A stretch of DNA of 64,000 bases, taken from the NCBI GenBank assembly GCA_963823335.1, contig CAWGLD010000005.1, forward strand, positions 96,001 to 160,000, given 5' to 3'. How positions within the stretch are numbered: the stretch's first letter is position 1; the number at the start of each line of letters is the position of its first letter. Positions 1 to 64,000 of the stretch are shown here, one piece after another. Source of the stretch: an uncultured delta proteobacterium. GTDB lineage: Bacteria > Desulfobacterota > Desulfobacteria > Desulfobacterales > B30-G6. The notes under the pieces are model-generated. The model saw nothing but the letters and a program-made list of their open reading frames with translations. It was not told the DNA's origin and made no database searches. A program made the translations under genes and the position numbers.

Positions 1-133
1 GCTCGAGGTAGATGGCGCACGGCTCGGGTAGTCTGGACAAAACGTAACTGAAAACCTGCGGCGCTTTTTTTCGGATTTGGTCATCGGATGCGAAAAAGTG
101 CCGCTCTCACAACTCAAGTCAAAGGAGAATGCC

Positions 134-1402
134 ATGAAGAAATATGGCCTCAGTGTGTTCATTTCAATGGTGTTCACAATTCTGGTTGTCACGTCGGCCC
201 ACGCCGGCGGGATGTGGTTAGACGGTCAGGCAATCCCCGACATGGGGGTGGGGGGGGCAGGCCGCCAGGCGGCGGGGCTGGATGCTTCCACCGCCAGCGG
301 CAACCCGGCCGCCATGACGCGCCTGGACCAATCCCAGGTGGCAGGCGGTATCATGGGCATCTATCCCGATGTCCAGTTCGATGTCCAAAATTCCACTTTC
401 GGGGGCGGTGACGGCGGCAACGCCGGCAATTTCACCCCCGTACCGACGCTGTATTACGTGCACAGTCTGAGTTCGGATTTAAAACTGGGACTGGGGGTGG
501 GGTCTTATTTTGGTCTGGGCCTCGATTACGGTAATGACTGGGCCGGCAGGTATTACGTTCAAAGCGCCAGCTATGAGACGGTGGCAATCAACCCCACCAT
601 CGCCTATCGGATCGCTCCGTGGCTGTCGGTTGGCGGCGGCGCCAACATCGTCAGAGGTGAGATGAGCGCAAGGGTGGCTGTCAACACACTCCTGGAACCG
701 GGCGACGGGCGACTCAAGTACGATGCCACGGACGTGGGCTACGGGTTCAACCTCGGGGCACTGTTCGAATTTAGTTCCCGGACCCGCCTGGGCATCACCT
801 ATATCTCGGAAGTCGACCTGGACTTCAAGGACGACCTGCGCTTCAAAAACCTGAATGGCACGTTACTGGGGGCTGCTCTGGAGGCAAACGGGCTGATGGA
901 TTCCCGGTTGAAAATCGACTCCACCATTCCCAGTCAAGTGGCTTTGGGGGTCTATCACGCCTTCACCGACAAGCTCGCCATGGTGGGCTCGGTCAACTGG
1001 CAGGACTGGAGTAAATTTGGCGTGCCCGAAATCGCAGTGGCAGACAGCGACACGACCACGGCAGACCTGGACTACCAGGACACCTATCATGTGGGTCTGG
1101 GGGTCTATTACCGCGTGGAAGATTCCTGGCTGCTGATGGCCGGCTTCGGCTATGACAGCTCACCTATATCCAGCAGCAAAGATCGTTCTCCCACGCTGCC
1201 TTTTGACGAAACCTACAGCTATTCCGGCGGTGTGCAGTACGACTGGACCGGTAATTTTTCAATAGGTGCCGCCTACACGTTGATAGCTTCGGGCAAAGGC
1301 GAGGTGAACAAAACCGGCGGGCCGCTTCAGAGGGACCTCAAAGGGGAGTACGACACTTACTTCATTCACGCTTTTAACCTGAACTTTGTTTACCGGTTCT
1401 AA
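134..1402 (+). CDS. fadL: OmpP1/FadL-family outer-membrane transporter for long-chain fatty acids or hydrocarbons
   Basis: AAGGAG RBS before ATG 134; signal peptide; DAST..GNPAAMT hatch motif; WAGRYY; C-terminal aromatic beta-signal (FVYRF). Confidence 0.85.
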   Translation: MKKYGLSVFISMVFTILVVTSAHAGGMWLDGQAIPDMGVGGAGRQAAGLDASTASGNPAAMTRLDQSQVAGGIMGIYPDVQFDVQNSTFGGGDGGNAGNFTPVPTLYYVHSLSSDLKLGLGVGSYFGLGLDYGNDWAGRYYVQSASYETVAINPTIAYRIAPWLSVGGGANIVRGEMSARVAVNTLLEPGDGRLKYDATDVGYGFNLGALFEFSSRTRLGITYISEVDLDFKDDLRFKNLNGTLLGAALEANGLMDSRLKIDSTIPSQVALGVYHAFTDKLAMVGSVNWQDWSKFGVPEIAVADSDTTTADLDYQDTYHVGLGVYYRVEDSWLLMAGFGYDSSPISSSKDRSPTLPFDETYSYSGGVQYDWTGNFSIGAAYTLIASGKGEVNKTGGPLQRDLKGEYDTYFIHAFNLNFVYRF

Positions 1403-1716
1403 GATGGGCATGATGTTATTGATAAGGGAAAAAAAGTATTTATCTGATTTTGTCCCTGACGATGGCGACCGGTCTGTTAACCATAGCCTGGGGGAAGAAA
1501 CGGATAAAAACAACAAGGAGCGGTTTCAAATAGTTGAATGACTCCAACAAAACGGTAGATATCAACCCCCTAAGATTTCACCGGTGTGCGAAAATAATCA
1601 CAACTGGCCATATCTTGCACTCATAAGACCCTATGTGGTACCGTGGGCATAACCAGATGGTATCGGCAATAATTTTGATGAGGCTGATAACTGGACTTGT
1701 CTCCATGTATCTGTGA

Positions 1717-1774
1717 TCCCAACCTGTCGCTGGTGGCGGACTCGGTCCCCTCGCCGCGAAGCTTGTCGTTAAAT
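1717..1774 (+). mobile_element. attC-like (59-base element) integron recombination site, degenerate
   Basis: TCCCAAC (R'') ... GCTGGTGGCG / CGCCGCGAAGC (L boxes) ... GTTAAAT (R', fits GTTRRRY); 58 bp; ends 17 bp before an ORF. Confidence 0.55.
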
Positions 1775-1791
1775 GCTTATTAAGGCCAATT

Positions 1792-2268
1792 ATGGAAAAA
1801 GAATCAAATGATAGTGCGGCTATTCGTATACCGCCGCCGCTATATTTCTTTGCATGTTTGGGAATTGGTCTTTTGTTGGAATACCTTTTCCCCATTCATC
1901 TCGCCAGTATTTCATTAATCCCTCGGGTTGTCGTCGGCGGAACATTTATACTTATATCCATCTATTTTGCATTGAGTGGATTTGTTGCGCTGATCAAGAA
2001 TAGGACTCCATTTGACACTGCAAAATCTACCAATAAGATAGTGCAAGAGGGTCCATATCGTTTTTCTCGAAATCCATTGTACCTATCACTACTGCTTCTA
2101 TTATTTGGGTTTTCAGTTTTACTTGTGTCTCTCTGGCTACTCTTTACACTACCGATTCTCTATATTCTTTTCTTATTCAAAGCTGTGAAACCTGAAGAAA
2201 GCTATCTGTCACAAAAATTTGGAGAAGAATACTTAGATTATTCGTCAAAAGTAAAAAGATGGATTTAA
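1792..2268 (+). CDS. isoprenylcysteine carboxylmethyltransferase (ICMT/PEMT) family membrane protein
   Basis: IPPPLYF N-terminus; GPYRFSRNPLY and EESYL..FGEEY..Y..KVKRWI motifs; AT-rich. Confidence 0.85.
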   Translation: MEKESNDSAAIRIPPPLYFFACLGIGLLLEYLFPIHLASISLIPRVVVGGTFILISIYFALSGFVALIKNRTPFDTAKSTNKIVQEGPYRFSRNPLYLSLLLLLFGFSVLLVSLWLLFTLPILYILFLFKAVKPEESYLSQKFGEEYLDYSSKVKRWI

Positions 2269-2489
2269 ATAAATACCCCAGAAAGTGAAAGATTAATATT
2301 CCAACTTAGAGCGGTCATGTCTAATCAATGAAACACCTAACAAAGGACAGCAGATTACCCCAGTCGTACGAATCCAAGTAGCTCCAACACATTGGTAGAT
2401 TTCAGATTCCAAAATACTAATGATTTTGGTTTTATTTCAAAACCTATCGACATTGTTGGTTATGAGTTCGATAGGGGAGTAAATAGAAG

Positions 2490-3071
2490 GTGATGGAAAT
2501 GAAGAGTTCTGTGCTCATTATTTTGAGCCACCAAATTGTCTTTCAAGGCATGTTCTTTGCAAAAAACATCTTGCTTCGTCAAAGATTGGGGATGCAGGTT
2601 AGAGGGAGAAATCGAGAAGCCAGCTTATCGATTGTGTTCTTAGGTTTTTTCATCACTGTTTCTTTTCTATTTAGTTCGTTCAACGTCTCATTTGGAACCG
2701 TAGGTCTAATATCGAAAAGTGTTGCAACGGCCACAGCAATAGTACTCCTTGCTGTGAATATTTTGATAGGAGCAGCATCATTGATAGGATTGAAGGATTC
2801 ATGGCGTGTGGGCATATTGGAGGATCAACAAACTGATCTGATAGAAGGAGGTATATATCATTTCTCAAGGAATCCCTACTTTCTCTCCTATCTGATTATG
2901 CTTGCTGCTTACACAGTTCTCCTACAGAATATCATACTCCTTATTCTATCGTTATTGGGATTTGTTTTCATCCATAGGATGGTGTTGAAAGAAGAACAAC
3001 ATCTCACAGAGCAACACGGGGATATTTATCGCCTATATCTGAAAAAGGTCCCAAGATACTTCATTATTTGA
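2490..3071 (+). CDS. ICMT/PEMT family membrane protein
   Basis: SWRVGI, GIYHFSRNPYF and EEQHL..HG..Y..Y.KKVPRY motifs; AT-rich. Confidence 0.85.
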   Translation: MMEMKSSVLIILSHQIVFQGMFFAKNILLRQRLGMQVRGRNREASLSIVFLGFFITVSFLFSSFNVSFGTVGLISKSVATATAIVLLAVNILIGAASLIGLKDSWRVGILEDQQTDLIEGGIYHFSRNPYFLSYLIMLAAYTVLLQNIILLILSLLGFVFIHRMVLKEEQHLTEQHGDIYRLYLKKVPRYFII

Positions 3072-3368
3072 ATTTTCTTTTGACTTCATGCCCACGAAAT
3101 ATGGGATCTGAGAACCGTTGATCCAACTCATCAACGGTGAAAAGGGTTTCTGAAAACTTGTGATAGCTGCACGTGGCGTCTTTGATACTTGAGGATGTAC
3201 GGGATTATTAGGGGTAGCGCTATCATCTGGGGTTGATATTTTGTCTGAAATTTGGGATACAACAGTCCTAAGCACTAACACACATTCGGCACCTAACCAG
3301 ATGGAGTTGATTTAAATTATGCTGTGTTTACAACACATTGGAAGGGTAGGGTAGCCTCAAAATTCCGT

Positions 3369-3386
3369 GTCTCCCCTTCGGCACCA
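3369..3386 (+). mobile_element. tRNA 3'-end duplication (tRNA-Leu-like), candidate attR of an integrated element
   Basis: GTCTCCCCTTCGGCACCA resembles a tRNA T-stem 3' half plus acceptor strand ending in CCA; no rest of a tRNA upstream. Confidence 0.5.
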
Positions 3387-3522
3387 CTTTTTTATTAACT
3401 ATCTGATCTAACTTCTAATATAAAACCTCAATCCAAACCGGATATTTGTCTGATGCAAAGTATAAGGCTTGGTAACTTGCTGGTCAAGTCCAGGGGCTGT
3501 TCAGATATATAGCTACCGCATG

Positions 3523-3670
3523 CTAGAAGCTATCTCAAAAAAGTTTTTTGGCTCAATTTCTGTGTTGGTCCCTTGCTTCAACTCCTCGGAATACTTCAGT
3601 ATGCCTGCGGGTTGAAGTTCGGGTCCGCCTTGAACTTCAACCAAAACCCTTTTTTTGAGATGGCTTCTAG
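3523..3670. mobile_element. MITE of about 148 bp
   Basis: Terminal inverted repeats CTAGAAGCTATCTCAAAAAA / TTTTTTGAGATGGCTTCTAG (1 mismatch); CTAG at both ends; internal hairpin GGTTGAAGTTC...GAACTTCAACC. Confidence 0.75.
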
Positions 3671-3693
3671 TCATTTTCATTGGATGATATATT

Positions 3694-4509
3694 CTAATCC
3701 ACAATCCTCAGCTTATGCGTATCTTTTAGTTTCTTCCATATCTTCACAACAATCGCCATCGCAGGATTGGAGTCATCCAAACCTTCTTCTTCACAAAACT
3801 GCAAACACGATTCCTTGAGGGCTTCATTAACCGACCAGACCTCCAATTGCTGTTTGATATACCTGGCGAGAGTCAGATGAAATGGAACAAGGTCCTCTTT
3901 TGATAAATTTCCCAGAATCGAACGATCCCTGAGATCCATTTCGTTGATGATATCTACAGCGGCCTCATCAACCGTTTTTGGCATATCTGATGGATGTTCA
4001 ACATCGTTCCATTTTCTGGCTTTATGAATAAAGTTATTTTCAGAAAGACATACGAATAAAACAGATTCGATAATATCCAGTGTCGATTGATAGATTTTGG
4101 AGTCTTTACTTGCCCTTGGGCCAGCTACATTTAAAGTCTTTATGTCGTAATCCACAATCCAGTTGTTGATCTGGACAGCGGCATCAAACGGTGTAATGAT
4201 GGAGAGATTAATATGGAGCATTGACTTACCATACTTCAGGGCCATCTTTTCGGTGTGCTCAGAATCACCAGTAATCATCCCATGTGACAGAATGAGCGTA
4301 CCATCCGACTCCCGGATGTTCTTTTTGGTTCTTTCAGGATAGGAGTCTGTGTGCATTTCGATGAGGTTGTATTTATCTGACAGGGGGCCATTTTCAGTTA
4401 GACGACCCTTGGGTAACCAACCACCATGAGGTATGCCCAGTTTGATTGCGGCATCCAGTGCTCCTTGAGCAGCACCAGTTTGTCCACCTGATATTATCTT
4501 TTCAATCAT
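3694..4509 (-). CDS. putative molybdenum carrier (SLOG-superfamily) protein with C-terminal extension
   Basis: KIISGGQTG, GGW.PKGR..E.G, Y..RT..N..SDGTLI and LNVAGPRAS motifs. Confidence 0.8.
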   Translation of the reverse strand: MIEKIISGGQTGAAQGALDAAIKLGIPHGGWLPKGRLTENGPLSDKYNLIEMHTDSYPERTKKNIRESDGTLILSHGMITGDSEHTEKMALKYGKSMLHINLSIITPFDAAVQINNWIVDYDIKTLNVAGPRASKDSKIYQSTLDIIESVLFVCLSENNFIHKARKWNDVEHPSDMPKTVDEAAVDIINEMDLRDRSILGNLSKEDLVPFHLTLARYIKQQLEVWSVNEALKESCLQFCEEEGLDDSNPAMAIVVKIWKKLKDTHKLRIVD

Positions 4510-5018
4510 GGTTCTACTGACTGGGCTATGAGGGGTTCAAAAAAATTCTTGATATGATCGTCAGTTACAATGCCTATTCTTTTTGCCAGCTTTGGTGATA
4601 GGACGGTGAAATCACCCTTTGATTTTGCACACAGTTCATCCTTTTGGTTGAAAAGGAAACCCTCAACTAAAGCCGTTCGTTTTCCATTAAAATCTATCAC
4701 CCTTCCTTCAGCCCTCAGCTTTTCACCAACACGAACCGCTTTGATAAAATCGACCGTCATTGAGGTTGTTAGGGAAACTTTCTTAAGGAGATGTAATGCA
4801 GCCCAACTCATTATCTCGTCAAGGATCGTGGAAACAATTCCACCATGCGCGATCTTTTTCCATCCACCCATGTGTTCAGGTATTGATGGCCAAGAGTAAA
4901 CAGTCTCTTCGTTGGAAAAAAATTTCATTTGCAGGCCAAGACTATTGGTCGGGCTGCATCCGAAACAGGTATTGGTATCGGTGTTGAGAATCTCTTTGAA
5001 AATTGTATTGTTATCCAT
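4506..5018 (-). CDS. PaaI-family thioesterase
   Basis: CFGCS..N..GL and HGGIVSTILDE hotdog-fold motifs; start could instead be 5027. Confidence 0.85.
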   Translation of the reverse strand: MDNNTIFKEILNTDTNTCFGCSPTNSLGLQMKFFSNEETVYSWPSIPEHMGGWKKIAHGGIVSTILDEIMSWAALHLLKKVSLTTSMTVDFIKAVRVGEKLRAEGRVIDFNGKRTALVEGFLFNQKDELCAKSKGDFTVLSPKLAKRIGIVTDDHIKNFFEPLIAQSVEP

Positions 5019-5223
5019 GGTGTTCATCCTTTTGTTATAGAAAACTACGAACATCACACATCCCATTAAGTTTCTTTACAGTCTGATCATTCAGTAGTCA
5101 ATGCTTTGGCGTATTGATTATGGTCAGCTACATCTGAGGATTCTTTAAAAGTGGGCATGTTTCAGTGTTCCAGCAGGCACATCTGGTGAAGGTTAGTGTC
5201 TCAGTGAATGCTTGGTTGGTCAT

Positions 5224-5400
5224 GGCACCTATGCCGAACGTTCCGAAAAGGACCTGGCCGCAGGCAAATGCGATCTCATTGCCGTAGGACGGCCTTTTCT
5301 TGTGACTCCCGACCTGGTGGAGCGTTGGAAAACCGGCGCGGATGTTAATGCTCCGGACATGGATACATTTTATACACCTGGAGCCAAAGGCTATACCGAC
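5224..5400 (+). pseudogene. C-terminal remnant of an alkene reductase (Old Yellow Enzyme / NemA-like)
   Basis: DLIAVGRPFL..PDLVERW...N.PD..TFYT.G.KGYTD is the OYE C-terminus; the rest of the gene is absent. Confidence 0.75.
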
Positions 5401-5841
5401 ATTGTGTCTAAACGTCCAAGGCAACATGGACGGTTTCGAGGACTACATCCTAATAAGTTTAGAAATATCAACATCTTAACAGCAGCTGGAATACCCATTT
5501 TGTGATACTGTTTTCCGATGGCCGATCTAATGGCTGATGATTGACAAACCCGAACGATAAGGATATGATTGATTTTAATCTTTCTGACTCTCTATTTCCA
5601 CCTTGTATGAAGCGTAAAGCAGTTCTCGATACGCTGACCGAATCTTGTTTCCCATCGAATTTTCGCACCAGTGAGCAAACCATATACACTCGTCATACTC
5701 CAGGTAACACCTATCTGTAGATGATGGCCAACCGCCATCATTGTGCCAATCAAATTATTTTTAGTGTATCATCGCTACGGATGCTCTGGTCTTGTCCGGT
5801 TCTATTTAGGACTATAACAAATAAACAAAGGAGGTAACATC

Positions 5842-6414
5842 ATGGAAAAACAAATAAAGAATTATGAGACCATGCTTAGGGTTGCAAAATCAATCTCGCA
5901 CTCCAAGGACCCAGAAGAAGTTGCCTTAATGACAGTAGATAGTATTAAGACTGCTTTGGGTGTCAAAGGCTGTTCTTTATTTCTATTCAATCGGAAAACA
6001 AATGAACTGGAGTTGGCAACCTCATTCGGGTTGAGCGATGAATACATAAATAAAGGTCCTGTGAGTGCACTTCGCTCTGTTGCCCAATCTTTGGAGGATG
6101 GTCCAGTGGCGATTTATGATGTTATGGATGATCCCAGAATCCAGTATCCTAAAGAAGCGCATGAAGAAGGAATATCCTCCATACTATCCGTACCTATAGT
6201 TGTCGGGGGAAAACTGATGGGGGCAATGCGGGTTTATACCTCTGAACCTTGGGAGTTCACGTTAGATGATGTAAATTTTGTTCAGGCGCTGGCGCAAATA
6301 GCTGGAGGGGCAATAAATATGGCCAGATATGTTAAAGGATTAAAAAGCAGCATTGACGTTTTAAAAACAATGAGGGATGTTCAGATCCAGCGATCTACGA
6401 GAAGCACCCCTTAG
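5842..6414 (+). CDS. stand-alone GAF-domain protein
   Basis: AGGAGG RBS; SFGLSDEYINKGP, DPRIQYP..A..EGISSILSVPI. Confidence 0.8.
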   Translation: MEKQIKNYETMLRVAKSISHSKDPEEVALMTVDSIKTALGVKGCSLFLFNRKTNELELATSFGLSDEYINKGPVSALRSVAQSLEDGPVAIYDVMDDPRIQYPKEAHEEGISSILSVPIVVGGKLMGAMRVYTSEPWEFTLDDVNFVQALAQIAGGAINMARYVKGLKSSIDVLKTMRDVQIQRSTRSTP

Positions 6415-6449
6415 CTAAAAATACTGTTTTCAAATATGAAATGTCCGGG

Positions 6450-7403
6450 TTAAACTGCAACACCGTATTTATCCAGGATGAACGTCAGGTTGTTGATGGC
6501 GTTCTCATACTTGATTTTTCCGTAGTTGTAGTAATCGAACTCGATCTTTGAAACATTGAGTTGGATAAGGCTCCATAAAAACCAGTAGATGTCCGGAAAG
6601 GGTTTGAAGAGATCGACGAAGAAGAGGGTCCGATCTATTTTTTTCCCGCTGCAGTAGGCTTTTATGATATCCTTTTCTACGTCACGGGGCACGAGAACTT
6701 CCTGAAACATATCGGCAATGTCGTAGTATTTCGGGGCCATGCCACCATACTCCCAGTCGATGAGATACATGGCAGCATCGTATTTGTGGGCGGCCTCATC
6801 CTTGATGAGGATGAAATTGTCTGCCAGCAGATCGTTGTGGCAGGGGGTGTATTCAGATTCTGGAATATTGATGATGCTCGACAGCTTGATAAGTCTCTGG
6901 ATGGTGCCTGGGACATCGAATTCCGGATATTCGACATTGAGTTGTCGCAGGACAACGGACATTTTCATGACCTCCAGCAGGGGGTTGAATATTCGTTTGA
7001 GTTTGACCCCGCTGGTGTGAATTTTCCGGATCGGATCGACGATTTTTGGATGCAGTTTTTTATCTAAAAAATGATCGTTGGTCAATACAATGGCATCATC
7101 AATGAATTCAACGATGGTTACACCTTTTTCGGGCATGAATTTTACGAGCCGTGACCCCACGCCGATTTCTGCCATTTCCCGGATGGTGTGGGCCTCATAT
7201 TCACGGTCGATAAAAAGGTCGGTCTTGTCCCCATATACCCGGACGGTACAATCGCCTTTTTCAGACTGGATTCGATAGAGTTTGTTGGTAATACCACCAC
7301 TCAGGGTGGAAATTTTTACGTCGAGACCTTGCCACTCGGGCAACAATTCATAGCAGATGTCTTGGGTGAATTCTGTCTCTAAAAGGCTTATGGCTGCAGG
7401 CAT
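6450..7403 (-). CDS. choline/ethanolamine kinase family phosphotransferase
   Basis: LSGGITN P-loop, Brenner motif CHNDLLADNF, choline-kinase motif LIDWEYGG. Confidence 0.85.
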   Translation of the reverse strand: MPAAISLLETEFTQDICYELLPEWQGLDVKISTLSGGITNKLYRIQSEKGDCTVRVYGDKTDLFIDREYEAHTIREMAEIGVGSRLVKFMPEKGVTIVEFIDDAIVLTNDHFLDKKLHPKIVDPIRKIHTSGVKLKRIFNPLLEVMKMSVVLRQLNVEYPEFDVPGTIQRLIKLSSIINIPESEYTPCHNDLLADNFILIKDEAAHKYDAAMYLIDWEYGGMAPKYYDIADMFQEVLVPRDVEKDIIKAYCSGKKIDRTLFFVDLFKPFPDIYWFLWSLIQLNVSKIEFDYYNYGKIKYENAINNLTFILDKYGVAV

Positions 7404-7755
7404 GCTGGTTCCCCTTTTTCAGGTTTAGATCAGTATACGTTTGGGTATTATGATGAGCGCCAGGAAGTCATCCCACCAGATTAGGTGTCACGATGACCAT
7501 ACAAACATTTTAAAGAAGTTTATATAAATGGGGGTATAAAATGAGTCAATCTCTTTTTTGAAATTTACAGTCACCGAGGTCGGTCTGATCTATCGATAGC
7601 CATGGGAAACTGATAGACATTGCCGACTATATCGTTTATTATCACCAAAGTATTTGTGCATTTTTCCTGGAGGTGAGGTTGATAGCTAAAGACAAAGTTT
7701 CTTGTGGCATTGGCGCCCATCTCTAAAAATCATTTAAGGTGGGAGGATCATCATC

Positions 7756-8148
7756 ATGCTACTGGAAGAGGCTGAAAAAGTTATGGCTGCCGCAAGGGCA
7801 AAAGCACAGGAGATGAATGTTGCCATGTGTATTGCAGTGGTTAATGAAGCGGGCTTTTTAACAACATTTGTTCGCTCTGACAACTCGGAATTATGTGCCA
7901 TCCAATTTGCGATAGATAAAGCATATACGGCGCTTGTAAACCGATTAAGCACGATGGAATTAGGTGAACAATGTCAACCAAGCGGACCGCTTTATGGTCT
8001 TCAGAATAACCTAGGGGGACGTATGGTTATTTTTCCGGGTGGTATTCCAATCTGGAGAGAAGGGAATCTCATTGGCGCCGTCGGCGCAAGTGGGGGTGCC
8101 GTGGAAGAGGATCACGAATGTGCAATGGCGGGCGCGGCTGCGTTGTGA
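7756..8148 (+). CDS. GlcG/HbpS (PduO C-terminal-like) heme-binding protein
   Basis: IAVV..G, A.DKAYTA, GGIPI, IGAVGASGG..EEDH motifs. Confidence 0.85.
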   Translation: MLLEEAEKVMAAARAKAQEMNVAMCIAVVNEAGFLTTFVRSDNSELCAIQFAIDKAYTALVNRLSTMELGEQCQPSGPLYGLQNNLGGRMVIFPGGIPIWREGNLIGAVGASGGAVEEDHECAMAGAAAL

Positions 8149-8358
8149 GGTAATCGTATTCGGATGATATGTATTCGTGATGTGGAACACTCTATTTGGA
8201 CGGGAGCCATTAAAAAAAGGAATCAATTGTGGGAAACAGGATTTTCTTGTACGTGGGGGTTGCTCTGTTAGCAATTATCTGATAAACGTCCAACTCTCAC
8301 CTATTCGATTGTTTTATAAACGTAAATTAACCCCAACAGATGAAAGGAGCCTATTGAA

Positions 8359-9435
8359 ATGAAAGAGAAAAAAGAAGCAGGTAAAATCAAAAGGCGTGAT
8401 TTTATCAAGAAAGTAGGCGTCGGAGCCGCTGCGGTTGCAGCGACAGCTGTAAACGCACCCTTTGTACATGCGGCCAAGAAATCTACCATCAAGTGGAGAA
8501 TGCAGACGTATGCTGGCCCGGCACTGGCTGCCCATGTCGCAAAACCCTTCGTAGATGCGTTCAATACGGCTGCCAATGGGGAAATGATCATCGAATTGTA
8601 CAATGCCGATCAGCTCGTACCCCATGGCGAACTCTTCAGAGCTCTGCAAAAGGGCACCATTGATTTCGTTCAAAGTGATGACGACTCCATTGCTTCACCG
8701 GTTGATGTGTCTGTATTTGCGGCTTATTTCCCCCTGGCCTCGCGCTACAGCCTGGATGTCCCCACGCTGTGGAACTGGTACGGGTTTAACGAAATTTGGG
8801 AAGAAGCTTATGCAAAAATCAAAAATGTCACCTGGCTGGGTTCATGTGGTCAGGACCCGTGTAACTTTGCTACCACCAAACCCATCCGCCATATTGAAGA
8901 TTTTAAAGGCTTGAGAATGTATATGTTCCCCACCGGCGGAAGGTTTATGCAGCAGTTCGGCGTTGTTCCCATGGCCCTTCCTTACGAAGATGTTGAGATG
9001 GCCATTCAAACCGGCGAACTGGACGGCGTTGCCTGGTCCGGAATTACCGAGGACTACACAGTTGGCTGGGCCGACGTGACCAAATACTATCTTACCAACA
9101 ATATCTCCGGTGCCTGGGTAGGTTCCTATTTCGCCAATACCGAAAAGTGGAATGCCATCCCGGCACATCTGCAGCAGATGCTCAAGCTGGCAATGGATAG
9201 TGGTAACTACTACAGAGACCACTGGTACTGGTGGGGTGAGGCTTACTATCGTACCCAGAAAAACAAACTGGAACTTACCACCATCCCCGACAATGAATGG
9301 AAAGTCGTGGAAGATGCGGCCCTGAAGTATTGGGATGAAATTGCCGCCAAAAATGAGACGAATGCTAAGTGTGTAAAGATACTCAAAGAATACAACGCAA
9401 TCATGAAGGCAGCCGGTCCTCCTTACCGGTACTAA
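8359..9435 (+). CDS. dctP: TRAP solute-binding protein with Tat signal, resembling the ethanolamine-binding subfamily
   Basis: RRDFIK twin-arginine signal; WRMQTYAG, QSDDDS, WSGITEDYTVGWADV, NNISGAW. Confidence 0.85.
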   Translation: MKEKKEAGKIKRRDFIKKVGVGAAAVAATAVNAPFVHAAKKSTIKWRMQTYAGPALAAHVAKPFVDAFNTAANGEMIIELYNADQLVPHGELFRALQKGTIDFVQSDDDSIASPVDVSVFAAYFPLASRYSLDVPTLWNWYGFNEIWEEAYAKIKNVTWLGSCGQDPCNFATTKPIRHIEDFKGLRMYMFPTGGRFMQQFGVVPMALPYEDVEMAIQTGELDGVAWSGITEDYTVGWADVTKYYLTNNISGAWVGSYFANTEKWNAIPAHLQQMLKLAMDSGNYYRDHWYWWGEAYYRTQKNKLELTTIPDNEWKVVEDAALKYWDEIAAKNETNAKCVKILKEYNAIMKAAGPPYRY

Positions 9436-9471
9436 TGACATGAACACCACGTATTTATTATAAACAGGAGT

Positions 9472-9512
9472 GACTTTCCCCGGCTTCAACTTAGAGGACG
9501 CCGGGGAAAGTC
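9472..9512 (+). terminator. GC-rich hairpin between dctP and dctQ (attenuator or mRNA stabiliser)
   Basis: GACTTTCCCCGGC ... GCCGGGGAAAGTC perfect 13-bp stem. Confidence 0.65.
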
Positions 9513-9723
9513 CCCATAAGACCCTGAATTAAATTTATTGAGCGGTTTTTTACAAGAGATAAACCGGAATATTTTGTTAAAGGGTCCACGAGAATAAATG
9601 ACCTGCATCCAGTAGATCGGGGATGTTTCGTGAATTGCTTTTGCAGAATAGACTCGGTTCAGATCGGGTAAAAAATGCGCTCAATTTAATTTTGGACAAT
9701 GGTACCAAGAGAAAGGGGCTGAT

Positions 9724-10248
9724 ATGCCTAAATCAATTAAAGCCTTTGTGCGGTGGGTCGATGCGGTCAACAAGAAGGTCGGCTATTTTTCAATGTATCT
9801 GGTATTTGCCATGACCGGTGTTCTGCTGTACGAATCCATTTCCAGAACCATATTTGACAAACCCCATATATGGGTTGTGGAAATCGCACAGTTCACCATG
9901 GCGGCTTATTACCTGCTCGGCGGGGGGTACTCCATGATTCTGAAAGGACATGTCAGAATGGATCTTCTCTATGGCAGGTGGTCGGTGAAGAAGCAGGCGG
10001 TGATGGATCTGATAACCATGCCGTTTCTCATGTTCTACCTCGTATTTCTCCTCTGGGGAGGATTATCCAGCCTGCAATATGCCATCGAATACCAGCAGGT
10101 GAATTATACTTCATGGGCACCGCTCCTGTGGCCCATCAAATTGATTATGGTTATTGGGATCGCACTGATGCTGCTCCAGACCATAGCGACATTCTTTAAG
10201 GACCTGGAAAAAGCCATCAATGGAACAGAAGGAGAAGAAACAACATGA
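9724..10248 (+). CDS. dctQ: TRAP small permease
   Basis: Four TM helices, HVRMDLLY motif, position in operon. Confidence 0.88.
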   Translation: MPKSIKAFVRWVDAVNKKVGYFSMYLVFAMTGVLLYESISRTIFDKPHIWVVEIAQFTMAAYYLLGGGYSMILKGHVRMDLLYGRWSVKKQAVMDLITMPFLMFYLVFLLWGGLSSLQYAIEYQQVNYTSWAPLLWPIKLIMVIGIALMLLQTIATFFKDLEKAINGTEGEETT

Positions 10249-11570
10249 GCCATGAACTAATTGCTCTTTTAATCTTTTTTTCGATGATGCTCATGCTTCT
10301 CACGGGACAGCGTGTTTTTGCCGCCATCGGAGGCGTTGCCACTCTTTTTGCACTCATGCTGTGGGGCGACGGAGCGGCAGAGATGCCTTTCAACGCAAGT
10401 TTTGCACTGCTGAACTGGTATCCGCTCCTGACCCTGCCCATGTTCATCTATATGGGGTATATGTTTTCCGAATCAGGCATTGCCAGTGATCTTTATCGCA
10501 TGTTTCATGTTTGGATGGGGCCGATTCACGGCGGGCTTGCCATCGGGACGATGGGGTTGATGGTTGCTGTCTCCGCTATGAACGGCCTGAGTGTGGCGGG
10601 CATGGCCATTGGTGCCAGTATCGCCATGCCGGAGATGCTAAAGCGGAAATATGACAAAGTCATGGTTACCGGCGTTATCCAGGCGGGCAGTTCCCTGGGT
10701 ATCATGGTCCCTCCCAGTGTCGTTCTGGTTCTTTATGGTATGATCGCCAGACAGCCGGTGGGTCAGCTGTGGCTGGCAGGTGTTTTCCCCGGTCTCCTGC
10801 TGGCAGGTTTGTTTATCGCTTACATCGCTATTCGCTGCCGACTTCAGCCGCATCTGGGGCCGACCTTGGCCAAAGAAGAGCTGGCACTGATCTCATGGGG
10901 AGAAAAATTACGGCTCCTCAAAGCCGGGATTATTCCCCTGGTCATTATCTTTTCCATGACAGGCCTGTTTCTGCTGGGGATCACCAGCCTGGTGGAGTGC
11001 TCTGCAGCGGGTGCCGCGGTAACGACCCTTGTGGCTTGGCTCAAAAAACGCTTAAACCGTCAAGTCCTGGAAGATACGCTTCGGCTTACCTTGAGCGTCA
11101 GTTGCATGTTCATGTGGGTCATTTTGGCGGCGCTCTGTTTTGGTGCCGTCTTTGACGGTCTTGGCGCCGTGCACGCAATTAAAAGACTGTTTCTGGATCA
11201 ATGGGGTCTCAGTCCCTTTGGTATCCTTGTTATGATGCAGCTCTCCTACATCGTAATGGGTATGTTTCTGGATGACACGGCCATGCTCATCATTGTTGCA
11301 CCGCTATATGTGCCCCTGGTTATCGAACTGGGTTACAACCCCATCTGGTACGGTGTTCTCTATACGATAACCTGCCAGATTGCTTACATGACGCCGCCGT
11401 TTGGTTATAACTTGTTCCTGATGAAAGCCATGGCGCCCAAGGAAGTGTCGCTTGCGGATATCTACCGTTCCATTGTACCCTTTGTACTGGTCATGATACT
11501 GGGCCTGATTGTTTGTATGTTGTTTCCCCAGATATCCCTGTGGCTGCCAGGTGTATATTTCGGAAATTAA
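10245..11570 (+). CDS. dctM: TRAP large permease
   Basis: LGIMVPPS, GMFLD and YMTPPFG motifs; ATGA overlap with dctQ. Confidence 0.9.
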   Translation: MSHELIALLIFFSMMLMLLTGQRVFAAIGGVATLFALMLWGDGAAEMPFNASFALLNWYPLLTLPMFIYMGYMFSESGIASDLYRMFHVWMGPIHGGLAIGTMGLMVAVSAMNGLSVAGMAIGASIAMPEMLKRKYDKVMVTGVIQAGSSLGIMVPPSVVLVLYGMIARQPVGQLWLAGVFPGLLLAGLFIAYIAIRCRLQPHLGPTLAKEELALISWGEKLRLLKAGIIPLVIIFSMTGLFLLGITSLVECSAAGAAVTTLVAWLKKRLNRQVLEDTLRLTLSVSCMFMWVILAALCFGAVFDGLGAVHAIKRLFLDQWGLSPFGILVMMQLSYIVMGMFLDDTAMLIIVAPLYVPLVIELGYNPIWYGVLYTITCQIAYMTPPFGYNLFLMKAMAPKEVSLADIYRSIVPFVLVMILGLIVCMLFPQISLWLPGVYFGN

Positions 11571-11713
11571 AATCAGGCAGTGACGCTGGTCTTAAGTTAT
11601 TTACGTTTTAACTTTAAAGAAAGCTTGCATTTGATTCAACCGGGAAATTGACTTTCCTGACATCACGCATGAAACAGCAACGCAAAGTTTATCATCAAAA
11701 AAAAGGATGCAAA

Positions 11714-12247
11714 ATGAATTTTCCTAATATTCAGATCAAAAAGATTCTTTATGCAACCGACCTGTCGGAAACGGCAATTCACGCTTTTTCCTATGCCCTA
11801 AGTCTTGCCGCGGCGTACCATGCCGGCATAATCATGCTTCATGTGGTTTCTGAAAGTTCCGGCGAAGAATTCATATCAAGCATGATCAGTGCCAAGACAT
11901 TGAAAGAAATCAAGGAACAGTATCATTCAGACGCCCGGCAAAATATGATTGGAAAGAGACGGGAGTTTGGTGTCATAAAGGATGCACTTCAGGCATTTTC
12001 CGACAAGGCAATAGCTGCCAATGATACTAATCAAAACCTTCTCACCGATGAAATTTTAGTCGAAGATGGCCCACCGGCTGAAACTATTGTTAAAACAGCC
12101 AGAACACTGAATTGTGATCTCATCGTCATGGGCACCCACGGCCAAGGCGGTATCACGGAGCTTCTTGCCGGGAGTACTGCAAAGAAAGTGGTCAAACAAT
12201 CTCCCATTCCGGTTATGGTTATTCGTTTGCCAAAGGTTAAAAATTAG
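11714..12247 (+). CDS. universal stress protein
   Basis: KKILYATDLS ... DLIVMGTHG ... GSTAKKVV..SPIPVMVI. Confidence 0.88.
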   Translation: MNFPNIQIKKILYATDLSETAIHAFSYALSLAAAYHAGIIMLHVVSESSGEEFISSMISAKTLKEIKEQYHSDARQNMIGKRREFGVIKDALQAFSDKAIAANDTNQNLLTDEILVEDGPPAETIVKTARTLNCDLIVMGTHGQGGITELLAGSTAKKVVKQSPIPVMVIRLPKVKN

Positions 12248-12255
12248 TCCGACCC

Positions 12256-12288
12256 AAAAAAACTCCCCGCCCAAAAGCGGGGAGTTTT
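12256..12288. terminator. bidirectional intrinsic terminator
   Basis: AAAACTCCCCGC-ccaaaa-GCGGGGAGTTTT between convergent genes. Confidence 0.8.
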
Positions 12289-12311
12289 GTAAACACCGGG
12301 TGTCGCTATTT

Positions 12312-12548
12312 CTATCCTCCACAAATAAAACCCCAGATTTTAATCCTATCTCCATCTTTCACGATATACGCTTCGGTCTGGGGCGTATTGTTTACCAGGA
12401 AGGTTTTTCCCGGTTTTTTGGGAAAATTAAAATAGGCTGACAATTCCTTGAGCGACAAGGGTCCAGGCAAGCTAACGGTATTGTCTGAATCAATCTTGCC
12501 TTCACCGTATTTCTTGAGAATTGTATATAGGTACACCTTGATTTTCAT
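12312..12548 (-). CDS. MoaD/ThiS-family sulfur carrier
   Basis: 78 aa, C-terminal GG, directly after aor. Confidence 0.85.
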   Translation of the reverse strand: MKIKVYLYTILKKYGEGKIDSDNTVSLPGPLSLKELSAYFNFPKKPGKTFLVNNTPQTEAYIVKDGDRIKIWGFICGG

Positions 12549-12554
12549 GGGCGA

Positions 12555-14435
12555 TCAGATATTTTCCAGACCGAGCTGTTCAAGTTTCTCTTTTGAAGGC
12601 TTACCTGTTTCGCTATCCCATTCCCTGGCTTCATAGTACTCGTCCAGCATGCTGTCAAAGTCACTGATAGCACACCGGGTTTCATTTTCGTAGAATCCAA
12701 AAGCGGGTTGCTGGGCAGCTCTTTCAGGCAGGCGGTCATCCTTTCGCTGCAGGCCTTCGCGTATGTTAAACATGCGCTGAAGGTTCAGTACCCGCTCACC
12801 CACTGCCATCAGATCCTGACCGCTGGTTTGCCATCCTGTGGCTGCCGAGTAGATATCTGCCAGATGCTCCAGAGAAATACCGGCGTACATGAAAAATTTA
12901 CAGGTATTCAATATGTCGGGTACCACGAGTCCATCCTGCAGCATTTTAACGGCCTTCCCTTTGCCTTTTTCATCCCACCGGTCTACCTTTTCAGGGTCGG
13001 GAAGACCATATTTCATTAAACCAAAATCCATTTTGCCGGAATCCCAAGCCATCCCCTCCAACGGCTGAATATGGCACATACCTCTGTTGCCAGTACCATA
13101 GGTAATTGCCAGGGCCTTGCCAGACCTGGCGTCGTGGGCCGGTCCTTCAAGACCTTTTATGTGAACAGCAAAGGCTTTGGAACCTTTCCCGATCAGCTCG
13201 GATGCTTTTTTAACGCCTTCCGCCAGCGTGTTACCGATGCCCTCCCTGAGAGCCATCATTTTGACCAATACGGGCAGGACATCCGGGTTTCCCCAGCTGA
13301 GATCCAGACCGGAAACATCCTCTTTCGTTAGCATACCGTTTTCATAGCATTCCATTGCAAATGCTATCATGGCACCCGCAGTTATGGTATCAACACCGTA
13401 TTCATTACACAGGTAGGTACTGTGAACGGCCGACGCGACATTTTCGTTCAGCACGAAGGCCGTAAATGCTGAAAGAGACTCGTACTCGCTGCCTTCATGG
13501 GCCGGGGTTTCAAATTTGCCCGATTTTACATCGGCGATCCTGCCGCAGGCAATGGGGCAGCCCAGGTAGCATCCGTTATTCTTGACCAGGTGATTTTTAG
13601 AAAAGGTATCATATATTTTTTCGCCTTTACCCCAGGAATTGGATTGCCAGTTTTTCGAGGGCCAATCACCGCCAGCATCATTGCCGCCTATGTCACCAGC
13701 TGTTCCATGCTCACGGAATCCATCGGCGGTTTCGCTGGATCGAATAACATCCATGGCGCTTTTGATGGCCGTTTTCAATTTGTCCGGGTCTGCCACCGGA
13801 GCCTGACATGAGCCCTTGACGGCGATGCCTAAAAGGTTTTTGGATCCCATTACGGCGCCGCCCCCGCACCTTCCAGCGGCACGGTGCCCCACCATGAGGG
13901 TAGCAAACTTGACCAGCTTTTCTCCGCCAGGTCCGATACACAGCACGGAAATTTTCGTGTCGGTCAGGGATTCCCTGATCAGGCTGGTCTTTTCTGTGAC
14001 GGTTTTGTTCTTGAGATGACCGGCAGGATGAAGGGACACGTCCTGGTCGTTTATAGAAAGAAAGACCGGCTCAGGTGAAGCGCCCTCGATAATGAGCGCA
14101 TCATAACCGGCTTTTCTGAGGTCGGGGCCGAAATTGCCACCGGATCTGGATTCCCCCCAGACGTGTGTCAAGGGCGATTTGAAGCAGACCATAATGCTGC
14201 CCCCGCCGGGTATCTTATTGGCCGTCAGAGGGCTGGTGGCAAAAACGATTTTATTGCTCGGAGAAAGCGGATCAATACCTTTTTCAAGCTCATCGTAAAG
14301 CACACGGGCGCCGTACCCTACGCCACCGATATACTTTTTTAATATCTCAATGTCGATGTCTTCTGTTTTTATCTCACCAGTATCAAGAGAAACGCGTAGC
14401 TGCTTGCCGTAATATCCATAAAGTGCTTGGTTCAT
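12555..14435 (-). CDS. aor: tungsten-dependent aldehyde:ferredoxin oxidoreductase
   Basis: KSPLT, AAGR.G.GAVMGSKNL, C...CPIACG, EYES, CNEYGVDTI, YYEAREWD..G.P. Confidence 0.9.
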   Translation of the reverse strand: MNQALYGYYGKQLRVSLDTGEIKTEDIDIEILKKYIGGVGYGARVLYDELEKGIDPLSPSNKIVFATSPLTANKIPGGGSIMVCFKSPLTHVWGESRSGGNFGPDLRKAGYDALIIEGASPEPVFLSINDQDVSLHPAGHLKNKTVTEKTSLIRESLTDTKISVLCIGPGGEKLVKFATLMVGHRAAGRCGGGAVMGSKNLLGIAVKGSCQAPVADPDKLKTAIKSAMDVIRSSETADGFREHGTAGDIGGNDAGGDWPSKNWQSNSWGKGEKIYDTFSKNHLVKNNGCYLGCPIACGRIADVKSGKFETPAHEGSEYESLSAFTAFVLNENVASAVHSTYLCNEYGVDTITAGAMIAFAMECYENGMLTKEDVSGLDLSWGNPDVLPVLVKMMALREGIGNTLAEGVKKASELIGKGSKAFAVHIKGLEGPAHDARSGKALAITYGTGNRGMCHIQPLEGMAWDSGKMDFGLMKYGLPDPEKVDRWDEKGKGKAVKMLQDGLVVPDILNTCKFFMYAGISLEHLADIYSAATGWQTSGQDLMAVGERVLNLQRMFNIREGLQRKDDRLPERAAQQPAFGFYENETRCAISDFDSMLDEYYEAREWDSETGKPSKEKLEQLGLENI

Positions 14436-14581
14436 CGATTCCTCCTTTGATCATCCGCTTATAGGTGGTGAACGTTAATTCTTTAATGGCTCATCGTAAT
14501 CAATGGCGATTTTAGGGGACCTCTAAGCATATCTAATAAATTTGTGATGAATTTAATACATTGTCAATATGTTTTCCCAAT

Positions 14582-15487
14582 CTATTGAGATATTCGGGAT
14601 AAAAGCGTGTCAATTCGATCCCGGGCATTGAGGGACTCCAGCCAATCTTTGGGCAGGGCATCCATCCCGTTGTGGGCGCCCAGAACCATGCCCGCGAGCA
14701 TACCCCTGGCTGCTGAATCCCCACCGGCCATGACGTTTTCAACCAGTGCTTCCCTGAAGTCATTTTCGTATTTGGTTATCAAATGGATGGTACCTGGAAG
14801 ACCGGCCTCTACACTGCACATCTGCCCGAATTCTGCGATGACGGCCCGGGTATCCTTGTCCTGACTTGTCAAACCCAGGTACAGGGAGTCTGTGATATCC
14901 GTATTTTGAAATCGATTTTCAAGCAGATGGGAAATAGCGGCTGACGGCTTTTCGCCTGCCAGGGTACGAAAGGACAGCCTTATAAAAAACTCGGCACTGT
15001 TCAGGACAGCGGAATTGTTGTGGGTCAAGGCTGTCTGGTGCCTGGCAGCCTGAATGGCCGATTCCAGATTGTCGGTATACCTGTACACAATGGGAGCTAT
15101 TCTGGCTGCGCCGGCAAGTTCGTCCGAAGATGACCCGTTGTCCAGAAGGCTGTTTCTTTCCGTCATATTCTGGAGCGTCGTGAGAGTTGCCTTGTCCCGA
15201 TATCCTTCGTAGCTCTCGAAGAAGGATTGCCATGCCTGGGCAAACTGTGTCTGATCAAATCCTGAAGCGTCCACCAGAGACTCGAGCAGCAACAGCATTT
15301 GATCACCGCAGTGGGTGAAGTCTCCTTTCTTTTTACCGGCATGGTAGCTGACCAAAGGATCAAAATAGTGTTGTACCCGACCGAATTTTTTATCGATGAC
15401 ATTCGTGTTGTAGACCCAGTGGGGTCCCAATGCCAGCGCATCACCCACAAATGAGCCGAAAATCATTGCCCTTTTATTTTCTTTCAT
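14582..15487 (-). CDS. ADP-ribosylglycohydrolase family protein
   Basis: GSFVGDALALG, LTH, N..AGGDSAARG motifs; RBS before ATG 15487. Confidence 0.85.
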   Translation of the reverse strand: MKENKRAMIFGSFVGDALALGPHWVYNTNVIDKKFGRVQHYFDPLVSYHAGKKKGDFTHCGDQMLLLLESLVDASGFDQTQFAQAWQSFFESYEGYRDKATLTTLQNMTERNSLLDNGSSSDELAGAARIAPIVYRYTDNLESAIQAARHQTALTHNNSAVLNSAEFFIRLSFRTLAGEKPSAAISHLLENRFQNTDITDSLYLGLTSQDKDTRAVIAEFGQMCSVEAGLPGTIHLITKYENDFREALVENVMAGGDSAARGMLAGMVLGAHNGMDALPKDWLESLNARDRIDTLLSRISQ

Positions 15488-15548
15488 ATCTGCTCTCCTT
15501 TTTCTATCAATGTATTCCCCGTTGCCAGCCGCGGCGAATACTCGGAAG

Positions 15549-16118
15549 TCATGACCGATAATAGACTGACAAATAGAGATGTTCACCCATATCGATTGTT
15601 TTGGCCGGGAGCAATTTAAATGGCCGCATAAATGCTTCCAGGGTGTTTGGCGAAATTCTTATTTTCATGGGAGGTCCAGGCGGGCCTTCTTTTTTTTTGA
15701 ACTCGATCACGGCTAACCGGCCATCCGGCTTCAATGTTCTTTCTATCTCTTTCAGGGCCCCCTGATCCGTGTTGTCTTGAACGAGGTCGTGCAGCACCGT
15801 GGCCATGAGACATAGATCCACAGAATGATCTGCCATGGGTATGTGCTGACTGGCATCGGCAATATGGGGGAAAATGTTGTCGATATTTCTGGTTTGAATC
15901 TCAGTTTTCAAGGAATGGATACCGTCTTCCCACAAGTCAACGGCAACTATTTTTCCTGACGGACCCACATGAGTAGAAGCTGCCATGGCGTACGCGCCCA
16001 CACCGCAGGCGAGATCCAGCATGGTAATATTTTTCATCAACCCGAGCTCAGAGAAAAGTTTACTGGAATCGATGAGTGAAAAACTGCTTTTTCCTGCGGC
16101 TATCGGTTTATCTGCCAT
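15549..16118 (-). CDS. class I SAM-dependent methyltransferase
   Basis: MLDLACGVG, AVDLW, LKPDGRL, GPPGPP. Confidence 0.85.
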   Translation of the reverse strand: MADKPIAAGKSSFSLIDSSKLFSELGLMKNITMLDLACGVGAYAMAASTHVGPSGKIVAVDLWEDGIHSLKTEIQTRNIDNIFPHIADASQHIPMADHSVDLCLMATVLHDLVQDNTDQGALKEIERTLKPDGRLAVIEFKKKEGPPGPPMKIRISPNTLEAFMRPFKLLPAKTIDMGEHLYLSVYYRS

Positions 16119-16242
16119 ATAAAACACCTCACACTTTCGCGGTTTATAAGATTGTGGAATGATTTCATACTAAGTACGATCTCAACGGGATGCAAGCAAA
16201 AGGTGGTCAGCATCGGCTCAAAATGCTCGGATCATATCCCGA

Positions 16243-16298
16243 ATTGAACTGCAACAGTGAACGCTATCTTCCTGGCCTGCTGCGGAGTAATCTGCAAT
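16243..16298 (+). repeat. dispersed repeat family A, degenerate copy
   Basis: ATTGAACTGCAACAGTGAACGC...CTGCTGCGGAG...GCAAT. Confidence 0.5.
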
Positions 16299-16419
16299 TC
16301 ACAGTTGATGTTTGGGTTGATTTGATTTAGGTTTTGACTCTTATTAGCCTAAGCAGCGACAAGATCGCGCCCACAAAAGTGTTGATAGGTTTTTACGCGT
16401 GTAAGGATGTTATCGATAT

Positions 16420-17943
16420 ATGGAGTTACCAGCAGAAATCATCGATTCAAAACACAGGACGATGATTATCTTTTCCGCATTGCTGGCCCTGTTTCTGGGG
16501 GCCATGGATGCATTGATCATGACGGCAGCCATGCCGACGATTGTTTCAGAACTAGGGGGGCTGCACCTGTACAGCTGGGTTTATTCAGCCTATCTTCTGG
16601 CAAGGGCTGTTTCATTACCGGTTTTCGGCAAGCTGGGCGATCTATTTAAAAACAAACACATTTTCTTGATTTCTATCGCTGTTTTTCTGTTGTCGTCCGC
16701 CACGGCCGGGTTTTCGCCCAACATGGCCTTCTTGATCGTCTGCAGGGTGTTTCAAGGTATCGGTTCCGGCGGAATCTTTGCCATGGTATATATTGTACTG
16801 GCAGATATCTCGCCACCAGGCCAACGGACCAAGACCATGTCCTTTGCCAGTTCGGTTTGGGGGATCGCCAGTGTTCTAGGGCCAACGCTGGGCGGTTTCA
16901 TTGTCTCCTATGCATCCTGGCGATGGATATTTTTTATCAATGTGCCTTTAGGCCTGTTTTCATTAGCGGGTATTGCTTTTTTCCTGGTGGAGATAAGGGA
17001 AAAACGCAGCAAAGTGTCCCTGGACCTGCTTGGCGTTTTGACCCTTTCCGTATCCATTGTGGGATTGTTGAGTCTGTTTCTGGCGGGGGGCCAAGATTTT
17101 GCATGGGGCTCTCCCCAGGTCATAGTCCTCCTGCTGGTGAGTATTTCAGCGGCCATAGGGTTCGTTTATTGTGAAAAGCGTGCTGAAGATCCGATCATTT
17201 CCCTGGCGTTTTTCAAAATAAGAGGATTTGCCATCGGAAATGCTTCTGTATTTATGAGCAGCTTTGCCATTTTTGCTTTTTTTGCATTTGCACCTATATT
17301 TATGCAAGGTGCCCAGGGCAAGAGCCCCATGCAGGTGGGTATCGCTATGCTTTCCCTGAGTCTTGGATGGTCCATCGGCTCGATCATTTTCGGTCAGATA
17401 TCGAATCGACTCGGCGCAAAAGCTGCGGCAATCATGGGTGCCATGTGCCTGGTTGCGGGCTGTGGCCTTTCTTTGACATTTGATACGGAAACTTCCATGC
17501 TTTTCAGTTTTCTCGTATTCCAGCTGGTGGGGCTCGGCATGGGGTTCGTAGCACTGGCAACCCTTGTGATTGTTCAAAATGCCATGGATCCATCTGATCT
17601 TGGGGTTGCGACCGCTTCTCATCAGTTTATGCGAACATTTGGTGGTACGGTGGGTATCGGTATCTGTGGCGGCTTGCTGATGTCCAGACTGACTGCCGCC
17701 ATGGATAATCTGGTGAATAAGGATGTTATGGGGATTCTGCCGGAGACATTGTCAAATCAGTCCCAGAGAAGTTTTGAGTATTTACTACGCCCGGAATTTC
17801 AGGCGTTATTGCCGGAGACAACCAGGGGGGCGCTTCAGGTATCCATTGCATCCAGCGTTCAATTCGTTTTCTGGGTTACACTGTTTATTTCACTGCTTTG
17901 CCTGGTTATCTGTTTTCTTCTCCCTGACAGCAGGGATGAATAA
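16420..17943 (+). CDS. MFS transporter, DHA2/EmrB-like (14 TM)
   Basis: D..IM..AMPTIV, GKLGDLF, GPTLGG, SWRWIFFINVP. Confidence 0.88.
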   Translation: MELPAEIIDSKHRTMIIFSALLALFLGAMDALIMTAAMPTIVSELGGLHLYSWVYSAYLLARAVSLPVFGKLGDLFKNKHIFLISIAVFLLSSATAGFSPNMAFLIVCRVFQGIGSGGIFAMVYIVLADISPPGQRTKTMSFASSVWGIASVLGPTLGGFIVSYASWRWIFFINVPLGLFSLAGIAFFLVEIREKRSKVSLDLLGVLTLSVSIVGLLSLFLAGGQDFAWGSPQVIVLLLVSISAAIGFVYCEKRAEDPIISLAFFKIRGFAIGNASVFMSSFAIFAFFAFAPIFMQGAQGKSPMQVGIAMLSLSLGWSIGSIIFGQISNRLGAKAAAIMGAMCLVAGCGLSLTFDTETSMLFSFLVFQLVGLGMGFVALATLVIVQNAMDPSDLGVATASHQFMRTFGGTVGIGICGGLLMSRLTAAMDNLVNKDVMGILPETLSNQSQRSFEYLLRPEFQALLPETTRGALQVSIASSVQFVFWVTLFISLLCLVICFLLPDSRDE

Positions 17944-17946
17944 AAA

Positions 17947-17985
17947 GGGTTCGAGGGTCAGAGGGTGATACAAGGGTTCGAGGGG
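17947..17985 (+). repeat. GGG-tract repeat (family B)
   Basis: GGG TTCGA GGG TCAGA GGG TGATACAA GGG TTCGA GGGG, starting 4 nt after the MFS stop. Confidence 0.7.
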
Positions 17986-18170
17986 AATAGCGGTTCATTG
18001 AGTATTTTTGACGTATTAGGTTGGTGAAACCGGGTCAAAATTCGAGAACTGTATACCCCTTGCCGAGAGCAACCCAATAAACAAAATAACAAGTATTCAG
18101 GATTCCAGCGCTTACAGAGCTTGCAGCTGCGGAAGTTGGGTTATGACAATTGTTGGAGAGGAGGACAAAA

Positions 18171-18956
18171 GTGAATCGTCCATCGATATCAGAATTGAGA
18201 CAATTAGTGGAGGCCTATGTAGCAGAAGAACCGGCCAGGTTGAAGCATGAGGGGTGGTGGCGAAAGCCCCTGCTGGTTTCGGCGCCCATTGACCAGCGAT
18301 TTGATGTCTTGCCGGAAATTGCCATGGACGAACATCTCCATCCACAGGATTTGCTGAAATCAGCCAGATCGGTCATCGTGTTCTTCCTTCCGTTTGTCAA
18401 AAAACTCATCAAAGAGAATCGTTCAGGTGCCAGACCCAGCAGGAACTGGGGGGTTGCCTACGTTGAAACCAACGACCTTATCAGCCGGGTAGGGGAGGCT
18501 ATCGCCAATTTTTTAAAAAGTAAAGGCCATGCATCCGGATTGACACCGGCCACGCACAACTTCGACGAGGAACGTCTCATGGCGCGCTGGTCCCACAAGC
18601 ATCTTGCCCACCTGACGGGTCTGGGGCGGTTTGGAACCCACTACATGCTGATAACACCTGCGGGTGTGTGTGGACGATTTGGCAGTCTGGTCAGCGAAGC
18701 GGACCTGGGTGACAATCCGCTTATGAAGACACCTGAAGCCTGCCTGCTCAAGTCTGGAAAAAAATGTGGCAAATGCATCCAGAGATGCCCGGTGAATGCT
18801 CTGACAGAGAATGGGTTTGATCGTCGGACATGCTGGGACCGATTGAACGAAAACCGCCATAGCCTCGATTATTTTGCAGACCTGCCCCTTAGCACCCATG
18901 TGTGCGGAAAATGTAATACCATGCTTCCGTGCAGCTTTGTCAATCCCGTGAAATAG
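18171..18956 (+). CDS. epoxyqueuosine reductase (QueG)-like 4Fe-4S protein
   Basis: WSHKH.A...GLG.FG, CGKCIQRCP and CGKC...PC; GGAGGA RBS before GTG 18171. Confidence 0.75.
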   Translation: MNRPSISELRQLVEAYVAEEPARLKHEGWWRKPLLVSAPIDQRFDVLPEIAMDEHLHPQDLLKSARSVIVFFLPFVKKLIKENRSGARPSRNWGVAYVETNDLISRVGEAIANFLKSKGHASGLTPATHNFDEERLMARWSHKHLAHLTGLGRFGTHYMLITPAGVCGRFGSLVSEADLGDNPLMKTPEACLLKSGKKCGKCIQRCPVNALTENGFDRRTCWDRLNENRHSLDYFADLPLSTHVCGKCNTMLPCSFVNPVK

Positions 18957-19126
18957 GTGTTGCTGGAATCGCAACAGCGAGTGCATTCCCCATGGATAGT
19001 CGAAGATCTAGATTTGTCGAGGCTGCATGGCCTCTTTTGTTTTACCGCTCTGACGTAATTCGACGGCCTTCTCATAGAGACTCCAGGCACTCAATCACCC
19101 TGTGTCTCATACTGTTTTCCTGCCTT

Positions 19127-20470
19127 TTACTTGCCGCCACCTTGCACTTTTATATATTCTCCGGGGGCAAGACCGGATACAACTTCGATGTGAATGCCAT
19201 CTGACAAACCGGTTTCTATTTTTCGCCTTTCAAATTGCCGGGGACCTGTCTGCACTTCCACCAAGACGTCATTTTCCTTAAAAAGTATATTGCCCTCGTC
19301 AATTGCCATGACATTTTCGCGTTTTTCCAGCACGATATCAGCGGTGGCGGAGTATCCGGATCGGATAAAGTAGGTGGCTTCCAGAACAACTTTGGCGCGC
19401 AATCCAAATTGAATGGTGCCGCTGATTTCCTTTCCCTTGGGTGCGATATGCTCGATCCTGGCCCCAAAAGACCTGTTTTCAATGGCACCGATAGTGAGAA
19501 CAAGAGGCATGTCCAGGCGAAGTTTGCCGACTTCGGCTTCATCGACATTCCCCTCAAATATCATGTCCGTCATGTCCGCAACAACAGCAATTGTCGTGCC
19601 CGATGACTGGGTGCTGGTTTCCACCACAAGACTGCCTTCCTTGATCGGAACTTCAAGGACCGCTCCATCGATGGTGGCGCGGATCAAGGTATTGCTTTTA
19701 TCTTTTGTGCTTGGTGTAACACCTTCCTGGATCAACTGTAGATTGTTTTGCGCAGCCGCTAATTCTTCCATAGCCTGTTTACGCTCTATTTCGGCTTTCT
19801 GGTATTCTTCTTCCGTTGCATCAAAGGTTTCTGTACGAACCATCGTATAAAACGTCTCTGCTTTGTCATACTCTTCACGAGCTTTGGAGAGCTGCAGGCG
19901 TGTATTCTGAAACGAGGATTCCGGGATAATCTTTTTGTCCATGAGTTCTTTTTCCCGATCATAGGTGTTCTGGGCATCCTGCAGACTCAGTTTCGCCTGG
20001 TTGAGATCCTTCTCGGCCAGGTGCAGCTTGATCAGGTTCGGTGATTGTTTCTGCGTTAACAGGCTACCTCCTTTTATGGACGCTTCGTACCGGCGCTTGA
20101 CGCGCTCGAAGGTCTTGTTCGTGTCTTCCAATGCAATATATGCTTTTTTTACCCGGGTCTCGGCTTCATTGACGCGGAGCAGGTTGGGTATAAGGAAAAG
20201 CCTTGCCAGTACCTGGTCTTTTTTTACGGAATCACCGGCTTCCACCATGATTTCATCGACAATTCCTGAAAGCTGGGCCTTTATCTCGACCTCCCGGCGG
20301 GCAACGATGCTTCCCGTGACCACGGTTTTCTTAACGATATCCATCATCACAGGCGAAACTGTTTTTACAGGAGCGGTTTTGGGTCTGGACTTGACATATA
20401 GAAAAACCAATGTTCCAGTAAACAAGAGCAAAAACAGTATGAACAGGAGTATACGGAATAATTTTTTCAT
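19127..20470 (-). CDS. efflux periplasmic adaptor (MacA-like) with a long coiled coil
   Basis: N-terminal TM, G.V..I.VE.GD.VKK lipoyl half-domains, TGLSDG..IEVVSGL. Confidence 0.85.
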   Translation of the reverse strand: MKKLFRILLFILFLLLFTGTLVFLYVKSRPKTAPVKTVSPVMMDIVKKTVVTGSIVARREVEIKAQLSGIVDEIMVEAGDSVKKDQVLARLFLIPNLLRVNEAETRVKKAYIALEDTNKTFERVKRRYEASIKGGSLLTQKQSPNLIKLHLAEKDLNQAKLSLQDAQNTYDREKELMDKKIIPESSFQNTRLQLSKAREEYDKAETFYTMVRTETFDATEEEYQKAEIERKQAMEELAAAQNNLQLIQEGVTPSTKDKSNTLIRATIDGAVLEVPIKEGSLVVETSTQSSGTTIAVVADMTDMIFEGNVDEAEVGKLRLDMPLVLTIGAIENRSFGARIEHIAPKGKEISGTIQFGLRAKVVLEATYFIRSGYSATADIVLEKRENVMAIDEGNILFKENDVLVEVQTGPRQFERRKIETGLSDGIHIEVVSGLAPGEYIKVQGGGK

Positions 20471-20636
20471 AAGACCATCTTTCTTTAAAAAAAGCATTTT
20501 ATCCCGCCGGACTATAGGCGGGCAAGTCTTTTGTTTCCGAAGGACAACATCGCTTTTATTCTATCATTTAAAACCTGGTTCTTTGGGCCAGGTCAGATAG
20601 GGTTGAATCAGTGCCGGGCCCTTTGGATCCGGGTAT

Positions 20637-21911
20637 CTACTGTTCGTATCGTAATGCCTCTATGGGTCTACCTTGTACAGCCTGGTATGCCGGTATCAGG
20701 CCTGCCAGTGTCCCGGCGATGGTCAGGACGGCAAGAGCCAGCAGGGCGGCCGTAAAATCGATGCTGGGATCTTGAAACATCTGGGCATCTACTTTCAGAA
20801 GATGGATCAGGTAGCCAACACCCTCCAACACCGCGACACCGCAAACAAGGGACAAATACCCCGGAATGGAGGTGAGCAGCAGTGCTTCCACCAACACCTG
20901 GCTGATTACCGAGAAGGGTGTGGCGCCTACGGTGCGCTTGATCCCGATTTCCCGGGTTCGCTCTTTGACGGCGATCAACATAATATTGGAAACACCGATA
21001 ATCCCTGCAATCAGCGTAAAGATACCAACAAACCAGACAATAAACCTGATACCCACAAAAAGATCGGCAATTTTCTGGAATTCGATCTCCATATTCCAGG
21101 ATCCAAACGCGCGCTCGTCCTCCGGTGCGACGGCATGTCTGGCGGCCAGGACCCGGATGACCTCGTCCCGCACATCAGAGACTCTGACCTGGGGCTGGGA
21201 TGTAATGGAAAACCACCCGACCGTCTTGCCCCAGTTGAATACCTGCTGAAAGGTCGACAAGGGCAGGAAAACAGCCTTGGCTTCCTCTTCATAGTCCTCG
21301 TCATCCTTGCTTGGCAATCGATAAACGCCGACGACTTGAAAAGTGATGTTGTTGATGCTGATGGTCGCTCCGATGGGGGACGCATCCTTTTCAAAAAGCA
21401 GTTTGACCGTTTCTTCTCCTATGACGGCCACTTTTCGACGTTCGGCCAAATCCAGGGGATTCAGAAAGCGACCGGAAATCATCTGAAGCAAACGGATGTC
21501 CTGTACTTCCGGATGATCCCCATAGATGGTCAGGCTTGCGGTCCGATCATTGTGGGTAACATTGTTGTCGCCATCTTGCCCACGTTTGCGACCCCGGGGC
21601 GCAATGGAGGAAATACCCGGGACCATCTGCCGGATGATCTCGGTGTCTTCATTTGTAAACTTGAAGCGTCTGCCGATGGGAAAACCCTTGTAGGGTCTGG
21701 TTGTAAGTTGCGGCCAGATGAAGACACTGTTGGTGGCATAACCGCTGAATTCGGAATAGGCGCCTTTTTGAAGGCCGTGACCGGTACCGATCATGATGAC
21801 CAGCATAAAGAGACCCCAGAAAACACCAAATGCCGTCAACAGCGACCGGAGACGGTTTTGTCGAATCGTGTGCAGAATTTCCTGCCAGATGTCCAATTCA
21901 AAGCGGATCAT
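20637..21911 (-). CDS. MacB-type ABC permease
   Basis: LRSLLT..GVFWG, GVSNIML..VKERTREIG, P.EALR. Confidence 0.88.
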   Translation of the reverse strand: MIRFELDIWQEILHTIRQNRLRSLLTAFGVFWGLFMLVIMIGTGHGLQKGAYSEFSGYATNSVFIWPQLTTRPYKGFPIGRRFKFTNEDTEIIRQMVPGISSIAPRGRKRGQDGDNNVTHNDRTASLTIYGDHPEVQDIRLLQMISGRFLNPLDLAERRKVAVIGEETVKLLFEKDASPIGATISINNITFQVVGVYRLPSKDDEDYEEEAKAVFLPLSTFQQVFNWGKTVGWFSITSQPQVRVSDVRDEVIRVLAARHAVAPEDERAFGSWNMEIEFQKIADLFVGIRFIVWFVGIFTLIAGIIGVSNIMLIAVKERTREIGIKRTVGATPFSVISQVLVEALLLTSIPGYLSLVCGVAVLEGVGYLIHLLKVDAQMFQDPSIDFTAALLALAVLTIAGTLAGLIPAYQAVQGRPIEALRYEQ

Positions 21912-21926
21912 TTATTTTCATTCAAA

Positions 21927-21950
21927 ATTCGATGTTGGACGTTGGATGTT
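21927..21950 (+). repeat. short heptamer-type repeat (family D)
   Basis: TTCGATGTTGGACGTTGGATGTT; reverse-complement copy GAACGTCCAACATCGAA at about 34491-34507. Confidence 0.55.
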
Positions 21951-21989
21951 GGGTGTTCATTTTTTTCGTACTTTTTTCCAATTTCAATC

Positions 21990-23234
21990 TTATTCATCAT
22001 GCAGCGCCTCCACGGGCCGTATTCCCGCAGCCCGCCGGGCCGGGAAAAGACCCGCCAGGGTACCGGACAGCACCAGTAAAAATACAGCGCCAAAGGCGGT
22101 TGTCAGATTCACTTCGGGATTTTTAAAGTAGGCTACGCCCTGAATTGTGTGAGCCATGATCTCCAGGGCAGCAATACCGGCTACCAGACCGAGATAGCCA
22201 AAGAAAAAAGTGATCAAAATCGCTTCTGTTAAAATCAGATCGATGATGGATCCTGGCGATGCACCGATGGCTTTGCGAATACCGATTTCCCGGGTCCGTT
22301 CCTTGACTGTGATCAACATGATATTGCTGACACCGACAATACCGGCCACGATGGATCCGATGCCGATGATCCATATAAATATACGTATGTTGGCAAAAAG
22401 GCGCATGTATTTTTGAAAGGACACCAGCGTATTGTGCATGAACACGGTCCGACGGTCCTCCACATTGAAGCGGTGGCGCTGAGCCAATCGTTGTCTGATG
22501 TCATGTTCAACCGCCTGGGGAGACCGCACTATCTTGGTGTCAATGGTCATGGCAAGACTGTGAACCCTATCACTCCGGGTGAACAGTTGCTGCATGGTGC
22601 TGATAGGGATATAGACACGGTCCAGACCCCATTCATCGCCTTCATCCGTGAAAACGCCCACGATTTGAAAAGCGATGTTTTTAATTTGCACATACTGCCC
22701 CACGGCAGAACCGGAGGGGAAGATCTCTTGCTTGGTTTTGGGCCCAATAATTGCTACCTTGCGTTGAAGTACCTGATCTGATGCATTCAGCAGACGGCCA
22801 GTACCGGCTTTGAGCATTTCCAGAGCGGAATACTCAGGATGTATTCCCACAACCGGGAATTTTCCTGCCAGGGATCTGTAACGAACCGTCGTGTCACGTC
22901 CCAGGAAATTTCGCGCGGCTATGTATTCCCGTCCTTTGATGGACTGTTTCAGGTCTTCATAATCATCGTTTTTAAATCGTATGCGCCGACCTTGCTTTAA
23001 CCCCTGGTATGGCATAGACGTCTGGCCGCCTCTGATCCACACGCTGTTGACGGCATCTTCGGAAAATGCCTTGCGAACACCGTTTTCAAGGCCGTACCCC
23101 GATCCCAGAAGAATAATGAGCATGAAAATTCCCCATGAAACGGCAAAACCGGTCAGAATCGTCCGCAGCTTGTTTTTTGCAAGGTTGTGGAAAATTTCTT
23201 GCAGTTTGTCTTGAAATGAACCCGGGGAGAACAT
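21990..23234 (-). CDS. MacB-type ABC permease
   Basis: KLRTILTG, GVSNIMLITVKERTREIGIRKAIGA. Confidence 0.88.
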   Translation of the reverse strand: MFSPGSFQDKLQEIFHNLAKNKLRTILTGFAVSWGIFMLIILLGSGYGLENGVRKAFSEDAVNSVWIRGGQTSMPYQGLKQGRRIRFKNDDYEDLKQSIKGREYIAARNFLGRDTTVRYRSLAGKFPVVGIHPEYSALEMLKAGTGRLLNASDQVLQRKVAIIGPKTKQEIFPSGSAVGQYVQIKNIAFQIVGVFTDEGDEWGLDRVYIPISTMQQLFTRSDRVHSLAMTIDTKIVRSPQAVEHDIRQRLAQRHRFNVEDRRTVFMHNTLVSFQKYMRLFANIRIFIWIIGIGSIVAGIVGVSNIMLITVKERTREIGIRKAIGASPGSIIDLILTEAILITFFFGYLGLVAGIAALEIMAHTIQGVAYFKNPEVNLTTAFGAVFLLVLSGTLAGLFPARRAAGIRPVEALHDE

Positions 23235-23271
23235 GTGGTGCTTCCTTATAAAACTGTCAACTATTTATAAA

Positions 23272-23931
23272 TTAATCGATGACGCCGTCCCTGATGTTTA
23301 CGATGCGATCCGTCGCAGCAGCGATGTCCTTTTCATGGGTGATGACCACAATGGTTGTACCCTGGGTATTGACTTGTTTAAAGACCTCCATCACTTCCTG
23401 AGATGTATGGCTGTCCAATGCGCCTGTGGGTTCATCCGCCAGCAGAATCAAGGGGTTGGCGATCATGGCGCGGGCGATGGCTGTGCGTTGCTTCTGCCCT
23501 CCGGAAAGTTCGGCCGGCAGATGATTGGCCCAGTCTGCAATACCGAATTTATCCAAAAAATCCATTGCAATTTGATTGCGCCTTTTTCGGTTTACGTTGC
23601 GGTAGTAAAGGGGCAGTGCCACGTTCTCGAGAGCTGTTTTGAATGGTATCAGATGGAAAGACTGGAACACAAAACCAATGTTCTGGTTGCGGAACCGGGC
23701 GGCACGGGTTTCATTCATGTTTTCCAAGAGCTTGCCATTGAAACGATAGTGCCCGGCATCGTAAGAATCCAAGAGTCCTATGATATTTAAAAGGGTCGAT
23801 TTTCCAGACCCGGATGATCCCATGACCGCAACCATTTCGCCCCTGCCAATGGTAAGGTTGATGCCTTTGAGCACATGCAGCTGACTGGCGCCGGTTTTAT
23901 AGGATTTATGGATGCCTGTGAGTGCAATCAT
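23272..23931 (-). CDS. ABC ATP-binding protein (MacB/LolD-like)
   Basis: GSSGSGKST, LSGGQ, LADEPTGALD. Confidence 0.92.
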   Translation of the reverse strand: MIALTGIHKSYKTGASQLHVLKGINLTIGRGEMVAVMGSSGSGKSTLLNIIGLLDSYDAGHYRFNGKLLENMNETRAARFRNQNIGFVFQSFHLIPFKTALENVALPLYYRNVNRKRRNQIAMDFLDKFGIADWANHLPAELSGGQKQRTAIARAMIANPLILLADEPTGALDSHTSQEVMEVFKQVNTQGTTIVVITHEKDIAAATDRIVNIRDGVID

Positions 23932-23959
23932 ACTTATATTTCAGTTTGATACGGATTCT

Positions 23960-24012
23960 ATGAACCGTAACATCGAGCGCATTTCCCGTAACTTGCTGCG
24001 AGATTTTAAAAT
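23960..24012 (+). repeat. dispersed repeat family A, short copy
   Basis: TGAACCGTAACATCGAGCGCATTTCCCGTAACTTGCTGCGAG. Confidence 0.6.
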
Positions 24013-24875
24013 GCAGTGACAATTATACCAGCGATAGCTGTAATGATTCCAAGTCCCTGAAGTTTCGTGATTTTGTCTTTCAAAAAAATAATAGCCAGTG
24101 TTATGGTCACTATCGATAAAGCAGAAGCTATAGGCGTAATCAATATTGCATCTCCGATCGTTAATCCGTAATTGACGATGGCTACTGCACCAGCTTCAAT
24201 AATACCCATTATTGCAACCATACATTTTGTTTTAGGGCTAGCTTTCGTTATGTCAAGTTCTCTTTTTATGAGAAAGGAGAAGAGCAGCAAAAACAAAATA
24301 ATCCCAAACTTCACAAGCAGGGTCGTTAACAGCCACCCGATTTCTTCAGATATAATTTCGCTAACGTTCCAAAAGACCCCAAAGAAAAAAGCCCCGAAAA
24401 CTGTCTCTTTGACACCCGATGAAAGTTGAAATCTTTGCTTTCTAATATCGCGCCAGTTTAGAGCTGCCAAAGTGACGCCGGAAACAATCATCAAGACGCC
24501 TAGCGACTGTATTGTGGAAAGCCGCTGGCCCATAAAGATAAAAGCAAACAGCATTGTAAATACAGCCCATAGATTCATGGTTGCGGCAACAATCGACACA
24601 TTGCCCATCTCAAAACCTTTGAAAAAAAACAAGTATCCAGCAGAATAAATAATTGCCGCGATTGGGATCAAAATGATTGCCAGAATTGGGATGTTGAAGC
24701 TTATTGTAAAAACGAATATAAGTAGAAGGATAGATATTAAACCAGCCAGTTGTGACCAAAAAATAGACTTAAAAGGTCCTATCTGTTTGGCATAAACACC
24801 CCCTAGAAAGTCGTATATCCCCCATCCAAACATACCTCCTATTCCAATTAATATGCTTAATATGGCTGTACTCAT
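24006..24875 (-). CDS. DMT/EamA-family transporter, AT-rich
   Basis: About 10 TM helices in two EamA repeats. Confidence 0.8.
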   Translation of the reverse strand: MSTAILSILIGIGGMFGWGIYDFLGGVYAKQIGPFKSIFWSQLAGLISILLLIFVFTISFNIPILAIILIPIAAIIYSAGYLFFFKGFEMGNVSIVAATMNLWAVFTMLFAFIFMGQRLSTIQSLGVLMIVSGVTLAALNWRDIRKQRFQLSSGVKETVFGAFFFGVFWNVSEIISEEIGWLLTTLLVKFGIILFLLLFSFLIKRELDITKASPKTKCMVAIMGIIEAGAVAIVNYGLTIGDAILITPIASALSIVTITLAIIFLKDKITKLQGLGIITAIAGIIVTAF

Positions 24876-25004
24876 GCGTGACTCAAACCTTCTTATGGTA
24901 ATTTTGTAGGCATGTCTATTTGGATTTAGCAGAACCTATATTGTGGTTTGCAATTACAACTCTCGGTAGTGTCATTTTATTTGGTCAAGATGCGTGCTTC
25001 CTGA

Positions 25005-25916
25005 TCAGATGGCCACCGGAAACAAACGCCGATACAGCCGCAAGACCGTCCGGGGTCTGGTCAGGATAACCAGGTTGCCCATCAGTACCAGAACGATTCC
25101 GGAAACACCGTTCATCCCCCAACGATACCCTTCGAAAACTGTTGACAAAAGCAGGGCAAGTACTGGCACCAGCAGCATGACATAAGCAGCGTAGTCGGCG
25201 CCGATGCGGCCTATGAGCAGCATATAGCAACCAAAGGCCAGGATGGAACCGAATAGGGTCAGGTAGAGCATGGGTCCCAGGTAACCGGGGGACCAGTCCA
25301 TGATCAGTTCGCCGCCGAAACCAAAGTGGATGCAAAGGGTCAGCAGCCCCCCATAGGCCATACCATAGGTGTTGGCCTGGGTCACGGGAATGCCGGCCCT
25401 CGCATTTCTGGAGCCCACAACATTTCCGATGGACGCCAGATATGCCCCGATAAGGGCCAGGACCAGCCCGATCAGTCCACTGGTGGCGCTGAAGATAACC
25501 AGGTCATGCCAGAACAGTACGCAAATCCCGCTTAAACCGATCATGCTGCCTGAAAAGGCCTGCAAATCGATTGGTTGGGACATAAACAGTTTGAGGTTTA
25601 AAATATTCCATATCATGATGGTTGAAAACACCACTGCGACCAGTCCACTGGTGAGGTATACGGTGGATAGATAACTCATACAGTAGCCCAGACCGAACAC
25701 GGTAAACCCCTGGATGGCCATGAAGAGATGGTTTTTGCGGGAGAATACCAGCTTCTTGTGCCTGATCAGACAGAACATGAGCAGAATCAGAGCTGCCAGG
25801 CAGAAACGGTATCCCACGGATAGAATTGGCGGTACCTGGGTCAGTTGCAGTTTAATCACTAACCAGGTGGATCCCCAGATCAGTGTGGCTGAGATGTACA
25901 GCAGGACATTGACCAT
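25005..25916 (-). CDS. DMT/EamA-family transporter
   Basis: LIWGSTW, YRF, GSILAFGCY..L.GRIG. Confidence 0.85.
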   Translation of the reverse strand: MVNVLLYISATLIWGSTWLVIKLQLTQVPPILSVGYRFCLAALILLMFCLIRHKKLVFSRKNHLFMAIQGFTVFGLGYCMSYLSTVYLTSGLVAVVFSTIMIWNILNLKLFMSQPIDLQAFSGSMIGLSGICVLFWHDLVIFSATSGLIGLVLALIGAYLASIGNVVGSRNARAGIPVTQANTYGMAYGGLLTLCIHFGFGGELIMDWSPGYLGPMLYLTLFGSILAFGCYMLLIGRIGADYAAYVMLLVPVLALLLSTVFEGYRWGMNGVSGIVLVLMGNLVILTRPRTVLRLYRRLFPVAI

Positions 25917-25919
25917 GAC

Positions 25920-27257
25920 TTATTCCCCGGAGAGGACCGCGATTTCAGCTCTGCCTTTTTCTTCATCCACAAAGTAGAAGAGAACAGCTCCGGTAATAAA
26001 GAGCAGCAGAATGGAACCAATGCCCCAACGCGAGGCGATCTGTCCGACTGTATCAATTTGTTCTGGCGTGGGGGTGGGTGGCATCAGACGTTGCCTGACG
26101 AGAAGGCCGATGATGCCCATGAGCATGGGGCCGAGGATAGCGGCAAATTTGCCGAGCATGTTGTAAAACCCATAGAATTCTGCGGCCATATTTTTGGGGA
26201 TGAGTCTGGAATAGTAGGAGCGACTGAGGGCCTGGATTCCGCCCTGAACCAGGCCGATGACAATGGCCAGGATGTAAAACTCGTATTTATCGCTCATCAT
26301 GGTCCCCCAGATGGTAATGCAGATGTAAATACCGATGGCCAGATATATGGACTTCCGGACACCCCACTTCTGACCGAGTCTGCCAAACAGAAGCGCAGCG
26401 GGAAATCCGACAAACTGGGTAATGAGAAGCGCTTTAATCAGATCATTCGGTTCAAAACCGATGGACATCCCATAATCGACGGCCATTTTGATAATTGTGT
26501 CCACACCATCGATATAAAACCAGTAGGCTGCCAGAAAGGTCAGAACTGTTTTTAAATGGCGGATTTTTTTTAGCGTACTGAAGAACTGGCGGAAACCGTC
26601 AGCGATGACATCCAGGGTCTTTTTCGGCTGAACCGATGAGCGGTCTTCAGGCACCCACAGGATGGTAAAAATCGTAAAAAAGCCCCACCAGACGGCTACA
26701 AGAACAAAGGAAACCCTGACGGCCATGCCGGCATCCGGGAGACCGAATTTGTCAGGCATGAGGGTCATCAGTACATTCACCAGAAACAGGATACCCCCAC
26801 CGAGATATCCCATGGAGAACCCAAAGGCCGACACAAAATCAATATTTTTCTTGTGGGTGATGCCGGGCAGCAAGGAATCATAGAAGATATTGGCCCCGGC
26901 AAAACCGATGGAACCCATGGCATAAACAAAAATGGCCCAGGCCCATTCTCCTTTCTGCACCACAAAGAGGGCAGCCGTCATGAGGACACCCAGGTAGGCA
27001 AAAAAGATCAAAAGCTTCTTTTTTGCGCCCCCTTTGTCGGCAATGGCGCCCAGAACCGGCGCCATGAGGGCTACCAGCAGGCTGGCCAGCGCATTCCCAA
27101 TACCCAGCTGGGCTGTGCTCATGTTGACATCCACACCGTGACTCCAGTACTGCTTGAAAAATATAGGAAAAAAACCGGCCATGACCGTCGTTGCAAATGC
27201 CGAGTTTCCCCAGTCGTAAAGGGCCCAGCCCAGAATGGCTTTTTTTTCCTTGTCCAT
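25920..27257 (-). CDS. MFS transporter (UMF1/BtlA-like)
   Basis: WALYDWGNSAF, FYDSLL, QALSRS, EFYGFY. Confidence 0.85.
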   Translation of the reverse strand: MDKEKKAILGWALYDWGNSAFATTVMAGFFPIFFKQYWSHGVDVNMSTAQLGIGNALASLLVALMAPVLGAIADKGGAKKKLLIFFAYLGVLMTAALFVVQKGEWAWAIFVYAMGSIGFAGANIFYDSLLPGITHKKNIDFVSAFGFSMGYLGGGILFLVNVLMTLMPDKFGLPDAGMAVRVSFVLVAVWWGFFTIFTILWVPEDRSSVQPKKTLDVIADGFRQFFSTLKKIRHLKTVLTFLAAYWFYIDGVDTIIKMAVDYGMSIGFEPNDLIKALLITQFVGFPAALLFGRLGQKWGVRKSIYLAIGIYICITIWGTMMSDKYEFYILAIVIGLVQGGIQALSRSYYSRLIPKNMAAEFYGFYNMLGKFAAILGPMLMGIIGLLVRQRLMPPTPTPEQIDTVGQIASRWGIGSILLLFITGAVLFYFVDEEKGRAEIAVLSGE

Positions 27258-27383
27258 GTTCCCTCCCTACATGCTTTGGTATGATTTCTTGAAACCGGGT
27301 ATCAGTTTTTTTAAATTGGTGTTATGAAATCCGTATCGCTCTCTGTTCAATCTTTATCTGCACCGAGTGCTTTGATCTGATAC

Positions 27384-27458
27384 GTGAACCGCAACAGCGA
27401 TCGCATTCCCGTAGGTTCTGCCATTCGGCAGTGCTTCGCATGCTGCGGGGTTCTTAAA
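27384..27458 (+). repeat. dispersed repeat family A, long copy
   Basis: TGAACCGCAACAGCGATCGCATTCCCGTAGGTTCTGCCATTCGGCAGTGCTTCGCATGCTGCGGGGTTCTT. Confidence 0.75.
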
Positions 27459-27525
27459 AAAGTGCCAAAATCGCATCAAATATAATTGTTTCACAATTTT
27501 ATTTGGGTTATAGCTTCTTTGAGAA

Positions 27526-28539
27526 ATGATGTCAAAAAAAGTCTTACAGGTTGTCTGTATCTTTTTCTGGCTGTGGATGCCGATCCAATGGCTCGAGGTG
27601 GTTCATTGTGCAGAATTAGGGCCCCTGCGTGCACAGCAACGTTATCCGCTGTATCTCATGTTTCTGACACCCGCACCCGATTCACCTGGGCTGATTGACA
27701 AAAAACGCTTTGTGACGTCCCTGTCTGTCGATTACACGAGTATCTATATCGATGAAACGAGCGAAGAATGGTCCGCGTTGATGGATATGGAAATGACGGT
27801 GGTTGAACTTTCCCTTACGTACGGCATCACCAATCGTGTGAATATATCTCTGGCTCTGCCGTGGATCAACCAGAATGGCGGATTCCTGGACAGCCCCCTG
27901 GAAACCTACCATGATTTTTTTGGGTTTCCCAATTACGGCAGGGAGAATGGCCCGACCGATGAATTCGGCTACCATATCGCGGTCAATGACGACACCTGGT
28001 TTGATGCCCGGTCGGGCGGCCTGCACCTGGGAGAAAGTGTGGTATCTCTCAAGATTCAGCTGGTTAACGCCGGACGCTATCGGGGACTTAGCAGCAGTCT
28101 GTTGATGGCCCTCAAGATACCCACGGGTGACGAGAATCATGGTTTTGGGAGTGGCCGATTTGACCAGGCTCTGGTTTTCCTGAACCAGTATCGGGTTTCT
28201 TCTTTCACGCTGTATCTGAACCCGGGGATCGTATTGCTTTCGGATCCGGAAACACAAGGCGCCGATATCCATGTAAGGGATATGATGACTCTCTTGGCGG
28301 GCGTTGAATACAACCTAAGCGATAACTTGTCCTTGATGGGCCAGCTCAATTTTGTCACATCCCCGTTCCACCATACCGGAATCGAGCAGATGGATCAGGA
28401 CAGCCTGGAACTTGCGCTGGGGTTTGCCGTGTCGATGCCCCATGATGTGATATTTGAATTCGCTTTCAGCGAAGACCTGACACGCACGGCTCCTGATTTT
28501 ACGGTACACGGGGCACTGCGGTATGAATTTGGTCCTTGA
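27526..28539 (+). CDS. DUF3187-like outer-membrane beta-barrel protein
   Basis: Signal peptide, GGFLD...E.YHDFFG.P, K.PTGD, FSEDL..APDFT; family assigned from memory. Confidence 0.65.
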   Translation: MMSKKVLQVVCIFFWLWMPIQWLEVVHCAELGPLRAQQRYPLYLMFLTPAPDSPGLIDKKRFVTSLSVDYTSIYIDETSEEWSALMDMEMTVVELSLTYGITNRVNISLALPWINQNGGFLDSPLETYHDFFGFPNYGRENGPTDEFGYHIAVNDDTWFDARSGGLHLGESVVSLKIQLVNAGRYRGLSSSLLMALKIPTGDENHGFGSGRFDQALVFLNQYRVSSFTLYLNPGIVLLSDPETQGADIHVRDMMTLLAGVEYNLSDNLSLMGQLNFVTSPFHHTGIEQMDQDSLELALGFAVSMPHDVIFEFAFSEDLTRTAPDFTVHGALRYEFGP

Positions 28540-28683
28540 CTGTAAAATTAGTGTATTTCGTGATAAAAGAGCTTTTTCTTTTCCGGTTTATCCGGGTTGG
28601 GTGATTAAACAGCAGACCGATAGACATATAGCAGCTGATCGTCTGTACCCGAATTTGAGCGACACAAAAAGGCAGTCGACATT

Positions 28684-29304
28684 GTGAACATACCGACACA
28701 AAAAGAATGCTACGACCTTATCCAGGAGATGGGCATGATGGATCATATTGTGGACCACTCCGAGCAGGTGTGCCGTGTGGCAGTTTGTCTGGCAGAAAAG
28801 CTGTGCCATGAAGGAAGCGACCTGAATATAGAACTGATACGGGCTTCTGCGCTGCTGCATGACATTACCAAAACGAGAAGTTTTGAAACACGCGAAAATC
28901 ATGCCGAGACCGGAGGTAGATTTCTGCAGGAAAGGGGATTCAATGAGGTAGGGCATATCATCGCGCAGCATGTCAAGTTGGATACCTATGTCGCTTCCGG
29001 CAGCCCCGTTGAAGCGGAGATCGTCAATTATGCAGACAAGCGTGTGCTGCATGACCAGATCGTTCTCCTGACGGATCGTTTGGCGTATATCCTTGAGAGG
29101 TATGGGGACGGTATGGAAAGCCGTGAGAGGATCATGGGGTTGTGGGGTAAATCAAAAGAGTTGGAAAAGAAAATTTTCAGTTGCCTGCCGTTTATTCCTG
29201 AGGCGTTGAAGCGTGTGGTTGGGACACACCCAGGGGCCAAGGGGTCGAGAAAACCAGGTTCGAGGGTGATACCAGGGGTGGTAAGAGGGTCAGAGGGTGG
29301 CTGA
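28684..29304 (+). CDS. HD(IG)-domain metal-dependent phosphohydrolase; C-terminus runs into a repeat
   Basis: HS..V, ALLHDITK, HAETG, IVNYADKRV. Confidence 0.8.
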   Translation: MNIPTQKECYDLIQEMGMMDHIVDHSEQVCRVAVCLAEKLCHEGSDLNIELIRASALLHDITKTRSFETRENHAETGGRFLQERGFNEVGHIIAQHVKLDTYVASGSPVEAEIVNYADKRVLHDQIVLLTDRLAYILERYGDGMESRERIMGLWGKSKELEKKIFSCLPFIPEALKRVVGTHPGAKGSRKPGSRVIPGVVRGSEGG

Positions 29305-29374
29305 CGGCGTAGTGCGAAAGGCACCTAACGGTCTACAGTCTGAACCGCTAAAAGGCGGACCAGGGTTCGAGGGG
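29255..29374 (+). repeat. composite GGG-tract element (family B, about 120 bp)
   Basis: Aligns with the reverse complement of 32821-32940. Confidence 0.8.
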
Positions 29375-29388
29375 AAGATCCGCCATCA

Positions 29389-29838
29389 TCAGGCAAATTC
29401 AATGTGCCAAGATTTCTGATTATCTGAAACAACGGTATATTTTTTTATGAAATAAGATAATTGTAATTTATGGTAATCAGATAACTTCCCGAATTTGATT
29501 CCACATCTTCGAACAAAAGTACCATCTTGCAGATATTTAACTTTGCGATCGGAAATAATTTTGCATGGAATATCATTGATCGAAATAGTGTTATCAGCGG
29601 TGACAATAGACATCTTGTCAAAGTTTCCGAACCAAGCCGTAGCTGTTGAATATTCAGCTCTAATACCGGTGAGGCTTATATCGACAATGGTTCCCGAATA
29701 AACGGTGCGATGTTTAAAAAGACCAAATGCGAATGATTTTCTAAATAGAACTGAGGCTTCCGTTTTAACGGCGTAACGTTCCTCTTTTCTTTGCACACTG
29801 CCACTATCAGTAAGTTTCGATGATTTATTTTTAATCAT
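29389..29838 (-). CDS. PilZ-domain protein
   Basis: RKEER (RxxxR) and DISLTG (DxSxxG) motifs; GIKF. Confidence 0.75.
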   Translation of the reverse strand: MIKNKSSKLTDSGSVQRKEERYAVKTEASVLFRKSFAFGLFKHRTVYSGTIVDISLTGIRAEYSTATAWFGNFDKMSIVTADNTISINDIPCKIISDRKVKYLQDGTFVRRCGIKFGKLSDYHKLQLSYFIKKYTVVSDNQKSWHIEFA

Positions 29839-29866
29839 GGCTAAAAACTGGATTCGTATTGCAAGC

Positions 29867-29942
29867 TGAACCGAAAAAGCGAGCGCACTCCCCGTAGGTT
29901 TTGCCTTGCGGCAGTGTTTCGCATGCTGCGAGGTTCTTCAAT
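29867..29942 (+). repeat. dispersed repeat family A, long copy
   Basis: TGAACCGAAAAAGCGAGCGCACTCCCCGTAGG...GCATGCTGCGAGGTTCTTCAAT. Confidence 0.75.
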
Positions 29943-30245
29943 CTGAAATTCAGGTGAGTTCGAGATGACTGAGATAAAGATCTGCTTCAGGTTGCCTGAA
30001 AGAGTAGGTTCGAATTGTAATTCAGATTGCTGTCAGATATCATATTGGAATAGAAGAAAAAAAATCAAGGCTTTTCTCAGTGTCGGCACAAAAAAAAGTA
30101 GATAGAGCCAACCATACAAATATCAATATTGCAAAATACATTTCCGTTCAATGACACATCGAGATTCTTCGCGTCACTCTCGTCTTGATGCCTTTTGGGA
30201 AACGTCACATACTGAGCAGTGTGCCTGGAGGTAGAATAGATACCC

Positions 30246-31274
30246 ATGAAAGCCATGATCCTGGAAAATATCGTCAGCATGCTAGAAAATAGAGCCCCCC
30301 TGACATTGGTTGAAATGAAACCTCCTGTTCCTCATGGCGATGACCTGCTGGTGAAGGTTTCTGCGTGTGGTGTCTGTCATACCGAACTGGATGAAATAGA
30401 GGGGCGGACACCACCACCGACGCTACCTGTGATACCCGGTCACCAGGTTGTGGGGCAGGTTTACGAGCTGGGTCCTGATGCCCATCGATACAAGCCGGGT
30501 GACCGGGTCGGGGTAGCCTGGATCTTTTGGGCCTGTGGTGTCTGTCGCTTTTGCAGGGAAGGGAACGAGAATCTGTGTCAAAACTTTCAGGCAACCGGAA
30601 GGGACGCTCATGGTGGATATGCTGAATACATGACCGTTTCGGAGAGATTTGTTTACAGGCTTCCGGATTTTTTCTCAGACAAGGAGGCTGCTCCTCTTTT
30701 GTGTGCAGGTGCCATTGGATACCGATCGTTGCAGCTGACGCATCTTGTCAACGGTCAGTGCCTTGGTTTGACCGGATTCGGTGCATCAGCCCATCTTGTA
30801 ATGCAGCTGGCATCTCATCTTTATCCGGATACCGCCATCTATGTTTTTGCACGAAGTGAAAACGAACAGGTCTTTGCCAGGGAACTGGGGGCTGTCTGGG
30901 CAGGAAACACCCATGATACAGCGCCTGTGAAGCTGGATGCCATCATCGATACGACTCCGGCCTGGAAACCTGTGGTGGAAGCGTTAGGCAATCTTGCAGC
31001 CGGGGGCCGTTTGGTGATCAACGCCATCCGCAAGGAGGGTTTTGATCAGGAGTACCTTCTCAAGATGGATTACCCCTCTCACCTGTGGCTCGAAAAGGAG
31101 ATCAAGAGTGTTGCCAATGTGACGCGCCAGGATGTTGAAGCCTTTCTGGCGCTGGCTGCTGACATGCGCATCAGACCCGAGGTCCAGGGATATGCCTTGG
31201 CAGATGCCAACCAGGCCTTACTGGAGCTGAAAGAACGAAAGATCCGCGGGGCCAAGGTGCTGGTGGTGGAATGA
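30246..31274 (+). CDS. zinc-dependent alcohol dehydrogenase (AdhP-like)
   Basis: CGVCHTE, PGHQVVG, C..C..C.......C structural Zn site, APLLCAG, GFGASAH. Confidence 0.9.
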   Translation: MKAMILENIVSMLENRAPLTLVEMKPPVPHGDDLLVKVSACGVCHTELDEIEGRTPPPTLPVIPGHQVVGQVYELGPDAHRYKPGDRVGVAWIFWACGVCRFCREGNENLCQNFQATGRDAHGGYAEYMTVSERFVYRLPDFFSDKEAAPLLCAGAIGYRSLQLTHLVNGQCLGLTGFGASAHLVMQLASHLYPDTAIYVFARSENEQVFARELGAVWAGNTHDTAPVKLDAIIDTTPAWKPVVEALGNLAAGGRLVINAIRKEGFDQEYLLKMDYPSHLWLEKEIKSVANVTRQDVEAFLALAADMRIRPEVQGYALADANQALLELKERKIRGAKVLVVE

Positions 31275-31275
31275 A

Positions 31276-31340
31276 GGGTGTAAGGGGTGGAGGGTTGGAG
31301 GGGACAGAAGGGTGTAAGGGGTGGAGGTTTGAAGGGGGCG
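31276..31340 (+). repeat. GGG-tract repeat (family B)
   Basis: Seven tracts of three or more G directly after the ADH stop; AAGGGTGTAAGGGGTGGAGG occurs twice. Confidence 0.75.
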
Positions 31341-31452
31341 GCATCCAGGTGCAAGCACTTAGGCATAGGGTTTCAGGCTGAAATGTCTTGTGCCGAATCC
31401 GAGCAGTTCGTGAAAATTGCAGGTTAGATCTGAAACTACTATACGGTATACT

Positions 31453-31505
31453 CCCCCTCCAACCCTCCGACCCTCCAACCCTCCAACCCTCAATCCCTCC
31501 AACCC
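31453..31505 (-). repeat. 8-bp tandem repeat (CCCTCCAA)n, GGG tracts on the minus strand (family B)
   Basis: About six units with 8-nt period. Confidence 0.8.
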
Positions 31506-31570
31506 TTTTTAATTTCATCAATGATCCAGTGGGTTAATGACCACTATAGCTATAACCGCTGCCGTCACTT

Positions 31571-32638
31571 CTACAAAAGCCCCCTCTTCTGGGCCATAAG
31601 GAACATCTGCTCTGCCGTATTTACGGGCGGTAATCGTAGTGTGCCCTCGGGTTTTGCTATCAGCTTTATGGCTTCAACCGGGCAGGTTGTCACACACAGA
31701 CCACAACCAATGCACCGATCCGGTATCACCTGGGCCAGTTCATCGTCGTTCATGAAGATGGCCGTCATCTGGCAGCGCTCCAGGCACTGTTCACACCCCG
31801 TGCATTCATCGCTATCAACTCTTGCCAGGTGATTAGAAAAAACCATCTCAGCCGGTTTGGGATGTTTGTTCAAGGCCTTGAGCACTCCACAACAATCGCC
31901 GCAGCAGTTACACATGCCGGAAGGGTTTTGAGAGGTGGCAGGCTGGGTGACCAGACCGGCATCCCGGCAGTTTTCCAGGATGGTGGTGGCTTCCTCGAGA
32001 GAAACCTCCCGGCCCATATCCTTGTCAAGATAGTACTGGCCCATGGAGCCGAACATAAAGCAGGCTTCCAAGGTTTTTCCACAACCTTCATTTAAGACCT
32101 TTTTCCTTTTGCGACAGATGCAGTCCGTTACAACGATACTGGGTTTGGTTTTAAGAATTTCAATGGCATCATCGTAGGTTGCCACCTGATGGGTCACCTC
32201 AATCGATTGGTTGACGGGAATGGTGCGCAGAAAATATTGGGCATTCTCCAGCATGGCTTTGTCAAAGGCTTCTTCGAAATATTCCTCAACCATTTTGGCC
32301 AGCTCAGGCTCGATATTCTTAACCTGGAACTCAAACAGACCGTGAACAAAGGGAATGGCGGCATACCTGGGGTTGTTCCCTTTGTTTACCCGGAAAACCA
32401 ACCCTTTATCTGTCATATCTTCAAGTTGAGAAGCAACTTCCGCTGCGGGTCGGTTCAGGTCTGTAGCGATGGAAGATGCTGTTGCCAGGTTGTGTGTCAA
32501 TGCCAAAAACATACGCGCGTTGTCTTCGGAAAAAAGATAGCGCAAGATTTTAATTTCGATACCCGATTCTGCCGCGGGAAAACCCATGGAGTACTGGTCG
32601 AGTCTTTCCTGAAGCTGCCGATAGATGTTTTCTGTCAT
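31571..32638 (-). CDS. 4Fe-4S dicluster protein
   Basis: CICRK, CNCCGDCC and two CxxCxxCxxxC motifs. Confidence 0.85.
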   Translation of the reverse strand: MTENIYRQLQERLDQYSMGFPAAESGIEIKILRYLFSEDNARMFLALTHNLATASSIATDLNRPAAEVASQLEDMTDKGLVFRVNKGNNPRYAAIPFVHGLFEFQVKNIEPELAKMVEEYFEEAFDKAMLENAQYFLRTIPVNQSIEVTHQVATYDDAIEILKTKPSIVVTDCICRKRKKVLNEGCGKTLEACFMFGSMGQYYLDKDMGREVSLEEATTILENCRDAGLVTQPATSQNPSGMCNCCGDCCGVLKALNKHPKPAEMVFSNHLARVDSDECTGCEQCLERCQMTAIFMNDDELAQVIPDRCIGCGLCVTTCPVEAIKLIAKPEGTLRLPPVNTAEQMFLMAQKRGLL

Positions 32639-32820
32639 AGGATCCTCTTTTGTTGTTAGTGATTTTCCGCCGCTGATGTTAGAAGCCCTTGAGGCGAGAT
32701 CACACAGCGCCGGCGGATTATTGATTTCGTGTTCACTGAATTCAGAAAGCCGAGTTACACCAAAGTTGAGCGATTGTCGCGCTTGCCGACACTACAGTGC
32801 CCATCTGCTTGATCCCTTGA

Positions 32821-32940
32821 AACCTCGAACCCTGGTCAGCCTTTTAGCAGTTCTGACTGTAGACTGTTAGGGGTTTTTAGCTCACTGCCGTCAACCACCC
32901 TCCAACCCTTTTACCACCCTTGTATCACCCTTGAACCCTT
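32821..32940 (-). repeat. composite GGG-tract element (family B, about 120 bp)
   Basis: Inverted copy of 29255-29374; begins just after the Dabb stop. Confidence 0.8.
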
Positions 32941-32942
32941 TC

Positions 32943-33287
32943 CTACCAGGTGCCAATGTCTTGTTCGGGTGTCTTTTCCTTTAAGTCGCTGGCATCCGTT
33001 CCCATAAAATCGACGCTAAATACACTCTCAGAGATAGCGTGTATTTTTTTCAGAATGGTTTGATGGTCCGGGTGGACCTGGTAGCGTTGCAGGGATTCGA
33101 GATTGGCAAACAGGGATATGAGTGCAAAGTCATAAGATCGGTCGGAATGGATGATATCCCGTCCGAATTCATAACTGTGGATTTCTACTATCTTGTTAGG
33201 CAGTTCCTCGAGATGATTTTCAAGATCCTGGATATCTTTTTCGGGTGCGTCTTTCTTGAATTTTATCAGAACGATGTGGTTGAGCAT
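32943..33287 (-). CDS. Dabb-family stress-responsive alpha/beta-barrel protein
   Basis: HIVLIKFK, YDFAL, YQVHPDH. Confidence 0.85.
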   Translation of the reverse strand: MLNHIVLIKFKKDAPEKDIQDLENHLEELPNKIVEIHSYEFGRDIIHSDRSYDFALISLFANLESLQRYQVHPDHQTILKKIHAISESVFSVDFMGTDASDLKEKTPEQDIGTW

Positions 33288-33541
33288 GGTTTCTCCCTTG
33301 TGCAATGTCGGTTATATGTTCAATTACCTGATACGGGGCGGACTGACCCGGCTGAAAAGAGGGTGTTTTTGGTAGATTTAATAAAAAACTTGAGATTTTG
33401 GCCGTGTCATGGCATCTAAATGGCATATTTATAGTCCCTGTAAAAACCATCGATCGCGTCAGCTGTCTGTAAAAGCAGGCGACACAATAACACAGGATCC
33501 CGCAGCATTCACCTGAAAAGTGAAAAAGGTGCCTATTTGTG

Positions 33542-34468
33542 ATGACAAAAAAAACCATGCTCTACGACCTTATTGATGTCAGCGACCCCGAGACTGTTTT
33601 AAATGAAATAAAACAAATTCTTGCGCTGACGGTTGAAGGGTTTGATCCATCAAGGCTTGAAATGATTTATGGGGATGTTGTCACCCTTTTCAAAGGGAAA
33701 TATCCGGGTTACCGGGCCAGCAACACCAAATACCATGACCTTGAGCACACCAATTCCGTGGCCTTAGCCGCAGCCCGTCTCATTCATGGCTGTACACTCG
33801 CCGGGATGGCGTTCCATGCGGACAACTTGCTGTTGGGTGTCTACTCGGCACTGTTTCACGATGTGGGATTGATTCAAACCAAAGATGACAAGGTGGGTTC
33901 CGGGGCAAAATACACAGTGGGTCATGAAAAACGGTCCATTCTGTTCATGCGAAAATACTTGTCGCAAAAAGGCTTTCCAGACCAACAGATCGATGATTGC
34001 TCCCACCTGATAATGTGTACCATTCTAAATCTCCCACCCAAAGAAATCCCCTTTAAATCACCGGAGATTGAAACACTCGGGAAAATTGTGGGTACGGCAG
34101 ACTTGATGGCCCAGATCGCGGACAGGTACTATATCGAGAAACTCCTGCTGCTGTTTCAAGAGTTCCAGGAGGCTGGGATTCCTGATTTTGCAACCGAACT
34201 CGATCTGCTAAAAAAGACGGAAGGGTTTTATAAGTATGTCGCTACACAGAGACTCGCCCATGATTTCAGCGGTGTCTCCATCAACATGCATGCCCATTTC
34301 AAACAGCGCTGGGGAGTAGAAAAGGACCTGTATTCGGAGTCAATTCAAAAAAATATCGAGTACCTAAGAACCCTGCTGGAGCGTGCGGGAGACAGCATTG
34401 TTTCTGTCAGGGAGAACCTGAAAAGAGGTGTCTCTAATATGAATGGAGACGATAGGTCCGAGATCTGA
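33542..34468 (+). CDS. HD-superfamily metal-dependent phosphohydrolase
   Basis: YHDLEHT, LFHDVG, HEKRS, TADL. Confidence 0.75.
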   Translation: MTKKTMLYDLIDVSDPETVLNEIKQILALTVEGFDPSRLEMIYGDVVTLFKGKYPGYRASNTKYHDLEHTNSVALAAARLIHGCTLAGMAFHADNLLLGVYSALFHDVGLIQTKDDKVGSGAKYTVGHEKRSILFMRKYLSQKGFPDQQIDDCSHLIMCTILNLPPKEIPFKSPEIETLGKIVGTADLMAQIADRYYIEKLLLLFQEFQEAGIPDFATELDLLKKTEGFYKYVATQRLAHDFSGVSINMHAHFKQRWGVEKDLYSESIQKNIEYLRTLLERAGDSIVSVRENLKRGVSNMNGDDRSEI

Positions 34469-34512
34469 AAAATTCCTCCATTCCTAAAGACGAACGTCCA
34501 ACATCGAACCTC

Positions 34513-36159
34513 TCAACTTTCTGCCCGTCGACTTTCTTCGTCTCTGATCTCGCGTCGCAGGAGTTTTCCGACCTTGGATTTTGGAAGCATGTCTCTGAAC
34601 TCGATGTATTGGGGAACCTTATAACTCACCAGGGTTTTTCGGCACCAGGTAATCAGGTCGTAGCCGGTGATACCCTTGATGTCCTCCTTGAGTACCACGT
34701 AAGCCTTGATTCTTTCGCCCACCCGTTCGTCGGGAACTCCAACCACACACGCACTGATGACTGCCGTATGCTCTTGCAGGACCGATTCGATTTCGCTGGC
34801 GGAAATTCGGTATCCCTTGTGCTTGATGGTGTCGACGGTTCGATCGACAAAATATAGGTTCTCTTCTTCGTCCATCATCATAATATCAGCAGTGCGATAC
34901 CAGGTGGTCCCATCCAGTTTCACAAAGGACTGGTGGGTTTCTTCCGGTTTATTCAAATACTGGGCGACCATGGGGTCTGATGAGACGAGTAATTCCCCCG
35001 GTGTTCCTGTTTTTACAGGTTCCAGAAAGGCAGGGTCCACGATTTTAATCTGTTTGCTTGCTAAAACACGTCCAACACTTTTGGGTGGATTCTTGATATT
35101 TACAGGACACATGGCTACGCCACCGCAGGTTTCCGTGGCACCATAGCCTTGAAAAATATGTTGTCCAAAATGCTGGTGCCAGCGATTACCCACTTCCACC
35201 GGCAAGACATCACCGGCACTGAACCAGTATTTAACCGATTCCAGGTGATATTGATCCAGCCGTTCGTGTTCCAACATCATGCGGTAGAGTGCCGGGACCC
35301 CGATCATTGTTTTGGCCTTGAATCGGCCGATAGCGTCGAGGGTTGCGTCCAGATTGACACGCGGCTGCAGCATGAGTGTCCCGCCGACAAGGAGTGTCGC
35401 CAGGCCACAGGTCTGGCCGAGAATGTGAAAAAGGGGTGCATTGCCCATGATAACATTTTCCTGGGGAGGAAAAAGGGGGCTGGAAATTTGAATCTGCTCA
35501 AGGGCTGATTTCAGGAAAAGATGCTGACTCATGGGAACGCCTTTTGGAAATTTGGTGGTCCCACCGGTGTAGAGAATCTGGGCTGTAACGCCTCCCTTAA
35601 GCTCTTCAGGTGTCGTCCTCTTGAACTGATCGGGTGCATATTGTGCCAAAAGGTTTTTAAGGGAATAGGTATTTTTATCGAGCGCTATTTTCCCTCTGGG
35701 AACGATATCGAACAAATAACCGAAAAACCGCTTCCATATCGGTAGAAGGTCGGCCATCCTGGCGATGATCACGCGACTGATGTTGGTTTCCGGGAGTACC
35801 TGTTTGACATATCCGAAATTGGTATCCGCACAGACAATGGCATCTGCTTCGCTGTCCGTGGCGATATACCGGACGTCACTGGGGGTGTAAATGGGTGTTA
35901 TGGGAACACAGACGGCATTGACATGCTGAATTCCCAACCAGGCCACGACCCATTGGATACTATTGGGAAGATAGATCATTACCCGTTGCCCTTGTCTGAT
36001 GCCTATTTCCGTAAGGGCCGCTGCAAAGCTCCGGGACATCTGATCAAGCCTGCGATAAGAATAGCGCGTACCGAGATAGATGACGGCGGTATTGTTCCCG
36101 TATGTTTCAACTGTTTGGCGAAATTGATCGATGATGTGGTGCGTTGTTGTTGATTCCAT
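34513..36159 (-). CDS. acyl-CoA ligase (AMP-binding)
   Basis: YTGGTTKFPKGV, GYGATE, YRTAD, LPKSKVGKLLRR. Confidence 0.9.
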   Translation of the reverse strand: MESTTTHHIIDQFRQTVETYGNNTAVIYLGTRYSYRRLDQMSRSFAAALTEIGIRQGQRVMIYLPNSIQWVVAWLGIQHVNAVCVPITPIYTPSDVRYIATDSEADAIVCADTNFGYVKQVLPETNISRVIIARMADLLPIWKRFFGYLFDIVPRGKIALDKNTYSLKNLLAQYAPDQFKRTTPEELKGGVTAQILYTGGTTKFPKGVPMSQHLFLKSALEQIQISSPLFPPQENVIMGNAPLFHILGQTCGLATLLVGGTLMLQPRVNLDATLDAIGRFKAKTMIGVPALYRMMLEHERLDQYHLESVKYWFSAGDVLPVEVGNRWHQHFGQHIFQGYGATETCGGVAMCPVNIKNPPKSVGRVLASKQIKIVDPAFLEPVKTGTPGELLVSSDPMVAQYLNKPEETHQSFVKLDGTTWYRTADIMMMDEEENLYFVDRTVDTIKHKGYRISASEIESVLQEHTAVISACVVGVPDERVGERIKAYVVLKEDIKGITGYDLITWCRKTLVSYKVPQYIEFRDMLPKSKVGKLLRREIRDEESRRAES

Positions 36160-36162
36160 GAA

Positions 36163-36909
36163 TCATATCCCAAAGTAAGCAGCTTTGATTTCAGGGTTTT
36201 GCATGAGCTCTTCACCGGTTCCCATGAGGGTCAGCATACCGTTTTCCAGGATATAGCCGCGATCGATGACGGGGAAAACCGGGCGGGCAAATTGTTCGCA
36301 CAGGACGACGGTTATGCCACTCTGCCTGTTCAGGCAGACGATGGCATCGATCAGAGTGTTCTGCATCATGGGGCTCAAGCCCAGAAGCGGCTCATCGAGG
36401 AGCAGCAGTTCAGGTTTTACGATAAGCGCCATCCCGATGGCCAGCATCTGCTGTTCCCCGCCACTTAAAAACCCGGCCTTCTTTTTTTTGAGGGCCACCA
36501 GGGCCGGGAACAACTGAAACGCAAAATCAATACCATCCCTGACTTCCTGCTTGCGGCGAAGAAAACCGGCGATTTTAAGGTTTTCAAGAACACTGCTTTC
36601 CGGGAAGATGGGATGACGCTCACGTGAGAGCACAATACCTCTCTTGACACGTTCACTGGGCTTGGTTTGGGTAATATCCCGCCCCCGGTAGACAATATTC
36701 CCATATACAGTGATCCGTTCGCCGCCTTTTCTCTTTTCTTTGATCTGCATGTCGATAATGAGACCGGAAAGGGTGTTCATTAGGGTTGTTTTGCCGGCAC
36801 TGTTGGGCCCTACGACACCTACGAACTCGCCATCGTTTACCTGGAAACTGAAGTCATTCAAGGCAATGGCGTTTTCGAAAAAGACGATCAGATTTTTTAC
36901 GTCGAGCAT
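36163..36909 (-). CDS. Liv-type ABC ATPase (LivF-like)
   Basis: GPNSAGKTT, LSGGEQQM, LLDEP. Confidence 0.88.
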   Translation of the reverse strand: MLDVKNLIVFFENAIALNDFSFQVNDGEFVGVVGPNSAGKTTLMNTLSGLIIDMQIKEKRKGGERITVYGNIVYRGRDITQTKPSERVKRGIVLSRERHPIFPESSVLENLKIAGFLRRKQEVRDGIDFAFQLFPALVALKKKKAGFLSGGEQQMLAIGMALIVKPELLLLDEPLLGLSPMMQNTLIDAIVCLNRQSGITVVLCEQFARPVFPVIDRGYILENGMLTLMGTGEELMQNPEIKAAYFGI

Positions 36910-36911
36910 AT

Positions 36912-37664
36912 CTACCTTTCTGAGCCCAGATAGGCATTTTTGACCTCTTCGCTGGCCATGACTTCTTGTGCGGTTCCCTGGGCAATTTTGCGCCCGAAGT
37001 TAAGCACCATTATTCTGTCGGCAATACGAAAAAGTTCCTTCAGGCGGTGTTCAATCATGACGATGGTTTTGCCTTGTTGCCGCAGTTTTTCGATAATGGG
37101 AACAATGCTGGCGACTTCGGCAAGGCTGAGACCCGAAAACAGTTCATCGAGGATGATCAGATCAGGCTGCAGGGCAATGGCCTTTGCCAGTTCCAGGCGT
37201 TTTAAATAGCCCTGGGGCAGGGCGCCGGCCGGTTTGTAGGCCACATATGAATCTCTTTCAAAACCCACCTCCTCCAGCAGGTCCAGGGCAACGGCATCGC
37301 GGTCTCCATACCGGCCACCTATCATTTGTTTTACACGGGGCGAGTAGAGCGGTATGATCATGTTTTTGAATGCAGGCAACTGGTAAAACGGCCGAACCAT
37401 TTGAAACGTTCGGGCGATACCCAGCTGAATAATCTTGTGGGCCGCCATGCGGGTAATATTTTGACCGTTGCAGAGGATTTTTCCCGAAGTCGGTTTGACA
37501 AAACCTGTCATCAGGTTCACAAGGGTGGTTTTACCCGACCCATTGGGGCCGATAATGCCCAGAAGTTCACCGCGTTTTATGATACAGTCCAGTTCGAAAA
37601 CAGCTGTGACGCCGCCAAACACTTTGGTGAGTTTTTGAATTTCGATGATGTTACCTGTCGACAT
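36912..37664 (-). CDS. Liv-type ABC ATPase (LivG-like)
   Basis: GPNGSGKTT, GIARTFQ, AYLG. Confidence 0.88.
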   Translation of the reverse strand: MSTGNIIEIQKLTKVFGGVTAVFELDCIIKRGELLGIIGPNGSGKTTLVNLMTGFVKPTSGKILCNGQNITRMAAHKIIQLGIARTFQMVRPFYQLPAFKNMIIPLYSPRVKQMIGGRYGDRDAVALDLLEEVGFERDSYVAYKPAGALPQGYLKRLELAKAIALQPDLIILDELFSGLSLAEVASIVPIIEKLRQQGKTIVMIEHRLKELFRIADRIMVLNFGRKIAQGTAQEVMASEEVKNAYLGSER

Positions 37665-38655
37665 CGACCCACCTTTCTACCTGCTGATATTTTCGTTGAA
37701 GATAATGAAAGAGACCTTCGGGTATGGCAACGATAAAAACTACCAGACAGAGTCCATACAGCACGATTCGCAAGCCTCCGATACCGCGCAGCAACTCCGA
37801 CAACGGTACCAGAATGGTTGCTCCCAGCATGGCCCCGGCAAACGAGCCGACACCTCCGACAACGGCGGAAGCAATGGGCATGATGGAATAGTCCAGGGCA
37901 AAAACCGGCATACCCACAAACATGTATACATGGGTCATATATGCCCCGGCAAAGGCGCCCACCGCACTGGACAGAAAAAGCGCCTGGGCTTTGAACCAGT
38001 AAATATTGATGCCGGCATTGGTGACGGATCTGTCGTTGTCACGGATACCTTTGAGGACAAGTCCATAGTCCGAAGCCATCAGCCGGCGAAAACCGAACAG
38101 GACCGATAATGTGGCGATGATGATCAGATAGAGCTCCAGCCATCCGGACGGCAGCGGGCTCATACCGCTCAAACCCTCTGTGCCGCCGAAAACTTTGGTC
38201 GCTTCGATGGTCCGTACCAGCATCAGGGGCAGGATCAGCGTAAACATGGAGAAGTAGATGCCCCTCAAACGAAGAACCGGCAGAAGAATAAGTGTACAGA
38301 TGAGACCCCCGAATACCGTGGCCAGGGGTATGGCGATCAAGGGGTGAATTCCCCACGTGTGGTTGATGACGCCTGATATATAGGCTCCCATGCCGAAGAA
38401 AAGGGCTTGCCCTAAAGAAATCATACCGCTTTGCGCCAACAGGTCCCAGCTGATCGCCAGCATGGCGAAAACTGCCAGCGAGATCATGACACGCTGCCAA
38501 TAGGGGCTCAGAAAAAGCGGCAGCAGTAGAAAGAGAATGACCGGCAGCAGCCGTGGTCCTGCCACATAGAGCATTTCACGCCAGGAGCTGAGAGCGAAAA
38601 TATCTCCCGATCTGGCTTTGATACCCCGGTCGATCCGTTCCTTACGTTTTTTCAA
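37651..38655 (-). CDS. Liv-type ABC permease (LivM-like)
   Basis: G.ISLGQA.F.G.GAY, LRLRGIYF; TTG start. Confidence 0.85.
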   Translation of the reverse strand: MKKRKERIDRGIKARSGDIFALSSWREMLYVAGPRLLPVILFLLLPLFLSPYWQRVMISLAVFAMLAISWDLLAQSGMISLGQALFFGMGAYISGVINHTWGIHPLIAIPLATVFGGLICTLILLPVLRLRGIYFSMFTLILPLMLVRTIEATKVFGGTEGLSGMSPLPSGWLELYLIIIATLSVLFGFRRLMASDYGLVLKGIRDNDRSVTNAGINIYWFKAQALFLSSAVGAFAGAYMTHVYMFVGMPVFALDYSIMPIASAVVGGVGSFAGAMLGATILVPLSELLRGIGGLRIVLYGLCLVVFIVAIPEGLFHYLQRKYQQVERWVDVDR

Positions 38656-38659
38656 GGTG

Positions 38660-39532
38660 TCATATCCTTTCTTCCAATTCCTTTTGTTGCCCGAACAGAC
38701 CGGATGGTTTTATCACTAGAACAATCAGAATAGCGATCAGACTGACGATCATGGTCCAGTGTGATCCGAAATAGGTATCGGTGAATCGCTCTGCGAAACC
38801 GATGAGAAAGCCAGCGGCAATAACACCGCCCGTACTTCCCAAGCCACCGATAATACAGACGGCCAGCGCTTTGATGAGGACATCGTACCCTTCGCTGGGT
38901 GAGATACTACCCAGGGGAATGATGATCGTGGCGGCGATTGCGGCAAGACCGGCCCCCAGGGAAACACTCAATGTTGCAATCCAGTCCGAATCGATGCCAA
39001 AGGTCAAAGCGGTTCGCTCATCCTGGGCAATCCCACGAAAGGCGAGGCCGATTGAGGTGTGGTGGGTGAAGAGCCACAGCGAGACAACGAGCAGGAAACC
39101 CAGGACGACAATGAAGATCCGTTGCATGTCGATATATGTTCCGGCAATCATAAAGCTGTGATCGAAAAACACCGGCAGGGTATATTCGAAACCAACAAAT
39201 CCGAGGTAGCGGAAAATCTCGAGGATCGCTAAACCGATGCCGAAGGTGGCGATGACTTCCGACAATGCCTGGCCGCGCACCCTCAGAAGGACCAGCCGAT
39301 ACATCAGCGCTCCGAAAAGGGTGGTGGCGAGTATGGACAATATAGCCGATGGGAAAAAGGGGAGCCCAATCAGATTCATCAACATCCAGCTCAGGTAGGC
39401 AGACAGGACATAGAGGGCGCCATAGGCAAAATTGGCAACACCACTGATACCAAACGTCAGATTGAATCCAATGGCCAGCAGTATCAGAGTGAAACTGTTG
39501 ACGATTGCGTAAACCAGGGTTCCTGTAAACAT
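38660..39532 (-). CDS. Liv-type ABC permease (LivH-like)
   Basis: AIGFNL.FG..GVANFAYG, IIGGLGS, KPSGLFG. Confidence 0.88.
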   Translation of the reverse strand: MFTGTLVYAIVNSFTLILLAIGFNLTFGISGVANFAYGALYVLSAYLSWMLMNLIGLPFFPSAILSILATTLFGALMYRLVLLRVRGQALSEVIATFGIGLAILEIFRYLGFVGFEYTLPVFFDHSFMIAGTYIDMQRIFIVVLGFLLVVSLWLFTHHTSIGLAFRGIAQDERTALTFGIDSDWIATLSVSLGAGLAAIAATIIIPLGSISPSEGYDVLIKALAVCIIGGLGSTGGVIAAGFLIGFAERFTDTYFGSHWTMIVSLIAILIVLVIKPSGLFGQQKELEERI

Positions 39533-39583
39533 ATTTGAAATATTTCCGTGAAATATTTTAAAAACTTCAAAAATCTAAAAGCA

Positions 39584-39700
39584 ATCACGAAACCACGAAA
39601 TCTGAAACCACGAAAAATTTATGATCTTTTTCGTGGTTTCGTCTTTTCGTGTTTTCGTGATAAGAGATCCTTTTTTCTTTCGGTTTATGCGGGTTGAGGC
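39584..39700. repeat. CACGAAA inverted-repeat element (family C)
   Basis: Three CACGAAA units inverted against TTTCGTG units, then a tail TTCGGTTTATGCGGGTTG; truncated copy at about 28555-28601. Confidence 0.65.
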
Positions 39701-39708
39701 TCTGGTAT

Positions 39709-40989
39709 CTACTTCAATGATTTCAACCCCTCTGGGAGCTGGATTTTTCCTTCGGCGATACTTTCTGGAAAAACGATGACCCGGTTTCCATCCGCTGTCC
39801 ACTGGAATACGGTTGAAAGACATGTTTCTGCGGGATCGAATCCAAATACCGCCTGATGACCTTCATCGTATCGGATACGGCCCATGACGCCCATTCGATC
39901 TGTTTTTTCCAGTTCCGCCACGATAGCATCGGGATCGGTACTGCCTGCACGTTCAATGGCTTCCTTGAGAACATATACGGACTCATAAGCAGGCGCCGGT
40001 CCATGGCCGGCCTGAATTTTTTTCCCGTATTTTTTTTCGTAATTTGCATAAAAGGCTACGGAGGCCGGAATTTTATCCGAAGCGATGGCGCTGCCCATTT
40101 CAAAAATGGTATTCATGGAACCGGCTATTTTGCCGTCGAAGGTGTTCCATGCATCGGATCCAGCCAACGGTGAAATAAACCCGGCCAGAATCGCCGGTAC
40201 CTTCATGCTATTCCATTGTTTGACCAGGGTTCCGCTTTGGGGCATGTCGAATATGGGCATAATCACCTGGGCACCCATCGCCCTGGCTTTCATCAGACTC
40301 GACGAGAAATCAGATGTCCCGGTGGGAAAGCTTTCCTGTCCCACAATGGTCCATCCGGCCTTGTCGAAGAACATTTTCTGAGTAGCTCCGGCTGTGCCAC
40401 GCGCCCAGGCAACATCCTGGTGCATGACATAGACTTTGTCGAACCCGAACTCCTTGTTGATGGCGGTCATGGTGCCTGCCAGGTATTTGACGAGATGTAC
40501 GGCGTTGAGGCAGGTTCTGAAGACATATTTGTACTTTTCCGGGTTTTCCTTGATCATTTTTTCAGAATTGGGGGCCATGGCGATGGTTCCCAGAAGGGGA
40601 ACCTTGTATTTGGCGATAATTTCCATTCCGGCGAAGAGGGCCTCCGAACGGAACGGGCCCACCACGAGAGCCGCGGGTTTCTTTTCCAGAATAATTTTCT
40701 CCAGACCGAGTAAGGCCTCCGGCACGGGTACGCCGGGTGCGGCATCTCTGAGGTCGATGGATTCGACTTTGAGGTTTCTCTTGGTCGCGCCAACGGAGAC
40801 GCCACCGGCCGCATTAATCTCTTCCACGGCCATTTCCACGGCCTTGATGGACTCCTTGCCTTCCAAAAAGCCCAAAGAGGTGGGGACACCGACGACAATT
40901 GGTTCGGCCGCGTAAGCCATGGGAACACAGGTTGCAAAAATCAATAAAACCGCAATAGCGATACCTGGAAATTTTTTTTCTCTCTCCAT
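39709..40989 (-). CDS. Liv-type ABC substrate-binding protein
   Basis: Signal peptide, MAVEEINAAGG, AIERAGSTD. Confidence 0.88.
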   Translation of the reverse strand: MEREKKFPGIAIAVLLIFATCVPMAYAAEPIVVGVPTSLGFLEGKESIKAVEMAVEEINAAGGVSVGATKRNLKVESIDLRDAAPGVPVPEALLGLEKIILEKKPAALVVGPFRSEALFAGMEIIAKYKVPLLGTIAMAPNSEKMIKENPEKYKYVFRTCLNAVHLVKYLAGTMTAINKEFGFDKVYVMHQDVAWARGTAGATQKMFFDKAGWTIVGQESFPTGTSDFSSSLMKARAMGAQVIMPIFDMPQSGTLVKQWNSMKVPAILAGFISPLAGSDAWNTFDGKIAGSMNTIFEMGSAIASDKIPASVAFYANYEKKYGKKIQAGHGPAPAYESVYVLKEAIERAGSTDPDAIVAELEKTDRMGVMGRIRYDEGHQAVFGFDPAETCLSTVFQWTADGNRVIVFPESIAEGKIQLPEGLKSLK

Positions 40990-41106
40990 GATGTCCTCCT
41001 TTGTTTTTGGGAAATTTCAGATGGTTTGATTTTAAGTCGTATTGAAGAGCTGAATGCGTTTTTTATCCCGGGTGAATCGTTTTGTCAATTGCATTTATCC
41101 GAAAAA

Positions 41107-41120
41107 TTGATTTAAGTCAA
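41107..41120. promoter_or_regulatory. FNR/DNR-like (Crp/Fnr family) box upstream of cooS
   Basis: TTGAT-TTAA-GTCAA versus consensus TTGAT-N4-ATCAA. Confidence 0.55.
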
Positions 41121-41195
41121 TTGCTTTGTGTACTACAATGTCGTAATAGTAACTCATGCACCTAATAAACACAAACCAGTCAGGGAGGTAAGGAT

Positions 41196-43175
41196 ATGAA
41201 AGACAACAACCCTAAGAAGTCAAACCCTACGACAGTCAAAGATGTAGCGGATATCACCATCTGTGATTCCACCGCGCAGATGATTATCAAGGCTCGAAAT
41301 GACGGTGTTGAAACCGCTTTTGACCGGGCCGCCAACATGAAACCATGTCCCATTGGCGCCAAATCGGCCTGCTGTAAGCACTGTGCCATGGGGCCCTGCA
41401 GAATAAATGCCAATGACCCCTATGCCAAGGTGGGCATCTGTGGTGCCACCATCGACACCATACAATCCCGTAATCTGGCGCGGATGGTTGCCTGTGGAAC
41501 GGCCGCCCATGTGAGTCACGGGCGGAACATGTTAAATCTTTTCAGAGGGGTGGCAACGGGTGATATCACAGATTTCAAGATCAAAAACACCCTTAAACTG
41601 GAGACGTTTGCACAGGTTCTGAATATTGAGACAGCAGATCGGTCTGTGAAGGAAATTGCACTCGATCTTTGTGATGAACTCGAAAAAATATTTATTCAGA
41701 CCGATGGAGAAATGGCGTTGGTCAACCTGGTACCGGAAAAAACTCTTGAAGCCTGGCGGAAGCTGGATATCGTGCCACGTGGTGCCATGCTGGAAGTTAT
41801 GGAGCTCCTCCAGCGAACCCATGCCGGTATGGATCAGCACTACGAGAATCTGACCAAGCAGATAAGTCGTACGGCGCTGGTGGATGGCTGGGGAGGGTCC
41901 ATGGTTGCCACGGAACTATCGGATATCCTTTTCGGAACACCTTCACCGGTCGCCGCTGAGGTCGATATGGGATGCCTCAAGGAGGATGCGGTCAACATCA
42001 TTATCCACGGCCACGAACCCTATCTGGTGGAATCCATGGTGGCATCGGTGAACGACCCTTCTCTGATCAAAATCGCCAAAGAATACGGGGCCAATGGCAT
42101 CAACCTGGTGGGAATGTGCTGTTCGGGACTGGAAATGCTTTCCCGTCACGGTATTCCCCATGCCGGGAATTTTATGTCCACCGAGGCTGTGCTGGTTACC
42201 GGAGCTGTGGATGCCTTTGGTGTTGATGTACAGTGTATCCAGCAGTCCCTCGTAAGTGTCGGAAAGTGTTATGGCACACAAATATTTACGACGAATCAAA
42301 GCTGTCGGATCGAAGGAGCAGAACACATCGAATTTAATGAACATGATGCCAGGAGCTGCACCGACGCCATCGTGGAAAAAGCGATTGTTCGTTTTAAAAA
42401 CCGCAGTGCCAAGGTAGTAATCCCTAAAAACACGTCGGTCGGCATCCACGGATTTTCACATGAATACATCAACTACATGCTGGGCGGCTCCTTCAGGGGC
42501 AGCTACAGGCCCTTGAATGACAACATCATCAACGGCCGGATCAGAGGCGTTGCGGGTGTCGTTGGTTGTGTCAACCCAAGGATAAAACAAGACTGGGTAC
42601 ATGTGGAGCTGGTCAAGGAGTTGATCAAAAATGACGTGCTGGTGGTTCAGACCGGCTGTTCCCAGATTGCCCTGGCAAAAGCAGGCTTGTGCACGCCCGA
42701 GGCGGCACACTTTGCCGGGTCGGGGTTGAGGGAGGTCTGTGAAGCAGTCGGTATGCCGCCGGTACTGGGACTCGGGGCCTGTGTTGATAACAGCCGTATC
42801 CTGATCGCCTGTGCGGCAATGGTTCGTGAAGGCGGTCTCGGCGACGCCATTTCCGAATTGCCGGTGGCAGGTGCTGCACCGGAATGGTACAGCGAAAAGG
42901 CCATCGCCATCGGACAGTATTTTGTTGCTTCGGGTGTCTACACTGTCTTTGGTGTCACCTTCCCCATTGTGGAGGAAACCAAATTTCACCATCTCCTGTT
43001 TGACGCCATGGAGACACAGGGTCTCGGTAAATGGGGTTTTACCCAGGATCCCTATGAGATGGCCCGCATGATGATCGCCCACATCGATAAAAAGCGCCAG
43101 GCGCTTGGGATCGACAAGGCCAGGGAACGAACTCTGGTGGATATGGCCGACAGAAGAGAACTGGCGGCGGTATAA
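41196..43175 (+). CDS. cooS: anaerobic Ni-Fe carbon monoxide dehydrogenase catalytic subunit
   Basis: D/B-cluster C-X7-CCxxCxxGPC..CG; C-cluster ligands HGHEP, GMCC, DVQC, GCVNP, TGCS, GACVD; HVSH and SEKA. Confidence 0.93.
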   Translation: MKDNNPKKSNPTTVKDVADITICDSTAQMIIKARNDGVETAFDRAANMKPCPIGAKSACCKHCAMGPCRINANDPYAKVGICGATIDTIQSRNLARMVACGTAAHVSHGRNMLNLFRGVATGDITDFKIKNTLKLETFAQVLNIETADRSVKEIALDLCDELEKIFIQTDGEMALVNLVPEKTLEAWRKLDIVPRGAMLEVMELLQRTHAGMDQHYENLTKQISRTALVDGWGGSMVATELSDILFGTPSPVAAEVDMGCLKEDAVNIIIHGHEPYLVESMVASVNDPSLIKIAKEYGANGINLVGMCCSGLEMLSRHGIPHAGNFMSTEAVLVTGAVDAFGVDVQCIQQSLVSVGKCYGTQIFTTNQSCRIEGAEHIEFNEHDARSCTDAIVEKAIVRFKNRSAKVVIPKNTSVGIHGFSHEYINYMLGGSFRGSYRPLNDNIINGRIRGVAGVVGCVNPRIKQDWVHVELVKELIKNDVLVVQTGCSQIALAKAGLCTPEAAHFAGSGLREVCEAVGMPPVLGLGACVDNSRILIACAAMVREGGLGDAISELPVAGAAPEWYSEKAIAIGQYFVASGVYTVFGVTFPIVEETKFHHLLFDAMETQGLGKWGFTQDPYEMARMMIAHIDKKRQALGIDKARERTLVDMADRRELAAV

Positions 43176-43188
43176 GGGGAAACAGAGT

Positions 43189-43395
43189 ATGGAAACCTTA
43201 GATCACTATCTGAACAGGGGGATCAAAGAAATCATCGACGGCCATCCGCAAGTCAAGGAGATCCTGAATGAATATGGTATCGGGTGTGGTGCCTGTGATG
43301 TCGGTACGTGTCTGTTGAAGGACATCCTGTCTCTGCACCCCATATCCAAAGAACAGGAACAAACGTTGATGAAAAGGATTGCAGCGGTGTTATAA
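43189..43395 (+). CDS. small CxxC protein (DUF1858 / Hcp-associated redox-disulfide-like domain)
   Basis: 68 aa: IKEII..HPQV..IL..YGIGCGAC..GTC.LKDI. Confidence 0.6.
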   Translation: METLDHYLNRGIKEIIDGHPQVKEILNEYGIGCGACDVGTCLLKDILSLHPISKEQEQTLMKRIAAVL

Positions 43396-43458
43396 GTACT
43401 GGTTTTTTCGCGGTGTCTTTGTACGTAAACAGATCACAATTTTTTCAGGAGAATTAAA

Positions 43459-43932
43459 ATGAACCAATTTCACGCTTGTCCGGGCAGCCGGATGATGGCA
43501 TTCAACAAAGAAAAGGAAAGTACGCCCGAATCAACCGTGGGGGCATTTCAGTCCCAGTTGCGGCAATGGCCGATTCAATTACATTTGATATCACCGGAGT
43601 CACCCTACTACCAGGACGCGGATGTGGTTTTGACGGCCGACTGCGTAGCATACGCCCTGGGGGATTATCATCGCGAGTACCTCAAAGGGCGGTCACTCGC
43701 CATTGCCTGCCCCAAGCTTGACACGGGTCAGGAAATCTATAGAGAGAAAATAACGTCCTGGGTCGATGATGCCAAAATAACGTCCTTGAACGTGATGATA
43801 ATGCAGGTGCCCTGCTGCACGGGATTGCTCAACCTGGCCAAGCAGGCTTTGCAGAAAGCGGAACGAAAGATACCGCTATCTTATACGGTTGTGGGCGTTC
43901 AGGGCGAAATACTGGAGCAGCAAATTGTTTGA
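43459..43932 (+). CDS. Cys-rich domain of the Hcp-associated Fe-S protein family, lacking the N-terminal ferredoxin domain
   Basis: CPGSR, SQLRQWPIQLHL, ADC, IACPKLD, MQVPCC. Confidence 0.7.
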   Translation: MNQFHACPGSRMMAFNKEKESTPESTVGAFQSQLRQWPIQLHLISPESPYYQDADVVLTADCVAYALGDYHREYLKGRSLAIACPKLDTGQEIYREKITSWVDDAKITSLNVMIMQVPCCTGLLNLAKQALQKAERKIPLSYTVVGVQGEILEQQIV

Positions 43933-43952
43933 TGAAATCTCTTGGACACGCA

Positions 43953-43974
43953 GGACAAAATAATGTAAATATCA
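43953..43974 (+). promoter_or_regulatory. candidate Rrf2 operator 1
   Basis: GGACA-AAATA-ATG-TAAA-TATCA, same layout as the sites before norB and rrf2. Confidence 0.45.
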
Positions 43975-44095
43975 TTCCATAACCGTAAAGCGGTAAAGGG
44001 TCAGGAGACGGCAGGTCTCCGAGTGTTTAAGTCCGGAACTGCCTTCTGGCACGCGGTTTATAGAACAATCAATTCCTTCATGGACAGGAGATGGT

Positions 44096-45052
44096 ATGGA
44101 CAAAAAACGATGGGACGACATACTTGTAAACGATCACGAAATGATTGAACGAGCGATGGATGTATTGAAAAATGAGCTCGGGAAACTGCCGCATAAATCT
44201 CCCGACCTGTTTTCATTGAAACGTACCATTGATTTCCTGCTGGAGTTTGGAGACCGGATTCACAACAAAAAAGAAGAGAACTGGCTGTTTCCCCTGCTGA
44301 TCAAAAGCGGTATCCCCGAAGATGGCCCCATACGGGTCATGGTAGGAGAGCACGCGTACGAAAGATCGCTTCTGGACCAGATGGCCGGGGACATTGACAG
44401 TCTCAGCGGCATGACCCCGGGGGCAAAAGACGATTTCAAAAACAAAGGCATGGAATATCTGGAAGTCCGCGCCAATCATATCTGGAAGGAAAACGATGTC
44501 CTGTATGCCATGGGCAGAAAGGCTTTTTCCGAGGCTGACAACACCTATCTTGTCAAGGCTTTTGACGATTTCAGCGCCAGTGTCTACGGAAATGACTTCG
44601 CGCAAAAAATATCGGCAATGCTTCATGAACTCGAGGGCGGGAAAGCTGCTAGAACCAGCCTTTTGACCAACCTGACGTATGAACAGATCGACGCTATCAT
44701 GGAGACCCTCCCTTTTGAAGTCACCTTTGTTGATGCGGAAGATTCAGTGGCCTATTTCAACCGCCTGGACAAGGAAAAGATATTTGTCCGCAGTCGTTCG
44801 GTAATCGGCCGAAAAGTCACCAAGTGTCATCCGGGCAAGAGCATCGACAAGGTTGAGCAGATCGTCAGCGGGTTCAAGAGCGGCGAACTGGACAAAGCGG
44901 AGTTCTGGATCGCCTTGGGCGGGCAAATGGTGTACATCCGTTATTTTCCGGTAAGGGATGATCAGGGGAACTATCTAGGGGTTCTGGAAGTGACCCAGGA
45001 GATCAGCGAAATACAGAAACTGACCGGTGAGAAGCGGTTGCTTGATTCGTAA
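44096..45052 (+). CDS. hemerythrin plus PAS domain protein (DUF438-like)
   Basis: HEMI, HNKKEE..LFP, EH, HIWKEN.VLY; PAS part LPFEVTFVD, CHP, YLGVLEVTQ. Confidence 0.85.
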   Translation: MDKKRWDDILVNDHEMIERAMDVLKNELGKLPHKSPDLFSLKRTIDFLLEFGDRIHNKKEENWLFPLLIKSGIPEDGPIRVMVGEHAYERSLLDQMAGDIDSLSGMTPGAKDDFKNKGMEYLEVRANHIWKENDVLYAMGRKAFSEADNTYLVKAFDDFSASVYGNDFAQKISAMLHELEGGKAARTSLLTNLTYEQIDAIMETLPFEVTFVDAEDSVAYFNRLDKEKIFVRSRSVIGRKVTKCHPGKSIDKVEQIVSGFKSGELDKAEFWIALGGQMVYIRYFPVRDDQGNYLGVLEVTQEISEIQKLTGEKRLLDS

Positions 45053-45071
45053 GTATTCGTAAGCCAATCAG

Positions 45072-45120
45072 AAAAAAGAAAGGGAAACCAACCTGAAGTT
45101 GGCTTCCCTTTTGTCTTTTT
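45072..45120. terminator. bidirectional terminator
   Basis: AAAGGGAAACCAAC-ctgaa-GTTGGCTTCCCTTT with A/T tails between convergent genes. Confidence 0.7.
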
Positions 45121-45265
45121 ATACCGCTTGTCATAATAATGTTCCGAAAATAGGATGGCGGCATAAGGGGTTGTAGCAGAAAAAAGGTCCTCAATCGGAA
45201 CGTTTTTCTGACAACCCCTATAAGCGACAACGTCGCGTTTCATAAAATCGTCACCACGATTTTAT

Positions 45266-47539
45266 TTACAGTTCAATTCCAAGTTTTTCCCAGACCGACT
45301 CACCGTCTTTGATTTCAGTGGCTTTCAAATGCGGATAAGTGGTGATCAGAAAGTATGCCAGGGGCAGAACGCCCAGTACAATGATAATGGTATCTGGTAA
45401 CGCGCGAAATGTCCCCAGAATAACCACGGCATCCCGTTCAAAGAAGTCGGCACTCCTGGCGACCCACAATCCTTCCTTAAATGCCGTCCAAGTCTGCATG
45501 GCCCCCACCGGTAACAAGGTGAAAAAAGCCATCAGGAACAGACCCCCGTTGAGACCCCAGAAAGAAAGTTTGAGGATGCCATCCTTCCAGTAAGCTTTGT
45601 CCACCAGACCGCGCCAGGAAAAGAGCAGCAAGGCAACGGACAGCATGCCATACGTGCCGAACATGGCGGTGTGACCATGGTGCATGGTCAGATAGGTGCC
45701 GTGTTCATAGAAATTGATGATGGGCAGATTGATCAGGAACCCAAAGATACCTGCGCCTAAAAAATTCCAGAAGGAGGCGGCCACCAGAAAATACATGGGC
45801 CATTTGTAACTGAACGTTCGGCCTGCTTTCTGAATTTCGTTGAACTCCTTCAATCCACGCACCACCAGTGTTATGAGCGGCACCGGTTCCATGCTGGAGA
45901 AGATAGCCCCCCATCCGATCCAATACGCAGCCCCGCCATACCAGTAATAATGGTGCGCTGTCCCGATAATGCCGCTGATAAAGGTGATGGCCGCTGTAAA
46001 ATAGGCCACCCTGAGAGCCGACTTGGCTGTCGCCAGTCCCATGGCAACCATGAGAAGTGCGATGACGGCGATACCGAAAAACTCAAAAATGCTCTCCACC
46101 CAGAGGTGAACCACAAACCAGCGCCAGTAGTCTGCCATGGTAAGATGAGAACCCTTGCCGTAAAACAGGCCGAAACCGTAAAAGGCCACTACGAGAACGG
46201 CACTGAAGACATAGAACCATATCAAAGCGCTGAATTCATCTTTGTGCTTGCTCAAGTGTCCGCCGACTGCCCGATATACCACCAGCAGCCAGAAAATCAG
46301 TCCCACAAAGAGCAGAATCTGCCAGACACGTCCCAGTTCGAGAAATTCCCAGCCCTGATGACCAAACCAGAACCAAAGATCACCCAGGAATCCCTTGATT
46401 CCAAGCGCTTCACCGGCGAGACTGCCCACGGCAACGAGGAGGACCGCCCCGAAAAGCAGCTGAACCAGAAGGCCTTGCTTGACGGGTTCTTTGCCGCCGA
46501 TGATGGGTGCCAGGTAAATGGCAGAGGCCAGCCAGGTGGTGGCGATCCAGAAAACCATCAACTGCAGATGCCATGTTTTGGCCAGACTGTAGGGTATGAG
46601 CTTGGCCACAAAGGGCAGAAAAAAGGTGCCCGGATGGATGGTGTAGTGGGCCAGCAATCCACCGAAGGTCGTCTGCAGCAGAAACAGCAGAATCACCACC
46701 ACAAAAAACTTGGCCGCCTTGAATTGACTGGGGGTCAGGGGCATGTCCACTAGTTTTTCAGAAAGTGCCACCCCCTTGGGCGCTCCATACCATAATCCAT
46801 AGCGATGAATCCAGAAGACAAAAAGGCCCAGGACCACCAGCAGTGCCAGGATACCGGCGATGGAATAGAAGTAGGTCTCGGTACTGGCGACATTCCCAAC
46901 GCGTTTGTCCGCAGGCCAGTTGTTGGTGTAGGAAAAATCGGTTCCGGGACGAAGCGTCGAGGCGACCCAGGCAGACCAGAAGAAAAACCGCCCAACCTGC
47001 AGGCGCTGTTCTTCTTCGGGAATGGTGTTTGGTAAAAAGCCGTAGCGTTGCTCCCCTTTCTCGAAGGTGCTGCCCCAGTGCTGCACAACCCTTTCCAGTC
47101 CCTTGGTCTGAGCAGCGGTCAAGGTAAGCGTGTCCGTGGCCGGATCATAGCGGTTGGGTTTGATCTCATGGGTTGTTTTGACATCGATAAGACCTTTTTG
47201 GAGGTCGTCGAGGTCCTGGTACATTTTTCCGTAGTCATTTAAAGCCAGGGTGTCGCCGATAGCCTCAGCCAGAATGTGCAGGCTGGTGGCGGAAAATTCC
47301 GGCCCCCGTTGGGACCCGTGCCCCCAGACAGCGCCATGATCCATCAAACCATAGCGCTGGTAGACATCCTGTCCGGCAAGGATATCCGTTTTTAGCATCA
47401 GCAGCTTGCCGTTATTGTCGACTACTTTGCCCGGGTAGGGCGGCAGGTCTTTTTTCATGACAATACCGCCACCCAGCAAAACTCCCATGGCGACGATGAA
47501 ACAGAGAATGGCTGCCCACTTGAGTGTGTTGAGAGACAT
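45266..47539 (-). CDS. norB: quinol-dependent nitric oxide reductase (qNor)
   Basis: 757-aa single subunit; G.VWGHG, WRWFVVHLWVE..FE.F, GTAHHYYW, HGH.A.FG. Confidence 0.92.
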   Translation of the reverse strand: MSLNTLKWAAILCFIVAMGVLLGGGIVMKKDLPPYPGKVVDNNGKLLMLKTDILAGQDVYQRYGLMDHGAVWGHGSQRGPEFSATSLHILAEAIGDTLALNDYGKMYQDLDDLQKGLIDVKTTHEIKPNRYDPATDTLTLTAAQTKGLERVVQHWGSTFEKGEQRYGFLPNTIPEEEQRLQVGRFFFWSAWVASTLRPGTDFSYTNNWPADKRVGNVASTETYFYSIAGILALLVVLGLFVFWIHRYGLWYGAPKGVALSEKLVDMPLTPSQFKAAKFFVVVILLFLLQTTFGGLLAHYTIHPGTFFLPFVAKLIPYSLAKTWHLQLMVFWIATTWLASAIYLAPIIGGKEPVKQGLLVQLLFGAVLLVAVGSLAGEALGIKGFLGDLWFWFGHQGWEFLELGRVWQILLFVGLIFWLLVVYRAVGGHLSKHKDEFSALIWFYVFSAVLVVAFYGFGLFYGKGSHLTMADYWRWFVVHLWVESIFEFFGIAVIALLMVAMGLATAKSALRVAYFTAAITFISGIIGTAHHYYWYGGAAYWIGWGAIFSSMEPVPLITLVVRGLKEFNEIQKAGRTFSYKWPMYFLVAASFWNFLGAGIFGFLINLPIINFYEHGTYLTMHHGHTAMFGTYGMLSVALLLFSWRGLVDKAYWKDGILKLSFWGLNGGLFLMAFFTLLPVGAMQTWTAFKEGLWVARSADFFERDAVVILGTFRALPDTIIIVLGVLPLAYFLITTYPHLKATEIKDGESVWEKLGIEL

Positions 47540-47558
47540 TTTGCACCTCCTTTAATAA

Positions 47559-47580
47559 AGATAAGTTCATCAAGATATCT
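47559..47580 (-). promoter_or_regulatory. candidate Rrf2 operator 2
   Basis: Sense strand AGATA-TCTTG-ATG-AACT-TATCT, just upstream of the norB RBS. Confidence 0.5.
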
Positions 47581-47636
47581 ACAATTTCCATATAGAGAAA
47601 ATAATTTCCCTGTTGGCTATTTTTCAATGAGGCAAC

Positions 47637-48023
47637 TTACAATATCTGATCAATGGTTGTATCGTGCAGAATTTTCTCAAATTGTTCGGAAACGATTCGC
47701 CAGCGCAAATGGAGTCCGCACTTTCCATCGCAGGTGTGCATGCCCAGTAAGCATTTTTTAAAATCATCGACCTTCATGAAGAGATTGACAATGTCAAAAA
47801 GAAGGATTTCAGACGCAGGATGGGATAGTTTTACTCCGCCACCCCTGCCGCGGACTGCTTCGATGATACCTGCCTGAGACAGGCGATTGAGAATTTTAGA
47901 AAGAAAATTGTGGGGAATATCCATTTCCTGTGAAATAAGGGCGGACTGGACAGGTTTGCCGGTGTTGTGGGCGGCTAAAAACCCCATGGCACGCAGCGCA
48001 TAGATGGCGGTTTGATTCAACAT
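47637..48023 (-). CDS. Rrf2-family Fe-S transcriptional regulator
   Basis: YALRA, FLSKIL..L..AG, RG.GGG, C-X6-C-X3-C-X2-H. Confidence 0.9.
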   Translation of the reverse strand: MLNQTAIYALRAMGFLAAHNTGKPVQSALISQEMDIPHNFLSKILNRLSQAGIIEAVRGRGGGVKLSHPASEILLFDIVNLFMKVDDFKKCLLGMHTCDGKCGLHLRWRIVSEQFEKILHDTTIDQIL

Positions 48024-48076
48024 ACGGTCCTCTTTCCCCATTTGATCTTCATTCGATGATGGTACCCAATTAATTA

Positions 48077-48098
48077 AGATAACCGCATGAGCTTGTCA
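48077..48098 (-). promoter_or_regulatory. candidate Rrf2 operator 3, overlapping a TTGACA -35 element
   Basis: Sense strand TGACA-AGCTC-ATG-CGGT-TATCT. Confidence 0.5.
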
Positions 48099-48143
48099 AC
48101 AAAAAAATAACGGTCACCAGAGGGACGGGACAAAAAAGGCAGT

Positions 48144-49205
48144 TTAGGTAAGCATGATCTTTCCGGCAGGTTCGGAAAGCACTTCGCCGATAATGGCGGC
48201 GTCTTCTATACCGGCGCTCTTTAAGCTATGCAGAAGATCTTCGGCCTTGTCATTGCCGACACCCATGAGCAGACCACCCGAGGTCTGCGGGTCGAAAAGA
48301 ATGTCGACTAGCACGCTATCCATGTGCGGGGCAAGAATTAACAGGGACGATCGAAAGGCTTTGTTTTTGAATGCGCCGCCGGGGATGAAGCCGCTCCTGG
48401 CATACTGAATGGCTTCGGGAATAATGGGGATGGCTTTTGATTCAAGACGGATACCGATGGATGGGCTGGACAGCATCTCCGCGAGGTGCCCTATAAGACC
48501 GAATCCGGTGATGTCGGTGCAGGCGCTCACCGGGTATGTCTTCATCACTTTGGCGGCGTCACGGTTCAATGTCGCCATGAGACGGCTGATGGATCCGATG
48601 ATTTCCTGGGAAGCGATGCCTCCTTTGATGGCCGTGTTGATGATACCTGTGCCGATGGGTTTGGTGAGGATCAGCTGATCCCCCGGCTGTAGACCCGTGT
48701 TTTGCACAATATGGTCCGGATGAACAAAACCGGTCACCGAGAGACCGTATTTCAACTCTTTGTCTTGAACGCTGTGGCCGCCGAGCAGAACAACACCGGC
48801 TTCCTTGATTTTTTCCAGCCCGCCTTCCAGAATGGCACGCAGGATGCTGATATCCATTTGATCGGAAGGAAAAGCCACCAGGTTCATGGCGGTTTTGGGT
48901 TCGCCGCCCATGGCATAGACATCGCTCAATGCATTTGCAGCGGCTATCTGGCCGAACCAGAAGGGATCGTCCACAATGGGTGTAAAGAAGTCCACCGTCT
49001 GAATGATAGCCAGATCATCCGATATCCGGTAAACACCGGCATCGTCAGCCCCATCGAGGCCTACCAGTACATTGGGGTCCTGCGGTAGTTTAAGACCACA
49101 GAGTGCTTTGTCCAGGTCCCCTGGAGCCAGTTTAGAGGCTCAGCCTGCACCGGAAACGGTCTGGGTCAAACGGACCGGGCCTTTGCCGCTCTGGATGGTT
49201 TTCAT
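48144..49205 (-). CDS. selD: selenide,water dikinase, selenocysteine-containing (UGA at 49140-49142, codon 22)
   Basis: MKTIQSGKGPVRLTQTVSGAG-U-ASKL in frame with DDAGVY, DFFTPIVDDP, TDITGFGL and DPQTSGGLL; 353 aa. Confidence 0.93.
49111..49125 (-). promoter_or_regulatory. candidate bacterial SECIS hairpin
   Basis: TCCAGG-GGA-CCTGGA starting 15 nt after the UGA; G in the apical loop. Confidence 0.65.
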
Positions 49206-49299
49206 TTTACCTGGTTTCATCGGTTGGATCATTGTGGCTCTCCTGGATGATGTTTTTCCTTAATATAATCAATAAGTGCGATGTTTCAAGACCTAAACG

Positions 49300-49352
49300 A
49301 TTGAAGAACCCCGCAGCAAGTTACGGGGTTAGCGCTCGCTTTTTCGGTTCAA
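49300..49352 (-). repeat. dispersed repeat family A, short copy, inverted
   Basis: ATTGAAGAACCCCGCAGCAAGTTACGGGG...CGCTCGCTTTTTCGGTTCAA. Confidence 0.75.
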
Positions 49353-49444
49353 AAAAACATCGGTTCGTTGGGTTTTTTGAGTTGCTTTAGTCTTAGATTT
49401 TAAGCGGCTTATCGCTTAAAGTTCAACTCACAGGTCAGGGCTTA

Positions 49445-49484
49445 CCCTCCAAACCTACACCCCTCAACCCCTGCTTTGCCCCTC
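49445..49484 (-). repeat. GGG-tract repeat (family B), degenerate
   Basis: CCCTCCAAACCTACACCCCTCAACCCC...CCCC just after the ybaK stop. Confidence 0.55.
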
Positions 49485-49491
49485 AGTTTGT

Positions 49492-49953
49492 TTATTTCCC
49501 TATCTCTGCTACGGTACACTTCAGCGCGGCCAGAATATCACCGGGTGACATTTTGAGCATCACACCTCTGCGGCCCCCATTGACCACCACTGTCTGATAA
49601 TTCATAATGGGGCTGTCTATAACGAATTCCATCGGGTGTTTCAACCCAAAAGGGCTGATACCACCCACCAAATAGCCGGTCAAGCGCTCGGCAAGGGTGG
49701 GGCTCGCCATGGATGCGTGTTTGATGTCAAAAAAACGGGCCAGTTTTTTTAAGTCCAGCTGCGTGTTGCCCGGCAGCAAGGCTGCGACATAGCGTTGCCC
49801 ACCCAGATCTGTGATAAGGGTTTTAACGATTCTTTCAAGAGGGAAGCCAATGGCCTGAGCTGCAAATTCAGCCCCTTTTTCTTTGTGGGTGTAGGTAATC
49901 ACCTCAAAGGAAATCTGCGCTTTTTTTAATGCCTGGATGGCTCTTGTGGGCAT
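49492..49953 (-). CDS. ybaK: Cys-tRNA(Pro) deacylase
   Basis: KTL, ERLTGYLVGGISPFG, NGGRRG. Confidence 0.88.
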   Translation of the reverse strand: MPTRAIQALKKAQISFEVITYTHKEKGAEFAAQAIGFPLERIVKTLITDLGGQRYVAALLPGNTQLDLKKLARFFDIKHASMASPTLAERLTGYLVGGISPFGLKHPMEFVIDSPIMNYQTVVVNGGRRGVMLKMSPGDILAALKCTVAEIGK

Positions 49954-50174
49954 GATCTGTCCTATCGGACGTTATTTATCCTTTGGATGTCATTTGCACT
50001 TCGTGCGACATTAGCGCTATGCGCGTCATTTATTGTTGTATCGCCATCCCACATGATATACAGGATAACGTTCTTAATGACAACAACATGACATCCAAAG
50101 GTTTCCTGACGCATCAGGTGCAAAGGGAGCGAGGGATGTCAAAAACGCACTCAGGGCCGAATATGGAGGAGAAC

Positions 50175-50699
50175 ATGTCATACCAGAAAAGTGATTACAA
50201 AGAAGATCTCGACAGGGTTACAGCTGTCTTTCAAACCAATCTCGGGGAATTTGAAGCAGAGTTATATGCCCGGGAATGTCCCGAAACCGTATGGAACTTT
50301 ATCAACCTGGCAGAGGGTCGCCAGGAAGCCGACCGTCAGGGAAATTTTTACGATGGACTCACATTTCATCGGGTTATTGAAGGTTTCATGATTCAGGGCG
50401 GGTGTCCCCTCGGCTCCGGTACCGGTGGGCCCGGTTACCGCTTTAAGGACGAGTTCGATTCGTCATTACGACACGACAGCGAAGGCATCCTCTCCATGGC
50501 CAACGCAGGGCCCGGAACCAACGGGAGTCAGTTTTTTGTCACACTGGGCCCCACACCCCACCTGGATGACAGGCATTCGGTCTTTGGCAGGGTTGTCAAA
50601 GGAATGGAGGTCGTGAACAAAATCGGATCGGTTCAAACCGGATCGATGGACAAACCCGTGAAGCCGGTGTTGATGCAGGCTGTCACCATTAAGCGCTAA
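50175..50699 (+). CDS. cyclophilin-type peptidyl-prolyl cis-trans isomerase
   Basis: FYDGLTFHRVIEGFMIQGG, SMANAGPGTNGSQFF. Confidence 0.93.
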   Translation: MSYQKSDYKEDLDRVTAVFQTNLGEFEAELYARECPETVWNFINLAEGRQEADRQGNFYDGLTFHRVIEGFMIQGGCPLGSGTGGPGYRFKDEFDSSLRHDSEGILSMANAGPGTNGSQFFVTLGPTPHLDDRHSVFGRVVKGMEVVNKIGSVQTGSMDKPVKPVLMQAVTIKR

Positions 50700-50712
50700 A
50701 ATCGTTACACGA

Positions 50713-50747
50713 TTAATAAATACGCGGCGAAGCCGCGTATTTATTAA
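50713..50747. terminator. perfect 16-bp hairpin after the cyclophilin gene
   Basis: TTAATAAATACGCGGC-GAA-GCCGCGTATTTATTAA. Confidence 0.7.
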
Positions 50748-50874
50748 ATTGAACCGAAATAGCGAGCGCATTCCCCGTAGGTTCTGCTGTCCGGCAGTGC
50801 TTCGCATGCTGCGGGGTTAGCGAGCGAATCTAAATTAGACAGAATTCCTTACGGTCGCTGCGAGGATCTTCAAT
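50748..50874 (+). repeat. dispersed repeat family A, longest composite copy
   Basis: ATTGAACCG...CTTCAAT ends; two GCTGCG(G/A)GG modules. Confidence 0.75.
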
Positions 50875-50916
50875 GATTGTCAACCTTGTCGTTCTAATAC
50901 ACTGAAAAGTATATAT

Positions 50917-50958
50917 AAAAAAATCCGGATCCTCTTTTAAAGGATCCGGATTTTTTTT
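50917..50958. terminator. bidirectional intrinsic terminator after dnaK
   Basis: A7-TCCGGATCCT-loop-AGGATCCGGA-T8. Confidence 0.85.
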
Positions 50959-51029
50959 GATGGTTAAAACTGTTTTTTAGAGCCCGCAGTTATTTTGCTG
51001 GCGTCAGATAAAATCGCGCAGCGATTTTA

Positions 51030-52922
51030 TTAGGCTACCTCTTTGTATTCAGCGTCCACCACATCATCCTCAGGAATGTCGCCGGGAGATGCATTCTCAT
51101 GTTGTGAACCGGTACCGGCTGACTGTTGATAGGCTGTGGTTGCCATCTGCTGGGCAGCCTGGGTCAGGGCGTCGGTGAGGCGCTTGATTTCATGTATATC
51201 CCCACCGTTCATGGCTTGCTTCAGGCTGCTGATAGTTGCTTCAATCCCGGATTTCGTGGACGGATCCAGTTGGCCCCCCATTTCCGCCATGGATTTCTGA
51301 GTCTGGTAAATCAGGGCGTCGGCCTGGTTTCGCGCTTCCACAAGGACTTTCTTGCTTTTGTCCTCTTCTGCATGCAATGCCGCGTCATTCACCAGACGAT
51401 CGATTTCTTCCTTGGTAAGTCCGGAAGATGCCGTGATGCGTATGGATTGGGCTTTTCCAGTGGCCTGGTCTTTGGCGGAAACTTCCACGATGCCATTGGC
51501 GTCGATATCAAACGAGACCTCAATCTGTGGTGCCCCTCTGGGCGCAGGTGATATCCCCGTTAATTCAAAACGGCCCAGGGTCTTGTTGCCAGAGGCCATT
51601 TCCCGTTCACCCTGCAGCACATGAACGCTGACTGCCGGCTGGTTGTCTTCGGCCGTGGAAAAAACCTGACTTTTTTTTGCCGGAATGGTGGTATTTTTTT
51701 CGATGAGCCTGGTCATCACGCCTCCCAGTGTTTCGATACCGAGTGACAGGGGGGTAACATCCAGGAGCAGGACATCCTTGATGTCCCCTTTGAGTACCGC
51801 GCCTTGAATAGAAGCTCCCAGTGCAACGACTTCATCCGGATTGACACCCTTATTGGGCTCTTTCCCGAAAATCGTTTTGACCCGTTCCTGGACTGCAGGC
51901 ATGCGGGTCATACCCCCCACCAGGATGACTTCGTCTACGTCGCCGGTCGATAGGCCTGCATCCTTCAGAGCGGCCCGGCAGGGCCCCTCCAGTTTGGTCA
52001 GCAGATCTGCCACAAGCGATTCGAGTTTGGCACGGGTGATCTTGACGTTCAAATGCTTGGGCCCCGTGGCATCGGCCGTGATAAAAGGAAGATTGACATC
52101 TGTCTCAAGGGAGTTCGACAGTTCCATTTTGGCTTTTTCTGCGGCCTCTTTCAGACGTTGGAGCGCCATCTTGTCTTTACGTATGTCGATGCCCTGATCC
52201 TTTCTGAACTCATCGGCGATATAATCGATGATCCTGAGATCGAAATCCTCGCCCCCCAGATGGGTGTCCCCATTGGTGGCCTTGACTTCAAACACGCCAT
52301 CGCCGATTTCAAGTATGGACACATCGAAGGTACCGCCGCCCAGGTCGAATACGGCAATTTTTTCTTCGGTTTTTTTATCCATGCCATAGGCCAGGGAAGC
52401 CGCCGTAGGCTCGTTGACAATACGCAGGACATTCAAACCGGCGATCTTGCCGGCATCCTTGGTAGCCTGCCGTTGGCTGTCATTAAAGTAGGCCGGTACG
52501 GTAATGACGGCATCAATGATTTTTTCACCCAGAAACGCTTCGACCGACTTTTTGATGTCTGCCAGAATAAACGATGATATTTCCGCCGGGCTGTATTGTT
52601 TTCCTCGTATATTGAGTTGAACATCCCCATTGGGGGCTTTTTCAATGTTAAAGGGCAGATTTCGTATATCCGCCTGGATTTCCGGGGAGTCGAATTTCCG
52701 GCCGATGAGGCGTTTGACGCCGAAGATGGTGTTTTCGGGATTGGTGATGGCCTGGCGCTTGGCGATCTGTCCCACCAGTCGCTCTCCTTTGTCGGTGACC
52801 GCAACGACAGAGGGTGTGGTTCGGCCGCCCTCTTGATTATTGACAACTTTAGCCTCACCGCCCTCCATTATGGAAACACACGAGTTGGTGGTTCCCAGAT
52901 CGATACCAATTATTTTGCTCAT
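51030..52922 (-). CDS. dnaK: molecular chaperone DnaK (Hsp70)
   Basis: [32 protein letters not shown]. Confidence 0.96.
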
Positions 52923-53244
52923 TTTCAGTTCCTCCTTTGATGCATGACCGCCCGGCAAGAGAAAAAGTGCAGGTTTCAGCTGTCGACCGTCATGCAGTCA
53001 GAATGATGTATATGGGCAAAAAAATAAACACCCTGGCAAAATAGTCAATAATGAACATAAAATATTTCATTACTAATTATGATATTATAACAAAAAGTAA
53101 TGAATCTGTTGAAAGTTAGAATGAAGAACCGTTTGCATACGCACGGATGGGAATAGACAATCAAAAGTGCAAAAGATTCTTGACGCTGACTAAAGGCCGT
53201 CCCATCCGTAAAAAATCAAGACATTCTGTATCTGATTGCCGGGC

Positions 53245-55245
53245 TCAAATTAATCCGAACTTTTTCATTTTATGATACAGTGTTCGACGTGGAATATTCA
53301 GTAATCTTAAGGTCTTATTACGGTTCCAATTGGATTTGTTGAGTGCATCGAGAAGAAGATTCTTTTCATAAGACGCCACTTTATGTTTAAGATTAAGGTC
53401 TGAAGGATCCATCGCGATTGATGTTTTAGGGCGGTTATCTGCGGGGGTGTTGAAGAGACGATAACTTTCCAAAAAATCGAGATTGCCTATGGCGATATAT
53501 CGTTGCAATGTATTTTGTAGTTCTCTGACATTTCCAGGCCAGTGGAAGTTATAAATTGCCTCCATGTATTTAGCCGGCAGAACGTGCGGTTGCTTTCCCT
53601 TGCTGAAGATTGAAAGGAAATGATCGACAAGTAGTTGAATGTCTTCCTTTCGATCCCTTAACGGCGGTAACGTTATAGGGACTATATGGATTCGATAATA
53701 GAAATCTTCTCGCATACTTCCCTTCTGCACGGCTTCGGTTATGTCTCTATTGGTGGCGGCAATGATCCGAAAATTTGAATGGCATATCTCATTGCTTCCA
53801 ACAGGTGAGTAGCCGCCTCCCTCAATGGCCCTCAACAGCTTACCCTGCATTCCCAGATCGATGCCGCCTACTTCATCAAGAAATAAATCACCCTCATTTG
53901 CTTTCTCAAGAAAGCCGGGTTTGTCCATATGGGCTCCGGTGAAAGCACCTTTTTTATGGCCAAAAAAAGAACTTTCCAACAAAGACTCTGGAATCGCCTG
54001 GCAATTGACGGTCACAAAAGCTTTTTCTGAACGAGCGCTCATGTTATGTATAGCTTTGGCCACCAGTTCTTTTCCCGTGCCCGATTCACCATAGATAACA
54101 ACGTTTGCATCAGAACTTGCTGCACGGATAATCAATTCATACACTTTTTGCATGGCCGGGCTTTTGCCGATAATATCAGCGAATCTAAAGCGATCTTTAA
54201 TGCTGGAGCGGAGTTTGATATTTTCCAGATGAAGATTTTCAGCATGTTCCTGGGTAGCTATTTCATTGAGCTTTCTTTCATTGATATCTCTCATGGTACA
54301 TAGAATTGCAGGTTTTCCATCCCATTGAATCCAGGAGTTATGCCCTTCAACCCAAAATTTTCGCCCATCCTTTGAAATGCATATTCCTTGAAAAATTTCC
54401 ATTCTGGGACTGTTTTTCTGATACGTATCACCGAGGGCTTCGAAGTGTTCTTTAATCTTTTGATAACGCGCTTTAAATTCATCGGATATCAAGTCCAAAA
54501 CATTTTTGCCAATCACCTGGCGTTTGTCTGAATATCGGAACATAATCAAAAAGGCGTCATTGACAAAAAGCAATTTGTTATCCCGGGATAGCATGATTCC
54601 GTCCGCAACATGGTTAGCCAGGAGTCGATATCGTTCCTCGCTTTCACCATACATCTTTTCAGCGCCTTTGCGTTCTTCTATTTCTTTGTTCAAAAGAATG
54701 TTTATCGCATTTAGGTCAGCGGTTCGTTTTTCAACCCTGTGCTCCAAGTCTTCATTGAGCCTGCGAACATTATCCTCGGCTTGGCTACGTACAGCAATTT
54801 CTTTTATGAGTAGGTCATTATTTTCTTTCAACTTCCTTTGCATCAAGCGAAAGGATAGATGAGTTCGAACCCGTGCCAATACTTCATCTCGCTGAAAAGG
54901 CTTGGTGATGAAGTCAACTCCCCCGGCTTCAAATCCTTTAACTTTATCTTTTATTGCCGTCAGGGCAGTCATAAATATTACAGGTATATCTTTTGTTGCT
55001 TCTTCTGCTTTCAAACGGCTGCATATCTCAAACCCATTTTGGCCAGGCATGAGCACATCCAGTAAAATAAGGCCCGGCCGGGTATAAGAGGCTTTTTGGA
55101 GTCCACTTTCACCGTCGCGGGCAACGAGTGCTTGAAATCCATTGTCTTCCAGAGTAGCCGAAATGAGGCCTATATTGATAGGATCATCATCGATTATCAG
55201 AATTGAATTGGATTCCTGATCGTGATATTGCAGGGATGCTTTCAT
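53245..55245 (-). CDS. sigma54-dependent response regulator (REC-coiled coil-PAS-AAA+-HTH)
   Basis: LLDVLMP, GESGTGKE, GAFTGA, WPGNVREL. Confidence 0.92.
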   Translation of the reverse strand: MKASLQYHDQESNSILIIDDDPINIGLISATLEDNGFQALVARDGESGLQKASYTRPGLILLDVLMPGQNGFEICSRLKAEEATKDIPVIFMTALTAIKDKVKGFEAGGVDFITKPFQRDEVLARVRTHLSFRLMQRKLKENNDLLIKEIAVRSQAEDNVRRLNEDLEHRVEKRTADLNAINILLNKEIEERKGAEKMYGESEERYRLLANHVADGIMLSRDNKLLFVNDAFLIMFRYSDKRQVIGKNVLDLISDEFKARYQKIKEHFEALGDTYQKNSPRMEIFQGICISKDGRKFWVEGHNSWIQWDGKPAILCTMRDINERKLNEIATQEHAENLHLENIKLRSSIKDRFRFADIIGKSPAMQKVYELIIRAASSDANVVIYGESGTGKELVAKAIHNMSARSEKAFVTVNCQAIPESLLESSFFGHKKGAFTGAHMDKPGFLEKANEGDLFLDEVGGIDLGMQGKLLRAIEGGGYSPVGSNEICHSNFRIIAATNRDITEAVQKGSMREDFYYRIHIVPITLPPLRDRKEDIQLLVDHFLSIFSKGKQPHVLPAKYMEAIYNFHWPGNVRELQNTLQRYIAIGNLDFLESYRLFNTPADNRPKTSIAMDPSDLNLKHKVASYEKNLLLDALNKSNWNRNKTLRLLNIPRRTLYHKMKKFGLI

Positions 55246-58200
55246 TTATTGATCTTCTTATATGTCTTGATAAATCTCAGGATTTTACCTTCCTCAAAGT
55301 GTTCGGCTAAAGTGCACAGCGTACGGGCAAAGGGGCCATATTCAGGTGCCATTTTATCGATTTGTTTTGCTTTATTTAGGATTCCGCGCATATCTCCGCG
55401 CAAGGCCAGGTCATACAAAAAATCTATCTCGGATGGCGGTGCAGGATTGGTTATAGATTTTGTTTGTCCTTCAACGAACGCGTTTGTGGCCGCTTCATCA
55501 TAAATCCATTCCAGCCTCAAATATTTTTCTATCATGGCGGCAAGTTTAGTCCAGTTAATGGGTTTCGGTAGAAAACCATCATAGCCCATCTCTTTGCTCA
55601 ACGCCTGATCTTTTTCCGAAACGCTGGCTGAAACAGCGATGATGGTCGTCGATTTGCATTCGGCCATGTTGCGTATTTGTTTCACCGCTTCAAGGCCATC
55701 CATTACCGGCATCCAACGGTCCATTAGTATGAGATCAAAGCACATTTCCTTTGCGAATTGTACTGCCTGTAAACCATTTTTCGCTTGAACAACCTTAAAT
55801 CCCACCGGCTCCAGCAGGTCAACCAATATATCCCGGTTGGACGAAATGTCATCAACGACCAACACCTTCCGTTGGGGTCCCTTGTATCCTTTCATAATAC
55901 GACCTGAGGACCGGACCTCTTCTTCCGCCAACGCGGCCACCTGTAATACGAGTTCAAACCAGAAGCGGCTACCTGTGCCAACACGGCTTTCAACGGACAG
56001 GTTGCCACCCATTACCTTTACCAGTTGGTTACTGATTGCCAAACCCAGGCCTGTTCCACCGATTTGATAATCCTTATTTCTAACCTGCTCGAAAGGTTTA
56101 AAAATGCGTTCATACTGATCGTGAGAGATCCCGATACCTGTATCCTCTATTTCGAAACGAAGCCGGACATGTGATTCCAGCGGATTGGGATTTATTGGTT
56201 TAGGAACGTCCTTATTGATAATGCGCAAGACCACATGACCGGTTTCGGTGTACTTGATGGCATTGTCCAGTAAATTGAGCAAAATCTGGCGAAGACGGGT
56301 CTCATCAGCAAGCAGGAAGGGCGGAGTGGTGTTCGATTTTTCAAGATTGACTTTTAGGCCTTTGGTTTCAGCACGAGAGTGCGTGACCGCGACGATGTTT
56401 TCAATGAAGCTCGGTAAATGGATGGGGGTAACCTGAAGTTCAACCTTGCCGGACTCAATCCTGGCAATATCCAGGATATCGTTTATCAGTGTCAAAAGAT
56501 GTTCGCCGCTGCTGTGGATGATATGAAGTCGTTCCTTTTGCCTCTTGGTCAGGTTTTTCTTCTCTTTAAGGATCTGGGCATATCCTATTACCGCATTTAG
56601 CGGCGTGCGTAACTCATGGCTCATGCTGGCCAAAAATTCGCTTTTCGCCCGGCTCGCAGCCTCAGCTTGATCCTTGGCGACAGATAACTCCGCGGTTCTT
56701 TCTATAACCTTTGTTTCGAGATCGTCATGCGCTTTCTTTAATATCTCTTGAGTCTGTCTGCGATCGGTGATATCGGTCAGAATTCCTTCTATACATATCA
56801 GTCGACCATCATTGTTTCGGATGGCTCTCGAGTTGAGAGAGGTCCAAATGATGTTCTTGTCTTTTTTATACAATTGAACTTCAAAGCTTTCAACTACGTC
56901 ATTCTCCTCAAACCGCTTTAAGAGTTCTTCCCGACGCGTATAATCGACATAAGTCTGCTTTCCGATATCGGAGACGCTTGTTACCAGATCGGTGGGGTCG
57001 TCATATCCCAGGATCGAAGCCATGGAGGGGTTGGCATTGAAAATTCTGCCATCGGGGGTTGTTTGATAAATACCCTCCACGGCATTTTCGAAAATACCAC
57101 GATATTTCTCTTCGGCTTCTTTGAGTTCATCAAGTTGTTCCCTGAGTTTGTTGGTCATTTCATTGAACGATTTGGAAAGCTGTCCGACCTCGTCATTGCC
57201 CTTGATATGAATCGTTTTGTCCAGATTGCCTTTCCGGATCTCGTTGGCGACCCTCGTCAATTTTTTTATCGGTGAGACCGCGGAGATCCAAATGACAAAG
57301 ATCACAATGGTAAATAAGAGAAGGCTGGCACCAATGGCACCGAAAATGAAGTTTATGCGAAAGCGTGGGAGAAATTCGATTATTTCCTGCCTGGGTACGA
57401 CAATTGCGAAATACCAATCAAGAATATTCAATTTGTACGAAAATAAGTAATGAATATTTTCGTTTTGATAAAACCGGCGAATATCGAATCTGCTGCTGTC
57501 GTTTCTATTCTGGGCGATTTCGGCGATGACACGTGTAAGCTCCTTGTCCTCCAACTCGGAACTGCTGAGCAAGGTGCCCATTTTTGCGCTTTTTAACAAA
57601 TTAATTAGATACTTGGGGTGGACGATAATGTTTTTTTGGGCATCGAAAATAAATCCATAACCCGAGTTGAAGTATTTTTTATCTAAAATTTCCGAGTAAA
57701 TATCGTCGAGAATAACATCGTGTCCTACAATACCGAGAAATTCCCGGTCTATATAGATGGGTGTAATCAGGCTGGTCATCCAATGCTTCCATATGGAATC
57801 GTAATAGGGTTTGGTCCATTTGGCCTTGCCTTGAGGACTGTGTTGGGGATCCGCGATATAGTAAAATATGTCCTGATTGAAATCGTGGTTCGCTTCGATC
57901 TGTAGCGCCCAGTCTTTCTCATAAATGCGGATAAGCTGGTGCCTGGTGATCAAATACATGTTGAATACAAACGGCTTGACTCCCTTGGCATAATTTTCGA
58001 ATTTTTCCTCGGTTGCAGATATTATTTGCCGGATCTCGTCATCCAATTCACTGCGATTGGATAAAAAAACACCGGAGATATCTTGATCGGAATAGGCCGC
58101 AAGATTGGTGCGAAGCGCACCGTCAATATATTGAAATTTATAATTAAAATTCATGTTTGATTTCAAGGGACTCTGAAGCCAATTTTGAATGATCTTTTCC

Positions 58201-58466
58201 GATTTTTGACCCAAGGCTTCCAACCACTTGAAATGCTCATCGATATCTTTGGCTTCATCGATGGTGAGAATGCTGATGGACTCTTCCATGTTTTCAAGGA
58301 TTTGGATTTCAAGAATTCTTTCAGCTACGAGACCGATTACGAGAAAAAAACATAAAAAAACAGGAGCGACCGCATATGTTACCTTCTGAATCAGGTTCAG
58401 CCTGCCCCAAACAAAACTGATTTTTTGTTGAAATATCCTCAATATGTTTATACTATCTGTCGACAT
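55242..58466 (-). CDS. hybrid sensor histidine kinase (Cache-HAMP-PAS-HisKA-HATPase-REC)
   Basis: WTKPYYD Cache motif, SHELRTPLN, NLLDNAIKYT, GTGLGL, LMDRWMP. Confidence 0.92.
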   Translation of the reverse strand: MSTDSINILRIFQQKISFVWGRLNLIQKVTYAVAPVFLCFFLVIGLVAERILEIQILENMEESISILTIDEAKDIDEHFKWLEALGQKSEKIIQNWLQSPLKSNMNFNYKFQYIDGALRTNLAAYSDQDISGVFLSNRSELDDEIRQIISATEEKFENYAKGVKPFVFNMYLITRHQLIRIYEKDWALQIEANHDFNQDIFYYIADPQHSPQGKAKWTKPYYDSIWKHWMTSLITPIYIDREFLGIVGHDVILDDIYSEILDKKYFNSGYGFIFDAQKNIIVHPKYLINLLKSAKMGTLLSSSELEDKELTRVIAEIAQNRNDSSRFDIRRFYQNENIHYLFSYKLNILDWYFAIVVPRQEIIEFLPRFRINFIFGAIGASLLLFTIVIFVIWISAVSPIKKLTRVANEIRKGNLDKTIHIKGNDEVGQLSKSFNEMTNKLREQLDELKEAEEKYRGIFENAVEGIYQTTPDGRIFNANPSMASILGYDDPTDLVTSVSDIGKQTYVDYTRREELLKRFEENDVVESFEVQLYKKDKNIIWTSLNSRAIRNNDGRLICIEGILTDITDRRQTQEILKKAHDDLETKVIERTAELSVAKDQAEAASRAKSEFLASMSHELRTPLNAVIGYAQILKEKKNLTKRQKERLHIIHSSGEHLLTLINDILDIARIESGKVELQVTPIHLPSFIENIVAVTHSRAETKGLKVNLEKSNTTPPFLLADETRLRQILLNLLDNAIKYTETGHVVLRIINKDVPKPINPNPLESHVRLRFEIEDTGIGISHDQYERIFKPFEQVRNKDYQIGGTGLGLAISNQLVKVMGGNLSVESRVGTGSRFWFELVLQVAALAEEEVRSSGRIMKGYKGPQRKVLVVDDISSNRDILVDLLEPVGFKVVQAKNGLQAVQFAKEMCFDLILMDRWMPVMDGLEAVKQIRNMAECKSTTIIAVSASVSEKDQALSKEMGYDGFLPKPINWTKLAAMIEKYLRLEWIYDEAATNAFVEGQTKSITNPAPPSEIDFLYDLALRGDMRGILNKAKQIDKMAPEYGPFARTLCTLAEHFEEGKILRFIKTYKKINK

Positions 58467-58670
58467 GGTCCTGCTTTACCTAAATTGAACGGAAAGTATG
58501 CGCAATAACCGGCATAAAATACACTTATATTGCCCAAACATATTATGTCAATAAAAATCAGATAGTAAGAAAATAAATAGTATTATTGTGGGCAAATAGT
58601 TGCACATAGAGTAGTCACGTCTAAATGAAATATCACATATTTCATAGTCATGTAGACACTGCATCTAATT

Positions 58671-58686
58671 TGGCACACTCATTGCT
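58671..58686 (+). promoter_or_regulatory. sigma54 (-24/-12) promoter
   Basis: TGGCAC-ACTCA-TTGCT matches the consensus, about 80 nt before the ABC operon. Confidence 0.85.
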
Positions 58687-58764
58687 TTATTTGTGCTCAT
58701 TGTGTTAATGACATTCATTGCATTAATCATATTCAATGTGTTGTTTAAAGGGGAGTGAAACGTA

Positions 58765-59623
58765 ATGAAAGAAAAAAGTCCAGGGTTTCTATTGGCGTTA
58801 CCGAGCATCATCTTGCTGGTTGTTTGTTTTATTCTTCCGCTATTGCTGGTTGTTCTCTATTCGTTTCAGCAACCTTATTCATTTGAAATCTCGACAGACT
58901 TTAGCCTCCTAAATTTTATAGATTTTTTTGGCGAAGGATACTATTCTTCGCTTGGATGGTCAGTCCTGTTGGCTTTTTTGACCACTGTCATCCTTTTTCT
59001 GCTATGTTACCCATGTGCTTATGGTATGGCGAAAGGTTTTCCCCAAAGCATCCATCTGGATCACCCTTTTGCTCGTAATGCCGATTTTTGTCACAAGTAA
59101 TATCCGGCTGTTCGGCTGGACCCTGATCCTGATTAAAGGGGGATATCTCAGTTTTTTGACCAGCTGGATTCCAGGTATGGAGAATGCTGAGTTTCTGTAT
59201 AATTTTCCCATAATCCTGATGGGGATGGTCTATATTTATTTTCCTTTTATGTTGTTCCCCATGGAATTGGGGATATTTATGGTTGATGACGAAGCAGTTG
59301 AGGCTGCCATAGATCTCGGGGCCAGTCGCTGGCAGGTTTTAAAGGAGGTGGAGCTTCCCATGGCTTCAGCCGGTATTTTTATCGGATCTCTGCTGGTCTT
59401 CGTGTTATCGTTGGGCGCTATGGTTGAGGCCCAAGTGTTGGGCGGCAGCACGGTTGTACCATTTGCCGATGATATTCACCACGCCTTTTCATTTCAGCAG
59501 AACTGGCCTTTGGGATCAGCTCTCGCGGTTATTCTCTTGGCCATTACACTTGTCTTAATAGCTGTGGTATTACGCTATGTGGATCTGGACAAATTACTTG
59601 GCTCCAGAGCAAAGCTAGGTTAG
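58765..59623 (+). pseudogene. PotB-like ABC permease with a +1 frameshift near 59031-59036 (real or assembly error)
   Basis: ...YGMAK joins VFPKASIW...; EAA motif (EAAIDLGA) in the second frame. Confidence 0.75.
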
Positions 59624-59668
59624 AGGTAGCTCGAGCAATTTAGCGGTATTTTGAGGGAGACTATTATT

Positions 59669-60458
59669 ATGAAAAAAAAACTAAGTTATAGAAAACCTTT
59701 GCTGGCCGTCTACATCTTGTCGCTTATAGTGTTTTTGCAGGCACCGGCCATGTCATTGCTGGTGAGTTCATTTTCGGCTGATAAATACTTTCACTTTCCC
59801 TTCGAAGAACTTACTGCACGATGGTTCATTGAAATGTTTCATTCCGGCGGTATCAGGCATGCACTTGGAAACAGTGTTGATGACGGCACTTGTGACCATG
59901 ATACCTACGACCTTGCTCGGTTTTCTGGGAGCACTTGCTTTTGCAAGATTCAAATGGCGTGGGCGCGGTATTTACCAGAAATTTCTGCTGTTGCCGATTT
60001 TTTTCCCGCAATTGGTTTTGGCCCTTGCCCAGTTACTGATGTGCAATTACTTCAAGATTAATACTTCCTGGATCGTGGCCGGCATTTCTCATATGGTATG
60101 GATGCTACCGATCGTGACAATGGTTATTGCCATCCAGATTTATGGGTATGACGTAACCATGGAAGAGGCCGCCTATGACCTGGGTGCTTCGACGTGGCAG
60201 GTGTTTAAGGAAGTGACGCTGCCGGTATTGATGCTGGGGATTGTGTCGGGAGCGCTTTTTGCATTTCTGCTTTCCTGGAGCGATTTTGAATTGTCCCTGT
60301 TCTTACAGGGTACCGACCAGATGCTTCCGGTATACATATACGGAAAAATGACCGGAGGCTTTTCTCCTACGGCACCGGCTCTCTCGGCGACAGTTTATAT
60401 TTTTTCAGCAGCAGCTTTGTTTATTCCCTTTTGGTTTTTGAATAAAGCGAATGATTAA
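59669..60458 (+). pseudogene. PotC-like ABC permease with a +1 frameshift near 59876-59878
   Basis: ...ALGNS joins MTALVT...; EEAAYDLGA in the second frame. Confidence 0.75.
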
Positions 60459-60481
60459 AATCTGAAATAAGTGAGGCAGGT

Positions 60482-61273
60482 ATGGGGAAGTTAGACCAAA
60501 AAGTGGCCGTGGTCACAGGCGCAGCCATGGGAAACGGTGAGGGGATTGCGAGGGTATTTGCAAAACATGGGGCACAGGTTTTGCTGTGGGATATAGCTGA
60601 CAAGGTTGTTGATACGGCAAAATCCATTGAAGACGCCGGGGGTAAAGCAGACAGCTTCATGGTGGACGTCACGAATTACGCCCAATGCGATAAAGCCGCA
60701 AAGGAGGCGGTCGCCAAGTTCGGGCGAATTGATATTCTGTGTGCCAATGCCGGTATTATCCGCCTGGGAAGCTTTATGGATATGAGCGATGAAGTGCGTG
60801 ATTTTCATTTCGATGTCAACATAAAGGGCGTGTGGAACTCATGTAAAGCGGTGTTGCCCAGCATGCTCCAAATGGGTGATGGGCGGATTGTTGTTTTATC
60901 ATCCGTAACCGGCCCAATGGTGGCAGATCCCGGCGAGGTGGCATATGCCACCACAAAAGCCGCTCTGTGGGGTTTTACGAAGGCTTTAGCACGGGAATAC
61001 GCGGAAAAACAAATAAGAGTCAATGCTATTTGTCCCGGCTATATTCACACTCCCATGGCCGACCAGATCGCCACTGACTCCCAGCCCGATGATCCCGAAT
61101 CAGTTCTCGAGGGTATCCGTCGAGGTGTGCCCATTGGCCGGCTTGGTCAAATCTCTGAAGTCGGGGAACTGGCTGCCTTCTTGGCATCGGACGAATCCAG
61201 TTACATCAGCGGTACATCGGTGGTGATTGATGGCGGCAGCACGCTGCCAGAGACGGTCAGTGTGGGTGCCTGA
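60482..61273 (+). CDS. ucpA: short-chain dehydrogenase UcpA
   Basis: TGAAMGNG, RDFHFDVNIKGVWN, SSVTG.MVADPGE.AYATTKA, IDGGSTLPETVSVG. Confidence 0.85.
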   Translation: MGKLDQKVAVVTGAAMGNGEGIARVFAKHGAQVLLWDIADKVVDTAKSIEDAGGKADSFMVDVTNYAQCDKAAKEAVAKFGRIDILCANAGIIRLGSFMDMSDEVRDFHFDVNIKGVWNSCKAVLPSMLQMGDGRIVVLSSVTGPMVADPGEVAYATTKAALWGFTKALAREYAEKQIRVNAICPGYIHTPMADQIATDSQPDDPESVLEGIRRGVPIGRLGQISEVGELAAFLASDESSYISGTSVVIDGGSTLPETVSVGA

Positions 61274-61380
61274 AGGAAATGTTAAAATTTCATTTGGATA
61301 CATTTTATTAACATAATATTTGGCTTTAACATTGAGTATTAGTCGCAAAGTCGGGGACAATTTTTGAGAGGAGAAGCGTA

Positions 61381-62499
61381 ATGCCGGAATATGATGTTGA
61401 ATGTGAAAATCTCTGCAAGAATTTTGGGGACTTCGAAGCCGTAAAAAATTTTAACCTTAAGGTTGAAAAAGGAGAATATATCGCGTTTCTTGGTCCCAGC
61501 GGATGCGGGAAGAGCACAACCTTAAGATGCATCGCGGGGCATAATGACATAACCTCCGGTGATGTTCTTTTAAGGGGAAAACGGGTTAATGACCTGCCCC
61601 CCGGGCAGAGGGATACATCCATGATGTTTCAAAGCTTTGCGTTGTTTCCGCACAAGACAGTGAATGACAACGTCGGGTTTGGCTTGAAAATGAGAGGCGT
61701 TCCTACAGGCGAATTGCATAAACGTGTTGAAGACATGCTTGACATTGTCGGGTTGGAAGGCATGGGGGAGCGAAAACCAGGAGATCTGAGCGGGGGACAA
61801 CAGCAGCGTGTTGCTTTAGCACGAGCACTTATAACGGAACCGGCCGTGTTGCTGCTTGATGAGCCGCTGGGGCATCTGGATGAATTGTTGAGAATTAAAC
61901 TCAGGGGAGAATTAAAGAATCTGCAGAGGCGGCTTGGCATCACTTCTATTCATGTGACCCATAACCAGGATGAATGTCTCACCATGGGAGATCGTCTTGT
62001 CGTTATGAATGAGGGTATCATTGAGCAGATCGGAACGCCGCAGGATATTTACATTAGACCGGCCACTTTTTTTGTGGCCACCTTCGTGGGTGACAATTTT
62101 GTTTTAAGAGGTGAGATTGAATCCGTTGAAAATACAATTGTAACCCTCAAAACGGCGATTGGCAGCTTTAAAATTAACACCCGCCGGGCGCTTCCAAACA
62201 AAGGAGAGGACGTTGGTTTCAGTATACGTGCAGACTTGATTCACGTCTTAAGGGAAGGGCAGAAAGCGGATAATCAACTCATCGGCATTGTTGAATTTGT
62301 TGAGTATGTTGGCTATGTGGTGAAGGTTAGGGTTCGGATTGAGTCGGGGGATGAAATAATTATAAAACAAACACAGGACGAATATTTTGAAACCCCTCCC
62401 AGAGAGGGAGACAAGATCAAACTCGGGTGGGCGGCAGATGAGGCTATCTTACTGACCGGACCCTATACAGTTGGAGGAAAATCCATATATGGAGAATAA
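61381..62499 (+). CDS. PotA-like ABC ATPase
   Basis: GPSGCGKST, FQSFALFPH, LSGGQQQRVALARA, TOBE-like C-terminus. Confidence 0.9.
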   Translation: MPEYDVECENLCKNFGDFEAVKNFNLKVEKGEYIAFLGPSGCGKSTTLRCIAGHNDITSGDVLLRGKRVNDLPPGQRDTSMMFQSFALFPHKTVNDNVGFGLKMRGVPTGELHKRVEDMLDIVGLEGMGERKPGDLSGGQQQRVALARALITEPAVLLLDEPLGHLDELLRIKLRGELKNLQRRLGITSIHVTHNQDECLTMGDRLVVMNEGIIEQIGTPQDIYIRPATFFVATFVGDNFVLRGEIESVENTIVTLKTAIGSFKINTRRALPNKGEDVGFSIRADLIHVLREGQKADNQLIGIVEFVEYVGYVVKVRVRIESGDEIIIKQTQDEYFETPPREGDKIKLGWAADEAILLTGPYTVGGKSIYGE

Positions 62500-62600
62500 G
62501 ATTTATCTAAATGGTATTCAAAGAAAGGAGGTGACTTGGTAAACCGGATTTGACAACGGAATAAAAAATTAACCGTTCGTTAAAAAGGAGTGGAGGTGTG

Positions 62601-63816
62601 ATGATGTCAAATGAAAAAGAGACTAATCGGCGAGAGTTTTTGAAGCGTATGGGGTACATGGGTGCAGCGGGCATGGGGGGTATGATGTTGGGACCGTACC
62701 TGACCGGCCGGGCATTGGCGGCAACAGATATTGAGGGAGGACAGGAAATCTTTGTAGCCGACAAGGACGAACTCGGCCAGGAGTTAAACTTGTTTGTCTG
62801 GAATGGTTATGATGCAGACGGCGTTCTCAATCCTTTCCGCAAACGTTATGATTGTAAGATTAACGTGGAGCTTTTGACGGACGATCCGGATGCGATCATG
62901 AAGCTCAAAGCCGGTGCAACCCGGCAATTTCACATCCTGGTTTTGAACAACTGCTGGTCCAGAGGCATGTATAAGGATGGCCTGATCAAACCGTTGGACA
63001 AGAACACATTCGAACCCTTTTTTAAAGATTATCCATCACGGTATCCAATGGCCATACAAATGGGCCATGGCCGATGATGGCAACCTGCTTGGCATGCCCC
63101 AACGCTACGGGCCTTTCAATTTTGTAATCAACAACAAGGGCATTTCGAAAAAAACCGCCGAGGATGAAGGCTGGAACCTGTTTTCGGATCCCAAAAACAA
63201 AGGTCGATGGGCATTGTTGAATTGGGATAACTGGGTCCTCTATCAAATGTGCCAGGGAGCCGGTGTTTATCCGTTTAAAAAGCACAGCAATGATGAAATG
63301 AAGAAGGTTGAGGATGTTGCGTTCAAGTGGTTTAAAAATGCAAAATTTGTGACCGAGAGCGAGGTTGAAGCTAACAACGCCCTGATAAACGGTGAAATCG
63401 ACTTTTACGTCTGCGGTGGAAATTATACGGCATCACCGCCTCGGCGCGAGGGACGTTTGGAAGTTGAAGCAGTAACACCCAGAAAGGGCGCCATGAAGAA
63501 CGGTGTCGGGGGAATTGTTTGGATGGAGTTGACCAATGTCATCAACAACCCCAAACCCAGCCCCTTGGCCGATGATTTTCTCGCATATTTGCAGGAGCCG
63601 GAAGTTGCCTATTTGGTGGCTATGGCGGATAGCACGCATAATCCTGTCGCAAACATGAGCGATCCGAATGTCTATAAGCGGTTCTCCAAAAACGACCTGC
63701 TTTCTATTCAATGGGATTCTCTAGAAGATGATCTTAATTACTGTGAGGATTATGCCGAAAATCCGGATTACCACAACATGATGCGTTTTTATCGCAAAGC
63801 AAAGGCGTCGAGATAA
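62601..63816 (+). pseudogene. PotD/PotF-like Tat-exported solute-binding protein with a +1 frameshift near 63043-63046
   Basis: RREFLK Tat motif, LNLFVWNGY; ...YPSRY joins QWPYKWAM... Confidence 0.75.
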
Positions 63817-63914
63817 CAAAATGGGATAAAGGTTTTCTGCTTGCAGATTACCCTTATCCCTTTTCCTGAGTCCATCCAAACACGGGTTCGATAACTGCTG
63901 TTGGAGTTAAAAAC

Positions 63915-64000
63915 ATGCTGAAAAAAATCTTGTTAGCAACAGATGGGTCCGCTGATTCGAGGAAAGCGCTGGCTTTTGCTGTTGATATGGCTTCGCGATA
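63915..64000 (+). CDS. universal stress protein, 5' part only (runs off the window)
   Basis: GGAG RBS; MLKKILLATDGSADSRKALAFAVDMA. Confidence 0.75.
   Translation, partial: MLKKILLATDGSADSRKALAFAVDMASR

Follow-up and report, generated by a model that had tools for sequence, protein, structure and literature searches.

What is a gene for a Ni,Fe-CO dehydrogenase (CODH) doing among genes of the nitric oxide (NO) stress type, and does its product take part in the defence? The question is raised by a 64-kb stretch of DNA from an uncultured Desulfobacterales bacterium (hereafter the window; our statements on absent genes apply to it alone), in which an operon of the order cooS-small68-p157-HrPAS converges on qnor-rrf2. 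A sequence-only reading had described cooS followed by a CxxC mini-protein, a Cys-rich domain and a hemerythrin-PAS protein, convergent on rrf2-qnor, and ORF and profile searches confirmed all of these genes at the positions claimed:

41196..43175, + strand: cooS, Ni,Fe-CO dehydrogenase catalytic subunit, 659 aa (TIGR01702, ligand set, PDB match)
43189..43395, + strand: small68, CxxC protein, 68 aa, weakly DUF1858-like (sub-threshold profile matches, relatives)
43459..43932, + strand: p157, AF_0155-domain protein (PF27217), 157 aa (database label, five invariant Cys)
44096..45052, + strand: HrPAS, hemerythrin and PAS_10 protein, 318 aa (Pfam domains)
45079..45111, no strand: terminator-like hairpin between the convergent units, 15-bp stem, T-runs on both strands
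45266..47539, - strand: qnor, quinol-dependent nitric oxide reductase (qNor), 757 aa (Pfam, PDB 3ayf)
47637..48023, - strand: rrf2, Rrf2-family regulator, 128 aa from the second ATG (TIGR00738)

As the same reading had held, hcp, cooC, cooF, acs and hydrogenase are missing nearby: none of their domains was found in the 55 long ORFs of the window or in an overlapping 96-aa ORF.

The start of cooS is preceded by a GGGAGG ribosome-binding site, and its product matches Pfam Prismane (536.8 bits) and, at equivalog level, the NCBIfam model TIGR01702 ‘anaerobic CO dehydrogenase catalytic subunit’ (577.7 bits, cutoff 478). Every cluster ligand is in place, as had been claimed, i.e., C51 and C59 for the D-cluster, C60, C63, C68 and C82 for the B-cluster (spacings 8-1-3-5-14 from C51 to C82), H273, C309, C347, C458, C488 and C529 for the C-cluster, together with the catalytic H105 and K568, and all of them are kept in 75-76 of 76 aligned relatives. 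Residue roles follow what we take to be the ChCODH-II numbering, with which the spacing pattern agrees. The best PDB match is 6t7j (553.4 bits) and canonical enzymes reach 500-553 bits, whereas 7b7q, which we take to be CooS-V, reaches 275.8 bits. A deviant enzyme of the CooS-V type was thus rejected, no canonical C-cluster cysteine being lost, and so was an Hcp (TIGR01703/NF003658), as only TIGR01702 and cdhA are matched. Judged from its sequence, CooS is a canonical Ni-CODH, for which CO oxidation is predicted. Its subclade carries nine diagnostic substitutions, five of which (S107, R110, N114, V459, and Y565) lie next to H105, C458 or K568 in the sequence.

The true start of small68 is the ATG at 43189 (68 aa), not that of the 96-aa ORF overlapping cooS. 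Its CxxC motif (C33, C36) is invariant and C41 nearly invariant in 21 relatives, and it scores below the cutoffs of both DUF1858 (PF08984, 23.3 bits versus 32.2) and TIGR03980, the ‘hybrid cluster protein-associated redox disulfide domain’ (20 bits versus 44.95); DUF1858 matches, likewise sub-threshold, are present in 18 of the 21 relatives, and one relative has a precomputed PF08984 label. At two related loci, L022 and L024, small68 forms the N-terminal part of a hemerythrin fusion protein of 263 aa. HrPAS itself combines a hemerythrin domain (residues 8-139), with the His/Glu pairs H14..E18, H56..E60, H86..E89 and H128..E132 read from its sequence, and a PAS_10 domain (199-303), which gives it the same domain make-up as YtfE-like hemerythrin-PAS proteins in sulfate reducers; its relatives in the PDB, 3cax and 2qkp, are both uncharacterised. 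A RIC/YtfE equivalog (TIGR03652) was rejected, given that HrPAS has no match and the L024 fusion lies far under the cutoff (20.7 versus 204.7 bits), leaving a likeness of architecture alone. As in YtfE/RIC and Ddes_1165/DVU2590, known NO-induced proteins (PMC5701242) to which HrPAS is likened by architecture, a hemerythrin di-iron domain, here with PAS, stands beside a short protein, and the fusion of a DUF1858-like domain to hemerythrin in L022 and L024 parallels that of ScdA_N in RIC; in the window, unlike in RIC, the two parts are encoded by separate genes that flank p157, and the NCBIfam RIC model is not matched at its cutoff.

The remaining protein, p157, carries a precomputed PF27217 label, as do all 120 relatives among the matches listed, and its Atlas clusters are 100% PF27217. 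Five cysteines (C7, C62, C84, C119, and C120) are invariant across 80 sequences. Among its AF_0155 relatives (1728 representatives), 10 of 12 sampled longer ones have an N-terminal 2x[4Fe-4S] domain; p157 corresponds to the C-terminal half of such Fer4::AF_0155 (FrdX-like) ferredoxins, occurring by itself. Owing to the five invariant cysteines and the fusion to ferredoxin domains, we infer that AF_0155 binds an Fe-S cluster and transfers electrons. The AF2 model is confident (pLDDT 91.4), and no structural relatives of AF_0155 were found in the PDB.

Our comparison set comprised 80 relative loci with CooS 70-88% identical, all of them MAG contigs and many short. On a neighbour-joining tree (76 sequences, without support values) CooS falls into two groups. 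In the larger, O2/ROS-defence genes lie within 4 kb of cooS at 46 of 69 loci (among them flavodiiron 22, Fur/PerR 17, glutaredoxin 17, peroxiredoxin 13, and rubrerythrin 9), and no such family occurs within this distance at any of the 11 loci of the window's subclade. There, the neighbours of cooS are AF_0155, DUF1858-like::hemerythrin (of RIC-like architecture), hemerythrin-PAS, qNor, Rrf2 and, once, hcp. The gene orders vary, i.e., cooS-small68-p157-HrPAS in L017, cooS-p417-small68::hemerythrin-p157-rrf2-qnor on a single strand in L024, HD-Fer4::AF_0155-cooS in L028, and HrPAS ... cooS-p417 in L021, while in L022 hcp on the minus strand is followed by HD-Fer4::AF_0155-cooS-kinase::hemerythrin, then p157-small68::hemerythrin, then qnor. 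NifS and NifU adjoin cooS in L001; the flanks at hand of L002, L003 and L005 hold no NO-type neighbours, and no CooC-type domain was seen among the neighbour-cluster representatives scanned. As the linkage of cooS to stress genes recurs in relatives, it is more than chance, and these neighbourhoods, coupled with the promoter box described below, bear out the earlier claim that cooS belongs with NO-stress-type genes. The further claim that CooS occupies the Hcp position has to be given up: hcp (L022:6143-7819; NF003658 462.7 bits, cutoff 367) and cooS are side by side in L022, and CooS is therefore an addition to Hcp, not its substitute.

Two elements precede cooS:

41107..41120, no strand: CRP/FNR-type (HcpR-like) box TTGATTTAAGTCAA, 76 nt upstream of the cooS ATG
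41131..41145, no strand: second palindrome TACTACAATGTCGTA, candidate repressor operator, between the box and the likely -10

The stretch singled out by the sequence-only reading began at 41107, exactly the first base of the box. The window box, aaTTGATTTAAGTCAAtt, fits the published delta-proteobacterial HcpR consensus atTTGAccnnggTCAAat (PMC545781) and is kept in orthologous promoters, the form TTGAYnTARGTCAA being present upstream of cooS in L001, L002, L003, L005, L012, L017 and L018. It is an exact match in the window, where a looser pattern gives 3 matches versus 0.45 expected. A box lies within 2.5 kb upstream of cooS at 9 of 11 subclade loci versus 1 of 58 others (Fisher p = 9e-9, loci treated as unrelated), and matches at up to one mismatch number 14 in the 147 kb that the subclade loci cover, each of them between genes, and 4 in the 1.005 Mb of the other loci. 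In relatives this box is also found before hemerythrin-PAS, DUF1858::hemerythrin and qnor and at an hcp-divergent promoter, and L022 alone has four: in the divergent promoter of hcp and the cooS operon, before small68::hemerythrin, and twice before qnor. The box class is that of the HcpR motif of Desulfotalea/Desulfuromonas (PMC545781, PMC1274295), one that does not tell HcpR, FNR and other paralogues apart, and it differs from the CooA motif TGTCGGCnnGCCGACA (PMC545781). Boxes close to the consensus are also found before rubrerythrin genes in the other clade (L019 and L045), so that a general anaerobic or redox regulator could be at work; a non-exhaustive scan of the window and of subclade ORFs revealed no CRP/FNR gene. 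The cooS-cooC/CooA systems of D. vulgaris and R. rubrum share with this locus a monofunctional cytoplasmic CooS and a CRP/FNR-family site; unlike them, the window has neither cooC nor cooA, and its box reads TTGA-N6-TCAA instead of the CooA motif. The second palindrome (family consensus TACCACAwTGTGGTA) is found with 0-3 mismatches before cooS or the first gene of its operon at 10 of 11 subclade loci, the exception being L028, where the operon starts at the contig edge, and also at the other-clade loci L010, L051, L064 and L070.

The qnor-rrf2 unit has an element of its own:

47558..47581, - strand: imperfect palindrome TAGATATCTTGATGAACTTATCTT, 24 nt, candidate Rrf2 operator, kept in L024

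This element lies just upstream of qnor and is the sole window match at up to 3 mismatches (0.01 expected). The reductase is a member of the qNOR family, with the NorB cytochrome-c-like domain PF22085 (186.5 bits), COX1 PF00115 (179.7 bits) and a match to PDB 3ayf of 669.9 bits over residues 6-747. The regulator belongs to the Rrf2 superfamily (TIGR00738, about 107 bits, cutoff 73.3), and its motif C-x6-C-x3-C is common to the window and L024; as an NsrR equivalog (NF008240) it was rejected, at 55 bits versus a cutoff of 182. The arrangement recalls NsrR-norB units, in which a three-Cys Rrf2 gene is likewise directly upstream of the NO reductase gene and a palindrome precedes the latter, and departs from them in the missed NsrR cutoff, the cysteine spacing, and a candidate operator that differs from the published NsrR consensus gATGyAT-N5-ATrCATc. 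The adjacency of cooS and qnor-rrf2, on which the sequence-only reading had built, does not extend to L017, the closest relative (CooS 88% identical), which keeps synteny with the window between the Liv transporter and dnaK but lacks qnor-rrf2; the adjacency is an indel. The window's two units converge, with the hairpin lying between them and with different cis-elements, the FNR-type box before cooS only and the 24-nt element before qnor only, and the locus encodes no route by which electrons from CooS could reach qNor, which uses quinol.

Known systems offer partial parallels. In D. desulfuricans 27774 exposed to NO, RNA-seq gave log2FC values of 2.01 for cooS (padj 0.0119), 1.98 for a YtfE-like hemerythrin-PAS gene and 1.38 for the short hypothetical gene adjoining it (PMC5701242 Table 4), from 2 versus 2 replicates; the CODH concerned differs from the one studied here and has a cooS-cooC/CooA setting. 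C. difficile frdX is under HcpR control and its knock-down leads to NO sensitivity (PMC12915319). By annotation, hcp, Crp/Fnr and Fer4::AF_0155 stand in a row on the Roseburia plasmid NZ_CP135163.1, which fits the earlier statement that the accessory families flank hcp. The cooS operon may be likened to the hcp-frdX-hcpR module of Desulfovibrio and Clostridia in combining an HcpR-class FNR-type box with a ferredoxin-like partner gene, a putative FrdX counterpart, and Fer4::AF_0155 adjoins hcp and Crp/Fnr on the plasmid and hcp in L022; unlike in that module, its Prismane-family enzyme is a true CODH and not Hcp, p157 has no ferredoxin half, hcp is absent from the window, and an hcpR gene was not seen nearby. 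‘Oxidative stress responses’ are already listed as a CODH context (PMC3328121), and O2 tolerance and an FeS/NAD-FAD oxidoreductase operon have been described for ChCODH-IV (PMC13056359). CODH-IV of C. hydrogenoformans resembles the present case in being a canonical CooS among detoxification genes, without ACS or hydrogenase, and in the idea of CO as a reductant source for stress defence. It is reportedly linked to rubrerythrin, and a similar setting is seen in the sister clade of the window CooS, with its rubrerythrin, peroxiredoxin, flavodiiron and PerR neighbours. The present case differs from CODH-IV in its NO-type neighbours (AF_0155/FrdX-like, DUF1858-like, hemerythrin-PAS, qNor, Rrf2, and Hcp) and in having an HcpR-class box at the promoter.

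We tentatively postulate, with a confidence falling a little short of even, that a canonical CO-oxidising Ni-CODH, the product of cooS, has been drawn with its operon into a nitrosative/redox stress regulon. An HcpR-like activator responsive to NO or nitrite would turn the operon on, and a second factor would repress it via the second palindrome. CooS would oxidise CO, its low-potential electrons leaving through the AF_0155 protein, a putative FrdX-like Fe-S carrier in place of CooF, to reach cytoplasmic detoxifying reductases, e.g., Hcp or flavodiiron proteins. The DUF1858-like protein and HrPAS may form a split YtfE/RIC-like di-iron module that senses or repairs NO damage to metal clusters, those of CooS maybe among them. 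The qnor-rrf2 pair would be a separate, Rrf2-controlled unit and not an obligatory partner, set beside the cooS operon more than once in the subclade presumably because both serve NO defence.

The neighbours could instead be unrelated, with an ordinary anaerobic CO-scavenging operon of the FNR type, HrPAS as an O2/redox sensor, qnor-rrf2 as a chance insertion, and no NO/CO module at all. The empty site in L017, the convergent, hairpin-separated units with their different cis-elements, the sharing of the box class among FNR-type regulators and with rubrerythrin genes of the other clade, and the loci L002, L003 and L005, where box and cooS occur without NO-type neighbours, all speak for this account; we nevertheless consider it unlikely, since the linkage of qnor with the accessory genes of cooS takes three independent forms, seen in the window, in L024 (all on one strand) and in L022, identical boxes in L022 precede hcp/cooS, small68::hemerythrin and qnor, and in other systems the accessory families respond to NO (PMC5701242, PMC12915319). 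Slightly less probable still is a purely maintenance role, in which the DUF1858-like protein and HrPAS would act in RIC/YtfE-like repair and AF_0155 would donate clusters, metal or reductant to CooS damaged by NO or O2; the accessory proteins could then replace the missing CooC, and CO oxidation would serve energy metabolism or CO detoxification. Such a role is consistent with the RIC-like small68::hemerythrin of L022 and L024 and its weak TIGR03652 match, with the lack of cooC in the window and of CooC-type domains among the neighbour-cluster representatives scanned, with NifS and NifU beside cooS in L001, and with the proposal of Ddes_1165 as a YtfE equivalent (PMC5701242). It is at odds with the distance to the RIC cutoff and leaves the box shared with qnor and hcp unexplained, and because AF_0155 is mostly fused to a 2x[4Fe-4S] ferredoxin and lies beside hcp on the plasmid, an electron carrier fits better than a maturation factor.

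That CooS itself detoxifies, reducing NO or hydroxylamine on a CODH scaffold as Hcp or a deviant CooS-V would, had also been suggested from the sequence, and strikes us as highly improbable. CooS and Hcp do belong to the same Pfam family (Prismane), hydroxylamine reductase activity is reportedly acquired by C-cluster variants (PMC6344411), and five of the nine subclade substitutions adjoin H105, C458 or K568. However, the canonical Ni-Fe-S ligands are intact and invariant, the CODH equivalog model is passed without any Hcp-model match, similarity to 7b7q is about half that to canonical enzymes, and L022 already has hcp beside cooS, so that the ligand and profile evidence yielded nothing in favour of this role.

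Stress-associated CODH is a known theme, and the window's subclade varies it with NO-type neighbours. Given that its operon stands with NO-stress genes and, in related genomes, shares a regulator box with NO-detoxifying genes, our analysis suggests a link between CO oxidation and stress defence. A bolder version, which we hold to be quite improbable as it stands, has this CooS subclade devoted to supplying an NO-reducing system with low-potential electrons (net reaction CO + 2 NO -> CO2 + N2O), in which the AF_0155 (FrdX-like) carrier would feed Hcp or flavodiiron enzymes and, indirectly, qNor. If true, relatives of sulfate reducers would possess a CO-driven, perhaps even energy-yielding, NO detoxification that is switched on by an HcpR-like NO sensor.

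The cooS gene and the three smaller genes behind it lie on the plus strand of the window, and qnor and an rrf2 regulator gene converge on them from the minus strand:

41196-43175, plus strand: cooS
43189-43395, plus strand: small68, a 68-aa CxxC protein
43459-43932, plus strand: p157, a 157-aa protein
44096-45052, plus strand: HrPAS, a hemerythrin plus PAS_10 protein
45266-47539, minus strand: qnor
47637-48023, minus strand: rrf2 regulator gene

The sequence-only reading had described this same arrangement. It had also noted that cooS stands apart from any hcp, cooC, cooF, acs or hydrogenase gene, and this held: the window's 55 long ORFs, together with the overlapping 96-aa ORF in which small68 is contained, gave no Hcp, CooC, CooF, ACS or hydrogenase domain. 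A Liv-type ABC transporter lies upstream of cooS on the minus strand, and selD, ybaK, cyclophilin and dnaK genes lie beyond rrf2. The selD gene (48144-49220, minus strand) is a selenoprotein gene with an in-frame TGA at codon 27, inside the GAGU-ASK active-site motif, and a plain ORF list holds just the 283-aa part after this codon. Two further genes lie 5 kb beyond rrf2 (53245-58466, minus strand), one for a 1074-aa hybrid histidine kinase with dCache, HAMP and PAS domains and one for a 666-aa sigma54 response regulator that also has PAS. An Rfam search of the whole window returned no family. p157 and HrPAS are separated by a 163-nt spacer (43933-44095) with a GGAGAC...GTCTCC hairpin that lacks a T-run; the spacer aligns poorly with that of the syntenic locus L017, save for a brief match behind the p157 stop and another over the ribosome-binding region, and we claim no conserved element there.

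CooS scores above the NCBIfam CODH equivalog threshold (577.7 bits, cutoff 478) and carries complete D-, B- and C-cluster ligands together with the catalytic His and Lys. An alignment of 76 relatives, in which each of these residues is conserved in 75-76, bears out the earlier claim of a full ligand set; the roles of these ligands were assigned via what we take to be ChCODH-II numbering. Among solved chains, which the structure search itself labels just "carbon monoxide dehydrogenase", the nearest is 6t7j (553.4 bits; presumably Thermococcus AM4 CODH-2), followed by 6ytt (527.6; C. autoethanogenum CODH, we assume), 6vwy/6b6v (521/514; taken to be the D. vulgaris enzyme) and 6elq (500.5; presumably ChCODH-IV), with 1su6 (398 bits), 1jqk (394) and 7b7q (276), which we take to be ChCODH-II, R. 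rubrum CooS and CooS-V, respectively, more distant. The Thermococcus and D. vulgaris CODHs have been placed in clade E (PMC13056359). Judged by its sequence, CooS is a canonical CODH.

Relatives were retrieved by a genome scan with CooS, from which the best 80 of 375 stretches were kept (70-88% identity; loci numbered from L001). All 80 are MAG contigs, mostly labeled Desulfobacterales or other Desulfobacterota (delta-proteobacterial), and the window's own genome is absent from them. A neighbor-joining tree of 76 full-length CooS sequences, midpoint-rooted and without support values, sets the window and 11 loci (the subclade) apart from the other 69; the shortened or interrupted CooS of L012, L014, L039, L043 and L061 were left outside the tree and assigned later by best BLAST match.

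Gene neighborhoods of cooS in the 11 subclade loci
L017: same gene order as the window from Liv to dnaK, with cooS-small68-p157-HrPAS; qnor-rrf2 absent; genes for a Cache kinase and for a sigma54 response regulator directly upstream of cooS
L024: on a single strand, cooS-p417-small68::hemerythrin-p157-rrf2 (67%)-qnor (82%), "::" marking a fusion
L022: Hcp gene divergent from HD-Fer4::AF_0155-cooS-kinase::hemerythrin; p157-small68::hemerythrin on the opposite strand; qNor (41%) 7.6 kb off
L028: HD-Fer4::AF_0155-cooS
L021: HrPAS (76%) 5' and p417 3' of cooS
L001: upstream, a NorB-cytochrome-c-like ORF, NifS, NifU and nitroreductase; downstream, DUF2249
L002, L003: no NO-type neighbors; XdhC/CoxI-like gene 3' of cooS
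L005: no NO-type neighbors upstream; contig without downstream flank
L012, L018: contigs stop at cooS or shortly past it

The Hcp gene of L022 matches NF003658 with 462.7 bits (cutoff 367), the alignment covering the N-terminal two thirds of the model only. The conserved protein p417 (~415 aa; L024:4576-5829 and L021:4415-5647, mutual identity 68%), encoded directly 3' of cooS, had no Pfam or NCBIfam match. L001 holds three DUF2249 copies around cooS (3632-3883, 9439-9702 and 10396-10614). Genes of the XdhC/CoxI family, accessory factors of molybdenum hydroxylases, stand beside the Ni-CODH gene at L002:3136-4217, L003:2212-3293 and L022:16054-17217.

The other group keeps different company. 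In a census of the 696 ORFs within 4 kb of cooS, which were clustered and searched against Pfam with one representative per cluster, the 69 other-group loci had as neighbors flavodiiron proteins (22 loci), Fur/PerR (17), glutaredoxin (17), peroxiredoxin (13), ferredoxin-thioredoxin reductase beta (10), rubrerythrin (9, plus 4 of a second type), desulfoferrodoxin (6), CydA (6) and rubredoxin (5). At least one of these nine O2/ROS-defense families was present within this distance in 46/69 loci and none in any of the 11 subclade loci. L050, L069, L078, L048 and L049 are among those lying in O2/ROS-defense operons, one example of which reads cooS, a small ORF, a flavodiiron protein, a 115-aa ORF, Rrf2 (30-34%) and cydAB; further loci have PerR, rubrerythrin, peroxiredoxin, desulfoferrodoxin or rubredoxin neighbors. 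A sigma54-PAS activator gene is near cooS in 26/69.

The subclade also differs in its promoters. A CRP/FNR-type box, TTGATTTAAGTCAA, is located at 41107-41120, 76 nt 5' of the cooS ATG. Allowing one mismatch, its consensus TTGAYnTARGTCAA has 14 matches in the subclade loci (147 kb), all of them between genes, and 4 in the other loci (1.005 Mb); within 2.5 kb upstream of cooS it is found in 9/11 subclade loci (not L024 and L028) versus 1/58 others (Fisher p = 9e-9, relatedness ignored). It stands twice upstream of HrPAS in L021. In L022 one copy separates hcp from the cooS operon, another precedes small68::hemerythrin and two precede qnor. Elsewhere in the window it is not enriched (6 found vs 4.8 expected at up to two mismatches). 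A second FNR-type box, TTGACTGTGATCAA, lies at 22303-22316, ~97 nt 5' of a 122-aa ORF (22413-22781) that had no family match. The cooS box corresponds to the FNR-like HcpR motif of Desulfotalea and Desulfuromonas, atTTGAccnnggTCAAat, described by Rodionov et al. (PMC545781; PMC1274295), and is unlike the CooA motif of the same authors; one published HcpR site, AaTTGAttcAGGTCAAgg, is almost identical to the L017 box (PMC545781). Near-consensus boxes also precede rubrerythrin genes in the other-group loci L019 and L045, and the box class does not separate HcpR from FNR-type paralogues. Neither the window nor the subclade ORFs scanned contained a CRP/FNR regulator gene.

A second conserved palindrome, TACCACAwTGTGGTA, follows at 41131-41145, 9-10 bases 3' of the box. 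Both CooS groups have it 5' of cooS, in many cases straight after a TTGACA -35 element; the sites in the other group include L010:29, L064:339, L070:9891 and L051:9806. It is probably the operator of a cooS-specific repressor, which would be positioned to block the -10. Its TACC..GGTA shape presumably resembles that of CsoR/RcnR-type metal-sensor sites. The qnor gene has a different conserved 24-nt element, common to the window and L024.

Of the three small proteins, small68 is DUF1858-like but weakly, under cutoffs; weak DUF1858 matches recur in 18/21 relatives and the CxxC is invariant. The search for relatives of near-equal length yielded only 20. A sequence search of the PDB with it gave spurious DARPin repeats only. 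The p157 domain is AF_0155 (PF27217), a family of 1728 representative clusters at E <= 0.001 in which five Cys are invariant across 80 sequences. Most relatives measure 200-320 aa with the AF_0155 domain C-terminal, and 10 of 12 sampled longer ones have an N-terminal 2x[4Fe-4S] ferredoxin domain; two resembled chimeric gene calls. Neither p157 by sequence (nothing meaningful) nor its confident AF2 model (pLDDT 91.4) by Foldseek at E <= 0.001 found a match in the PDB; a beta-carbonic anhydrase-like fold, tempting beside a CO2-producing enzyme, was rejected, the best TM-scores of 0.38-0.39 being too weak. HrPAS is a member of the wide hemerythrin-PAS_10(-DUF438) family, whose solved members 3cax and 2qkp are uncharacterized.

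Further evidence comes from outside this lineage. A Roseburia plasmid is annotated with hcp, a Crp/Fnr regulator and Fer4::AF_0155 in this order; a second match in the plasmid collection, from Acetoanaerobium, is preceded at 2 kb by an Rrf2 gene and lacks hcp within 5 kb. In C. difficile, the direct HcpR targets are frdX and hcp, and knock-down of either causes NO sensitivity (PMC12915319). Among the 31 genes induced in D. desulfuricans 27774 by sulfate + NO versus sulfate (2 v 2 replicates; Table 4 of PMC5701242) are cooS (log2FC 2.01, padj 0.0119), a YtfE-like hemerythrin-PAS gene (1.98), the short hypothetical gene adjoining it (1.38) and an Rrf2 regulator (1.24); cooS figures as a Table 4 entry only, without discussion in the text.

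We consider the best explanation to be that CooS is a canonical CO oxidizer recruited into a nitrosative/redox stress regulon. The AF_0155 protein would then be the likely Fe-S electron outlet of CooS, the DUF1858-like and hemerythrin-PAS pair may represent a split YtfE-like module, and qnor-rrf2 would be an associated yet separable unit. Several points count against such recruitment: qnor-rrf2 is an indel in L017, the two units of the window are convergent and under separate control, L002, L003 and L005 have the box and cooS only, the box may be of either HcpR or FNR type, boxes close to the consensus stand before rubrerythrin genes in L019 and L045, and the electron path remains a proposal. 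A complex prediction of p157 with CooS as a monomer (score 0.00, mark 0.32) says nothing either way; the partner site of CODHs lies at the dimer interface.

The sequence-only reading had placed CooS in the usual position of Hcp within an NO-stress cluster, and this is contradicted because hcp itself stands beside the cooS operon, divergent from it, in L022. Its linkage of cooS to qnor recurs in L024 (one strand) and L022 (7.6 kb) and is absent from the otherwise syntenic L017. That CooS might itself act as an NO reductase could draw on nine positions at which the 11 subclade sequences differ from the 65 of the other group, i.e., 107, 110, 114, 166, 191, 212, 369, 459 and 565 (subclade/other S/D, R/M, N/D, F/Y, D/G, M/V, S/R, V/T and Y/M, in order), five of which flank H105, C458 or K568 in sequence; two solved relatives have D at 107, N at 459 and M at 565. 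We find no other support for this activity.

Recruitment of a CO-oxidizing CooS into stress defense would bear on a gap, as the role of most Ni-CODH genes outside ACS/hydrogenase operons is unassigned and was still open in a 2026 neighborhood survey (PMC13056359). CODHs in oxidative-stress contexts are already known (PMC3328121), and in D. vulgaris the CODH-associated hydrogenase operon has a predicted HcpR site upstream (PMC545781). We found no description of cooS linkage to NO-type genes in literature searches on CODH context, DUF1858 and HcpR, nor by term searches of the main text of PMC13056359, PMC6344411 and PMC3328121. Across the 80 loci, this CooS lineage falls into a part set in O2/ROS-defense operons and a part set among NO-type genes, the latter with a promoter box of the HcpR class, and this two-way split gives it a concrete, testable role, CO oxidation within stress defense, for which AF_0155, DUF1858-like and hemerythrin-PAS proteins, families without known function, are named as candidate partners. 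If the coupling is true, it would account for the NO induction of cooS in Desulfovibrio transcriptomes, lead to reactive-gas-tolerant CODH variants and helper proteins of interest for biocatalysis, and connect CO cycling with NO cycling in anoxic sediments.
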